The notes below the pieces were generated by a model. It saw nothing but the letters and a program-made list of their open reading frames with translations, was not told where the DNA came from and searched no databases. From positions 108,482-172,481 of the forward strand of contig RHPI01000732.1 of NCBI GenBank assembly GCA_009103225.1: a stretch of 64,000 nucleotides of DNA. The letters run 5' to 3'. The DNA is from Chlorokybus atmophyticus. Lineage: Eukaryota > Plantae > Mesostigma and Chlorokybus algae. The position numbers were made by a program, and so were the translations under genes. This document shows positions 1 to 64,000 of this stretch, piece by piece; the first letter of the stretch is position 1, and each line of letters begins with the position of its first letter.

Positions 1-28
1 GGCAAACAGTGAGAAGCAAACTGAATTC

Positions 29-835
29 ATACCTTTCATGTTCAGCAGAGTTTTTGGCGTCTTGTAATGCGTCCTCGGTTGCAGCCTTCAACCTGCACGA
101 AGTCGTCATTGCTACGACAGCTGTGTGCTTGTGAGCGCACAGCTGTTTTGGGTGAACATGGTTCTCGCCTTTGGTAAAGTTCCGTATTCTTCTGTTTTCC
201 GCTCTCATCGCGCTTGCTTCGCACTTGCTGCAACATAGTTGTCAGTGACTTGACAACAAACGGTAGCAAGATAAGGCAGCTGACGGTTTATTGTGAACGT
301 CGGGGTAACGAGTAGTGTTCGAAGTTACTGAGGTTGCCAGCTCATGCACGCATGCTTGACCCAGCAACCGCATTCACACAGCGCATGCACTCACTCACCT
401 TGAGCATGGCCAGCACCGCCTGCAGGTCACTGTGAGCAAGGAATACCACGCAAAAGAACAGTCAGATGTACTGCCATGGGTCAACATGGGCTTGACATCC
501 ACGTGAAAACAACGTGGCCACGCTTTGCTGGCCATTGTTACTACGATGTGCCTCGATCAAACGCAGAGCATACAAGTGGGTCCATACAAGTGGGTCCATT
601 TGTCCTGTTCTCAAGCTGGAGTGCACTACATTAGCTAGGTGCTCACAGCCTGTATGCACGACCTGGTAGGGTCGAGTAGCTGCGCTGTGTGGCAATGTCT
701 CAGCAGGCATGGTACACAGCAGTTGTGGAGAACACATGCCTGTCCATCGTGGCGCTGTCAGCTGCGAGGTCGTCGAGATCGTCGTCTGCCTTGCGCACGG
801 CCCTTTTCCTCGTGGGCTTCTCTTCAGGCATGTCG
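29..835 (-). CDS. Fragmentary exons of an unidentified intron-containing gene running off the left edge
   Basis: Splice-like signals on minus (AAG|GTGAGT near 399, AAG|GTATGA near 33) bound short open stretches such as PEEKPTRKRAVRKADDDLDDL (~735-835) and LKAATEDALQDAKNSAEHE (~35-95). No recognisable domain. Confidence 0.3.
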
Positions 836-2348
836 CCACTGCCAGCGACTCACAGTGTCAGCTGCTGCTGCCGCAAATTGCCGCCTCTGTGTCGCTCTGC
901 TGCGGAAACCGGCACATAAGTACAACTGAAATACCGCACTGGTCTAGATGCAAGCCTGTGGTCTTGCCAAAACTACAAGCTCAAAGCAGTGTCTCTAGCT
1001 TGTGACAAGGCCCTAGAACATTTCAAGCACCAACAATGCAAGGCAAGCAGCAGGTAGCACGCACGGTCAATGCACAAGCTTGGCAAGCTATCAAACTCAG
1101 CAGGTGCCAGTGAGCGGACAACACGTGAAGCTCAGCTTGAAAGCTGTCTGTTGAACAAACGAGCAAACGAGCGAACGAGACGTGTAGGTTAGCCACTGCG
1201 CTGCACTCCTCAAGCAAGACAATGCACAAGCCCACGCTGCCGCCTGCAAGGAGTTGCCTCTGCTGTGCTGTGCAGCATGCATGGCGGCATGCAGGCGCAG
1301 CGAGAAGCTTGCAATCCACAATGACTTGTTGCATGTGAGCAGCAAGTCACGTAGTTACAAAGGCAGTGCGGTAGAGACTAAACTCCGCAGCAGCAGCGTA
1401 AAGCTGGCACTTCTCCGACCAGAGCAGAAGCCGGCGGCCGCCTCTCCTCCCTGACGCCAGCCACCAAGTTAAAGCACGGTACCACTGCTGCTGCTGGCGC
1501 GCTCACCCGCGCTTTGTGTCATGTGGCATTGGGTATTACGTTAGCAAGGGCCATAGCTGCGTTTGCCATTGCATGTGGTAGTGTAGTACTAGTGGTAATA
1601 TGATACTAGGATGTACTAGTTCATAAGTTATGAATCATAAAATGACAATGTTTATGAGTACCTACATATTTGTAAACAACGCTACATAAAAAAAAGGAAC
1701 GCATTCACATACTACATTACAACGTAAACTTTATGTCGGACTACGCCTTTAAACTTGATGAGAAATAATTCATCTGCCTTCCAATCATGTTTAATCTACT
1801 TCTTAACTTTATTAATCAAGACAACCTTATCCTCTGCGCCGATGTCTTCATCCATATGAAAATGTTAAAGAGATCAAAGTCATCACTCTCCAATCCGAAG
1901 TATTTTTTAATCTTTAAAATGCGGTTCCTTCTTATAAAGGCTTTATGCATGTATGAGTACATTGCAACCCGCTATGTATGAGTACTTTACACTATAACCT
2001 ACTCTTGAGTTGAACTTGTCATTAATCCAAGTGATGTATGTACATCACGTAAAAAATGTATTATTTACGTAACATATTTACTTTTGCTTGTACAAGCGTG
2101 TAACAACGAAAACGCCATTCTCACATCTTATAGTCTGACAGCCAGTGACGCGAAAGCTACAAAGCAATGCCATTGGATTCTTGCTCTGCCACGTCAATGA
2201 TAGCAGCATATGATTACGTTATTGTTTATATTATCATATATATATTCACACATGCGTATTACAAGGCGTACAAACCGATATGTCCTACAAGACCAATTTG
2301 TGACACATTACAAGTGCATAGCGGGGTGGGTCAACTTGCGGGGGGAGG

Positions 2349-2521
2349 NNNNNNNNNNNNNNNNNNNNNNNNNNNNNNNNNNNNNNNNNNNNNNNNNNNN
2401 NNNNNNNNNNNNNNNNNNNNNNNNNNNNNNNNNNNNNNNNNNNNNNNNNNNNNNNNNNNNNNNNNNNNNNNNNNNNNNNNNNNNNNNNNNNNNNNNNNNN
2501 NNNNNNNNNNNNNNNNNNNNN
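2349..2521. other. Assembly gap (N run) flanked by G-rich sequence
   Basis: N run directly visible. Confidence 0.99.
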
Positions 2522-3781
2522 GGGGCGGGCGAAGGTGCGGTTATCACCCAAACCAAGTTACCTCTAGTTCAATGAGAGCAATAAATGCGCTCATGCTTGA
2601 AAGCTTTCGCAATGCATGCCTTTTGTTATGTGGTTAAGCATGCAACGAGTGGTATTCATAACCACTGAATGTTACGGTGTGTAGCAGAGTCGACTCTGCT
2701 GTAGGGTAATTTACGTTTATAAATGACTTTATAAACATAAAAGTAGTATATACTTGGAAGTATTCGAGGTAAATATTGTATCACAATCTTCTTCATGTGC
2801 TGAAGCAAGCATTTTCATCTACTTTGCAATACTGCAATGTTGGAGCGCATTGTTTGCATGTGTTCAGAGCTGCAAATAGTAGTCGTAATACTAGTTGAAC
2901 CAATGTTCATTCACTATAGGCTTACGAGAATGTCACGCAACGGTTTGCGTTCGACAAGCCAAATGCTCACTCGTTGATATCGTGCACCTACACGTTGATG
3001 TGTACATATCAAAGTAGCAAGCGGGCAACTTGGTCACATCGAATGTGAGATGTTGTTGTCATACATGATAAGACGCTATCACTTGGCACATGCGTACCAA
3101 TGACTCTCTTAAAAACCCACGTGGCCAAGTAAGACGCTGAAGGCACCACATAGACCCCATGTGTAGATTGCTCTTGTGGACCCTTATGGCCAAGCAGGAA
3201 GGCAACAATGCAGAGCCTAACAAGATGTATTTATAAGATCAATGCCGAATGGTGCTAAGAAACTCAGTCTTGTGCCCACTTGCTCAGTGCATAGGGTGCT
3301 TGCAATCATCAAGTCTACTCCGGATGTAATGGATGGCGTAGCCGTTCAACCGGCATTCCTCCCCTCTTGAAGGAGTGGGTGGTGCGAAGTGAGCTCTGTG
3401 TGCGTGTGTGCATGCCATGCCGGGAGGTCATCTCCATATAAAGGCGGAGTGTCTAGTTATGTGCAACGTGTAGCAATCAAACAATGAGTCCACGTGGTCC
3501 ACTGCACTTTGAGTGGAGGTTTGCATTGAAAGTTCTCTGTCTACGCTATTGAGTGCTGGGTTGCATCATCATTATCAGTGATGCAAACCATGCAAGGGTC
3601 TGGCGGTGAAAGCCTACTTTGGAAGCCAGTGCGAATTCGAATCGTCACGAAGGCTCAACAATGCAGAGCTTCCCAACAAAATAAAACGGTATGTACATGG
3701 GCATGCGCGGATGCCATCTACTACAAACATAGGCATTGCAGCCAGTTCACCAATGCCTGCAATCATTTGAATGCCATGGCA

Positions 3782-6700
3782 TCATGCGTCAAAGATGATA
3801 TACTTCTTGCAGCCTTCCGCCCCGCAATGGCACAATGCGCGTCTTTCGTCTCCAGCTGAAGCAATGTTGCCATAGTCATAGCTCAATTCTGTAAGAGGGC
3901 CAATGTTCTCACCGGCAAACAAACACAGGTGCGGCATTCGAAGGTCATAGTTCTCCCAGAAGACGCACCTGCACACAGTTGACAAGAAGCATCAGCGACG
4001 TTACAACACAAGGTGGTGCATACGCCTGAAGTTGAAGCCATGCATCAATGCAATGGGTATGTGCTTGCAGGCCTGGCATGGGAGGTAACGAGATGGTACT
4101 TACTGTACAAACAGGTTGGGCCGGCAGCTGTGGTTGATAAACCGCGCCACATTGCCCTTCTTAAAAGCATCGAGCGCAAACTCATCCTTCTCAGGCAGCG
4201 CCAAGTCCTTGATGAAGCCTGTCTTCATGCGTGCTTCGCGACCCCCTTCGCCCCGCAACGTTGCCAGACAATCCATGTTGTAGCAGTACTGGTGATTGTC
4301 AAGGGTCTCCGCCTGCTCCATTGTCATCACCTACATGTTTCATATCTCAGTGGCAATTCTCGGCCAATACCACATGTATAGACACCACATGTACAGGGTG
4401 CCTACCTCTCCAGTGTACTCGCACACGAATGCGCCAGCTGGAATTGTATCCCATGAGCGCACCCCCCACCCTTTGTTTGGTGTCTTGAACACCTCTAATC
4501 TGAAGACACAAACAATTGAATACCACTGACCATGACATAAGCATGACCAACCACCAACACGCTGTGCAGCAAGAAGGACACCGAGTCTCAACACCACTGG
4601 TATGACGCAAGCATGACCAACCCACGACCAACAACACTGGCTGTGATATAAACGTGACATAAATGGACAAGGTCTGCACAGGAAGGCCAGAAGGACACTG
4701 ACCTGTATCTTCGAATACCCAACTGAGCGTTGCGATTGCGGCAGCTTGGACCACAACGGCTTTGCGGCCCGCACTCAAAGACAGCATCTGAACAAAGCAC
4801 TGCTTGATTAGTAAAGCACCACATACAGCATCAGCATAGACATGAGTGAGCAGGTGGTGACTCAGCCTCCTAGCATTCCATGCTATAAAGACGGACGCAT
4901 GCACTGGGTACATACCTCTTGCATGACCAAGCCTTTGTTGCGGCTCGTTCAGGTACGCCCACTCCCCTCCATTGTAACTGAGCAGCAGGGATTTTTGCTT
5001 TCCTCGTTGGCCTTCACTGCATGTGGCTTCCCTACTGGCAGGCGTGAGCAGCACCTCCAGCTCGGCAGGCCTGATCTGGCTCTTGACATACTTGAATGGC
5101 GCTGGCCTCTCGTCATCTACCGTGTTTACAACTGGGATAGGCAAGTGCTCTTGGCCACCAGCAAGGTCTTCATTAATCAGTCCAGGCCTGTCTAGTGCAA
5201 CAGCTGTGCGTGGTAGGGACGATAGTCTAAACTCAGCTGCAGTGGAAGTGAGAGGTGGTTGGTCGCCCAACCGTTTGAGTCTGAAGCGATAGATGAGCTT
5301 GCCCTGTGCACCACGGTCAGGAAAGGTGTCTACAACTTGGTAAAGCCCATCGTAAGTGAAGAGTGACCCGGAAATGCTGGAGGTATCCTTGCACCCACGG
5401 ATCAGTCGAATAGGCACCGCTGTGTCCTTGGCCTTTGCTAGGGCTTGGTTCCCACCCGTCATAGTCTGGTCTTTGACTTGTTGTCGTGACCCATTAATGT
5501 CGTTTCCGCCTGCACGTGTTCACAGTGACAACAAGCTAAGTAACGTGATACCTCATGCAACAACAATAGCACACAACACTTGAGCGAGTGATACTATGAT
5601 TGCAATCTCAACGGTAAAGTTGGCTAATTTTTGTTGTTCATTGTTCGGCACAAACAGTGTAACTCCAATGAGAGATTCTACGACCATGTCAATGCGTTTT
5701 CCTTTGGTTGGCGGTCAGAATGAAGCCTTCATATTATTGTTTCAGCCATGCACGCGGATTAGCACTGATACGTTCAAGTTGATGTCGGAATCAATTTCAA
5801 CACGTAAAGTTCTGATCACTACGATAAACATGTGCGTATGTGTGTGCGGGTGACTGTATGTGTCGCTGCATGCTTGCTCGTGTGTGTGTGGACTGAGACG
5901 TCTACACTTCATTGCACGCTAATTTTACTGGCCCCGACATGGCTTCAGATCTATACATGCACGCACCTGATTGCGCCATACCAACCATGCACCCGTGCAT
6001 GCTCCCAAGCACATTAGATTTTTGTGAGCACACCTTCACCGGTGTAGATAACATCCTCGCCCCCGTCAACATCGTCTTCATACATGCCACTCATAACAAT
6101 GGACGAGACGACCGTTTCATCAAAGGGGCCATAGCCCCGGCCACCACCTCCACCCGCCTTGATGTAGTTGATGCCTCGCATGTGTGCCACATGCACGCCC
6201 ATGACCGCCAATTGAGCTCGGAAGGTGAAACGGTCCCCTACTCGCAAGCCCGGCGGTTCCCCGAACACATCAGGCACGCCATCACCAGCCTGACGCATGG
6301 CTTTCATAGTCATGAGGTCAGGTCGTTGAGTCTTAGACTTCTCATTCCGATTGCGCTTGCCCGTCTTCGGGGGCTTGCACCGCTTTTCTTCTTCCTTGGT
6401 CCATCTGTAAGCGTCAATGATACTTGCGTAAAGACACAAAGTACCGCTTGGTGCAACATGCAAGTAGCGGCTTGCAGGCAAGGGATGAAGCGTATGTCGC
6501 AAGTGTGAGGTTGGCCGTCTGCTCTAGGTGCGTGGTAGAGTGCAGTACTGTGCATGGGTATGCGATCGTTGTCTGACGTACTGTACATTGCAATTTGCAA
6601 CGTTGCGCAACAATAATTAAATGTCAGACAACGATCGCTTAGCCATGCACACTCCTGCATTCCAAGGCGCACTAGAGCAGACGGGACTCCATACAACAGT

Positions 6701-7417
6701 TCAACCATTGCTTAGCAAAGCACATGAACAATCAGTTTATCCAGAAGTTGCTCTTACGGACACAATTCTGGCGAGCAAGCCATACCCGTTACGACACTGC
6801 GCTTTCAGCTGAAGAGCAATCCGCCATGCATGCTACGGATTGGTGTGCGTGATGTGACCTTGCACTCTGCTGTGCCTATAGTAGTACGTTCTCTCTCTTG
6901 CATGCGGACAGCACGCAGCTGGCTAAGGCTGTGAAAAGCTGCTTCTCTCCAAGGTTAGCATACTGTTCACAACTCTCTTTGGCTTGCGGTGCGTTACAAG
7001 CACGCATGCAAGCAGCACGCAGCGTGCTTACTTGAGCAGCTCCTCGTCCCACTTGTGCTTGAGGCGGGTGTAAGCTTCTCTCTCTGCGGTAGTTTGGGGA
7101 TCGGCTTCAGCCCGCTCTTGCTCAACATTGCCATCGTCCCTGTTGGCATGCTGGCCAGCCTCCGCCTCTGGTTCATCTGCTTGCTCCTGCGACGGCGCCG
7201 CCTCCGTCAGCTGAACTACCTGCTGCTCAGCCAATACCTGCAGCATAACAGCCTCGCCATTGGTGACCGCAGCGGTGGCGCTGGTGGTCACCACATGCTG
7301 CTGAACTACAGCGACCGCCCCACCGCTCATGTCGCTGACCATCCCAGAGCCCACCTCGACAGCGACGACATTCACCCTGCCGACGCCCAGGTAGGCCGCC
7401 CGCCGCTTTCCCGCCAA
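3782..7417 (-). CDS. SUVH4: SUVH4/KRYPTONITE-like histone H3K9 methyltransferase (SRA/YDG, pre-SET, SET, post-SET); at least 7 exons, 5' end uncertain
   Basis: Exons ~7417-7031, ~6405-6033, ~5510-4915, ~4788-4705, ~4499-4408, ~4330-4102 and ~3970-3782 join at GT-AG sites. SRA: PGLRVGDRFTFRAQL, SIVMSGMYEDDVDGGEDVIYTGEGG, FTYDGLYQV. SET: KGWGVRSWDTIPAGAFVCEYTGE, GNVARFINHSCRPN, ELSYDYG. Post-SET: CHCGAEGCKKY. Confidence 0.9.
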
Positions 7418-9020
7418 ACTCTACATAAGCATACGCTGATTTGAATTCTGAGAGCATGAAATGAGTTTCATCGGCCGCAAGTGGCGATGCAGGCTTCTGC
7501 TGTCAGGTTACAGGGCGACCTTTGATCAGCGTACTTTACACGAAGACATGCATGTTGTACTGTAATTGGTTACCACCCTTCTTGTATTAGGGGGTTCAGC
7601 ATAAGGGCAAGTAACAAAATTGAATGTTGCAAGTTACATGTCATGGTCCCGATACACATTATGTTGCATATAAAGCATGCAATTACTACTCGTACATTTG
7701 AACATTCTCACTAACAAGCTTGCATTTGTAGCGTATTCATATTTACATTATTGTGAACATGGATATGAACCCTCATGACCACCACTTGTACCTCAACAAT
7801 GTAGAATGTAGAAAACCTAGTACGAGCTTATTAATCCATCTCATAAGTATACACGCGGGGGAGAGGAAGAGCAGGAGGGAGGGAGTGGTCGTGCTTGCCA
7901 TTGCCATCAACGACTAACCCCGGCCCATGTGGGCAAGTATGTCAATGACTATGTGTTGTTTGGGGGCTGTGCATGTAGAGGGTAGCTAGACAAAGTAGGT
8001 AACGCACATAGCCTGGCGGTGGTGGTGTGAATATAATGATAATGGTGAATGCTTTGTGCGTGTGCATGTGATTGTAGCATGTGCAGCAACCGAGTGCGCA
8101 TATATGGCAGCAGGTGTGATGCAGCACCCCGTATAAAATGAGTGCTTGCATGCTCTCAATGCGACATCATATCAATGGCATAATTGATGTAATGCACCAT
8201 GCAATCAAGACAAGCCTTTCAATTATATCATGCTTGAAATAGCCCACACGTTGCCCTTGCTTTGATTTCGTCAACTAGTCGCGCCTCCCCTACTGCCCTT
8301 GTCTAGTGTCGTAGTGCACCTAGTCTCCGTTGAATGGCTCCAATGTTTTGTTGTCCTAATATGCTTGGTTGCGGTTAATGCAATGCAATTGTGCTTGCGT
8401 GTGCCTTGTGCTACTGATTGGCCCCTGCTGTGACACAAGTCCATGTCTTGTTCAGAAGATGCTGGACACAATGCATACACACATAGATACACAGTTTTGC
8501 TCGTGATACTTTTACACAAGTTATACACAATTACCAAACATTCTTACACGTGCCATCATCCGCACATAAGTTGAACTGTAAGTTGATAGTTAGCGGACAT
8601 GCAATCTGTCCATGGCCTCGCCATTTCGCAAGCTGTAGCTATAGCTGCTGCATGTGCAACTTTCATGCTGCCTGTAAAAATATATCTTTCTTTGGATCTC
8701 AACATTATGACACTACAATGCTGAGCATCACAAACGGATGAAGTGCACATGCCTTTCAATTGAAAGCGGATGTACCAGTGACACCAAGTCGCGTACACCT
8801 GATCTCGCAGCAATGTGTGGCGACTCAATCCTTCAATACTCGATGAGTTAGCAGGTCAACTCAGTGATGCTGAGCGGGCGATGGTTACAGCTGAACCAAG
8901 GCTGCAGCAATCAACCCACCGCGCTTGGCCTTGGACACAACACCTACACATGATTTTAGAGTAACTAGCAGTTTGGGGCTAAGCTTACACATGCGGCTAT
9001 ACACATTGGCACAAGACTCA

Positions 9021-11077
9021 CTACAAATCAGCACCATTCGCAGCCACAACTGCTATGATGCCATCAGGCTTGCGCGAGCCCTTGTCGGATAGTGGGCTTG
9101 TGTTCAATGGCTGCTCCACGGTTCGCCCCTTGATGCTGGCATCCAGACTGACCGTGCGAGCTGGCCCTGTGCCCTGCCCGCTCTCCACTGATTCATGCTT
9201 CGGTTGGTCCTTGCCATGATACCGCATCCGCCAAAACTCAAGCGCGAGGGCCACAGCTGCCAGCACGCCAACATACACACCAAAGGCAATGTTCACAGCC
9301 TGCCCGACAAACAGCAGCATGATGTCAGCGTTAGTCAAAAACGCAAGTCATAATGTCCACTGCACAGTGCTAGCGTGCACAAACAGGTCCTCTAAAATTC
9401 ACCTTTGGACTATAGCCTTGCAAGAACGCGTAGCGGTTGATGCCTTTGAAGATGGTCACCGCTGCCATGATGATGACACTGATACCGATGAGGCGATGAG
9501 GCCAGGACCACAACTGCCTGTACTTGTGGTGCACTGGAGGTCGGAACAGAGCGAGCAGGACATTGGTCACTGCAAGTGCGTACACAGCTGTGCCCAGTTT
9601 GCCGTGCCATGTTCCGTAAGGCAAGAGCTTCGCCATTGCTATGATGAAGGCAACAGTAGCCAGTATCACACCAGTGATCTGCACTCACACCAAACAACAC
9701 GTCAGCACCATCACCTGTCATACAATTCACAGTAACAGCAGCAAACCATTGAGCTTGTAAGGCATGCTAACGAGCCTCGTACCTGTATCGAGTAATGCAT
9801 GTGGAACCATACAGGGTCTTTGTATCGCAGGTTGCGTGCAACGAGTACGCCGAGCGGCAACAGCACACCAAATGCTATAAAGTTGATAATCCCATGAGCC
9901 AGCTGAGCTGCTTTCTTCGAAAAGGGTGACGATGATGGCACGTTCTGTGCTTGGCCAGTGCTGAAGTCAACCTGAGTAGCACCCCTGCAAGCAAAGCATG
10001 CTTGCTGTGTACAGTAACAACTCAACCAGGTCCCACACTCAATGGCCAACAGTCACTGGTGGATGTACCTAGTTGTCCCATGGTAGGCAAGACCATCAAA
10101 GTTGCTGGAGGAATACGACCATATGAGCTGAGTCGTGGCAGTAAGCTGGAGAAACTCCGGCAGTGCGCTGTTTACATCCAGCTGCCACCTGCAAGACTTG
10201 TGCATATGTGGCATTTGCGAGGGTATGCACTCTGACACTCAATGTGGAGCCCCACAACGCACAAACCTGACGGTCGTTGTTGTGGAGTTCTGAGAGCCGC
10301 TTTTACTGCTTAGGCGGATGCCATTGTTGGGCACTACTTGAGAAGGAACTTGACCATTCAAGTTGTACATGTTGATGTCTAAAGTGCCGGTTGAATCGTC
10401 CACCCAGCCAATCACAGCCTGACTGCCCACCTGCATACACAATGACAGTCATGCCAGGAAATCGAGCGAGGTGGTTGTTGATGTGACAACGAAGTCCCTC
10501 TTCACAACATGCAGTCTACATTGAACGCACCATTCCGCCGTCTTTCGAGAAGCCAAGGCCGACAAAGCCTGTCGTTTCCGCAACACTTGCAACCTCCAGC
10601 TTCGTGTCATTCAAAGTCCAGTGCAGAACGTACCTACAACAATGTTTGAAGTAAGCCTTCAAAGCATACGTCCAAGCTGCACTAAGCTTTTGGCGAGACA
10701 GACTACTTGCACATGACTTGCCATGCACGAAACATATGCACCCTCCCCTCCCCCGCCCCTTTCTTCCCCTCAACCCCTCGCAGCCCTGTGTAACGGATAT
10801 GCAAGCAAATCCAAAGTGGATTCAACACTGTTTTGGGTAGTACGTCTCATGCCATCCGTTCATGCATTCGCACTGACCTGGTTCCATCAAGCTGCGTAGA
10901 GCACTGGAGGAGTGGGCTAGGCTGGCATGCAACCTGTGCAGAAGCACTGCGCGCACAAGCTGCCGCCCACACTGCCACCAGCAAAGTGCATGCTGCTGCG
11001 CATGCTGTGTCTATGCTGCGACGGTGTGCAAGATAGCTCCCCTTGCGCTTGCTTTGCAGGTGAGCAGTAGACTCCAT
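9021..11077 (-). CDS. Cytochrome b561 and DOMON domain-containing protein (CYBDOM), 7 exons
   Basis: Hydrophobic N-terminal signal (AAACTLLVAVWAAACA). DOMON: YVLHWTL, GFVGLGFSKDGGMVGSQAVIGW, AYHG (Met/His heme ligands). Cyt b561 helices with four His: AHGIINFIAFGVLLPLG, WFHMHYSIQ, WHGKLG, WPHRLIG. GT-AG exon boundaries throughout; stop at 9021. Confidence 0.9.
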
Positions 11078-12155
11078 TTCTAATATGCAACGCAAACGTT
11101 GAGGCGTTCGGCATGTCTACGCTGATAAGCGTGTCAGCCAAGGCAGGGACCAGAGCTAACCAACGACACTAAGGGCAAAGCGCAATGAGTACAAAGTGAG
11201 TGCTAGTGCTCAACCAACAGGGTACTACTTAAACATCTTGGTAAAAGCGACGAATGCATAGCAATTTACGGGTATATACCAATGGTAGCAGCCTGCGGCA
11301 GTAGTCTCAACCGAGAGCTGCGCACTTGGCAATTATCAACTTATTAAGCCGACAAAGCACAGTGTCCACAACGGCAATTGCTTGGGCAATGCAGGCACGC
11401 AAAGCAAAGGAATTGAGTGTGCATTGCTGTTGTGAACCCTTGTAGCACATGCACGAACGCTTACCCCAAACTTGGACGACGCTTGCTGGTCAGCAAGCAA
11501 GCCAAGCAAGCAAGTACCCGGCGGCAGACTGACTAATCGCAGCGTCAATGCTTGGCCGCAATCAACCTCTCCTCGCAAGCTCAGCTGTCACCCAGGCGAC
11601 TGCCAACCTCGCCGCCGACCCCAGCCATCCCGACAACGTGGCTGAGTACGCCGCGTCGCCCGCTTGCCATCATGCCGCCCAGTAGCGCAGCAAGCGACAA
11701 ACAATGAGGCTGCAATGTTGCTCCTACGCTGCCTACCAGCTACTGCAGCGTGTTGCCATGCATTTGTTACGGTAAATTTTACAATAACGTTTGATGTGAT
11801 AACGTGATGGGTCACCTTGCACGCGCATGCAGACGGTACCAGTTCCCCCGTAACTTACGTTTTGTGATGGTCTCAAACCTGAAGCCTGAAACTTTCATAC
11901 TGAACGCGGCCGGGCCGCCTGTCGCGTTTCAGCTACTTCGGTGCCTGGAGTGCCTCAGCGCGCTATGGTACGTTGGAAGGGTACGCGGGTGTCAGGTGGC
12001 TGCGCGCTGAGGCACTAGGCGACGCACTGCATTGCAGTAACGGTGGCAGGGACCTCGCGCGCGTGATGACCCTTGCAGCAAGTAACTGGTGAAAATCTTA
12101 GTCTTTTGTCAACCCCGTTCCAGATATCAATTACTGCAGCAGCGGATTACCGGTA

Positions 12156-12623
12156 CAGTCTACCCCCGCTAAGAGACTTCGCTCCAAGAGAATAACCCCG
12201 CTTATAGCATAGAATGTGAGATTACAATGGTTTTACAGGCAAATGTTGGTGCCTAAGAGAATATGACTAATCGCGAAGAGCATATACTTGTTTCATGAAA
12301 TTCTTGCAAGTTTGAGTGTGCATATTCTCAACATCGAGGGAGGAGACGTGACGGGTGTGGCATAAGGCGTGATGAGCGTGACGATCAGGGCATGATGGGC
12401 AAGGTGTGACGCGCAACCAGCGTGATGGGTGCAATGTCGCGACGGGCGTGACATGATGCGCGTAATATAATAAGCGTGACGGGCGTGATAAAACGGCGTT
12501 TATAGCATATTTATGCTCTTGACATCTAAGAGCATGTTATTCTCTTAAACGCCAAGAGCATAACCTCGCCAAGAGCATACGATTGCTTGGGACAAACAGT
12601 ATGCTCTTAGCGAGGGTAGACTG
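12156..12623. mobile_element. 468-bp MITE, non-autonomous derivative of the pogo element at 17286-26368 (opposite orientation)
   Basis: TIRs CAGTCTACCC(C/T)CGCTAAGAG at both ends with TA on each side. Its two ends match the two ends of the pogo element, including subterminal sequence. Confidence 0.9.
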
Positions 12624-13664
12624 TACCGGTAAGTCGTTTTATTAGATCATGCATATACTGAAGTTTATCTTTCAGGCAGTGCAGGTCACTGCTGAACTAG
12701 TATAAACAAACTCGTATTCAGCAATCGTAGCGATTGATTTTCAGTAATGCAAATGGCAAACCTTTTGACACTGATGTTATGTCACTTGAGGTTATGGTCG
12801 ATGCATTGTAGCTATCATTTATACGTGTCACGCCTATAAGGCTGAAAAAAGTCATTATGTGTCCCTTACTTTTGTTAGTAGCAAGGGACCCACTGGGATT
12901 TTCCATTTCATAAACGGGTGTAAGTGCTTACGGCGTGTGCTCTCATGCGGTCTGCTTTTTGGCCTATGAGGGCCTTGAGTGATGATAAACTACGCAAGGC
13001 ATTGATGCTGGGGTAGCACAGAGCTTGTCAAGGCCTATCGCATGTGAGCCACGGGAAGTGTAACAGTTGACTGTTACAAAAAGTGGCAGTTTGCTGAACA
13101 GAGAGTCAAGTCGGCAAACCACGGGATCTGCACTGTGGTATTGCGATTTGCCACATGTGTGACAATCGCAAGGCAAGTGGTGCCTATGGGCAATCCGCAA
13201 GTACATATGTACGATGAGAGCCTAGGTTTGTGTGATTCAAAGGTAGGATAGTTACACCTACAGTAACACGCGGTGGTTAAATTCTTCTTAGGTGGAGTTT
13301 GTTGGTTCCGATGTTGGAACAAGGTCAGAGCATAGTCACAACGCCTAGGTGGCCTTAGACCTCATGTGTGTCAGGTCGGGAGAGTAGCAAATGATATGAA
13401 TGTTCAGTTGCATCCTTAAGTAGGGATTGGATGAATGGTTGAAGGCATCCGTGTGTGTTTGCCTTGCAAGAGGGCCACTTGTGCGTGGCACACGGCTTGA
13501 CATTCGGAAACCAAATATGGTCCTGTCACAAACCCCGCGAACCATGCATTGTCCGTTCCGCGCGGGCTGGTGCGCGGGAGACGGACATTTCCTGGTCCGT
13601 TCGGGGGACAATTCCTGGTGCGCAATTGCGCACATGACACGGTTCGTGCCGCACCATACATGTA

Positions 13665-13852
13665 CAGTCTAATCTCGATAAGTGCATACTCAATTAGTGC
13701 ATAAATTCGGCCATCACCGACGTCTTCAGGGGGAAGACCTGTGAGTTATGCACTTAAAGCGGGTGCATAATGTATGCACTTAACGAGGATGCATAAACGC
13801 GATAAGTGCATAAGCCCGTTCCCGATGGTATGCACTTATCAAGGTTGGACTG
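13665..13852. mobile_element. 188-bp pogo/Tigger-type MITE
   Basis: 25-bp TIR CAGTC(T/C)AA(T/C)CT(C/T)GATAAGTGCATAC with TA duplication (13663-64, 13853-54). Inserted at the centre of the palindrome CGTGCCGCACCATA..TATGGTGCGGCACG. Confidence 0.85.
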
Positions 13853-14339
13853 TATATGGTGCGGCACGGACCAGTCAGCCACGTTGGTTCTTGGATGCGG
13901 ACCAGGTACGGTTCCGCAGCGTTGCGGTCCTGCTGTCGCGCGTGGTACCCAATCCTTTCGGTACAGCAGCTGGTGCGGCACGGACCAATGACTTTGCTGG
14001 TCCGTATGCATTTATTGACAGGCCGCCGCCCCGGCTGTCGGAAATTGCTCACCGACAGGTGGACAGCCGCAAATGGTCGGCGGCTAACTGATAGCCGGGC
14101 TGTCAGTTATTAATTGATAAGCTGTAAGGGGCTATCTGTGCAATTATCATCGTTATCATAACTGCATGTGCACGAAGCTGCGAATATTATAGACATGTTC
14201 TCGTAACATGCAATAATGTATATATGTACATATACGTCATATAAATAAATATCATCTATAATGATATCTCCAGAATACTTTTAACGCGCACATCACTAAA
14301 TAGACTGATGTGTATGTATATGTATATGTATTTTTATGT

Positions 14340-14425
14340 GTACATGTACTTATACGTGCATATATGTATATATATATATACATATATATATATATACATA
14401 TATATATATATGCATGTATGCATGT
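14340..14425. repeat. (TA)n-type microsatellite
   Basis: TATATA/TACA runs directly visible. Confidence 0.9.
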
Positions 14426-17400
14426 GTATGTTTTCGTGCATCTAGAAAAACAACTGTCAGTCACACAACATCCTCTAATAAGATCATTGGCACATGTAGA
14501 CAACCCCCCTTATCAAATGTTCTACTTCAATTCCTCTAGCAGCCGCCGAATTACGGATGTCCATTCAGTTACTTATGATTGTTCATAATGTGATATTGAT
14601 ACAGCTTATGCATGTTTATAGCATGCACTGCATGGGCTCAGCTTATGGGCATATCTATTGACAGTCGCCAGCGGCCGTCGACACATGGCAAACTATTATT
14701 CAGCTAATTCGCCGTCCCCACCAGTATGTGCGCTTGTGGCTTATAGATTATGGCGTCATTTCAATGCTGCAAGTCGTAAGTTCGAGATGTTGTGAATGCT
14801 TGTGTTCTCGACCAACCATTTCACATACGCGGCCTCGTGCGCCGTAGGGGCGTGGCCGGGTGCCGTTAGCACAAAATCAAGCCGCTTTTTATGCATTCAT
14901 TGTTAAATCAGTGGCTAATTTGATGTTTTTTCTTAATTTTTCGGTTTATAGTCTGTTGGCCAGACCCGTGATAATTGCGATTTTGATATTGTATGATTTA
15001 GTGCCTGCTCCGCTGCCCGGACGCTACTTGGTCCTCACGCGAGCGAGATCGACCAGGCCATACATGGTGCGACCCATAAAAAATTGGTACCGTTCACGTG
15101 AGGTTTGAACCATGCATGGCTCGACTGTCAATGATAGTCTAATCATAAATGGTCCACGGAATTTAGTTTGAAGGGGAAAATCCCGGTCCAAAGGTACGGA
15201 CCATTCCTTTGACGTCAACCGGTTTGTGGGGTACTTGGTTCGCTGTTGAAGGGGCATTCCCCCTCATCTCTCTTGTGGGGTGGGGTGGGGTGGGGTGGGG
15301 TGGGGTGATAGGCGTGTGTGTGCCTGGAGCTGGAGCTGAGTGGAGAGGGCCGGGGTCATTCCCTCCTCCCTTGGTGCTGAGCTGCAACTTCCCCTGCGAG
15401 ATGCTGCACCGGTGACGCTGGGACTTCCATCTGTAAGTTCTCAGTGCTTGTGCATAAGTTTGCCAAGCCCCGACCAGCAAGTAAGTCGTGGTATCTTTAC
15501 ATTGGACTCGGAGCTTGTTTCCAAGCCTTGCATGCTTGTCCATCAGCTTGTACACGCTGCTGACTGGTGCATGCGTTGCATCCTTTGCTTACATGCACTA
15601 CATAGCAGTGTTGCACGCTGATTGTGCATAGTAGTTGGCATTTCTAGCTGCGTGCACGCTTGCATGCAACATGGCCCATACGGTATGGGCCATGTTGCAT
15701 GCTGATTGGGGCACGAGTTGTGTGCATTTGCTGATCATAAGCGGCTTTGCACACATATGCTTGTTGCTGCACTGACTGCGCGTATGTACGTGAGTGCGCA
15801 CATATGCATCTGTTAGGGTGCTGTCTTAGCTGCACGCGCCTTTGCATGCACGGTGCGAGCTGTTTCTGATGCTGATTCACGCTCTTGTCGCGTGTATTAG
15901 TTGCTTGTGCACGCCTTTGCACATGCAGTTGCTTGCTGACCAGCAACCAGTGCACTTGCTGCATGTATGCGCGTATGACTGCGCGTGTGCATGCCTGTGT
16001 ATCTGTTACAATGATGTCTTAATTGCACGCACACTTCCAGGCTAGTTAAGGGTTGTTGGGCGCTCTGATCGTGCCGTGAATTTGTGCATATGCATTCGCT
16101 GCTTGTTGCTGCACCTGTTGCACGTGTGTGCACGTGTGCGCATGAGTGCATCATGTCATGGTGACTGCACCGAGTGGTGTGGTTTTCAGCTGCGCGCACA
16201 CTTGCATGCCATGTATGGGCTGTTTCACAAGCTGAGTTGATCATCAGTCGTGTGCGTTTGCATCCGTGATCGGCTTTGCACACGCATTTGCTTACTGCTG
16301 CACTTGTTACATGTATGCGCGCGTGTGCGCGCGAATACGGTTGTTAGGTGACCGCACTGTGTGGTGATGGTTCAACTTTTAATAGGCACGGCTGAGCACG
16401 AGCATGCAGCTCGGTGAAGCTTAAGCTACGAAGTGTTTGAGGTCATCCTCTGATGTATGAGGGAAATAAAGCAAGCAGCATACGGCATACATGTATGCAA
16501 CTGAAATTGCAAATGGACATTTGCTCTGTAAATGTTGATAAGCAATGCACTTATATAGTGACTTGATGTCACCTTCCCCATCATGCAACGGTACTATAAA
16601 AGAGGATGAGTTGAGTATACATGCGCATACTCAAACTTTGCAATGTATGCAACTGGGTGATGTTGTGTGACCTTGCGAGCACATGGGCACAATGTCGTAC
16701 CCATTGTTAAGTATAATGCATCTCGTACTACTGTCTCCGTTTTTCTTCGAATACCAAGCAGGTGACAAGATTAGTATGGCAAGGAACCTAAACCCTGCTA
16801 CGTGTAATGAAGCGGACTGCCAATGCGATACGAACCCCGTTATTTGGTATGTCTTCTAGCAATGTATGCCAGCTTATTTCGAGTTGTTGCATGCGTATGC
16901 CACTTGAGTACAATGAGTAGCACGCAATGCCTTATTCAAGTTGTGCAAGTCTTCATGCCTATGCATGGGTTGAAACCAGCTGTATGCGGACATAAAGAAG
17001 CACAACAAAGCTTGCGGCCTTGAAAAGGTTGGTGAGCCTTAGTAGCTCTCCTTTAAGGCTATCGTTTAGTTAATGTAGCAATTGCACACCGCTTGACGTT
17101 AAAGGACCATGAATGGTCCGTGCCTTCGGGCCGGGATTTTGCCCTGCTTAGTGAAATCGGTGGATCATATCCGACAGTCGGACCATGCATGCATGGTAAA
17201 AACCTCACGTGAACGACGTCCCATGTTTGTTTGGGGTCGCACCATATTTGGTCCGGCCGGTTTTCGGTCGCGTCAGGACCAGGTACAGTCTACCCTCGCT
17301 AAGAGCATACTGTTTATCCTCAGCCATCTTATGCTCTTGGCGGGGTTATTCTCTAAGCGTTTAAGAGCATAATATGCTATTGACTGCCAAGAGCATAAAT

Positions 17401-20380
17401 ATGCTATTAGCGGGGTCTTGTGTATGATACTTTTTCGCTTTAGCATGGTGAGCAATGGAGCTCAACAATGCCCATGTTGCTACATTCTCGCTTGAATACC
17501 ATACAATTGCGTTGCTATAGTCAGATGAATCGAAACAACATTCTTGCCATATGTGTGACATGCAACCAAGATGCTGCGGTTGTAATGCATTGTTTAATGT
17601 ATATCTGCTAAGCCTGTCAATGGGCTTGAAATGTGTTTCAGTGTGTTGACTTTTGTGTATGATGCAAAGCATGCACACTTGCATGCATGTCTCATGCCTT
17701 GAACATAATGAAAGTTCGCATGTACATCAAACATCTCAGCCACTAGTCATCAACTACAAGAGGGTCTTCGGCCGTTGCACTGGTGGTGGCTGCGTGTGAT
17801 GTTGATGCCTCATTGCTCGAGGCATGAAAGAACTCGTGCAAGCGTGTCTGGTGCGAGGAGCCAAATAGTTGATGACGAATCACCATTTTGCGGATGTGCC
17901 GCAACGCCAACTGTAGATGCTCAGGCGTAAAGCACTCACTGCCAGCCACGAAGGCCTCGATACTGTCCAAGTGCTGAAGACACCCGAATGTCGTCACAAC
18001 CGGCGGTGCGCACTCACCATCATCTGCAATGTGTTATGTGAAAATTATGAGAAGGAAAGCTACATACGGTGTGCATGCACGCGTACACACCTTCCGCGTC
18101 GGGATCGGCGGTGTCGTCCATCGGTGGAGTCAGTGCCCCAACACTCATCAAAATGTCCTCGTCACATTGGCTAGCCTCAGTAGGAAGATGATCATCCGCC
18201 TCGACGAACTCGTCAGCGGAGAGCATGTCAGCACGTGGAATGGGCAAACGCTGCATCATCTCACCCGTGTCGTGTATCACCGCGTGAATGATGCGCTCGG
18301 TGTCGGCGGGAGTGGCCTCATACCATTCCGCGGGGGTAATGCCAGTCTTCCTCCAGCAGTTGGCAATGGTTGTGGCAGTCAGCTCGTCCCACGCCTCGCG
18401 ATTCCACATCATGGCTTCACGCATCTGCACCTTCACTTTACTCAAGTCGAGGGTGGGGTCTGCATCATAATGCTAGAGAAGATGCTGCACAAGCTTCCTT
18501 TTGTACCTGCACATAAAGACCATCAACAACATGATGTACACCACAACAAACTCTGACAACCCGAAAATTCTGTTAGATTGATAGAAATAAAGGCTCTGTT
18601 TGTTCTTAACACGGCATGTATTGTGACTTACCTGGCCTTGTATGCAGCGATGATGCGAGCATCTAAAGGTTGGACTCTGGATGTAGTGTTGGCCGGAAGA
18701 AACAGACACTTTATGTGGCTTAGTGACAGCGTTCGGAAGCCTTCTTCCAAGCCCTGTTCTGCATACACGCAGGCATGCGTTGAGGAGCTGTCCATCAGCA
18801 GCAAGATGTGGCGGTTCTGTAGCTTCATATCTAGATTGAAGGCACACAACCACCGGCTGAAGACCTGTCGCAAGCATCACAACAGTAAGTGACATGCACA
18901 ATCAATGCATATGCAGCTGCAAATGAAGTTGCATATGCACATGCACTCACCCCGGAGTTCATCCAAGCCTTCTTGTTGTAGTCGTAGTCAACGCCAATGC
19001 GGATTGGCGTCCAAGTGCTGCCAAAGGACTTCGGACGCTTGTAGGTGCCAATGATGAGGACTGGTCGCTTTTCAGAACTGTCAGCGTTGACACACAAAAC
19101 TGCCGTGATTTTGTCCTTCTCTCGCTTGCCCCCTCTAGCTTCCTCCGATGCAACTACTAATGTACGACGCGGACGTGCTCTATTGAACACTCCGCTCTCA
19201 TCCATGTTTCATACATCAATGATGCGATAGTTTGCTAAGATCAAAGGCAATCCACTACGAGCTGCATCCACACCCTCCGCATCTGCATCAGCTGCTTCGC
19301 CATGCAGAGTTTTCGCAGCAATTGAATGACGCTTCTTGAAACGGTGCACCCAACCTTGCGAAGCGTTGAACCCTTCTATTCCTAACCGGTTGGCAAAATC
19401 TGATACTTTCTCCATCAACAATGCATCAGTGATCAACGCATTGCGTGCTCTGGCCTGTGCAAACCACTCATACAATCCATCTTCTAACTTGGGATGAGCC
19501 CCAATCCGCATCCTTTTGTTTTTGGCCGCATGCTTGCCACCCACAGCCAACGCATCGGCTATTTGCTGTCGCTGTTTTTTGAGAAGTTTGGAGAGCGAAC
19601 TCTGCTTGATAGTGAATGTAACAGTCAAGGCCAAATTCTGTGATTTTCATGGCCGTTTTAGGCCTTATTTGTAAGGTACATGTTGTTAATGACTTGTGGC
19701 GGATATCGGCGAGTTATGAGTCTGCCGCGGATATCGACCGGGGCCCCAAGACCAGTCCGGAAGGTGCCAGAAAACGGAGGGCCAGTCGAGAAGGGCTCGA
19801 CCAGATTTCTGGAAGGGCCTGGCGCCAAGTAGTATCACTTGACCATATGAGCAGCAAATTAGGAGATCTTTGGTGCGTTGGAAAGGTCTAGAAGTGTACT
19901 ACAAGATTCTGCAAGAGTATCTTAGCTTCTAGTTCTGTCTAGCGCTAGAATCGTCTAGACAGTAGCATGTGCAGACTGGTAGGTATAAAAGTGACATTCT
20001 ACAACTTGCAATACAACCTTTAGCTCCCTAGTTTCTTGTGTGCAAGCTTGGTGGTGGTTAGCAGGGGTTGCTAGCGTGTGCCCACCGGTGTGTGCTTGCT
20101 TGTGTGACGATCCAAGGCGCTACACAAGTCGGTGTGTAGCTTCGAGCGCATGCGCGTGCGTACGCGAGTGGCGGGGCGCGCGTGTGTGCTTGGCAGAGGG
20201 GGCAAGGTTCCGGTGTGAATACCGTGTCTTGGTGAGAGGGTTGTGGATTGGACCAACTCACAGGTGACAAGGCACGAGCACCGTCACAACTGGTATCGGA
20301 GCGCGGTGAACGAAGGTGAGAGAGGAAGTGTGAGCGTGTACACTTTTCTTTCGGAAGCGGAGTGTAGTGTGTTAGTGGAG

Positions 20381-21409
20381 ATGGAGGATGCTCGCATGGA
20401 AGAGCTTCAAGCTGCCATATTAGCATTGAGGGAAGAGCTTCATCACACTCAAGCGGCGGCACAAGCACAACGCGAGGCGTATGAGCATGCGATGGCGCGT
20501 GTACAAATTCCCATGGCATCAAGCTCGCGCGTGCATGTGAAGGTGCCAAAGCCCAAGCCATTCAAGGGTCAACGTGATGGAGATGCAGTGGATGAATGGA
20601 TTTTTCAAGTATCGTCTTGGTTGAAGCTCACGGAGGTGCCCACGCATCTGCACGTGGAGGTTGCAGCGACATTGCTTGAAGGTGCAGCACTTGTGTGGTG
20701 GAGGCATCGATGTACGCGAGTTGCAAACGGGTTGGCGCTACCATTGACCACCATGGAAGAGTTGGCACTGGAGGTCAGGCATCAATTTGTTCCCGTTGAG
20801 AGCGTGAAGGCCGCACGCGACAAACTTGCAGCCCTTGTGCAAATGGGGTCGGTGATGGCGTACACGGCCGCGTTTCAGCGATTGGTGATGTCCATACCCA
20901 ATATGACCGAGGAGGAGCAGTTGGACAGGTATACACGTGGTTTAAAACCTTTGGGGCGTAAAGAAGTGGAGCTACGGGACCCGAAGACACTCGCGGAGGC
21001 TATACGCATCGCGGAGCGTCTCGACGCGTTGTACTTCAAGTCCACCACAAGAAACACTGACTGGAGGCAAAGGCATGGTGATCAGCCCCGGGGAGGCTTT
21101 CAACATGCATGGAGACGAGGAGAACCAAGTTCAGCACCTGCCAATGGAGGTGGAGCTGACTCTGGGCCTGCACCAATGGAGGTGGGTGCCATACACACGC
21201 ATGGAAGTGAGGCGAAGCACGGCGGACGTGGTGAAAGAGGTAAAGGTGTGCGCAAGTGTTATGCGTGTGGGTCGACGGAGCATTTGGCGTACGGATGCCC
21301 CAAACGAAGCACGCAAAGGCCAACACCGGATGGCAACCCTCGCCGTGATCGTCGCGTCAACACCATGGAGCAAAATGGCGTGGAGCAGGAAAACGACTTC
21401 CCCCAGTAG
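20381..21409 (+). CDS. gag: Gag with retrotransposon gag domain and CCHC zinc knuckle
   Basis: PKPFKGQRDG..DEWIFQV, LLEGAALVWW, CYACGSTEHLAYGC; uninterrupted ORF. Confidence 0.93.
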   Translation: MEDARMEELQAAILALREELHHTQAAAQAQREAYEHAMARVQIPMASSSRVHVKVPKPKPFKGQRDGDAVDEWIFQVSSWLKLTEVPTHLHVEVAATLLEGAALVWWRHRCTRVANGLALPLTTMEELALEVRHQFVPVESVKAARDKLAALVQMGSVMAYTAAFQRLVMSIPNMTEEEQLDRYTRGLKPLGRKEVELRDPKTLAEAIRIAERLDALYFKSTTRNTDWRQRHGDQPRGGFQHAWRRGEPSSAPANGGGADSGPAPMEVGAIHTHGSEAKHGGRGERGKGVRKCYACGSTEHLAYGCPKRSTQRPTPDGNPRRDRRVNTMEQNGVEQENDFPQ

Positions 21410-24400
21410 GTGAGGAGGCTACTGCTGGGGATAGGAAGGAGCCTCATGCACGGACGGATGCTGTGACATTTCCATTAAAGAAGCAAGAAGAGATGGCTTT
21501 GAACGCGCCAATGGTGGTGAGTTATGCAAACGAGGAGACAACAAAGTACTTCGGGCTTCGAGCACACATTTGCGATGACCAAGGACGATGGAGAGAGTGT
21601 AAGCTCATGATTGATAGCGGTGCCAACAGCAACTTCATGAGTATTGATATCGCGCGGCGTTACGGTTGGCTTTCGTCATTACGAGGAGGTGAAGTGAAGC
21701 TCGCTGATGGAGAGCCACCCTCTGGAGGTGATGGCGCTGCGTTTATGACCAAGGAGTTGTGCGTTCGCATTGGGAAGATGAAAGAGAGCATGCGGTTTTG
21801 CTGCATCACCCTACGGAACGGGTTTGATGGGATTTTGGGACTACCGTGGCTATGGCAACATAATCCAGCCATCAATTGGAGGAAGCGCGTGCTCACCATC
21901 GAGCGAAACGGTGGAGAGTCCATTCAAGCTGCATCGGACGTCATCGAGGCGCGGCACGCACAATTAGGTGGTACGACAATTGCCCAGATCTCTTATGTGC
22001 AATTGAGGAAGTTATTGTCTCCACGGAAGGCAAAGGCTGCATGGTTGTGCGTGGTGCGCGAAAACACTGCAAAGTCAGCACCGGAGCTGAGTGACGATGT
22101 TCAGACGGCTACTATGGACCCCGAGGTGTGTAAACTTGTTAAAGAATATCAAGATATCATGGTGGACGGACTTCCATCTGGTCTACCACCTCCACGGAGC
22201 GCAGACCACCGTGTGGAGCTGATTGAGGGCGTGCACAAGCCACCGTATCGACCCGTATACAAGTTGTCACCTTTGGAGCTGGAAGAGGCCGAGAGGCAGG
22301 TGGCGGATTTGCTAAAAAGAGGCTACATCAGGCCTAGTAAGTCCCCCTATGGTGCACCTATTTTGTTTGTACGAAAGAAGAACGGGAGCTTGCGCATGTG
22401 CGTCGACTACCGAGCTCTCAACAACATCACGAAGAGGAATTGCTTTCCACTCCCACGTATCGACGAGTTGCTGGAGCAATTGCAAGGTGCGCAGTACTTC
22501 ACAACACTTGATCTTGCTGGAGGTTATCACCAAATTCGCATCGCGCCCGAGGATGTGGAGAAAACAGCTTTTAACACACGTTATGGGCACTACGAGTGGT
22601 TGGTCATGTCCTTCGGACTTACGAACGCACCGGCAACATTTCAAACGCTTATGAACAGCGTTTTTGCTGACTTGATTGGTAAGGGAGTCCTCGTGTACCT
22701 CGACGACATTTTGGTGTACGCGACAACAAAGGAGGAGCACGTGGCACTTCTACGGCGCGTGTTGCAGCGTTTGCGCGAACACAAGTTGTACGCCCAGCTA
22801 CAAAAGTGCAAATTCTTGCTTCGAGAGGTGGAGTACCTAGGCCACATTGTGTCGCATGAAGGCATCAAGCCGGACCCCAACAAAGTGCAGGTGGTGCGCG
22901 AGTGGGCTGCCCCGACCAATGTAAAGGAGGTGATGTCCTTTTTAGGCCTTGCGGGGTATTATCGCAAGTTTATTATGGGGTTTTCGCGCATAGCTGCTCC
23001 CTTGACTACCCTACTCAAGAAGGGAAAGCATTGGAGCTGGTCAGCAACAGAGGAACATGCATTTGCTGCGTTGAAGAAGGCGCTGACGGAGGCACCAGTC
23101 CTGGCTCACCCCGACATGGAAAAGACATTTATTTTGGCTTGCGACGCGTCCGACACAGCCGTAGGAGCTGTTTTGCAGCAAGACCATGGCAACGGCCTTC
23201 AACCAGTAGCATTCTTCAGCAAGAAGATGAGTGGTGCGGAGCTGAATTACCCCGTGCACGAGAAGGAACTTTTAGCGCAAGTCATGGCGCTACGACAATG
23301 GCGTTGTTTTCTGGAAGGCAAAAAGTTCGTGCTTGAGACGGATCACTCTCCACTGAGGTACTTACAAACACAACCTCATCTGAGTCGCAGACAAGCTCGA
23401 TGGCTTGAGTTCTTTCAACTTTTTGACTTCGATATCAAGTACAAGCCCGGTACGTCAAATGGTGTTGCTGACGCGCTGAGCCGGCTTAATGCAATTGAGG
23501 CACTCGCTCAAGTGCAGCCCGAGTGGACCGACCAGATTCGGCAAGTGCTTCGTGAAGACACGGAGGGTATGAAAGTGTTGCAAGAGCTGGAAAATACAGC
23601 TACGGACACAAGTGGGCACTGGTCAATGCGCGACGGGCTGCTGTGGCACCATGGGCGCTTGTACATCCCCAACGTCGCGCATATCCGTGTGAAGTTGCTG
23701 AAGGAAGCTCATGACGTGCCCATTGCTGGTCACCAAGGGTTGGAAAGGACTTTGGCAAGCTTAAAACAGCGTTTTTACTGGCGAGAGATGCATCGCGATG
23801 TGCGCGACTACGTGGCGTTGTGCGACGCATGCCAAAGGGTGAAGGCAAGCAACCAAAAGCCAGGTGGGTTGCTGCAACCTCTCCCTGTGCCATTGTCCAA
23901 GTGGGAGCAAGTTACCATGGACTTTATCACGGGGCTACCAAAGACAAAAGAAGGGTACGACGCTATACTTGTGTTCGTCGATAAAACCAGCAAAATGGTA
24001 CGCTTGGCACCGTGTAGTGAGTCTTGCACGGCACCGGAGGCAGCACGCTTGTTCGTGAAGCATGTATTTCGTTCTCATGGATTACCACGAAGCATTGTGA
24101 GTGATCGCGACCCGCGCTTTACAAGTAAGTTTTGGGAGGCGCTGCATAGTGCACTGGGTACCACACTGAAGTTTAGCACGGCATTCCACCCGCAAACTGA
24201 TGGGCAAACGGAGCGGGCCAACCGTGTGATCGAGGACATGCTGCGTTGCTACGTTAACGCGCGACAAGACAATTGGGAGGAGCTGCTTGAGTTGGTTGAG
24301 TTTGCGATCAACAACCACCACAATGCAAGCACAGGTGTCACTCCCTTCCTTATGAACTACGGGCAACATCCATTGACACCGTTGACGGCATGGACACCGC

Positions 24401-24996
24401 GACGACATGACGTGCGTGTGGAGGCAGCTAATGACTTCCTTACAAAGTGCGCGGACATTAACAAGGCAGCTAGGGATGCGTTATTGGTGGCACAAAATCG
24501 GCAGAAGCAGTACGCGGACGCGCATCGCCGACACCTCACGTTTCAGGAAGGCGACATTGTGTTACTCTCCGCGAAGCACGTCCAGGTGCGTACGGGAGTT
24601 CGCAAGCTGAATGAACGCTGGTTGGGACCATTTAAGGTCAGCAAAGTTATCTCGGACGTGGCGTACAAGTTGGAGCTACCCGACACCATGCGTGTGCACC
24701 CCGTTTTTCACGTCTCCCTTCTGAAAGCATATCGAGGACAACCGCCAGAAAGGCCACCCCCCGAAGTTGGCACGGACGGTGAACCCGAGTGGGAGGTAGA
24801 AGACATCCTTGGTGAGAAGTTTGTGCATGGCGTACGCAAGTTCTTAGTGAAATGGAAGGGCTATCCGTTGCATGAAGCATCCTGGGAGCCAGAGGCACAC
24901 TTGACTAATGCTCAAGACGTTGTGCGTGCCTATCTTGCTCGACGACAACCTCGCGAGCTTCGAGGACGAAGCTCACCTGGGGGGGGAGGAGTGTAA
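21349..24996 (+). CDS. pol: Pol (protease, RT, RNase H, integrase, chromodomain), -1 frame relative to gag
   Basis: LMIDSGANSNF; [20 protein letters not shown]; ACDASDTAVGAVL; AHDVPIAGH..CDAC; MDFITGLP, SDRDPRF, GQTERAN; WLGPFKV; WEVEDIL..FLVKWKGYPLHEASWEP. Frame is open from 21349 with no stops. Confidence 0.96.
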   Translation, partial: SSRQHHGAKWRGAGKRLPPVGEEATAGDRKEPHARTDAVTFPLKKQEEMALNAPMVVSYANEETTKYFGLRAHICDDQGRWRECKLMIDSGANSNFMSIDIARRYGWLSSLRGGEVKLADGEPPSGGDGAAFMTKELCVRIGKMKESMRFCCITLRNGFDGILGLPWLWQHNPAINWRKRVLTIERNGGESIQAASDVIEARHAQLGGTTIAQISYVQLRKLLSPRKAKAAWLCVVRENTAKSAPELSDDVQTATMDPEVCKLVKEYQDIMVDGLPSGLPPPRSADHRVELIEGVHKPPYRPVYKLSPLELEEAERQVADLLKRGYIRPSKSPYGAPILFVRKKNGSLRMCVDYRALNNITKRNCFPLPRIDELLEQLQGAQYFTTLDLAGGYHQIRIAPEDVEKTAFNTRYGHYEWLVMSFGLTNAPATFQTLMNSVFADLIGKGVLVYLDDILVYATTKEEHVALLRRVLQRLREHKLYAQLQKCKFLLREVEYLGHIVSHEGIKPDPNKVQVVREWAAPTNVKEVMSFLGLAGYYRKFIMGFSRIAAPLTTLLKKGKHWSWSATEEHAFAALKKALTEAPVLAHPDMEKTFILACDASDTAVGAVLQQDHGNGLQPVAFFSKKMSGAELNYPVHEKELLAQVMALRQWRCFLEGKKFVLETDHSPLRYLQTQPHLSRRQARWLEFFQLFDFDIKYKPGTSNGVADALSRLNAIEALAQVQPEWTDQIRQVLREDTEGMKVLQELENTATDTSGHWSMRDGLLWHHGRLYIPNVAHIRVKLLKEAHDVPIAGHQGLERTLASLKQRFYWREMHRDVRDYVALCDACQRVKASNQKPGGLLQPLPVPLSKWEQVTMDFITGLPKTKEGYDAILVFVDKTSKMVRLAPCSESCTAPEAARLFVKHVFRSHGLPRSIVSDRDPRFTSKFWEALHSALGTTLKFSTAFHPQTDGQTERANRVIEDMLRCYVNARQDNWEELLELVEFAINNHHNASTGVTPFLMNYGQHPLTPLTAWTPRRHDVRVEAANDFLTKCADINKAARDALLVAQNRQKQYADAHRRHLTFQEGDIVLLSAKHVQVRTGVRKLNERWLGPFKVSKVISDVAYKLELPDTMRVHPVFHVSLLKAYRGQPPERPPPEVGTDGEPEWEVEDILGEKFVHGVRKFLVKWKGYPLHEASWEPEAHLTNAQDVVRAYLARRQPRELRGRSSPGGGGV

Positions 24997-27039
24997 CAGT
25001 CAAGGCCAAATTCTGTGATTTTCATGGCCGTTTTAGGCCTTATTTGTAAGGTACATGTTTTTAATGACTTGTGGCGGATATCGGCGAGTTATGAGTCTGC
25101 CGCGGATATCGACCGGGGCCCCAAGACCAGTCCGGAAGGTGCCAGAAAACGGAGGGCCAGTCGAGAAGGGCTCGACCAGATTTCTGGAAGGGCCTGGCGC
25201 CAAGTAGTATCACTTGACCATATGAGCAGCAAATTAGGAGATCTTTGGTGCGTTGGAAAGGTCTAGAAGTGTACTACAAGATTCTGCAAGAGTATCTTAG
25301 CTTCTAGTTCTGTCTAGCGCTAGAATCGTCTAGACAGTAGCATGTGCAGACTGGTAGGTATAAAAGTGACATTCTACAACTTGCAATACAACCTTTAGCT
25401 CCCTAGTTTCTTGTGTGCAAGCTTGGTGGTGGTTAGCAGGGGTTGCTAGCGTGTGCCCACCGGTGTGTGCTTGCTTGTGTGACGATCCAAGGCGCTACAC
25501 AAGTCGGTGTGTAGCTTCGAGCGCATGCGCGTGCGTACGCGAGTGGCGGGGCGCGCGTGTGTGCTTGGCAGAGGGGGCAAGGTTCCGGTGTGAATACCGT
25601 GTCTTGGTGAGAGGGTTGTGGATTGGACCAACTCACAGGTGACAAGGCACGAGCACCGTCACAGTGAACTTCAACTCAGTTCTAATAATAGCAATCAAGT
25701 CCGCTTGCTTAAGACCTTCATTGGCGTCACACAACTCAAGGATGCGCTGCTTGTCTTTTAGAGGAAGGTTATCACGCTTGATTTGTGTGGCCATGCTGAC
25801 CTACAACAACAATCACACACTACATTACTGTTTGTGCATACACAATCACACACTGCATGTACGTGCATGCACTGCATGTGCGTTGTAAACCCTTACTTGT
25901 TGTGCGCCGCCAGCAGCGGCGCTGCAACAGCCGTGACCAGCTAGCCGCCCTACAAGTTGAGCGGCATGCCCATCAACTATACCCCGCCCGCCACCGCTGC
26001 CCCAGCCTGCGTCTCCTCACCGCCGTCGCTGCCCTCAACCTGCGTCTCCTCACCGCCGTCGCTGTCGTCCGAAGTGGCGGCGGTGATGCTTTGCAACGCT
26101 AAGTTACATTAACATACAGTGAATTACATGCATCACGCCCATCATGCTCATCACGCTGTGCGCCGTATGCATCACACTTGCACCCCCCGATACAAGCATA
26201 TCCTCACTTAAACTTACGATTTTTGCAAGGAAAAAAAATATGCTCTTCGCGGTTAGTCATATTCTCTTGAGACGCGTAATTTGCCTGTAGAACGTTTGGT
26301 AATCTCATTTTTAATGATACTAACGGGGTTATTCTCTTGAAACGAATTCTCTTGGCGGGGCTAGACTGTAGTGCACGTCGCCGCGCCAGCCGTTCGCGGG
26401 CCGTGGCCCCGAACGGAGCAGGAACGGTCCGTCCCCCGCGGACCAGGCAGTCCTGGAGAACCATGCATGGTCCGCGGGATTCGTTAAAGGACCATACATG
26501 GTCCTTCAACATCAAGCCGTGTGTTGGATGCTAGGTTACGCATGTGCGTATACAACAACAGTAAGAGTTGTTGAGGATAGTTCATGTGTTACAGGAGTAA
26601 CGCTGCTATTGAGAGGGGGTGGAAGGCGTATGTACCAACCACAACCAAGTTGTTTCATTTTGGTTCAGACCCCGTAACATGGGCCGTTTGCCACTGCTTT
26701 TGGCAGTGACAACACTTGCATGTGCACGAAGCCAGGGGTGCACAATTTAGTAATGCTGTGCCAGTGCTTGCGATTTGCCAATCTGCGCTTGAAAAGCTGT
26801 TAGTAGGACATATATGGCAATCCACAAGATCAGTTGGATGCCAGTTGCACTCGAAAGAGCTGACAGATATATAGTAAGCACTGCTAAAAGTTCACAAGCC
26901 AAGTGGAAGATCCAAAGGCTGTTGCTGTCGGACATTTGCCTTGTGTTTATGCACTTGACACGCGATACGTGAAGTTGCTGAACAGGCTGAGAGTGTGTGC
27001 CATTATTAGCAAAGCAGTAGTGAGGTTTTGCAACCAAAG

Positions 27040-27260
27040 TGTGGAGGAGCCAGTGGTTGCTAAAGTTTTGTGATCTCGTTTATGAGGTCCTTTCCATGTT
27101 GGCAATGCGGTTTATGAAGCTTGCAAACCTTTTGAACCGAATAAGTGGCTTGGTTATGGCGAAGAGACATAACGCTTGGGAGCCGATCAGCTTGACAAAT
27201 TGTGCTGCCATCTTCGAGGAGTTTGAGAATGAGCTCGAGTTCACAGGTGCCACTTTTGAG
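27040..27260 (+). pseudogene. Chromodomain relic of gypsy A integrase
   Basis: LVYEVLSML..HNAWEPISLTNCAAIFEEFE parallels the chromodomain at 35400-35600 and lies just upstream of the PPT and 3' LTR. Confidence 0.65.
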
Positions 27261-29700
27261 CGTGTGCTGAAATCTTGTGCCCGATGGTAAGAGCATGTGC
27301 ACGTGCCTACAACCTCTTCATGTGACATACCAACACCGCGCGCACTGGTACTCAGTATCAGAATTGGTTGTCAATCCCACAACTGGCACTACTTCCACAT
27401 GTGGAGTGCAGCCTTTGATTAGGGATCACGCTCAAATCCAGCTTGTGCGGGACAAGTGTTCCATCTATTGCAACGCGGTCGTTGCAGAGCAAGTGGGGAG
27501 GAATATCACGCGTATAAGGCTGGCGAAAGTCATTCTCTGTCCCTTACTTATGTTAATAGCAAGGGACCAAGTGGGATTTTCCATTCCATAAGTGGGTGTA
27601 AGTGCTCACGCCGTGTGCTCGCATGCGGTCCGCTTTTTAGCCTATGAGGGCCTTGAGTGATGATAAACTACACAAGGCATTGATGCTGGGCTAGCACAGA
27701 GTTGGTGCAATGCCTATCGCATGTGAGCCTTTGCTATTGTGCTGTGAGTTGCCACAGGAAGTGGCAGTTTGCTAGACAGAGAGCCAAGTTGGCAAACCAC
27801 GGGACCTGCACTGTGGTATTGCGATTTGCCACAGGTGTGAAAATTGCAAGGCAAGTGGTGCCTGTGGGCAATCCGCAAGTACATATGTACTATAAGAGTC
27901 TAGGTTTGTGTGATTGCAAGGTAGGATAGTTACAACTACAGTAACCCGCGGGGGTTTAACTGAGGTGGAGTTTGCTGGTTCCGATGTTAGAACAGGGTCA
28001 TCACATAGTCACGAGGCCTAGGTGGCCTTGGACATCATGTGTGCCCGGTCGGGAGAGCAGCATGTGGTATAAATTATAGAATATGAAGTTGCATCCTTGA
28101 GTAGGGATCGGATCAATAGTTGATCAAGACGTCAGTGTGTGTTTGACTTGCAAAAGGGCCACCTGTGCGTGGGGAGCCTAAATGTTATCTGTTAAAAGGG
28201 CTCTCCTCCTCATCCCTTGTGGGGTGTGGTGTTGTGGTGTTGTGCACGTGGGTGTCATGGGCGTGTGCCTGGAGCTGGAGCTGAGTGGAAAGGCCCGGGG
28301 TCATCCTCTCCTCCCATATTGCTGAGCTGCAACTTCCCCTGCGATGTGCTGCACCGGTCACGCTGGTGGGACTTCCGTCTTTAAGTTCTCAGTGCTTGTG
28401 CATAAATTTACCAAGCCCCAATCAGCAAGTAGGTAGTGGTATCGTTACAATACCCCGTCATCAGTAGCTACCAGCGATTGGCATATTGTTTCCACATAAT
28501 GTGACATATCCTTGCTGCTCAGTAGCACTCTTTAACTTGTGTACGCACACAAGGACTGTACCAAGCAAGCAGAAAGTACAGCAACTAAGATGTTGAGGAT
28601 ATTCCTACATTTAGGTCAATAGGGCACTCGGTTAGCTTGCCCTGTACATAGGAATAGCAATCGAGAGGTTCCAAGTGAAGACTCAAAAAGGTCCAGGTGG
28701 AGACTTCAGTTGAGAAAAGGTTCTGGGCGCGGCGCAGACTGGAATCTGGTAGATTCAAGCGCGGCTAGAAGAATGATAATAGCTTGGTGGCTACTGTACC
28801 ATATGGGACGTACGGCAATTTGTTGGAAAGCTCTTGAAGTTAGCTACGTGGCGCAACTTGGAGTGCAGGTTATGGTTGAGAGTGCTAGATGCAATAGCTT
28901 TCAGAGTAGAAGCTGTGTAGCTGGCGGGTATAAAACCCGTGGTCATGACGGCAATATATGGCCTTGTATGGTCTCTTGATGCTAGTATTGTGGCGTGCAC
29001 ATCTGTATGCTTGTCATCGTCCATCTCAACAGCTTATGGGCCCACAAAAATTTGTGTAGGTTGTAGTGAGTTTACTTGTATGAGTAGGTGTGGATGATGT
29101 GTGAGTAGTAGGTTGCAAGGTCTGCAAGTAGCAGAGGGGCGACGAAGGTCACAAGCACGGCACGGCATCAAGTAAATTGACCCACTGAACATTGACAACT
29201 ACAACACCTAGAGCTGCTATTAGCCCATGAAGAGTTGTGGACCTATGTAGACCCGGAGGGGATTGTTCCCGTTGGTGAGGCGAGTGTTTGGGCGTCCTAA
29301 GGGAGGAAGGCTCTGGCATTGATTAGCTTGCACATGACGGACCATCACCTTGTGTGGGTGAGGGAGTGCAATAATGCAAGGGAGCTTTAGACAAAGCTTT
29401 AGAACCACTTCAAGGCGCGTAACATGGTGGAGGAGACTACAGCTGAGGCAGGAGAGCGAAGAGCATAGTAGCACCATACGGTATACGAGTATGCTTTCAG
29501 CTTTCGAGTATACGAGTATTTGACAATATCCTATCAGGCAAGATTCGATAATACGAAAGCATTCGATTTGCAATATGTGTGTGTATAGAAACAACGCGAA
29601 GTGCACATGCATAGTGTCACATATGCGCACGATGCATCACATGTTGAACAATGCAGATCTTGTCGACTGTATCACACTACAACAGCAACTACAAGACATG

Positions 29701-31858
29701 TCAATCATCAGACAGTTGCGCAGGGAAGTCTTCCTCATCACTAGACTCCTCTACCCATGGTACAAAGTCTTCTTCGTAGACCACTGCTTGCACTCGGCGT
29801 AGCAAGTGCAGGTTGCTGTGGACATACACCAAGTCTTCAGCACGCGCAGGGAGCAGCTTGTTACGCTTCTTGCTGTGGATGAAGTCATACTTGGACCAGT
29901 TGCGCTCACAAGATGATGCGGATGAGACCTGAGCGAGGGTGCGGACTGCCACGGTCTGCAACTGAGGTGTGCCACCTCCAAACTCAAGCCACCACGCATG
30001 GGCGGCCATGGTAGACGCAGCTTGAATGACAAATGGACGCCCGAACAACCCGTCACGGTTGCAGTAGGCCGCATGTTGCTGGACAGCGGCCGTCTGATCT
30101 GCCACGTTTGGTAGCATGCACTCAAGCACATCATAGAACCCTGACATGACTTCACTGTTGCTGCGCTGCTCCTTACCCCAAAACTCCGGATCTAACACGT
30201 ACCCGACCGAGTGTAGATTTGTGTGCAGCATTTCCCATCTGGCTCGCCACAAGTCGCAGACCTCCTTGGCCTTGATGTTGCTTAACCCCATGTTGCTGAT
30301 GTGTGCACCAATCTCAAACATGTTGACATACACCTTGCCGACCACGGGCTTGTTGCCATCAACCAGCCGCAGCAGCTTCATAATGGGTTCTGTAAGTTTG
30401 ACCACCAGCTCCAACGCCTTCCAGAATGATGATGATAACACGAGAGAACGCACTTTGTCCGCGGTCTCTGAGAGTGCCCTTGATGACTCTACCCAAGCCT
30501 TCCATTCCCGATCCACAACGGTGGCCTCAAGTGCATCTTTCACCTCCGCAAGACGTTGCAGCATCAAGAAGTTGGTGCCAAACCTCGTGTCGCCTGGCTT
30601 CAGCAACTTCAGCTGCGCTTTAGCCTCAAAGATGGCATTGCTCCGGTGATGGTTGGTGATGAACTTCAAGATTTGCTTGGCTTCACCTATTGGCCCCGAA
30701 ATCCATGCCAACTCGTCAAGATCTTCCAGTAACAGGTCCAGACAATGAGCCGTGCATGGTGCCCACGTGATATGTGGATACTCCTTGTTGACGAGGTCTC
30801 CGGCTGCACGACACACCGCCGCACTATCGGTGCAGACCTGCACCACATTCTCGGGCCCAACCTGCACATGCAACCAGTCATTCACACGTTCCCATACACA
30901 TAAGCACAAGTCTTACAACAATGACAAGTTGAAAGACTCACCTTTTTGATGGCGGTGATGATCTGAGCAGCTACATATGGAGCGTCTTTGACATGTCCTT
31001 GAGTGTTGACACCTTCCAAAAACACAGCACCTTTGGGGCACACCGCCAAAGTGTTGAGCAACGGGCGATTCTGCACATCCGTCCAACCATCACTAGTCAC
31101 AGTGCAGCCCGTGGTTGGCAGTGTTGAGAGTATGCTGGTCTCCACCTATTCGCACCACTTGTTATCATAACAATCTATCCAATAAGTGATCTCATGCTTC
31201 AAGTCTGATGTAGTGATGTGTAAGGTTGCTAACTCAACTGCTCCCCCAACTCTTTGCATTCTTCCTCAAGCAAAGTAGTGCGCAGTGCGTTGTAGCCAGG
31301 CAAAGTGTAACTAGGACCAAAGGAGGCAATTGCTGCAATCGCCTCCTTCAAAAACGGTGATCTAATAGCGGTGAAAGGTATGCCGTTAGCATAAAAGAAA
31401 CGAGCTATGGCGCGATCAACATCAATCTTGTTCGTTCGGTTGAAGCCTTGTGGGATAGTGGTTTGGGTTTGGGTTTGGGTTCTGGCTGCGCTTGTGCCTG
31501 CACCTGCTTGTGACAATGCATAATGAGCATGCATGTGTGTTGAGTGTTGGCAACTCTTGCTTGCATGTGCAACAATGAAGCACCAACCTTCTTGCGACAG
31601 CACGTCTAATTGGTTCACTTTGCGCCGCTTGGTATGAGCCTTCACGGCCTCATCTTCAAGGCTGCGTATGACAGCGCTGACCTGCTCCGGGCACTCCGTG
31701 CAAGGAGACACGCCAACCGTTGGCTTGTCACCAAGCAGATGCGCACGGATGCGGCTGGCTCCTCCCCAGAAGGTCTTCTCGCAGTACAAGCATTCAACTT
31801 GCGAGTTTTTGGCGGAAGTGCTCATGACCAGCACATGCTTCCACTCCTCACCCTTCAT
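29701..31858 (-). CDS. hAT transposase (BED finger, DUF659-like, RNase H-like core, dimerisation domain), 4+ exons
   Basis: WKHV..CLYC..RIRAHL; TSDGW, CTDSA, CTAHCLDL, DTRFG, SASSCERNWS, LVYVHSNL. One splice junction (~31245/31142) is not resolved with canonical GT-AG. Confidence 0.85.
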
Positions 31859-31894
31859 GACACAGCGTCTGCACATTGCGCGCGTCAGTGCTCA

Positions 31895-32325
31895 TTAAAT
31901 AGAGAGAGGGGGAGGCGGACTGAATGCGCGTGTGCATGTGCGTATGTGAGAGGGAGAGACGGAGAGAGGGAGGTAGACTGACTGTGCGTGCGTGTGTGAG
32001 AGGGAGAAAGGGAGAGAGTGGGAGACTAACTGTGTGTGTGCGTTTGTGAGAGTGAGAGAGGGAGAGAGAGATAGACTGCCTGTATGTGCATGTGTGACAG
32101 AGAGAGGGGGAGGTAGACTGACTGTGTGTATGCGTGCGTGTGTGAGAGGGAGAGAGGGAGAGCAGTCAGTCTGGACTGCATGCACACGCGCAATCATGTG
32201 CGTTTGTAAGAGGGAGAGAGGGAGAGAGAGATGGACTGATTGTGTGTATGTGCGTATGTGAGAGAGGTAGAGAGAGAGGGAGGTAGACTAACTGTGTGGG
32301 TGCGTGCGTGTGTGACAGTGAGAGA
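31895..32325. repeat. Degenerate GA/GT-rich tandem minisatellite inside the hAT 5' region
   Basis: About 7 imperfect units of GAGAGAGGGGGAGGTAGACTGACTGTGTGTGCGTG. Confidence 0.8.
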
Positions 32326-35300
32326 ATACCTTGCTTGCAAGGCGTCTGTGGAAGCAGGGCAAGTAAGACAATCCCGTCGCCACCGCCGCCCACGCCAAGG
32401 AGACCGCCGCCAGGAGAACGTCTGTTGCGTTCCAAGGCGGTGGAATTAGGGTTTGCAAGTAAAAAGTAATTAGAATCGAAAATATCTCATAAAACACCAT
32501 ATATAACCCTAAAAGTCGTATTTTAGGCCGTATTCGAGTGGTATGACAAATGCTGCTTGGTATACTAGTATTAAAGCGTATTTTTACCCAAAATGAGTCG
32601 TATGGTGCTACTATGACGAAGAGGCCATTGTCAAGTTCATGGCACGCGTGAAGGCGTTGTGGAGAGATTTGCTCGGTGTTGGCCATGAGCTCAAAGAAGT
32701 AATGACCGTTTGGGCTGTGCTCTCAAGTTTGCTCAAGAAGTATAAGGTTGTTGTTGACTATCTTGGAGTCGTCAACAGAGGACTTGACGTTGGATGGGTG
32801 ACACCACGGCTTCTTTAAGAGGAGAGCGCTTGAGGAAGGAGGATGAAGTAGAAATCGGAACTGAACTTGGAGGTGTGGCGTTTCGCGACATTATCGACGC
32901 ATGCATATAAGAAGAAGGGCGAGTTGAGGCAGCAACGTGGAGTGTTTGAACTGTGGGGAGCGTGGTCATGTGAGGAGCAAGTGTCTCAAGTGGAAAAAGA
33001 AAAGAGCTGATAGTGAGGAGCAGGTATGTGCTTTTTATGCATCTGACGAAGGAGCAGAGTATCGTGGGTGGGTGCTAGATTCGGGAGCGAGCAAGCATCT
33101 CACAAGCGACAGGAGCAAGCTCATCAACCTCCCTCCTTTGACTGAGCCAATTGCGGTGGAAGTTGGGAACAAGAAGATGCTGGATGCTGTTGCAAAGGGA
33201 GACGCCAACCTCAGGTGCAAGGTTGGTGGTGTAGTGAAGAAGGTTGTGCTTGAAGATGAGATACTGTATGTGCAAGGTGCATCTGCTAGCTTGTTCTCAA
33301 TTCGTGTAGCCACGAGGGTTGGTGCTAGAGTTGTGTTCGATGCGACAAGGCTAGGATAGTGCTTGAGGGCGTCACACATGTAGTAGGCATTAACAAGGGC
33401 GGGTTCTATTACGTTGATGGAGGACATTGCGCACAAGGTTACAACGATAAAAAAGGTTGAGAAAAGAGCATTCAAGACATCACAGGGTCAAGGCAATAAG
33501 GAGGCACTAAACATTAATTTGAAGCGGACAAGCTTGAAGCCCGTGGGAGCTGCAAGGAGCTACAAGCAAGTGGAAGAGAGCAAGGTGGCTAAGGAAGAGC
33601 TAAGAGCTATCACCAAGGCTGGAGTTGCTACCTCAGAAAGAGAGGGGCAGCAAGAGCAGGTTGGCAAGGAGCACGTGCAGCAAAAGAGCAAGGGGTTGAA
33701 GGTCAACCAGGAGGCTTAAGTTGTTGTGGAGGACAAGTTCTTCAAGGCTAACCGCTTTTATGCGCTCATGGGAAGCATGGTGGAAAAGGTGGAGCAAGAA
33801 GCGAAGGTCAAAGACTTCTTGGCAATCGCGCACAATAAGAGAGGCAAGGCTAGCATGAGAGCTAGCGGTACATGAGCTACGAAGGCAAAGGTGTGAAGGC
33901 CAAGCTCAGCCCACGTGGGAGTGTTAAGGATATTTATACATCTAGGTCAACAGGTCAGCCGGTCACATGCCCTTAACATAGGAATAGCCGCCAGAACATT
34001 TTAGGCGAAAACTCGGGAAGGTCCAAGCGAGGAGTTCATTCAAGAGAAGGTTCCATGCGCGGCGCGGACTGGAATCTGGACGGTTCAGGCGCGGCTAGAA
34101 GAATGATGATAGCTCGGTGGCTACTCTACCATATGGCACGTATGGCGGCTTGTTGATAAGCTCTGAAAGCTAGCAACGTGGCGCAACTTTGAGCGCAGGT
34201 TATGATTGAGTGTGCTAGATGCAGTAGCTCCAAGAGTAGAAGCATGTGTAGCTGGCTGGTATAAAACCTGTGGACATAATGGCAATATATAGTCTTGTAT
34301 GGTCTCCGAGACCATACAGGAGTCTTAACGCTAGTATTGCGGCGTGCACTTGTGCATGCTTGTCATCGTGCATCTTAACACAGGCGGTAGCCCGGAAGCC
34401 TAAAGAAAGGAGCCCAAGATGATCACAAGCTTGCCTCCAGCTCCAGACCCTCACGCCCCACGAGCACACACACTACCCCCACAAGGGTGCTAGGGGAAGA
34501 GCCCCTTTAACAGCTTTAAGCCAGGCACCCCACACACAAGATAATACACTAGTAGTGCAACTCTCAGTTGCCCAACATCAAGCTACAACTTATCTTATGT
34601 ACCCCTTCCTGCTCTCCGACCTGGCACACACATTAATTAATGGCCCACACGAGCCTTTGATAGTGTGCGCTGACCTGTCATCACATGCTGACACATTCCC
34701 TACATTGGGAACATCAACCCACCTCGAGAGTATCACCTGTCACATCACTTACACCTCGGGAATGTTAAACATAGCCCTAAGGGCCCCTTAGAGGTGCTTG
34801 GACAATAACTGCCAGCAACACCTTACTGCAACTCGCAGTAGCTACAAGATGGCAATCTTAGTCACCTTTACAGGCATTCTGACGTTAACTGCCATTGGCA
34901 GTTCACAACTGCTTGCAGGCTACTAGTAGTGGCAATCTATGTCGCATCAGTGGCATACAAGGCCTTCACGGCCTGTAACATTTACAAGCTTTGTGCTAGA
35001 ATGTAGCAATGCTCTGTGTGTAGTAACACGCGCCCAAATCTTAAGGAGACTTGAACTAATCTCATGAGCACACCTGCCAAGCACCACATTGCTTACCAAG
35101 CGGGATCCTCACTCTTTCTTCTTACTTACCACATACGTCAGCAACCGAAAGTGACTTTGACTAGCCCTGTGGGCGTGGCATTCCTCCCCACTTGCATTGC
35201 AACATCAAAAAGGATGGGCCGTCTTGTCCTGCACGGTAATTGCCAGACTAGGGTGGCTAGCTCTGCCGAATCACCGCACACTACGCGTAAAAGATGCAAG

Positions 35301-38300
35301 TCACGGGAGTGACAACCAACTCGAGTATAAGGTACTGCTGCGCGCGTGTCGCATGCACATGCATCGCGACAAAGGACCATGTCCTACGAAGTGGCACCTA
35401 TGGATTTGAGTGCACTCTCCAACTCCTCTAGCTTGGCAGCACAGTTTGCCAAGTTGGAAATGGGCTCCCAGGAATGCTGCTCTTCACCATACCTGAGCGA
35501 CTTGATAAGATATTCATTGCGCTTGTACTTTTGGAACTGTTTGCCAACCATGGCTTCAACCTCATACTCCGGGTCGCCCTCGACCTCAACTGGAGGAGGA
35601 GGTGGGTGCACCGAGCCATCTCTCTTGTATGGCTTGAGCAATGCCTGGTGAAAAACATTGTGCACACGCAGACTCTTAGGCAAGTAAAAAAGCATGCTCA
35701 CAAATGTCTCCAATGATGGTAAACGGCCCCAGCCATCTGGGTAGCAGCTTACGTACTCTGCTCGTCTTGAGTCGCATGTTTTTCGCACAACAGAACCTGA
35801 TCTCCAACTTGGAGACCATCACCAAGCCTACGTCTCCTGTCGGCATACATTTTCTACCGACCTTGGGCTGCTCTCAGGGAGTCCTTCGCACCTGCTAATG
35901 CAGTGTGCATATGCTCTATAAAGTTTCTAGCCGTTGGCACTTTGCGGAACGGCTAAACTTCCAGAGACATGGGCGTTAATGAATAACCGCGACTGATGCC
36001 GAGCGACTCATGCCATGCATTGTTCACTGCAAACTCAGCCAGTGCTAAGTACCTGTCCTAGTCATTAAACCTGAGTGTAGTGCGGAAGCACATCTTCAAG
36101 CACATGATTGGCCCACTCCGTTTGTCCGTCACTCTGTGGGTGATAAGCAGTGCTAAGCTCTGCTCTGTTCCCAAATATTGACACATAGCTTGCCACAACC
36201 AACTGATAAACTCAGGTCTCTATATCGGATACCAACTCTTTGGGTATACCGTGTTTATTAACACCGTAATCACAAAGGCATACGCAAACTGTTGCACGTC
36301 GATGTCCAGGCGACATGGTACATGGTACATGGTGTACACCGGACCATCTTGGTCAAGTGTTCAACAAAGACAATGATGGCATTGTGCTCGTCCTTTGTCA
36401 CCGGCATCTGTAATCAAATCCGTACTTATGATTTCCCATTGTTTTAATAGCTAGCGGCTTGAGTAGGCCAGCTGGCTTTTTGTGTGAGGCCTTGTCTCTT
36501 TAACAAGTATCACAGCATTGACATACTTGGTTGCATCAGCAGCCAAGGTTGGCCACTAGTACTGCCTTTGCTGCTGCTTGATAGTCTTGCAAGAACTGGT
36601 CATTCCCATGTGATTGCTAGACACACTGTTGTGTGCTTTAAACAAACACTCTTGCCGAAGGCCGAGTGCATTTGACAGGATCAGCTTGCCCTCGCGATAC
36701 CATAACCCTTTATGGCAAGTGATCTTGTCATCTGCCTGCTTTAGCAACTCAACAAACCAATTGTCAAGTGCGTAAGCTCGCGGCAAACGCTCAATGATGT
36801 CCTCAACTTCCACAACCGCCGGTTCCTCCCCACTTGGGTTTGGAGACATCCATGGGTCACTGAAATCCATACCAATAGATGAATTGGCATTTGTGGTAGT
36901 TTAACATTGGCTGCAACTAAAATTTTCACCATTGGGTGCGTCAGTGGTAGGTAACGTCACATTAAACATTGCCACTGTGGCAATGTGACGTGGACGGCTA
37001 TTAATCTCACAAACTAATGATGAAGTGTGACTGTCCACACTGGTAAGTATTGTTCAACCCCCAGCTCGCGCACGCGTTGTCGCAGCTAATAACATGGGTG
37101 AACGATGCAATGGTCTGCTACGTTCATTCGACCTGGTCTATAGACCCAAGTACTACTTTAGTAAAGTTAAAATATAACAGAAACTCAGACCCACCTTGCT
37201 TGTCTCCTCGACAGGGTTGGTTGGGTCTGAAAGAAAACAAGAGGGGTGCGATCTGTGATAACTGTGAACCCGCCTTCCAGCCCCTCTAGATAGCAAAGCC
37301 ACTCTAGCAGCGCATGAACCACACCCAACAACTCTTGCTCAGTTGTGATGTAGTTTCTCTTGGCTTGAGAGAACTTTTGGCTTACATAAGCAAGTGGGTG
37401 ATTATCCTGGAGCAACACAGCTTCAGTGCCATCCAAAGATGCATCGCTGATTACCTCAAAAGGCTTTGTCAAGTCCGATAGTTGCAATACGGGAGCTGTC
37501 ACCAAGGCCTCCTTGATGGTGTCAAAGGCCTGTTGCTGCCTTTGCGTCCAACGTCACATGACCTTGTCACGCAACAGATCAGCTGGTGGAGCCACCGCGA
37601 TGAGTAACCAAGGATGTATTTTGAAAGTAGTTGCTTTGAATTAAGAATGCGCGGAACTCATGCACATTTCGAGGGCTTGGCCATTCTTTGACCTTAGCAA
37701 CTTTCTTGAGGTTTGGGCGCACGCCGTCCTTACTCACAATGTGACCCAAGAACTCTAGGTCGGTCTTGCCAAATTCACATTTCGGCATGTATGCAAAGAA
37801 TTGGTTTTGCACGCATTGTTTCCAACACCTCGCGCACATGCGCAGCGTGTGACCGCGCATCCTTGCTGAATACCAATGTGACGGTGCTCGTGCCTTGTCA
37901 CATGTGAGTTCGTCTAATCAACAACCCTCTCACCAAGGCACGGTATTCACACCGGAACCTTGCCCCCTCTGCCAAGCACACACGCGCGCCCCGCCACTCG
38001 CATACGCACGCACACGCGCTCGAAGCTACACACCGACTTGTGTAGCGCCTTGGATCGTCACACAAGTAAGCACACACTAGTGGACACACGCTAGCAACCC
38101 CTGCTAACCACTACCAGGTTTGCACACAAGACTCTACGGAGCTAATGGTTGTATTGCACATTGTAGAATGTCTGTCACGGTGATAACCCTCGACACGCAT
38201 CTCCCTCTCGCAGCCTACCGCGCATCAGGGTTGGTTCACTAACATCTCGTTCAACCGACCCAGATTTAACTAGTAGGCCTCAGCCCCGCCAATCAGGGCG

Positions 38301-39195
38301 CAACCCCTTCATGTCAACGGGCCGCGTGGCAGCCGATTGCCAGCATCGGCCTCCACCAATTGGAATGCAGTCCCTATGGCGGCGGGCCTCATTAACAGCA
38401 GACTTAGGCAACTCCCGCCGGAAGCGTCGGCATTGAGTTGCAAGTAGACGGACTGGAGCGGAAGCGGCGGTGGCACTGCCCGATACTGACCAGTGGCCCA
38501 CCTTGGAGTCGATGAGCACCCGAGGCTCAGTGAAGCAGATCCTCGTATTACTGTTAGTTCACCAAAAGCTGTTTGTGTGTTGTTAAGCATACCAATTACC
38601 CTGACAAACCGTGTTCTTGCCGTACTTGCCTTGCCCGTACACCTGTAAGTGTACACTCTTGCTCCCATGCTGGTGGCCATCGCATCTGCTACCTGCACAC
38701 TGCATCACTCTTACACTGCCGCAATGCTTGCACACACCTCACTCACTGTTCGATTGTGATTGTGCTTGCTTGCCTTTGCGCACTCGGTGATTGCAGTTTG
38801 TAATCACGTCTTACTTAGCTATAACATCTTATACACATACATTGCGTGACAAGCTGTGTGCATTTCCCAAGCATCCTTGTCCACGAGCTTGTTGACTCGC
38901 AACTCAATCCACAGCGCCGAGTCATCGCTTTCGTCGTGTGTACTCGCATTGGCCTTGCTTGCGCTCTCTGCGTGCGGTGTGCATGCCTTACATGAGTCAA
39001 GCACTCAGCTGGGGAGCACGTAGAGCAAGGTTATTCAGAGGCTTGAGGCGGGTCGAGTCGGCTATATCACTAGCGGACGCCACCCCGGATTCTCCCTCTC
39101 CAGCAGCTGACAAAGTAGGCCTCGTCAACCCACTTACGGCCGCAAGTTACTGTCTCCCCTCCCTCTTCAATCTCAGTTCTGACAGCGAAGAAGAC

Positions 39196-40750
39196 ATGGC
39201 TGCCACAGATGGCAACCGCAACCATGGAGGGAGAAGTAGTGGCAACATGAAGCTTGTCTTCACTGGAGCAGCGAACTCCATCTCTCTGATGGAATGGATC
39301 AACCGTTTCAACTCCATTATCCTCTCCGTGAAGATTCGAGCCAACAACAGCTGGGACGACCACCAGAAGTTCCGCCTTGCTGCTGATTACCTGGATGACG
39401 TCGCTGCGGCCGTGTGGCATGAAGTCGCCACCGCACACGACGTTCTCGAAGATGAGAGGCTCCTCCGCTCCAGCTCTGGCCTTGGTCCGACCATTTCAGT
39501 CGCGGAAAGGTTGGGCGCCCCTCGCGCGTTGATTGTGGCGCCCAGAGTGGCCTCACGCCCTCTACGAGAAACCACGCCTGCCCCAACCGAGGTCACCGAC
39601 ACCGGGAGCAGCGCATCAGGTACTACCATTGCCGTAACCACGCCTTTTGTGGCACCCACTATGCTGGACGGTGAGACCCCAACAAACTACATCACCAGGT
39701 GCCAAGCAGGCAGTACGGCCTTCGCCCTGGCGTTGACCACATCAGTCAACACTTCTGCTCTTTCAGCGTCCCGTCAACCACCGGTTGTTGAGGACATGTT
39801 GGAGACAGCGCCATCGCTGACACCCTGGGAAGACTTTATCACGCGTCTTAACCATCGCTTTCCTTGCTTACACCGCAAAGAAGGCTCAGGAGCTCATTCG
39901 TCTCAGGCGGAGGACCCGAGAAACTTGTGTTCAATTCTACGAGCGCGTCATCAGGCTGGTAGACGAGACCACCTTGGGCGGCATGCCGCTGCTCAATGTT
40001 CAGCATGTGGCTATTATGTACGTGGAAAATCTCGAAGAAAATCTCCGCCGGCACGTGAAGACTGCCCTGGCCGGCACGCCCGGCTACTCGCTGTGGCAGG
40101 CTTACACGAGCGCGGTATATCGGCAAGAGGAGATGGTACAGAAGCTGGCTGCTCTGGAGATCAGCGGTTTGGCACGCCAAAGCAGCAGCACCACCCCTGC
40201 TCCGACTTTCGCACCACCCAAGCACACGCGCGTAGCCCACGCCGTCGTGCGCGTCGAAGACAATCCCCACCTGACCTGCCACAGGTGCGGCAAGGAAGGA
40301 CACATCATGAGAGAATGCCCTATGCCACGCAATGATGTTCACTGCAACCATTGCGGCATGAAGGGACACCTCGAGGTAGTTTGTTACACGTTGCACCCGG
40401 CACTCCGGGAAGCCCTGAAGAGGAGCCTCTCCCCATCTGGCAGCAACAACCACAACTACACCAACAAAACCAGTTACAACAACCACAAGGGGAAGGAGAA
40501 AGCTGGCCATGGCAGCAACAGCAAGCAGAAAAGCAAAGCCGTCAAGGTAACCTCCGTCATCAGAGGCGCACCCGACCTGCCGGGCGAGAGGGACGACCTC
40601 CTCGCTCAGATTGAGGACCTTCGCAGCCGTCGAGACGAGCTGGAGGATCTCCTCAACTGTGCAAACCTAACTGCATGCTCCGCGCAGTTACGAAGGTTCG
40701 TGGGTACCACCACTCGCTCGGGCCGTATGGCAACCCCGAGGCGTGATTGA
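39196..40750 (+). pseudogene. gag: Gag-like ORF of the DNMT-gypsy (frameshifted), two CCHC knuckles
   Basis: FTGAANSISLMEWINRF..WDDHQKFRLAADYLDDVAAAVW; CHRCGKEGHIMREC and CNHCGMKGHLEVVC. Frame change near 39870. Confidence 0.75.
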
Positions 40751-43700
40751 TCCAGATCCTCGCCTGCAAGGCGTCCGCGGGTGGAGGTCACAGAGGCACC
40801 CCCGGTTATCGACCCAACGGCACATGCACAACCAACGTTGGCAGACCTGCTTCGGCCTGGCGTGGAAGGCAACGCTTAACGCTGGGGACTCATGCAGTCT
40901 CGCTTGCAAGCGCTTGCCAGATCCTACAGGTTGCCCTCCGGACGCGTGCAACAACAATCATGGGAATTACCCTAGGAAGATGGACACTTGGCCAGCCGCA
41001 CCCTTGCGTTCGCCACAGAGTTGGTACGGGCCTACTTCAGGACCCCTTTTGGACCAAGCGAGGAGGCGACACAGCTGGCTTGGATCAGCGAGCACCTTAC
41101 GCTTCTTATTCCGGAAGTGGTGCCCGCGCCACCGAACCCAACGGACACAACAAGGGAGCAACCGTTGCGCGACCGCCTGGAACAGCTGCCCAACCACCTG
41201 CCTCCCTTCACCTTGGCTAGCGCCCTTTACAGGATGCTCAGCTTGGCTGACAACACTGAAGCTGGACAGCGGACGAGGGATGAAATGAACTGGTCGCGGC
41301 GATTTGCCCAGCATCGTCTGGCTTTGGCCCACCTGGCCACCAGGTGGCCACGCACCTCTCCGTTTCTTCAGCCGCTGCGGCCACCCCACCTCAGCACTAG
41401 ATACCTCCCTCACCCAGGAGGAGAGACCGCTACGAGGATCTACGCACAACCCTGCTGTTGGAACATCACCAGGTTGCAACGGGCGGACCTGTTCCTACAG
41501 TCGCAACATGGGAGCAGGGGTTTCGAGCCCGGCTGCGATACGAACTCTAGGAGGCACTATGGCCGCGCGTATGGCCATCTTTAGAGAACGTGGAGCGATG
41601 GCACTCCAAACACTAGAGGCCACCCAGCGTGACCCATTCTTGGCAGATGTCATGGATCTCGTGCAGCGCGCGGAGGATTTGGCAGGATTGGACTACCGGG
41701 TCACCGCCAGGGTGCAAGAAATGGCGCAGCAAGTTTACCTCGTCCCCGACAACGCCCAACTCACTGCACACCTGCAGCAACGGCTACGCACTCTTGGGGA
41801 TGCCGAGGATCGCATCATCCGAGATGTGCTTGAAATCATCTATGTCCGGTTGGACAGGAACCACGAACCCCGGGGGCGCCTCCACGGTCTAGCGCAACGA
41901 TGGCTCATCACCCTGGCCAACCGCGGCACAATGGCCTACGACCTCATGGATGGTCAGCCCCTGGCTCTTCAACCACGCATGGACTTCACAACCTTACTGG
42001 TGGAAGAAGACCCCCAGCCTAGCGCACAAGCACGAGCAGTTGCACACCGCCCGGAATCGCTGCTTTCACCATCGCCACCTCGGCATACACCAGCAGTCGC
42101 CAACCTCCCTCCACCTGCAGACGCCACGCTACTTCAGCAGGTAGTTGGTGACATGCCCACCAATGCCGCCGAGCTCGGTGCGTACGCTCAACAGATGTAT
42201 CACCTGGCTAACTTGTGGCATGCCGTCCACAATGGTGAAGTAACCCCGCTACGCTACGTACGTGAGCGCGCCCGATCACGCGCTTGCATCCGGCTTCACC
42301 TCCTTTCGCAGCTACAGGACGGTACACCCGAACCTTTCCCTGGTGAAACGTCATAGTTGGCGGTGCCAGAACCTGGCTTCGCACCGGAGGCCGCACCTCA
42401 ACCGGGTCCTCAGCTGGCTACGCATGTGTACATTGTGGATGCCGCACGCCGTCGTCAAACCAACATGCCGTACCTGCCCACCGGAGGCCCGGTCACCCCT
42501 CAAGAAGAAGATTTCCATGAAGCTCTCTTGTTGGCATCCCGTGGTGCACATTGCAGGCAATAGGGCGATACCGCCACAGCCAACCCGGCTGCAGCACAAC
42601 TGCGTAGACACAGCAAGAGCGTCGCATTCAGCGAAACTCTGGCTGTTCCGTAAAACCCAGTTGCTCCAAGGCGCTACTCCCCGCAACTCGGAGGAGCGCA
42701 CACAGCAAGATACCTTGCTTGACACGCTCACACCTCGTATGGGGTACCCAGGCCGAGGGTCAAGCAACCCCAGCCCACACCGTCTCGATCAGGAAAGGCG
42801 TTCACGACAACTCCCACCTGCCTCCAGGCCTCGACCATTTGGAGTACTACTCCAGTGCAAGATGACCAGCTCCTCATGGAAGTTCGATCCCGTCTGCAAA
42901 AACTTCAGGGGCAGCTAGCTAATCTAGCAGGACCCTGGAATGACCTGGCCACTAGGCCGGAGCATCCCCGACAACGACCTGAGGAACCTCATGCTGTGGC
43001 TGGCCAACCGCAGTCACTCGATAGCCCCTCGGCTGTTCGTTAGCCCCGAAGCATGGATTGAAGACCTCGTCACTGTCCGGATGCCGCGCTTACTTACCCG
43101 AGCTGTGCATTACTGGGAGTCTCTGCCTCCCACCATGACAGCCTACCAGCGAACTACCGCCATCGAGCAACACCTCTTCAACGAATTCAGGCCGTTCCAT
43201 TGGGAGAACCAGTGCGATGATCAGCAACTTCACCATGCCACGCAGCACCACGTGGATGATGAAGAAACCAAGGACTTTCATCAACTGGTGGAAGGCCAGC
43301 TTTTTGAGGGTACGGGGGCACTAGCAGATACGCTGCACGACAGCGTGTACCCCAACCCCCTAACCGACGCGGAGACAGCTCTCATGATCGCTTATGTCAG
43401 GTTACTGCCCATCTTGCCAATCACCACGTACGGGGACCGTCGCAGTCGCAGGCACCACTAGGAGCGTGCCATCACTGCGGAAGCGCTTCAACTAGCCCTG
43501 AAAGCTGCTGCCCGGTACCTTTCACCTGCCGAAACGCCTAATCCCAGTCAGCCCAACACCTCCAAATTTCTCAGAGACTAGGTGGTGGCGAGCGTGGTAC
43601 TGTTCCCCATCAGAGCAGCATTCAACACGTGGACCGAGTATGCCATCTTTCAGCCGCGTTGGCGCCAAGGCAATGGCACCCCCGCTGCCATCCCACTGCA

Positions 43701-44212
43701 CTTGCGCACATCATACCACTATCCCCTTACACCCAGCCCTGTCCCTAACACAACCACTCCAAAGCGTCATCACCCACCTGCTCCCGCAGCGAATTTTCGC
43801 ACGCCTTGAAGTCACGCGTTGCCGCTCAAGCCGTTGGCCAGTGCTGCCTGTAGGAGGAAGAAGGGGGGCGTGGGGAGGAGACAGGTAGGGTAGATAGTGA
43901 TTTTGCGTGCGGGTCATGGCATCCGCGCGCTCGCCCTCAAGGGAGGGTGTGCATTCTAGCGCAGGAGGAGTTGCGACTGCTGCGCATTCAACGAGCAACC
44001 CACGTATTGGAGCACGTGGTAAAATATTCCCTCCACCCGCTGACAGTCCTTGCGAAATTGCCAAGCAGGACCCCAACATCCGCCGGCAATACGCACATAC
44101 AGTGGCGGCGCGCGTGGCAACCACGTCGCTCACACTGCCACCAAACGCCAACGATCCTCTTCGCACGCTTGACTTGTCCACCATTCACCTGTCACCACGT
44201 CATCGCCACCAA

Positions 44213-45150
44213 GGCCTCACTGTTTAGGAGCTTGTTGGCGGCGTTGGCAGCGGCTTGGCAGCCATTTGAAATGTCGGCTTACCAATCAGCAAGTATTTCT
44301 ATTGTGACCCCAGCCCTCAAGAACAGACAGCGGTGCCACACCACCTGGCACAGCTGCGCAAACAATACCCGCACATGGAATCATCCGCAGCGGCCGGCAG
44401 TCTGCAAGCGTTGCCTCAAGACATTCGCCTCGTCACAGGTGACCACCTGAAAGCATTAGGTGGTGTCGACATCATTGTTTCTGGATGGGAGAATGTCAAG
44501 GTCATTCTCGCGCTGGCAAGGGCCTAGGCCTTCAAGACCCACGGTCTCAGCTGTTCAAAGTTGGTTCGCATTATCCGCACCCTCCAGCAACAGCAACCTG
44601 CCAGGCCGCCCGCATACATTTGGGAAAATGTATGCTCCAAGGATAACCATCGCGCCAATGTTCGCTTCGACTACAAACGCGTTTGTACCGTCCTCGGTGA
44701 GCCAGTGGTCGTTGACGCAGCGGCTCACGGCTCTCGTGCACATCGCTTACGCAGCAAGTGGACCAACCTCGCCAAAACACAAGACCTGGTTGCTGTGCAG
44801 TCATTGTACGTACGCCTTCAGGCCTTGTGGCCGACATCTTGGTGCCCGCAGCACCCCGCAGCCAGTGACCAAGCCAGACCACACATGCTTCCACCAAAGC
44901 AACCAGGTGGGCTAGCCTATGGCTGCCTTGCCCATGTTTGTGGCTTCTCCTGGCTCCCACTCCTTTCGCAATGGCAACATCGGTATGGTCTAGGATGCCA
45001 ATCTACATTGTGTACGCGCACCACTTGCCACCAAACGCGATTTAGCCATGGGCTTCCGTCCCGGCGCCATCACGCAGGCACCCAAGCTAGCGGAACGCGA
45101 CTGTCGCGCCCTCTTTTGCCGCGCCATCAGAACAGCATGGTTTGGCTACT
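44213..45150 (+). pseudogene. Retrotransposon-encoded C5 cytosine DNA methyltransferase domain (stops and frameshifts)
   Basis: Motif I GLTV*ELVGGVGSGLAAI*NVG..YFYCD (44213-44308). LPQDI..VDIIVSGW/ECQGHSRAGKGLGLQDPRS (motif IV-V, 44465-44547). YIWENV (motif VI, 44615-32). DAAAHGSRAHRLRSKWTNL (motif VIII). AMGFRPG..RALFCRAI (IX/X, ~45045-45130). Confidence 0.88.
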
Positions 45151-45379
45151 GGAGACATGCTTGGCCCTGCAGAACAGCTACTGGCCAGTACTCAGCCCCG
45201 GACTATACGCTGGGGGGGGAGAGTGCATTGAAACCACGGACCCATCATTCGTCTCCATGGCGGTCCACAGCGCCGAACTTGAGGTTCTTGAGGAAGCATT
45301 GTACATCCCTCACACGGATGAGCCCGAGCAGGAAGGATGGAGAATTGGCTGTATGGCCTCTGGCAACATCGAGGATCAG

Positions 45380-48000
45380 TTGAAAACCCTCTTGGAAGAT
45401 CACAAGTCGCAGTTCGCACACTCCCTCAAGGACTTGGGCAAGTGTAACTTCTACGACTTCAACATAGAGCTGGACACCACCAGCCCTATCTTCAGCAAGC
45501 AGCACCCTTTGGCCAAAGTGGAAACCGAACTTATCGGGACCAACTGCAAGAAGCTGCTGGACGCCGGCCTCATCGATAAAGCAGCCCCCAGCACTCGATA
45601 CGCTGCGGCCACCGTCATGCCACTGAAAAAGGACGAGCACGGGCAATGGACACACTGCCGTATGTGAGGAGATTACCGCAACCTCAACACCCACACGGTG
45701 CTTGACCGCTACCGTATGTACACGCCTAACGAAATTTTCGATAGCGTTGGAACTTGCAGGTACTTTTTAGTCCTCGACATGCGCACTGGTTTCCACCAGA
45801 TCGGCATCCAGGATGACCACAACTGCAAGACCGCCTTCTGGGGCAACCGGACCCTCTATCAGTGGAAGGTTATGCCGTTCGGGCTGAAGAACGCACCAGC
45901 TGTCTTTCAATGCGTTATGGACCGCACCCTACGCGGGCTGGACAACTCCAGGTGCTACATTGATGACATTCTCATCTTTGGCCACACTGCAGAGTCCCAC
46001 CTACAGCACATCAAGGAGGTGTTGGAGCGGCTGAAGGAACACAACCTCACGGCCCACCCGGAGAAATGCACCTTCTTCGCCGACAAGATCCCTTACCTCG
46101 GCCACCTCATTGTCCCTAACGGTGTTATGGTGCAGCGGCAAAAGTGGACGCATTACTGGAGGTGCCACCTCCTACCGAAATCTCGCGGCTACGCTTTCCT
46201 TGGCCTGGCCAACTACTATTGTAGGTTCGTGCTGAACTTCTCGAGGATAGCCAAGCCCCTCAACGACCAGCTAAAGAAGGCAATCACTTGGCACTGGGGC
46301 GAAGCTGAGCAGCAGGCGTTTGAGGCACTCAAGAGCCATCTTCAGTCCGCACCCATACTGGCACGCCCCGACTACAGCAAGCCATTCATCCTCCACACCG
46401 ATTGGAGTCGACTTGGGCTAGAGCTGTGCTATGTCAGAAGAATGACAAGGGCAAGGAACAAGTTATTGCTTACGCCAGTCGGAGCAATAACGCTGCTGAA
46501 GCCAACTATAGCAGCTACAAAGGGGAGCAGCTTGCAGCGGTCTGGGCCATTCAGTTCTTCCGGCCATTCCTCTTTGGTTACCAGTTCGAACTGGTAATGG
46601 ACAATCAACCTCTTCAGTGGCTCCTCACCAGCAACAAGTTGACTGGTAAGCACGCCCGTCGGGCCTGCAAGAATATGATTTCACCATCACGCACAAGCCT
46701 GGCATCATCAACACCGATGTCGACGGCTTGAGTCGCAACCCCAACCCCGACACTGTGGACATCACCGGCACCCGATACGACGGTGACACTCCTCACCAGC
46801 ATTCCATGCTGATTGTGGCAGCTGGTATACGCGCAGAAGCACGCAACCCCGTGCTCCGTGCCACCATACCTCCTGCATCTGAGGGAGACATCTGTACCGA
46901 TGCCCCTACTTTGCAGCTGGTAAAGACAGGGACCTTACCCGGTGGGCTCGACCACAAGGAAGTCGATCGTGCACAGCATCGGGCCAAAAACTACACCTGG
47001 AGTAACGACACCCTTTTGCGCATTATGAACGACGGTCAGCGCAAGGAGGTATCCCAGCCTCATCGACGAGCATCCATCATCGCCAACCTCCACCACCAGC
47101 TAGGCCACTTTGAAATGAAGCGCACGGCCAACATGGTGCGCAGCGATTACTGGTGGGACGGGCTCACACGCAACGTCGCTGACGTGCTCTGGCAATGCAA
47201 CTCCTGTGACCGTATCCGTGCCAGCTTCTCGCATCGCCATCCCCAGCTTCACCCGCTGCCCATCACGGGCCTTGGTTATCGTTGGAGCATGGACTTGGCA
47301 GGCGAGTTGCGCGTCACCCGCCGTGGTAACGTATACATCCTCGTCGCCATTGAGCACTTTAGCAAGTGGGTCGAACTCATCCCCTTGCCCAACAAGTCGG
47401 CCGCAACCGTGACGCAGGTCTTCCTTGATCACATACTCAGCAGGTTCGGCGCCTGTGCCGAACTCCTCACCGACCAGGGTACTGAATTCCAGGGAGAAAT
47501 CGACGTTCTCCTCAATTGCTCGCTAATCGATCACCGCCGCACCAGCCGCGATCACCCTCAAGATGACGGGCTTGTAGGACGAATGGTACAGACAGTCAAG
47601 CAGGCACTCCGGCGCTATTATGTCACCCATCCGCAGGATGAGTGGGACGAATCCTTGCCTTGGCTTGCCCTCGGCTACGGTTGCACCCGGCAGGCGGCAC
47701 TACGCTCCTTTAACCCGTACTTCCTCATGTACGGCCGGGAGCCGTAGCTCCCTTTTCGCGTCCACCATGCCACAGAAGCAGTTGAGGACATCATCAACAA
47801 ACCCACCCACATGATGGAGGTGCTGACAGCCCGCGCCAACCTGCTCGGAGCTGCGGTACCTCTGCCCTGGCCAACCTCAAGGCCGAGCAGCGTGGGGATA
47901 AGCGCCGATACGAAAACGTGCGCAGCGGCAGCTACGTGCCTCAAACCCGCAAATTCCACCGGGGAGACTACGTCCACCGCAAGAAGCAACCACCAACACC
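45380..48000 (+). pseudogene. pol: RT, RNase H and integrase of the DNMT-gypsy (decayed)
   Basis: CRM*GDYRNLN, LDMRTGFHQI, MPFGLKNAP, CYIDDILIFG; LHTDWS, YASRSNNAAEANYSSYKGE; LHHQLGH..CNSC, MDLAGEL, IEHFSKW, TDQGTEF. Confidence 0.92.
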
Positions 48001-48174
48001 CGGGACCCAACCAGCTACGGCATGGTTTACAAGGTGGTTCAGGTGCGCGCTCAAGGCACTCTGTCACTGCGCGATCCCTCAGGCACCCTCATGACCGACC
48101 GCGTAGAGAACTGCTTCCCCTGTCTCCCGTACGTTGAAGGGCTGGGCAAACCTCGCCTGCGGGTTCGCATTCTG

Positions 48175-48335
48175 AAATGCACTGGGTGCGCCTCCTCCGT
48201 TCCGCTGTTTAAGGAGTGCAACTCTTGCTGAGAATACTGGCACTCAGCGTGCAGCCTAGGTGTCACACCTGCTGTGGCCGACCCCAACAATGCCACCACC
48301 TCCGCGCAGCTGCCATGGCACTGCCACCGGTGCCA
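48175..48335 (+). pseudogene. PHD finger (C4HC3) after integrase, one in-frame stop
   Basis: CTGC-x9-CNSC-*EYW-HSAC-x18-WHCHRC read in a single frame through TGA at 48229-31. Confidence 0.8.
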
Positions 48336-48376
48336 GGCTCATCGCGAGGGTGCCGATGACCAGGCAAGGGGGGGGG

Positions 48377-48809
48377 CTTACATGAGTCAAGCACTCAGCT
48401 GGGGAGCACGTAGAGCAAGGTTATTCAGAGGCTTGAGGCGGGTCGAGTCGGCTATATCACTAGCGGACGCCACCCCGGATTCTCCCTCTCCAGCAGCTGA
48501 CAAAGTAGGCCTCGTCAACCCACTTACGGCCGCAAGTTACTGTCTCCCCTCCCTCTTCAATCTCAGTTCTGACAGCGAAGAAGACATGGCTGCCACAGAT
48601 GGCAACCGCAACCATGGAGGGAGAAGTAGTGGCAACATGAAGCTTGTCTTCACTGGAGCAGCGAACTCCATCTCTCTGATGGAATGGATCAACCGTTTCA
48701 ACTCCATTATCCTCTCCGTGAAGATTCGAGCCAACAACAGCTGGGACGACCACCAGAAGTTCCGCCTTGCTGCTGATTACCTGGATGACGTCGCTGCGGC
48801 CGTGTGGCA
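48377..48809 (+). repeat. 433-bp apparently exact duplicate of 38987-39419 (leader plus gag start), ending at a single N
   Basis: Base-by-base identity by eye; the match stops at N48810. Confidence 0.95.
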
Positions 48810-51800
48810 NACACCACAGCTTCGGTGTCATTGGCTTGACCTCTTGCAAGCTGTCCAGTAACTTTACTCATTCTTGACACTTGCATACATCCGCGTACGC
48901 AACCCACTGCGAGACCCACCCCGCAGTCCAGGCCTGCTTGCACGACATGTCGCTTTTATACCTACCAGTCTGCACATGCTACGGTCTAGACGATTCCCGT
49001 GCTACACAAAACTAGATGCTAAGATGTTATTGCAGAACCTTGTAGTATACTCATAGACCTTGATTACGCACCACAGATCTCCTGATTAGGTGCTCGTATA
49101 GTCAAGTTATATTACTTGGCGCCAGGCCCTTCCAGAAATCTGGTCGAGCCCTTCTCGACTGGCCCTCCGTTTTCTGGCACTTTCCGGACTGGTCCTTGTG
49201 CCCCGGTCGATATCCGCGACAGACTCATAACTCGCCGATATCTGCCACAAGTCATGAAAACGTGGTGCTCGATACATGGGCCAAAAAAGACCCTAAAATC
49301 ATGAAACTTGGCCTCGACTGTTACAACCAAGATGTTATCAAGTTACACAAGCACAATCTTGCCTATCAGCTTGTGAAAGACACGGTTCATCATAGCTTGA
49401 AAGGTGGTTGGCGTATTCTACAGCCCCAAAGGCAGTACTTTGTACTTGAAGTGGCGAAGCGGCGTACGAAACGCTGTCTTAGGCACATCTTCCGGTGTAG
49501 CACGGATCTGATGGTATCCACTAATCAAGTTCAAGGAGCTGAACACTGAGGCGCCGCTCAGTTGATCAAGCAAGTCATCTATCTTCGGTAGTGGGTACCC
49601 GTATTCTTGTTGGTTAGCTGGTTCAAAGCCCTGTAATCCACGCACATGCGAGTCCAACATCCGTTTTCGGTACGAAAAGGATGGGTGCTCCAACTTGAAA
49701 GGGAGAGCTACTTGGGGCTAGCACCCCTTTGTTGAGCAAGGCCTTGATCTGCCCCATCACGCCTGCATACTCAGCTGGACTGAGTCTGTACACAAGCCCA
49801 AATGGAGGTTGCGCACCTTGTTCAAGAGGGATCGTATGCCATACGTTCCTCTCAGGCGGCAATTTAGGCATACTAGCTGTAAACACATCCGATTACTTAT
49901 GCAGCAGAGCATCCAAGCCAAAATGACGTAACCGACCATTAGACTCACCATTTGGCATGGTCACAGAGTCACCAGTGGCAGTCTGATGTTGAATGCCATT
50001 TGCTCACCGATTGGCATTTTGCTGTCAACCGCAGTGGTTGTCTTTGTCAGCATCATAAAAATGGGGTTGTGCTCCATATCAAACAGCTTTTTTAACATGC
50101 ATGGCACTCAACAAGGGTGATGAGACACATGTTGAGTTATAAATGACAGGAGTGGAAGCGTCATCACTCGCAACTGCCCGCATGGTCACAACCTGGTCCT
50201 TTGCGCACATTGCAAACCTTGGTGTCCGCATCAGTGCATAAGCCACATGCATGTTCCCAACGACTGCCAACAATGACATCAACGCCAGGCACGTCGACCG
50301 GGATCATCATGAACTGCAATTGTGCATGGTATCCTTGAACACGCAAGGACAAACGCACAGACCCGCGCATAGGGATCTCATGCTTATCTAGTGCAACTAC
50401 TAACTCACTAGACCCTTGACTTGTATGCCTAGGCCTTGCACGAGAGACTCATGAAGTTCTCTGGCGTGCCAATTTCTATCATAAGAACAGCTGGCACATG
50501 TGCAATCGACGCTTTAAACAACCAAGTCAGGTCCAAGTCACTTACTCGGTGGAGAACTGGTGGATCATACACAATCCGTAATGAGCAACCAACGCCGGAA
50601 TGTCTCTTGTCAACCTCTCGCAACACCTGCATGCCCTTAAGAAGGTGCAACCATGCCCCTCCGTACTTACCCATCATCACATATGCACTGGTATTGTGTG
50701 CGCGCTCTTGCTCTTACACTTAACATAGTGCTTGAGAACAATGGTCAACTGATAAAAGGCGCATTCAACAACACTTGTTGACTAGCACAATCATGTTGCA
50801 AAACGTTGACATCAACCGGCACACCCATATCAATGTTCCCAATTGCAACATTGGCAATGTTGCAATTGGGCGCAGTGCTTCCGCGTGAATATGAAACCAA
50901 GAGCGACACCGCTTTGGCCTCATTGCCAGGCTACACATCAGCAGCATGCATCACGCGCTTACTACCCAACAACCGGTCACGTCAGCAACAATAAGATTCT
51001 TTTCTTTCGCATTAAACATTTCAGATCAAAAATCTAGGTGAGGCATCATCTTGTTGGCGTTGGCGGCTGCCACCTTGGCCAGCTCCTGCTCATGTTGCTC
51101 CATTTCAGGTAGCATTTGTAGCAGTCAGCTCCGCATGTTGCTGTTGTATGGTTGCCATCTGTTCCTTCAGTTCAACGATGTAAGTTGCCATGCAGCTTCA
51201 GAGTCAACCGTTCGATGTCGATGATGACGGGGAATGTCAAACCGCTGCTTGCACAAGCACGTACTAAGTTTTTGGTGCAACAACACACCTGCATGCAAGC
51301 AACCAGGTGTGCGGGGTAGCAAGAACAAGCTAACACACGCACAATTGACGTGACACAAGCCTGAAAGCGCCCATACTCAGCATGCAAGAGTGTGCACAAA
51401 GCTGGATGTCAATACGCGATCAACAAAACCATGTATCATGCATCATCATCTCGCGGCATCACCACACAGTGCATGCAAGCAAACAATGCCACACCTGCAC
51501 GGCACAGCAAGAACACATGCCAATGGACGCATGCAAGGCTTGAATCGCAAGCTCCAAGTCAAATGTAACACTGGGTACTTACTTACCTGCTCTATAGCAC
51601 TCCCTAACTTGTGTACGCACACAAGGACTTTATCAAGCAAGAAAGTACAGCATCCAGGAGGTAGCTCGGAAGCACCAAGAAAGGAGCGCAAGATGACCAC
51701 AAGCTCTCACCTCAAGCTCCAGACCTTCACGCCCCACGAACATACACTACCCCCACAAGGGTGGTAAGGGAAGAGCCCCTTTAAATAGCTCCAAGCTAGG

Positions 51801-52887
51801 CACCCCACACATAAGATGGTACACTAGTAGTGCAACTCCTATGTGCCCAACACAGGGCTGCAACTTAGCTTATGTACCCCTTGCTACTCTTCGACCTGGC
51901 ACACATATTAATCAATGGCCCGCACGAGCCTTGACAATATGCGCTGGCTTTTTAGCACATGCTGACATATTCACTACATCGGGAACATCAACCCACCTCA
52001 GGATTATCATCTGTCACGTCGCTTACACCTCGAAAATGTTAAATATAGCCCTAAGGGCCCCTTAGAGGTGCTCGGACAATAACCGCCATCAACACCTTAC
52101 TGCATCTCGCAGTAGCTACAAGATAGCAATCGTGGTCACCTTCATATGCAGTCTGACGATAACTGCCATTGGTGGTTCACAACTGCTTGCAGGCTGCTAG
52201 TAGTAGCAACATATGTCACATCCGTGACATACAAGGCCTTCACGGCCTGTAACATTAACAAGCTTTGTGTTGAAATGTATCAATGCTCTGTGTGTAGTAA
52301 CATGCCCTAGAATCCCAAGGATGCTTGGATTAACCTCATGAGCACACCTGCCAAGCACTACATAACTTGACAAGCGGGATCCTCACTTAGTTCTGCTTAC
52401 TTACCACATAAGTAAGCAACCGAGAGTAACTTTTACCAGCCCAGTGGGCATGGCAAGATGGGCTGTGCTCGCTGCAATGCTAATACTTAAAAGGAAAGTT
52501 GATGCATGTTGATGTATATGTATGCCATGTGTTTCATCTATTCTTGTATGAATCTCATGCAAGACCTTACAACAGCTCTTGAATATATGTAACAATAATA
52601 ATGTCGTTGTCGCTTTTGATGAAATGCGATGATGACATTGTAATCAAATGTCACCCATGCATGATATTCAATAGTACAACGCATATTCTTAGGTATATGC
52701 TATGTCACTTCGTCATATGTTTTAAGAATGTACCATGTTTGATAACACACTTTATAAGGGTACGCATGTATACGGGGTGCTGCATCATGCATGCTGACAT
52801 ATATGCGCACTCTGTGCATGTCGGCCGCGGCGCGGCCTCTGAAGCGTGCATGCAGCCACACCGGAGGGGTGGGGTGGTGGTGGTGGT

Positions 52888-52925
<38 letters not shown>

Positions 52926-52937
52926 GGGGGGGGGGGG

Positions 52938-53114
52938 NNNNNNNNNNNNNNNNNNNNNNNNNNNNNNNNNNNNNNNNNNNNNNNNNNNNNNNNNNNNNNN
53001 NNNNNNNNNNNNNNNNNNNNNNNNNNNNNNNNNNNNNNNNNNNNNNNNNNNNNNNNNNNNNNNNNNNNNNNNNNNNNNNNNNNNNNNNNNNNNNNNNNNN
53101 NNNNNNNNNNNNNN
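52938..53114. other. Assembly gap flanked by (GT)n/poly-G
   Basis: N run directly visible. Confidence 0.99.
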
Positions 53115-54059
53115 GGGGGGGGGGGGGTTATGAGTTCGCGCAACTGCTGGCGCCAGCGCCGGGGTTCAAGTTGCAGCGTCCTAACATCCTCCTATCATCA
53201 TCGTCGCCGTTGTCATGCATGTGGGCGCTTGCGTGGGCTGGGCAAACTTCTACGTCCTCTTCTCCTCTCTACCCTCTACCCTCTGCAGGTGGTTGTCAAC
53301 GCTGCCCCACCTGCACCTTGCTGTTGCATGCTGCTGCGTGAGGGTCTAGTTAGTCGAGAGTGTAGGGCTTAGGTGCGTTGAGTCTTGGAGTTTCAAACTC
53401 TGCCTTGGCCCCCATCTAATTGACTGCTGCGTGCTTGTTGTTGCTGGTTGCATGAGTGCTGCTTATAATTGTTGTCAGCTTGCACATAGCACAACTTCTT
53501 TGAGCATGCCTCGCGCAGCTCTTATGCAAGTCATGTAACAAAACAACACTTACAAGATTCTCACCATGAGATGCACTTGGCATCAAACATGACATGCGAG
53601 CGAACAATGACCTGCATGCGACATATGGATGAGGTGTTGAGCTACCCCACTGACTAAATGTGCAGAAGTCTTTATATGCTTCCTTGCTATGGAGTCTGGC
53701 TACTTGCTGAGTAGCAACAACTTGCACCCTCTGTTATACTGTTAATCATGCGTGGCCGCCGCGCGGCCGTACGCATGTATACACGCGGCTTTGTTGCAGC
53801 CGCCGTCGCAACACATGATTACATACCACACCACGTGTGACATGGAGGGTGGCCAGACAGCCATGTGATGTTCTTTGAGGCCGTATATGGGGACACCAAA
53901 ACATCCCAATACTGCAAAAGCGGACAACTTACCCCCGAACAGCACCCACCAACATGAGCAGTACGCACCAAGCACCCCGTTGGTGACGAATATGTGAAAC
54001 CAGGCATGTCAAGGAATGCGCAATGCGGGAAGCACAGAATGTCTTTGCAGAAGAGGCAT

Positions 54060-57000
54060 TTATCTTCGCGTCCTGCAAGCCTTATCCAACTCATGAACCA
54101 AATTCGACAGGGTCAGCATTGCTGAAGACGGAGTGCTGTTGTACAGCCTGCAAAGGGCAGTGAGGCCGATATCGCGAAGGTCCTCTTTTTGCAGCAGTTG
54201 CCTTACTACAGGAAGCCATATTTGTGGAGACCGCTGCACCATATGCGTCAAGCTTGCAAAGGCATGTGCCAGCTCTCGGATCGCGCTCTCATCACTTTGA
54301 TACAGCAACGGTGCGTCATCAGCATCTGTTATAGGATGCATACTGCGACCTGCCAGCAGATGGAGATCACCATGAGAACTCACATAACAATGATATGCAA
54401 ACAAGCGCTTGAAGCTTGCAAGCAGTACCTTGGCCACGCTTCAAGCCTGCCATGCGCAGTGTTGTCGCCACATACATGTCTGCTGCATTCAACGCGTCAT
54501 GCCGAAGAGCGGAGCGTATCCTCCTGTTCACAACAATGGTAAGAAACAAAGCCAGCCATCAATGCCAATAACTACTGGCAATGCGCTTGCTTAACTGAAT
54601 CAGGACAGCAACATTGAACACTGTAGAAAGCTACAACTTGCATACAACAGACCATGGGCATAAACAACTAGCGCCAAAAGATGGAGTAATACCTGCCAAC
54701 ATCTGTTGGGGCTGTAATGAAGTCAATTCCGTCTTCCACAACAAGAGCAATGTCTTTCTCATTGGCCGTCCAGACATCCTGTGCGGTAGTCGTGCGGCTT
54801 GCAGCAGTTGCTTTTGATTTGACGTCACCATCCTTCAAGTTGACCACCTGCACCAAAGGTGCAGCAAAGACATATTTTGCTTAAGTAAACCAGCTGTTTC
54901 AGTGTGGAACAAACAATGTATGTATGCTATGTGCACCTGAACTAGACGCGACAACCTGTTCCATCGCACGTGCCCGTTTCGCTCCAACAGCATGGCCCAA
55001 AGAATCTTGCGCGTATCTTCAGAGCGGTCACTCACAAGCCGCGACACGACATAAGGATACGCCCGGGCCACCACCTCACTGCCAACAACAACCATGTCGC
55101 TCAACACGAAACCAAACCATATCAGAGTGACAAAATGGCACAACTGGGCCCTGCATCCTGGCCAAGCCTTACAATGAGGGATCCAGTGCTGAAGCTGTCC
55201 CCTCAAGTGCTGCCAATGACCGAATCACACTACAAGCACACGACAAGGGTCAGTTTGCAGTCCTCCGCAGAGCAACGCATGATGCTGTTGAACTCAACAC
55301 AACTCACAGGGAGTAGTGTGCCGGAAGCCTGAACCCAAACTGGTACATGACACTCGACAGTTGAGATATCACTCCCTGCGCACAAGTGTAAACCATCAGC
55401 CAATCAATTCACCATTGTCAGAAACACAACATGTACGAAAAACCGTAGAGTACACTGACCGCACTGGCATGTCATATGGCCTTGATGTGAGACATAAAAC
55501 TCATCTCAGTAGCATCACAAGTGTGCAAGTGCAGGTCAAACCTGAAAGTCCATGCGAACTTTGTCTGCTCCAGTCCCAAAACTATCCTCCAATGCCTCCA
55601 CTACAGCTTCATGCTCCACCGAATCCGGCATCAGACCTAAGCTAAAGAAATCTTCTACCAAAGCTTCAGCATCCTGGTGCAGTTGGAATCAGCACATGTT
55701 CGCACGAGCCAGTTGCATACAAGCCGTGCGATAACAAGTATACCTGATTTACAAAATGTATTAACGTGTACCTGTAGGCCAACACAGAACCATTAGATTT
55801 GTCCATACAATATAGAGCTACTTGAAAAACAGCCGCTCAAACTGCAAGTCAGGCAAAGGCCCATTGCGTCCCATTGCACATGGCACAATGGGCCGTTGCC
55901 TGACTTGCACATTGCAACTGACTCACATCAACCCAACACGATCTGCGCGCTGTAGCTGGTACATCATGCCAAAGTCCAGGTACGCCAAGTCCCCATCGGG
56001 AGTCACCAGCAGGTTACCTGGGCGACAGCGCGGTGAGCAACCAACAGCTCTGCTTATTCCCAACACATACCTGCTTGAATCTCCAACAGTCATATTACCA
56101 GGATGCGGATCTGCGAGACAGCAAACCAGCAATCAGGGCATAAATTCCAACAACCCAGTAGCAAACTACAGCAGTGCAGCTGAGGACGAAGACATAAATA
56201 TGAATGCATTTGGCAAGTTCAGGCATGATGCATAGCGTTAATGCTGACCTGCGTGAAAGAATCCTTGCCCAAGAAGCTGCTGCAATGAACACTGGACACC
56301 TGTGTCCGCCAGAGCACTAACGTCCAGCTTAAGCTGCGCAATGCTGGCCTGACAACAACACCAGCGGTGTAAGGAGGGCTATCACTTGCAGCAGGTGTAC
56401 TCAAGCGTTCATCCAACATCAAGCCATTGCGGGAGAAAAAGTGGTTATCAGAAGGATAAGGTATCACCTTGGATGACGAACTTCTTAAGTTGCTTCAAGG
56501 ATGCAACATGCATGCACACACAGGCAAAGAGACAGAGACACACAAAAAGACCTGGGCAAACGGGAAGGTTGCTACGCACGCTGAGCAATCGCTGGATTGT
56601 GCAATAGGCCAATGGCGATGGTTGAGTAGCATATTAACCAGCAGCCACCCAATGGCATACCACTGGCAAGTCAGTCTCTGCTGATCCTCGTGTAAACTTA
56701 CATGATCCGTCAACTTAAAGCCATCGATCCACTCCATCGTCAGCACCATGCGCGATGTGTGCGACCAATAGATTTTCGGTGCCTTGATGCCGACAACTCC
56801 TGGAGCAGATGGCCTTGCATAGAGCTTAGCAAATTTTTCCGCGTTGCGCCCTTCACGTATGTAGTCCAACTCATCATACACGCGTCCCACCTTAAAAGAT
56901 TATGACGAGGTCTCAATGCAGGACACTCGACGAACTGACGAGCTTATCACAGCTCCATTCTTACCAGCTCATCAACCAAGCCGACAAGGTCTCCACGGAG

Positions 57001-59100
57001 CCAAGGCCATGCTCGCTGAGCAATGCCCGCCACAGAGCGAAGAACATGTGTGTCAAGTGTGACGTTGTCCACAGCGTTTGGTCGCTGCACCTTAACAGCA
57101 ACCCACTCGCCAGTGCCTGCAATCTGCGCCTTGTAGACCTGGAACAAACACAACGTGGATATGCAAAGCGCTGAAACTGTTGAATGCATAGGACGCACAG
57201 AGGCTGCTGAAGTAGAACAAGTGTACACACCACCATACCTGACCCAGTGATGCTGCAGCAATGGGCTCGTCGCTTATGTACTGAAAAAGCTCGGACAGTG
57301 AGCGGCCGAGGTCGTTCTCAACAATGGACATGGCTGTTTCACTATCAAAAGGCTCCATTTGATCCTGCGCACAGTGCAGCTTGTGAACAAACTGCATATC
57401 TCAACCCCAGCTAATGCTTTGAATGGTTGTGCAGCTGTCTTGCTCAACAACTCTGCTTAGCGCAGTCTACCCAACATCAGCTGTGCATCTGGGCAACTAA
57501 CTTGCCAATTATACTACCGTACTGCTACGGACTATTCCATGGTTTATAAGTTAGAAATGCGGGGTGTCGAAAAAGCCCCCCCCCCCCCCCCCCCNNNNNN
57601 NNNNNNNNNNNNNNNNNNNNNNNNNNNNNNNNNNNNNNNNNNNNNNNNNNNNNNNNNNNNNNNNNNNNNNNNNNNNNNNNNNNNNNNNNNNNNNNNNNNN
57701 NNNNNNNNNNNNNNNNNNNNNNNNNNNNNNNNNNNNNNNNNNNNNNNNNNNNNNNNNNNNNNNNNNNNNNNNNNNNNNNNNNNNNNNNNNNNNNNNNNNN
57801 NNNNNNNNNNNNNNNNNNNNNNNNNNNNNNNNNNCCCCCCCCCCCCCCCCCCTTTCGACAGGTCACACACACGCAATGCATGCCATTGATGCTACATCGA
57901 TTAGGTAGTGCAGTATAGCAATCTATAAGTCCGCCGAGATTTGTCGAAGATCAACCTATCTAATATATTAAAAAAGTGTTGGATAGTCCCTAGCTGTACG
58001 GTAGTGATAATCTGACCCAACTGCTTTGAGGCTACAACTCCTTTCAGCTACACCCGGCACCCACCTGCAGCTTTGCTAGCTCATTGCAGATTTCGGGTGG
58101 CACGACATCCGGGCGTGTGCTCATTGCCTGGCCCAACTTCACAAAGGCGGGCCCAAGCCGCTGCAGACTGCTGCTGAAGTACACTGCACGCCTGCCACGC
58201 GGTGTGAGCCAGCTGTTAAACACTGCACACTTATACACTGCCTGCATGAGACAAGTGACAATTGCTGTTTAGGCCAGTCAGCGCCCATACTTGCGGATAT
58301 CAGGCTGTACAAGCTTGACAATCTGCAAGAGACCCAGCTCCACCGCAATCACCGTTGCACGCCAGACCATTGTGAACTGCCGCAGTCGAGACTGTCTGCC
58401 CCTTGCCAACGAATCATGCGAGCCAACACTGCACAAGGAACAGCTGTCAACACCAAGAAGAGTATGCATGCGGTTGCATACAAGGTGCTGCACACTTGCA
58501 TGCTTCAATGTGCATTATGGGTGCTCGACATAAAACTGCACACTTGAGTGTTGTTTAACTGCAATGCACGAATGGTCGTGTCGTGTGCATGAAAGCTACA
58601 ACCATGAGCAATGAACTCTGGCACAAAGATGAAGTCAACAGCACGTCCTAGAATAACACATAGCAGCAAACTCACCTCTTGCCAAAGGCGGCTGCTTTTT
58701 CCGCCTGCGGCGCTGCCAAGCCATAGTCCATCTTCTGCCGCATGCTCCTAAACAGACCTGACGCCCATTTTGCGAGACCGGGCTGCAAACATACAAGCCG
58801 TCAGCTCGTACACTTGTCGGATGCTTGTAGTTGAAAATGTATAAGCTTGCGACAGGTATGTAACTACAGTTACAGATCTGATCTCACACTGCATGCAGAA
58901 TTGAAATTGCATGAGAGTTCACTCTGACTCACGCTTACGTTCTCAAAAGCTGTTGCAGGTGGGCCTGAGGTGTTGGCGGTGGTGGCATAATGATCGGGGT
59001 GGATGTTGAATGCATGTCTTGCTGCTGCGGGGTTTGACCATGCTGGTGCAATCCGCAGGGGGCCATGGGCTCGCCGGGCCAGCTGGCGCGTAAAGCTCAT
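54060..59100 (-). CDS. ABC1K: ABC1/UbiB atypical kinase (ABC1K1/K3-like subgroup), ~16 exons
   Basis: LGPAFVKLGQAMSTRPD, PIAAASLGQVYKA, VAVKVQRP, ELDYIREGRNA, LTMEWIDG, FFHADPHPGNLLV, LAYLDFGMM, VARAYPYV. Transit-peptide-like start MSFTRQLARR at 59100. Confidence 0.9.
57595..57834. other. Assembly gap between poly-C runs in an ABC1K intron
   Basis: N run directly visible. Confidence 0.99.
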
Positions 59101-59581
59101 GAAACATGAGCCAGTAGACACCAGCACAAATCTGCAGCCATGCAAAACGCCTGCGCTTCCCAAGCCAGGCCCAAAGCAGTGCTCAGCTCCTTCTGACTTG
59201 CATGACGCAGCTTCAACCCCTGCTTGCCCTTCTTCTAGACGCTTCAACTACCTCATCACCCGCTCCAGCAATACCAATTACGCAACAAATGCTCGCGCTA
59301 AGACCATAAACGCCCTCGCCGCCACCACCACCGCCGCCACCGCCAGAGCACTTCTGCAGTGCCACGTAGCATGCATGGGTTGGCCAAACCCGCAAAACAC
59401 TAAATGGAACCCGGCTCACACGAACTGGTTCGCTCAACTCTGATGTTGACGTGGCCGCGCCTAAGCCCAGAAGCAAACAGCAACATATATCGCGCTTATC
59501 AGCTTTGACATCAACGACTCAATTGATATCAGTGGTTTGTACATGCACCCGTGTGTTCAGTGACGTGGATTAATGCGAAGC

Positions 59582-62209
59582 ATGGCGGCGGCAGCGGCAG
59601 CGGCAGCGGCGGCGGCATTGTCGTCGTCGTCGTCTGGGGCGGGGGCAGTAGCTGCGCGCTTGTCTCCGCTGCCATTATCGTCATCTGCTTCCTCTTCGTC
59701 CTCGCCGGGGCCTTCCTACCAGCTCAGGCAAGCAGTGCGTTTGCCTTCAAGGAGGAAGCAGCAGAAGCAGCACAGCAGGCGGCAGGCTGTTGCGACTGCG
59801 GAGCCAGCGTTTGGCTACGTGGCAGCCTCTACTACCGCCGCCTCATCCGCCCTGCCAGCTGTTCCGAACAGCTTGGCCGTCGCTGCAGCTGTCGTCGGCG
59901 GCGTGGCACTGGCAGCCTTGCTGGCGAAGAGCTTTGACAGGGGATCAAGAAAATACGTTCAGGTCAGACACACGCACGCACGTATGCACGTAGCATTACT
60001 ACCTCAACAAGGAATTCATTGAAAATTGTTGGTTGCTTAATTTGGTTCACAAGTGCTTGTCGATACGTACAATTCCCATTTGTTTTCTTACCACACACTT
60101 TTAGCTCCTGTGTTCAGGGGTGTTCAGCCAATTAGCGCTGCATTGCCAAACTTAGTATTTTTACCATACAGCCTACCAATGTCTTGATGTGGCACATTGG
60201 TGCTTGTGCATGTGTCATTGCATGCAAGTGTGGCATTGTGATGCAGTGTGTAATGTTTTGTTGTTGGCCACATTGCAGGGCGAGAACACTGTGGGCAGCG
60301 AGTACGATGCATGGACAGAGGAGGGCGTGCTGGAGTCGTACTGGGGTGAGCACATCCACCTGGGGTATTACAATGAGGAGGAGAGGAGGAAAGGTTACAT
60401 CTTCAAAGACTTCAAACAGGTGCGGAGCAATATGAACAGCGAGTGTGTATGCACTTATACACAGCGCCACTGATTGCCCTTGCAAGCATGTTCTAAGTTG
60501 GGTCATACATACAGAGCGCAGACCCCCACTTGACAGCAAACAGCATGAGCCCATTTGCCACAGTGTATGCTTAATAAGCACGCAAAAGTCTTTTGCCAAA
60601 AGTGACGCAGACACTATGCGAAGCCCGTACACGCATGTGAAAGAACACAGATGCAAGACTTACTCGCTTCTTTGCTGTTGTTGTGTTGGGGCAGCTAACA
60701 AACAACTTAGCTAATGTAATCTCACAGGCATTCATGCGGACCAATAAAGTCACGCTCATGTCACACCATTGGTTGTCTGATGCCTCTGTGTTGTATTGGG
60801 GCAGGCCAAGTTTGACTTTGTGGACGAGATGCTGAACTGGTCTGGAGCCTCGCAACCCGCGCGCATTCTGGATGTCGGCTGCGGCATTGGCGGCACCAGC
60901 AGGCACCTCGCCAAGAAGTTCCCAGGAGCAAAGGTAATGGGCATGTGGGTCATCACAGTATACAGTGCCTGCAAGTGGGAAAACAACAGTTCAGACTAGT
61001 GGTCGGTATGGCGAGTAAGGGTGTGATGTCTCTTGGTGTCTTTGTGTCATTGTTGGTGCATGCTTTGTGTTGTTTGGTAATATAGCAAGCAGGACATTGA
61101 ACACCCTGTATGTGTGCAGGTGCAGGGCATTACACTCTCACACAACCAGCAACAGCGTGGGACACAGCTTGCAGCTGAGCAGGGGGTTCCCAATGCCGGT
61201 GAGTGCAGGTGGTTGTTGAGCCAAGTTAATCAACATGCATCAAGAAGCGAAGTAGTTTCGGGATGCATTCAACATCAACTCTATTGGTTGCTGTGCAGAG
61301 TTCCTGGTGATGGATGCGCTTGCCATGGAGTTTGAGGACGACACTTTCGATCTTGTGTGGGCCTGCGAGTCCGGAGAGCATATGCCGGACAAGAGGAAAT
61401 ATGTGGAGGAGATGACGCGAGTTTTGAAACCTGGCGGCACGCTGGTAAGCTTGATTGCCAGCCTTTGAGCATCTTTGCCTTTTATATAAGGCACACATGT
61501 GCACCAGTGCTTGCGTGTACAATCTGCACGGGTACGCGCCTCATGGACAGACACACGTTAAAGAGTCACATAAAGACATGCGCGTGCATGTGTGTGCACG
61601 CATGCGCCTGGGTGGGTGCGTGCGTGCATATGTGTGGAGCAATCACGTTCCGGCCATGTGCAGTTGCAATAACTACATATATCCATGTACATGTACGCAT
61701 GCGCACATGTTGAGTGCATCACTAGCACACACGCACTAGCGTGCGGCTGATGTGCGCATGTTTGCATGCGCATGCGTATTCAACTCTCATGCAAGCAGGT
61801 AATTGCGTGCTGGTGTCAGAAGGAGGCGGAGACCTTCACGCAAACAGAGGAGAAGGCTTTGCAATTCCTTTACGACGAGTGGGCCCACCCGCACTTCATC
61901 TCAATAGATCAGTTTGTACGCTACATGGAGGGGACCGGCAAGCTCACTAATGTTGGTTCAGCTAACTGGGTTGATGAGACTGTCGACAGCTGGCTGCACT
62001 CCATCTGGGTCGGCGTGGTCAACCCCTTCCCTGTCATCATCCGCCCGCACATATGGTGGAAGACCATACGCGAGATTGTCACCATCGTACGCATGCACAA
62101 CGCATTCAAGTCGGGCCTCATGACTTATGGCATGATGAAGGCCGTCAAGAAGCCGAATGCCTCCTCTCAGGCAAGCCAAGCGCGGCAGTTAGAACCTCTA
62201 GCAGTCTAG
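59582..62209 (+). CDS. MPBQ/MSBQ methyltransferase, cyanobacterial type (Sll0418-like; gamma-TMT superfamily), 6 exons
   Basis: Ala/Ser-rich transit peptide; EYDAWTEEGVLESYWGEHIHLGYY, DFKQAKFDFVDEML, LDVGCGIGG, WACESGEHMPDK, IACWCQ, FLYDEWAHPHFISI, SWLHSIWVGV. As recalled, these match the Chlamydomonas cyanobacterial-type MPBQ/MSBQ MT better than VTE4. Confidence 0.85.
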
Positions 62210-62528
62210 GCAGAGTAGTGGTTTCATTGTACCTGTTTATGAGTAGTACTTTGGTAAGTGCATGATGTAGACCACAGCATATGAAGCGTCAGAGAGCCTG
62301 TGGTTGATAATGTATGTGCCATTCTGTGCATTTCAGTCACCGAATGCCTTAATGCGTTGATACACTCGAACTGGGCAACTGATTTTGCGGCTGGAGGTTC
62401 TGTTGAGGTCTTCAAGGGCCGGCAGCCATGTTGGTGTGCTGCACATGCGTTGATGCTGTACGCTGCAATGGTACAGCTGTACGAAGTGTTCCCTTCAAAC
62501 TATATGCCTGTGTTTTTTGTAACTAGTG

Positions 62529-62738
62529 CTGACTGTTGTAATGCATGTCACCAGTCAGATACCCTGAAGTGAAGCGCGTATACTGAACCGGGCAAAACAT
62601 TTATTTTGTGCTGACTATTCTGACTGTTGTAATGCATGTCACCAGTCAGATACCCTGAAGTGAAGCGCGTATACTGAACCGGGCAAAACATTTATTTTGT
62701 GCTGACTATTCTAATACATGTCACCAGTCAGATACCCT
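62529..62738. repeat. 91-bp tandem repeat (~2.3 copies)
   Basis: CTGACTGTTGTAATGCATGTCACCAGTCAGATACCCTG recurs at 62529 and 62620, with a partial copy at ~62715. Confidence 0.9.
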
Positions 62739-63033
62739 GGGTTTAAGCGCGGATTCTGAGACGTGCAAAACGTTCATGTACAAAACTTTACATAGTCCTT
62801 GGTGTGAAGTTGCAGCCTTAGTACAGGCCACGTGTGCTGGCAGATGGCCTTCATCTCGGCTAGTATGCGCGCTATGGTAACCACGTCAAGAACCTAGATA
62901 ACAACAGCCGCTTTTCAGTACTTCCATTGATGTACGCAATTATGCTGCGATCGCAGCCAGCTCTGCCAGTCAAATCTTCTTGCGCAAGCATAGCATCTGT
63001 AAGTTATACTTGGCACAGATTACCATATATCAG

Positions 63034-64000
63034 TCAGAACCCTGGTGCAGCCTTCAAGTGTACAAGCTTTCTTCGCTTACGAGGCTTCATCGCCTGTTCA
63101 CTTCTCTGCTCATGACCCGTTCCCGGCTCTAGCAAAAAGTCAGTGACTTGCTCCATTGCTTGACTTGGTTGTGGAGCTCGACTGGTTGGAGTCGCCTCAA
63201 TGGCCGTTGTAACTGGTGCTGCAGGAGATGCAGTAGCCGGTGCATCTTCTGAAAGCATGTCTGAAAGTCTCATTGCAGCCGGCTTTGGGAGTGAGCTGTT
63301 GGCTGACGTGTTGTGCGCCGATGAACCAGACAGCTGTGATATGTCTTGCTGGCTGCTTGTCAAACTAGCCGAAGACGGTATGAGCCACTCATCGCGTTGA
63401 TTTCCATCGAGCATCGTTTCTTCTCCTGTCTGAGCTTCGCCAGCATCATGCGCGCTTGCAGAAAGTGAGTCACATGTTGCCCACGCTACATCGCCATCTG
63501 CAAAGGCCTGCTGCAACTCCTTGCACGCATCTTCATCAACACCATCTTCAACAGCATTCAAGTTGCCATGCACGGCTACATCGGCGACCAGTTGCAACTC
63601 CAGACAGGTCTGCTGCAACCCCTCGCGTATATCTTCAGCTATACCTTCTTTGTCAACGACCTCTTCATCAGCATTTTTATCCCCATGCGCGGCTACATCT
63701 GCACCCAGTTGCAACTCCTCACACACAACTACCAAATCCACTTCTCGATCATCGACCATCTTTGCGTCAGCGCTTCTGTTGGAAGGTGCAGCTGTGTCTG
63801 CAACCGGTTGCGACACTGAGTTCGGCACATCCCATATCCACTGCTGCACGCGCAAGGGTTCCAAAGTCTGACTGCTTGTTGAAGCCTCTTGACTTTGTGC
63901 GCTTGTCAAGACAGCTCGCACGTGATCGCTATATGCACTGTCGGGACAGATGTACTCTGCGCAACGTGCTTTCAACTCCAACAACCGCCTGTCATCTGCA
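63034..64000 (-). CDS. 3' exon of an unidentified acidic, low-complexity protein (continues beyond the window)
   Basis: 316-codon open frame, D/E/S/A-rich, with a basic C-terminus KPRKRRK (NLS-like). Confidence 0.55.
   Translation of the reverse strand, partial: ADDRRLLELKARCAEYICPDSAYSDHVRAVLTSAQSQEASTSSQTLEPLRVQQWIWDVPNSVSQPVADTAAPSNRSADAKMVDDREVDLVVVCEELQLGADVAAHGDKNADEEVVDKEGIAEDIREGLQQTCLELQLVADVAVHGNLNAVEDGVDEDACKELQQAFADGDVAWATCDSLSASAHDAGEAQTGEETMLDGNQRDEWLIPSSASLTSSQQDISQLSGSSAHNTSANSSLPKPAAMRLSDMLSEDAPATASPAAPVTTAIEATPTSRAPQPSQAMEQVTDFLLEPGTGHEQRSEQAMKPRKRRKLVHLKAAPGF

Follow-up and report, generated by a model that had tools for sequence, protein, structure and literature searches.

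KnitGypsy-Dnmt3 elements of Klebsormidium nitens carry intronless Dnmt3-type DNA methyltransferase (DNMT) domains in a Gypsy Pol, have a DIRS-like A-coding-B-A-B repeat layout, and show Ka/Ks <0.2 (PMC5890265). In a 2026 preprint the kind is termed 'streptophytes (Gypsy-DNMT3)' (bioRxiv 10.64898/2026.05.21.726589). SymbioDIRS-Dnmt3 was treated as an independent acquisition in the published analysis (PMC5890265). An earlier note on the DNA analyzed here had stated that some members of this class methylate CG de novo. This was demonstrated only for the dinoflagellate DIRS-type enzymes, in a yeast assay, whereas no activity was seen for the Gypsy-type enzyme in the same assay, a result that the authors called 'inconclusive' (PMC5890265).

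The DNA analyzed in this study is a stretch of 64,000 nucleotides from Chlorokybus atmophyticus, referred to as the window throughout. A literature search returned no paper on DNMT retrotransposons in Chlorokybus. The window contains an element of the published streptophyte Gypsy-Dnmt3 kind and thus provides a new example of a kind known since 2018. Its reverse transcriptase (RT), RNase H and DDE integrase follow one another in that order, and the DNMT lies inside Pol between a trace of protease and the RT. The closest named relatives of the element are proteins of Closterium, a streptophyte alga, which contain CCHC, protease, DNMT, RT, RNase H and integrase; no protein named as Klebsormidium was present among the database matches. 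The features of the element are as follows.

38173-48946, plus strand: whole Gypsy-DNMT element, a 10,774-bp insertion into an LTR of 675 nt, whose minus-strand copy it splits in two.
38173-38986, plus strand: 5′ head of 814 bp, occurring only once in the window (blastn, word size 7).
38987-39419, plus strand: direct repeat A1, 433 bp, 100% identical to A2; holds the first ATG of the gag-like frame.
39824-40468, plus strand: gag-like region; its CCHC zinc knuckle lies at 40274-40321 (Pfam zf-CCHC, E = 2.6e-6).
40750-43570, plus strand: about 2.8 kb without recognizable homology, including a 350-aa open reading frame (ORF) at 41304-42356.
43576-43773, plus strand: possible protease remnant, a weak match (tblastn with P0179 residues 751-814, E = 0.064; with P0176 residues 852-893, E = 0.24).
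44210-45128, plus strand: decayed domain, predicted to be of the Dnmt3-type C5 cytosine methyltransferases (family profile matches on frame pieces; tblastn from intact polyproteins).
45374-46420, plus strand: RT with one in-frame stop at 45665 (Pfam RVT_1, E = 1.2e-30); homology starts from 45269-45374.
46423-46665, plus strand: RNase H, entered via a frameshift at ~46420 (RT_RNaseH_2, E = 1.6e-11; tblastn, 51-56% identity).
46665-47753, plus strand: DDE integrase (H2C2 zinc finger and rve core), entered via a frameshift at ~46665 (rve, E = 9.7e-12; Integrase_H2C2, E = 8.4e-11; tblastn, 38-47% identity).
48178-48333, plus strand: PHD-finger remnant with an internal stop (Cys/His pattern; tblastn with the PHD-bearing tail of P0008, E = 4e-6).
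48368-48376, plus strand: run of nine G directly before A2, resembling a polypurine tract (read from the sequence).
48377-48809, plus strand: direct repeat A2, cut by a single N at 48810.
48811-48946, plus strand: unique 3′ tail of 136 bp, reaching to the target-site duplication (local alignment at the level of shuffled sequence).

The split LTR was apparent in a self-comparison of the window, where positions 19993-20296 match 38172-37870 and positions 19617-19997 match 49325-48947, with five bases shared. The intact pair of this 675-nt LTR lies at 19614-20288 and 24989-25663, and the Gypsy-DNMT insertion sits deepest in a nest of three elements. The inserted element starts with TGTCAC and ends with CACGAC. 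It is flanked by a target-site duplication, ATGTC, at 38168-38172 and 48947-48951, which becomes TGTC if the element is taken to end in CA.

At its 5′ side the gag part was matched by tblastn with P0179 (E = 5e-8) and with the Closterium protein P0178 (E = 1e-8). The following spacer between gag and protease is longer than in intact relatives by ~2 kb, and Pfam, tblastn with the N-termini of the relatives and an ESM Atlas search with the 41304-42356 ORF gave no usable match in 40750-43570. A regular-expression search for the protease motif D[ST]G[AS] gave nothing convincing, and no such motif is left at 43576-43773. Pfam likewise found no match in the ORFs between gag and the DNMT or in those past the integrase. 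The window RT is 42% identical to that of P0040 by tblastn and 55% identical to that of P0177, its nearest neighbor in the RT tree. For the pieces of the PHD remnant, which were found with the tails of P0008 and P0004 as tblastn queries, Pfam returned nothing. The Pol frame also changes at ~46420, 46665, 47753-47864 and 47989. In all, Pol carries ~15 lesions, and the RT, RNase H, integrase and PHD parts are broken as well as the DNMT. Taken together, we are confident that 38173-48946 is one long-dead Ty3/Gypsy copy of the Gypsy-Dnmt3 kind, with gag (CCHC), protease, DNMT, RT, RNase H, integrase and PHD. Because four stops and five frameshifts lie in the DNMT and ~15 lesions are spread across Pol, this copy makes no enzyme. 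The proposal in the earlier note that it could methylate its own cDNA cannot apply to a dead copy.

The only repeat within the element is A, with 38987-39419 identical to 48377-48809 at 433 of 433 bases. No B repeat pair was found in the window element, whose 3′ end is interrupted by the N at 48810. The 814-bp head and the 136-bp tail, compared with the element and the window by blastn at word size 7 and by local alignment, scored no better than shuffled sequence; a paralogue contig in a public sequencing run (X1) has a similar head-to-A junction, with a loose end at 48393. If the element ends were joined, they would form the palindrome GACA|TGTC. A search for such an end-to-end junction inside the element, allowing up to three mismatches, returned just the real 3′ end and one match at chance level. 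Among the relatives, the intact L002 has the A-coding-B-A-B layout plus outer repeats, and L001 forms a perfect concatemer, tandem or circular, of 8261 bp.

Had the copy decayed in place, ~15 Pol lesions would be difficult to reconcile with A repeats that do not differ at a single base. By a rough estimate, this number of lesions corresponds to a few percent divergence, and roughly 25 differences between A1 and A2 would be expected after decay in situ. The element could instead be a recently mobilized non-autonomous member that was already defective when intact relatives copied it in trans, so that the locus is young and its genes are dead. The innermost position of the insertion among the three nested elements is in line with such a history. 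On the other hand, the identity stops exactly at the assembly N and A2 begins after the run of nine G, for which gap-filling, repeat collapse or gene conversion are equally good accounts. Moreover, a set of near-identical copies (95-99%) is absent from the public runs, where contigs are either at least 99% alike or mostly <90%. We consider recent mobilization in trans rather unlikely, and regard trans mobilization of a defective copy, gene conversion, a collapsed tandem and a gap-filling artefact as possible sources of the A1/A2 identity.

The earlier note had described a methyltransferase domain broken by stops at 44225 and 44267 and by frameshifts near 44490, near 44560 and further downstream, with the C5-methyltransferase motifs in canonical order once the frames were stitched. 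Translations of 44101-45302 bear out both points, as all of the listed motifs are present in canonical order, scattered over the three forward frames. Motif I (ELVGGVGSG) lies in frame 2, flanked by the stops at 44225 and 44267, and is followed by KYFYCD; frame 2 then runs on to SGW at 44480-44488. Two extra bases at 44489-44490 shift the reading to frame 1, which contains ECQGHSRAG and DPRSQLF. A break at 44554 returns it to frame 2 with LVRIIRTL, WENV and AHRLRSKWTN, and frame 0 carries MGF...ALFCRAI. In total, the domain contains four in-frame stops (44225, 44267, 44913 and 44991) and five frameshifts (44489-44490, 44554, ~44797, ~44842 and one between 45128 and 45269). The shifts at ~44797 and ~44842 and the stops at 44913 and 44991 were located with an intact relative as guide and by string location. 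Despite the frameshifts, the catalytic Cys, the Glu of ENV and the RxR residues are kept, and at the invariant columns of the family the window DNMT retains the expected residues (G, C, S, E, N, H, R, R and W). The close proximity of DNMT and RT was also noted earlier, with no apparent stop between them. The RT homology does start from 45269-45374 and frame 2 is free of stops from 44528 to 45664, but a frameshift nonetheless separates the two domains in this copy.

To collect relatives, an exhaustive HMMER search was carried out with the ORF 44561-45664 as the query and a threshold of E = 0.001. It returned 402 proteins at E ≤ 0.001, many of them 1100-3400 residues long and matching both the DNMT piece and the start of the RT. 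In Pfam, the retrieved relatives contain RVT_1, RNase H, integrase and often PHD, and several score above threshold for DNA_methylase. We built a family profile of 330 positions from an alignment of 15 intact retroelement DNMT domains and searched it against all 2797 stop-free pieces from the six frames of the window. The matches at the DNMT locus are colinear (profile positions 34-107, E = 1e-15; 107-129, E = 6e-9; 130-217, E = 7e-31; 250-274, E = 2e-5; 281-319, E = 0.37), and the best match among these pieces outside the locus reached only E = 0.9. When the domain was joined with an X at every break, its score rose to 311 bits, with a match that covers positions 19-318 of the profile; this joined sequence was used for the profile score and the tree only. 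Consistently, tblastn with intact polyproteins matched the window DNMT at E = 1e-26 to 1e-37.

Single pieces behaved differently. The best PF00145 match of a single stop-free piece, the one with motif IV, reached 11.5 bits (E = 0.2), short of the cut-off of 22, and a sequence search of the PDB with three single pieces did not match a methyltransferase. Intact relatives exceed the same PF00145 cut-off of 22 (P0040, 46 bits; P0087, 35.5; P0001, 33.7). The earlier note had proposed a frameshift-aware search against PF00145. Single window pieces fail against PF00145, whereas the family profile reaches 311 bits and the intact relatives pass the Pfam threshold. As judged from sequence, the methyltransferase assignment in the window rests on the family profile made from relatives, since the single pieces are not significant against Pfam or PDB. 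These comparisons confirm the earlier observation: 44210-45128 is a C5 cytosine methyltransferase domain in a decayed state.

The family profile was also compared with characterized methyltransferases. Human DNMT3A was the best match among solved structures (e.g. PDB 2qrv; E = 2e-23), with the motifs aligned, followed by DNMT3B and DNMT3C (~4e-20), plant DRM (2.5e-15) and bacterial enzymes (M.HaeIII, 6e-11; M.HaeIII and M.HhaI, 6e-11 to 5e-9). Ranked by bit score of the profile, DNMT3A/B/C scored 75-86, DRM 51-60, the bacterial enzymes 38-45 and Dnmt2 19-29. Conservation of the catalytic residues is strict. All 167 full-length retroelement DNMT domains have the catalytic Cys with the Ser that follows it, as well as the Glu of ENV; of the two motif VIII Arg, one occurs in 165 and the other in 166 of the 167. 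The residue preceding the catalytic Cys is more variable, with E in 124 domains and P in 35, the remaining 8 having other residues. The earlier note had pointed to an ECQ rather than a PCQ loop; with E before the catalytic Cys in 124 of 167 domains and P in only 35, the ECQ loop is the family norm and no quirk of the window copy.

The motif IV loop bears on a second alternative, in which the domain is a methylase of the bacterial or viral restriction-modification type that was acquired separately and does not derive from Dnmt3. The motif IV Cys is followed by Q, a feature shared with the PCQ loop of Dnmt1 and of bacterial enzymes; in Dnmt3 this residue is N, as the alignment with DNMT3A shows. 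However, the family profile scored DNMT3A, 3B and 3C 30-45 bits over M.HaeIII and M.HhaI, its alignment with Dnmt3 extends across the entire catalytic domain and takes in motif IX/X at the C-terminus, and the published analysis groups Gypsy-borne domains with Dnmt3 (PMC5890265). A separate bacterial or viral origin is therefore very improbable, and we retain the Dnmt3-type assignment.

More than 160 full-length DNMT domains of this family were found, in Closterium, Haematococcus, Monoraphidium and many environmental contigs. The earlier note had placed the element in a rare class of retrotransposon-borne DNMTs. Membership of the streptophyte Gypsy-Dnmt3 type (PMC5890265) is supported, but with this many full-length domains in the databases the type is not rare. 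Two classes emerged when the domain order of 233 retrieved proteins was tabulated. In class I (~35 proteins), which includes the Closterium proteins, P0179 and the window, the DNMT precedes the RT. Class II (~110 proteins) has the order RT, RNase H, DNMT, integrase and PHD, and includes Haematococcus lacustris, Monoraphidium neglectum and many metagenome contigs. In a DNMT tree of 127 rows, computed by quick search and with no outgroup, all class II rows and fragments fell on one side (SH-aLRT 99) and the window grouped with class I; its DNMT-before-RT set comprised 17 rows (SH-aLRT 99). An RT tree of 68 rows, made in the same way with no outgroup, recovered the same split at 99, with 7 rows in the set of the window (99). 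By these sequence groupings, the window copy is placed as a decayed member of the DNMT-before-RT clan. A literature search found no paper on two DNMT positions within Pol or on the class II architecture.

Several observations indicate that the DNMT is a part of the element itself. By tblastn, P0163 aligns as one 784-residue stretch from the DNMT through the RT (44210-46420) and then over RNase H and integrase. In P0040 and P0179, CCHC/protease, DNMT, RT, RNase H and integrase are encoded in a single ORF, which in P0179 includes PHD too. Public runs from two independent studies (X1 and X2) contain short contigs identical to parts of the locus. They also contain DNMT-bearing paralogues at 85-92% identity in 44206-45152, covering 44206-44490 and 44697-45152. 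The earlier note had named paralogues that lack the domain as a refuting condition, and these contigs answer it. One paralogue has TT after 44553 and reads through as QLFSKLVRII, which fits the family consensus, so the frameshift at 44554 is private to the window copy. It is scarcely credible, and largely refuted, that a piece of a host Dnmt3 gene, or a chimera made in assembly, merely came to adjoin a Gypsy RT here. The copy is broken at many places, its single pieces have no Pfam match and the scaffold contains runs of N, one of them within the element at 48810, but the stretch shows colinearity with intact polyproteins whose DNMT and RT share one ORF, both trees put the window in the same architecture class, paralogous contigs over the DNMT stretch occur in the runs of both studies, and no intron-like interruption is present. 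The expectation in the earlier note that the domain belongs to the element, and is neither a host-gene fragment nor a misassembly, was thus borne out by the colinearity and the paralogues.

In intact members of the family, gag, protease, DNMT, RT, RNase H, integrase and PHD make up one ORF. The methyltransferase would then be made together with the polyprotein and, lying directly N-terminal to the RT, would sit beside it in the particle, where it would be placed to methylate cytosines of the new cDNA. Methylation of the cDNA by the DNMT of the element was also proposed in the 2018 paper (PMC5890265). In catalysis, the nucleophile would be the invariant Cys of the E/P-C-Q loop, acting with the Glu of ENV and the two Arg of RxR. 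Across many diverged intact polyproteins the catalytic residues are strictly conserved, an argument that activity has been kept and is of use to the element. We infer catalytic activity, cDNA rather than RNA or host DNA as the substrate, and a benefit to the element.

In a broader view, chances seem about even that Gypsy-Dnmt3 elements, instead of going back to a capture in the Klebsormidium lineage alone, form an old and widespread clade that spans the green lineage (chlorophytes and streptophyte algae), in which the DNMT moved once within Pol, the loop is E-C-Q and the integrase usually carries a PHD finger. Many relatives, mostly of class II, have no precomputed PF00145 hit; about half of the clade members lie below Pfam PF00145, and surveys that count domains may miss them. 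The locus described here is a dead relic and changes little by itself, and serves as a data point for Dnmt3-bearing Gypsy elements beyond Klebsormidium. The methyltransferase appears to have been kept with invariant catalytic residues in many green algae and at two Pol positions, which suggests that it does something for the element. Intact relatives, such as P0179 on L001, are natural candidates for an activity test.

Among known enzymes, human DNMT3A has a P-C-N loop where the window family has E-C-Q. It is a host protein that contains the reader domains PWWP and ADD and stands outside any polyprotein, whereas the window DNMT is a part of Pol. SymbioDIRS-Dnmt3 of Symbiodinium also has a Dnmt3-type domain in a retrotransposon Pol, but this element is of the DIRS type, encodes a tyrosine recombinase and lives in a different host kingdom, whereas the window element encodes an rve DDE integrase with an H2C2 finger. 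KnitGypsy-Dnmt3 and the window element are both Ty3/Gypsy elements of streptophyte algae that encode a DDE integrase and, inside Pol, a Dnmt3-type DNMT that lacks introns, and in both the repeats are no simple LTR pair. The multi-copy nature of the DNMT-bearing KnitGypsy-Dnmt3 is probably paralleled on the window side, as judged by the contigs at 85-92% in public runs. KnitGypsy-Dnmt3 comes from another alga and differs in having B repeats, which were not found in the window element, a dead copy, and the kinship between the two is drawn from architecture and Dnmt3 type only.

Among the retrieved relatives, the class II proteins (Haematococcus lacustris KAJ9527864.1 and Monoraphidium neglectum MNEG_11595) have a DNMT that is 33-39% identical to that of the window over ~200 residues. 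They share its invariant residues, mostly the ECQ loop, and a like integrase and PHD tail. In these proteins, the DNMT lies between RNase H and integrase, whereas that of the window lies before the RT, and the two form separate clans in the DNMT and RT trees. The intact class I polyproteins (Closterium sp. NIES-53/54/65, e.g. CAI7886383.1; P0179, P0176, P0040, P0163 and P0177) are single ORFs of 2100-2400 residues, from which the window copy differs by the extra ~2 kb between gag and protease and by its many lesions. They have the domain order of the window and the same GWECQG motif IV, and identity to the window is 43% for the DNMT of P0179 and 55% for the RT of P0177.

The same DNMT domain occupied two placements in Gypsy Pol among the retrieved relative proteins (P0001-P0233). 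It preceded the RT in Closterium and in the window; many environmental contigs, along with Haematococcus and Monoraphidium, carried it after RNase H and ahead of the integrase. The RNase H-DNMT-integrase class formed one clan in both the DNMT tree and the RT tree, each of which was built without outgroups. A precomputed Pfam PF00145 hit was absent from about half of the proteins listed, and those lacking it belonged mostly to this class.

The closest full-length relative sharing the architecture of the DNMT element, the decayed insertion in the window, was P0179 (protease, DNMT, RT, RH, IN, PHD), which is encoded by L001:1-18272 (ENA contig ctg159469_5x_c, sample ERZ25067493). This contig showed a perfect repetition with a period of 8261-8262 bp over 2.2 units, which reflects a tandem array or else an assembly that ran more than once around a circular molecule. 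In the DNMT element, 2.8 kb (40750-43570) separated the gag knuckle from the protease trace. This spacer, including a 350-aa ORF at 41304-42356, had no homology in Pfam, Atlas or the element family, and was ~2 kb longer than the equivalent spacer of intact relatives. One low-depth contig of the public sequencing run X2 connected window position 45478 to 48692 with the 3213 bases between them missing; this contig may represent a family member that has lost the segment, or it may be chimeric.

Three nested elements were found in window 34381-52455. The outer layers were:

34381-52455, minus strand, outermost element, an old Gypsy with an LTR pair
34381-35180 and 51655-52455, its LTRs (~800 bp each, 86% identity between them)
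49674-49301 and 37782-37092, minus strand, two parts of its RT
49325-48947 plus 38172-37870, minus strand, two parts of a solo 675-nt LTR

The solo LTR interrupted the old Gypsy RT and was itself interrupted by the DNMT element, the innermost layer. Elsewhere in the window, a young Gypsy element without DNMT (19614-25663) had 99.7% identity between its 675-nt LTRs. Its gag-like ORF (20243-21409) and pol ORF (21463-24996; 1177 aa; DSGA protease motif, RT, RH, IN) were both intact, and its RT-RH was 41% identical to that of P0179.

In L002:6595-17184, around the polyprotein of the intact relative P0176, the following repeats were present:

7368-7910 and 15465-16007, A repeats
15146-15442 and 16038-16334, B repeats
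6595-7040 and 16355-16801, outer direct repeats
16798-17184, inverted copy of part of A

The A and B repeats reproduce the A-coding-B-A-B layout published for KnitGypsy-Dnmt3 of Klebsormidium nitens (PMC5890265).
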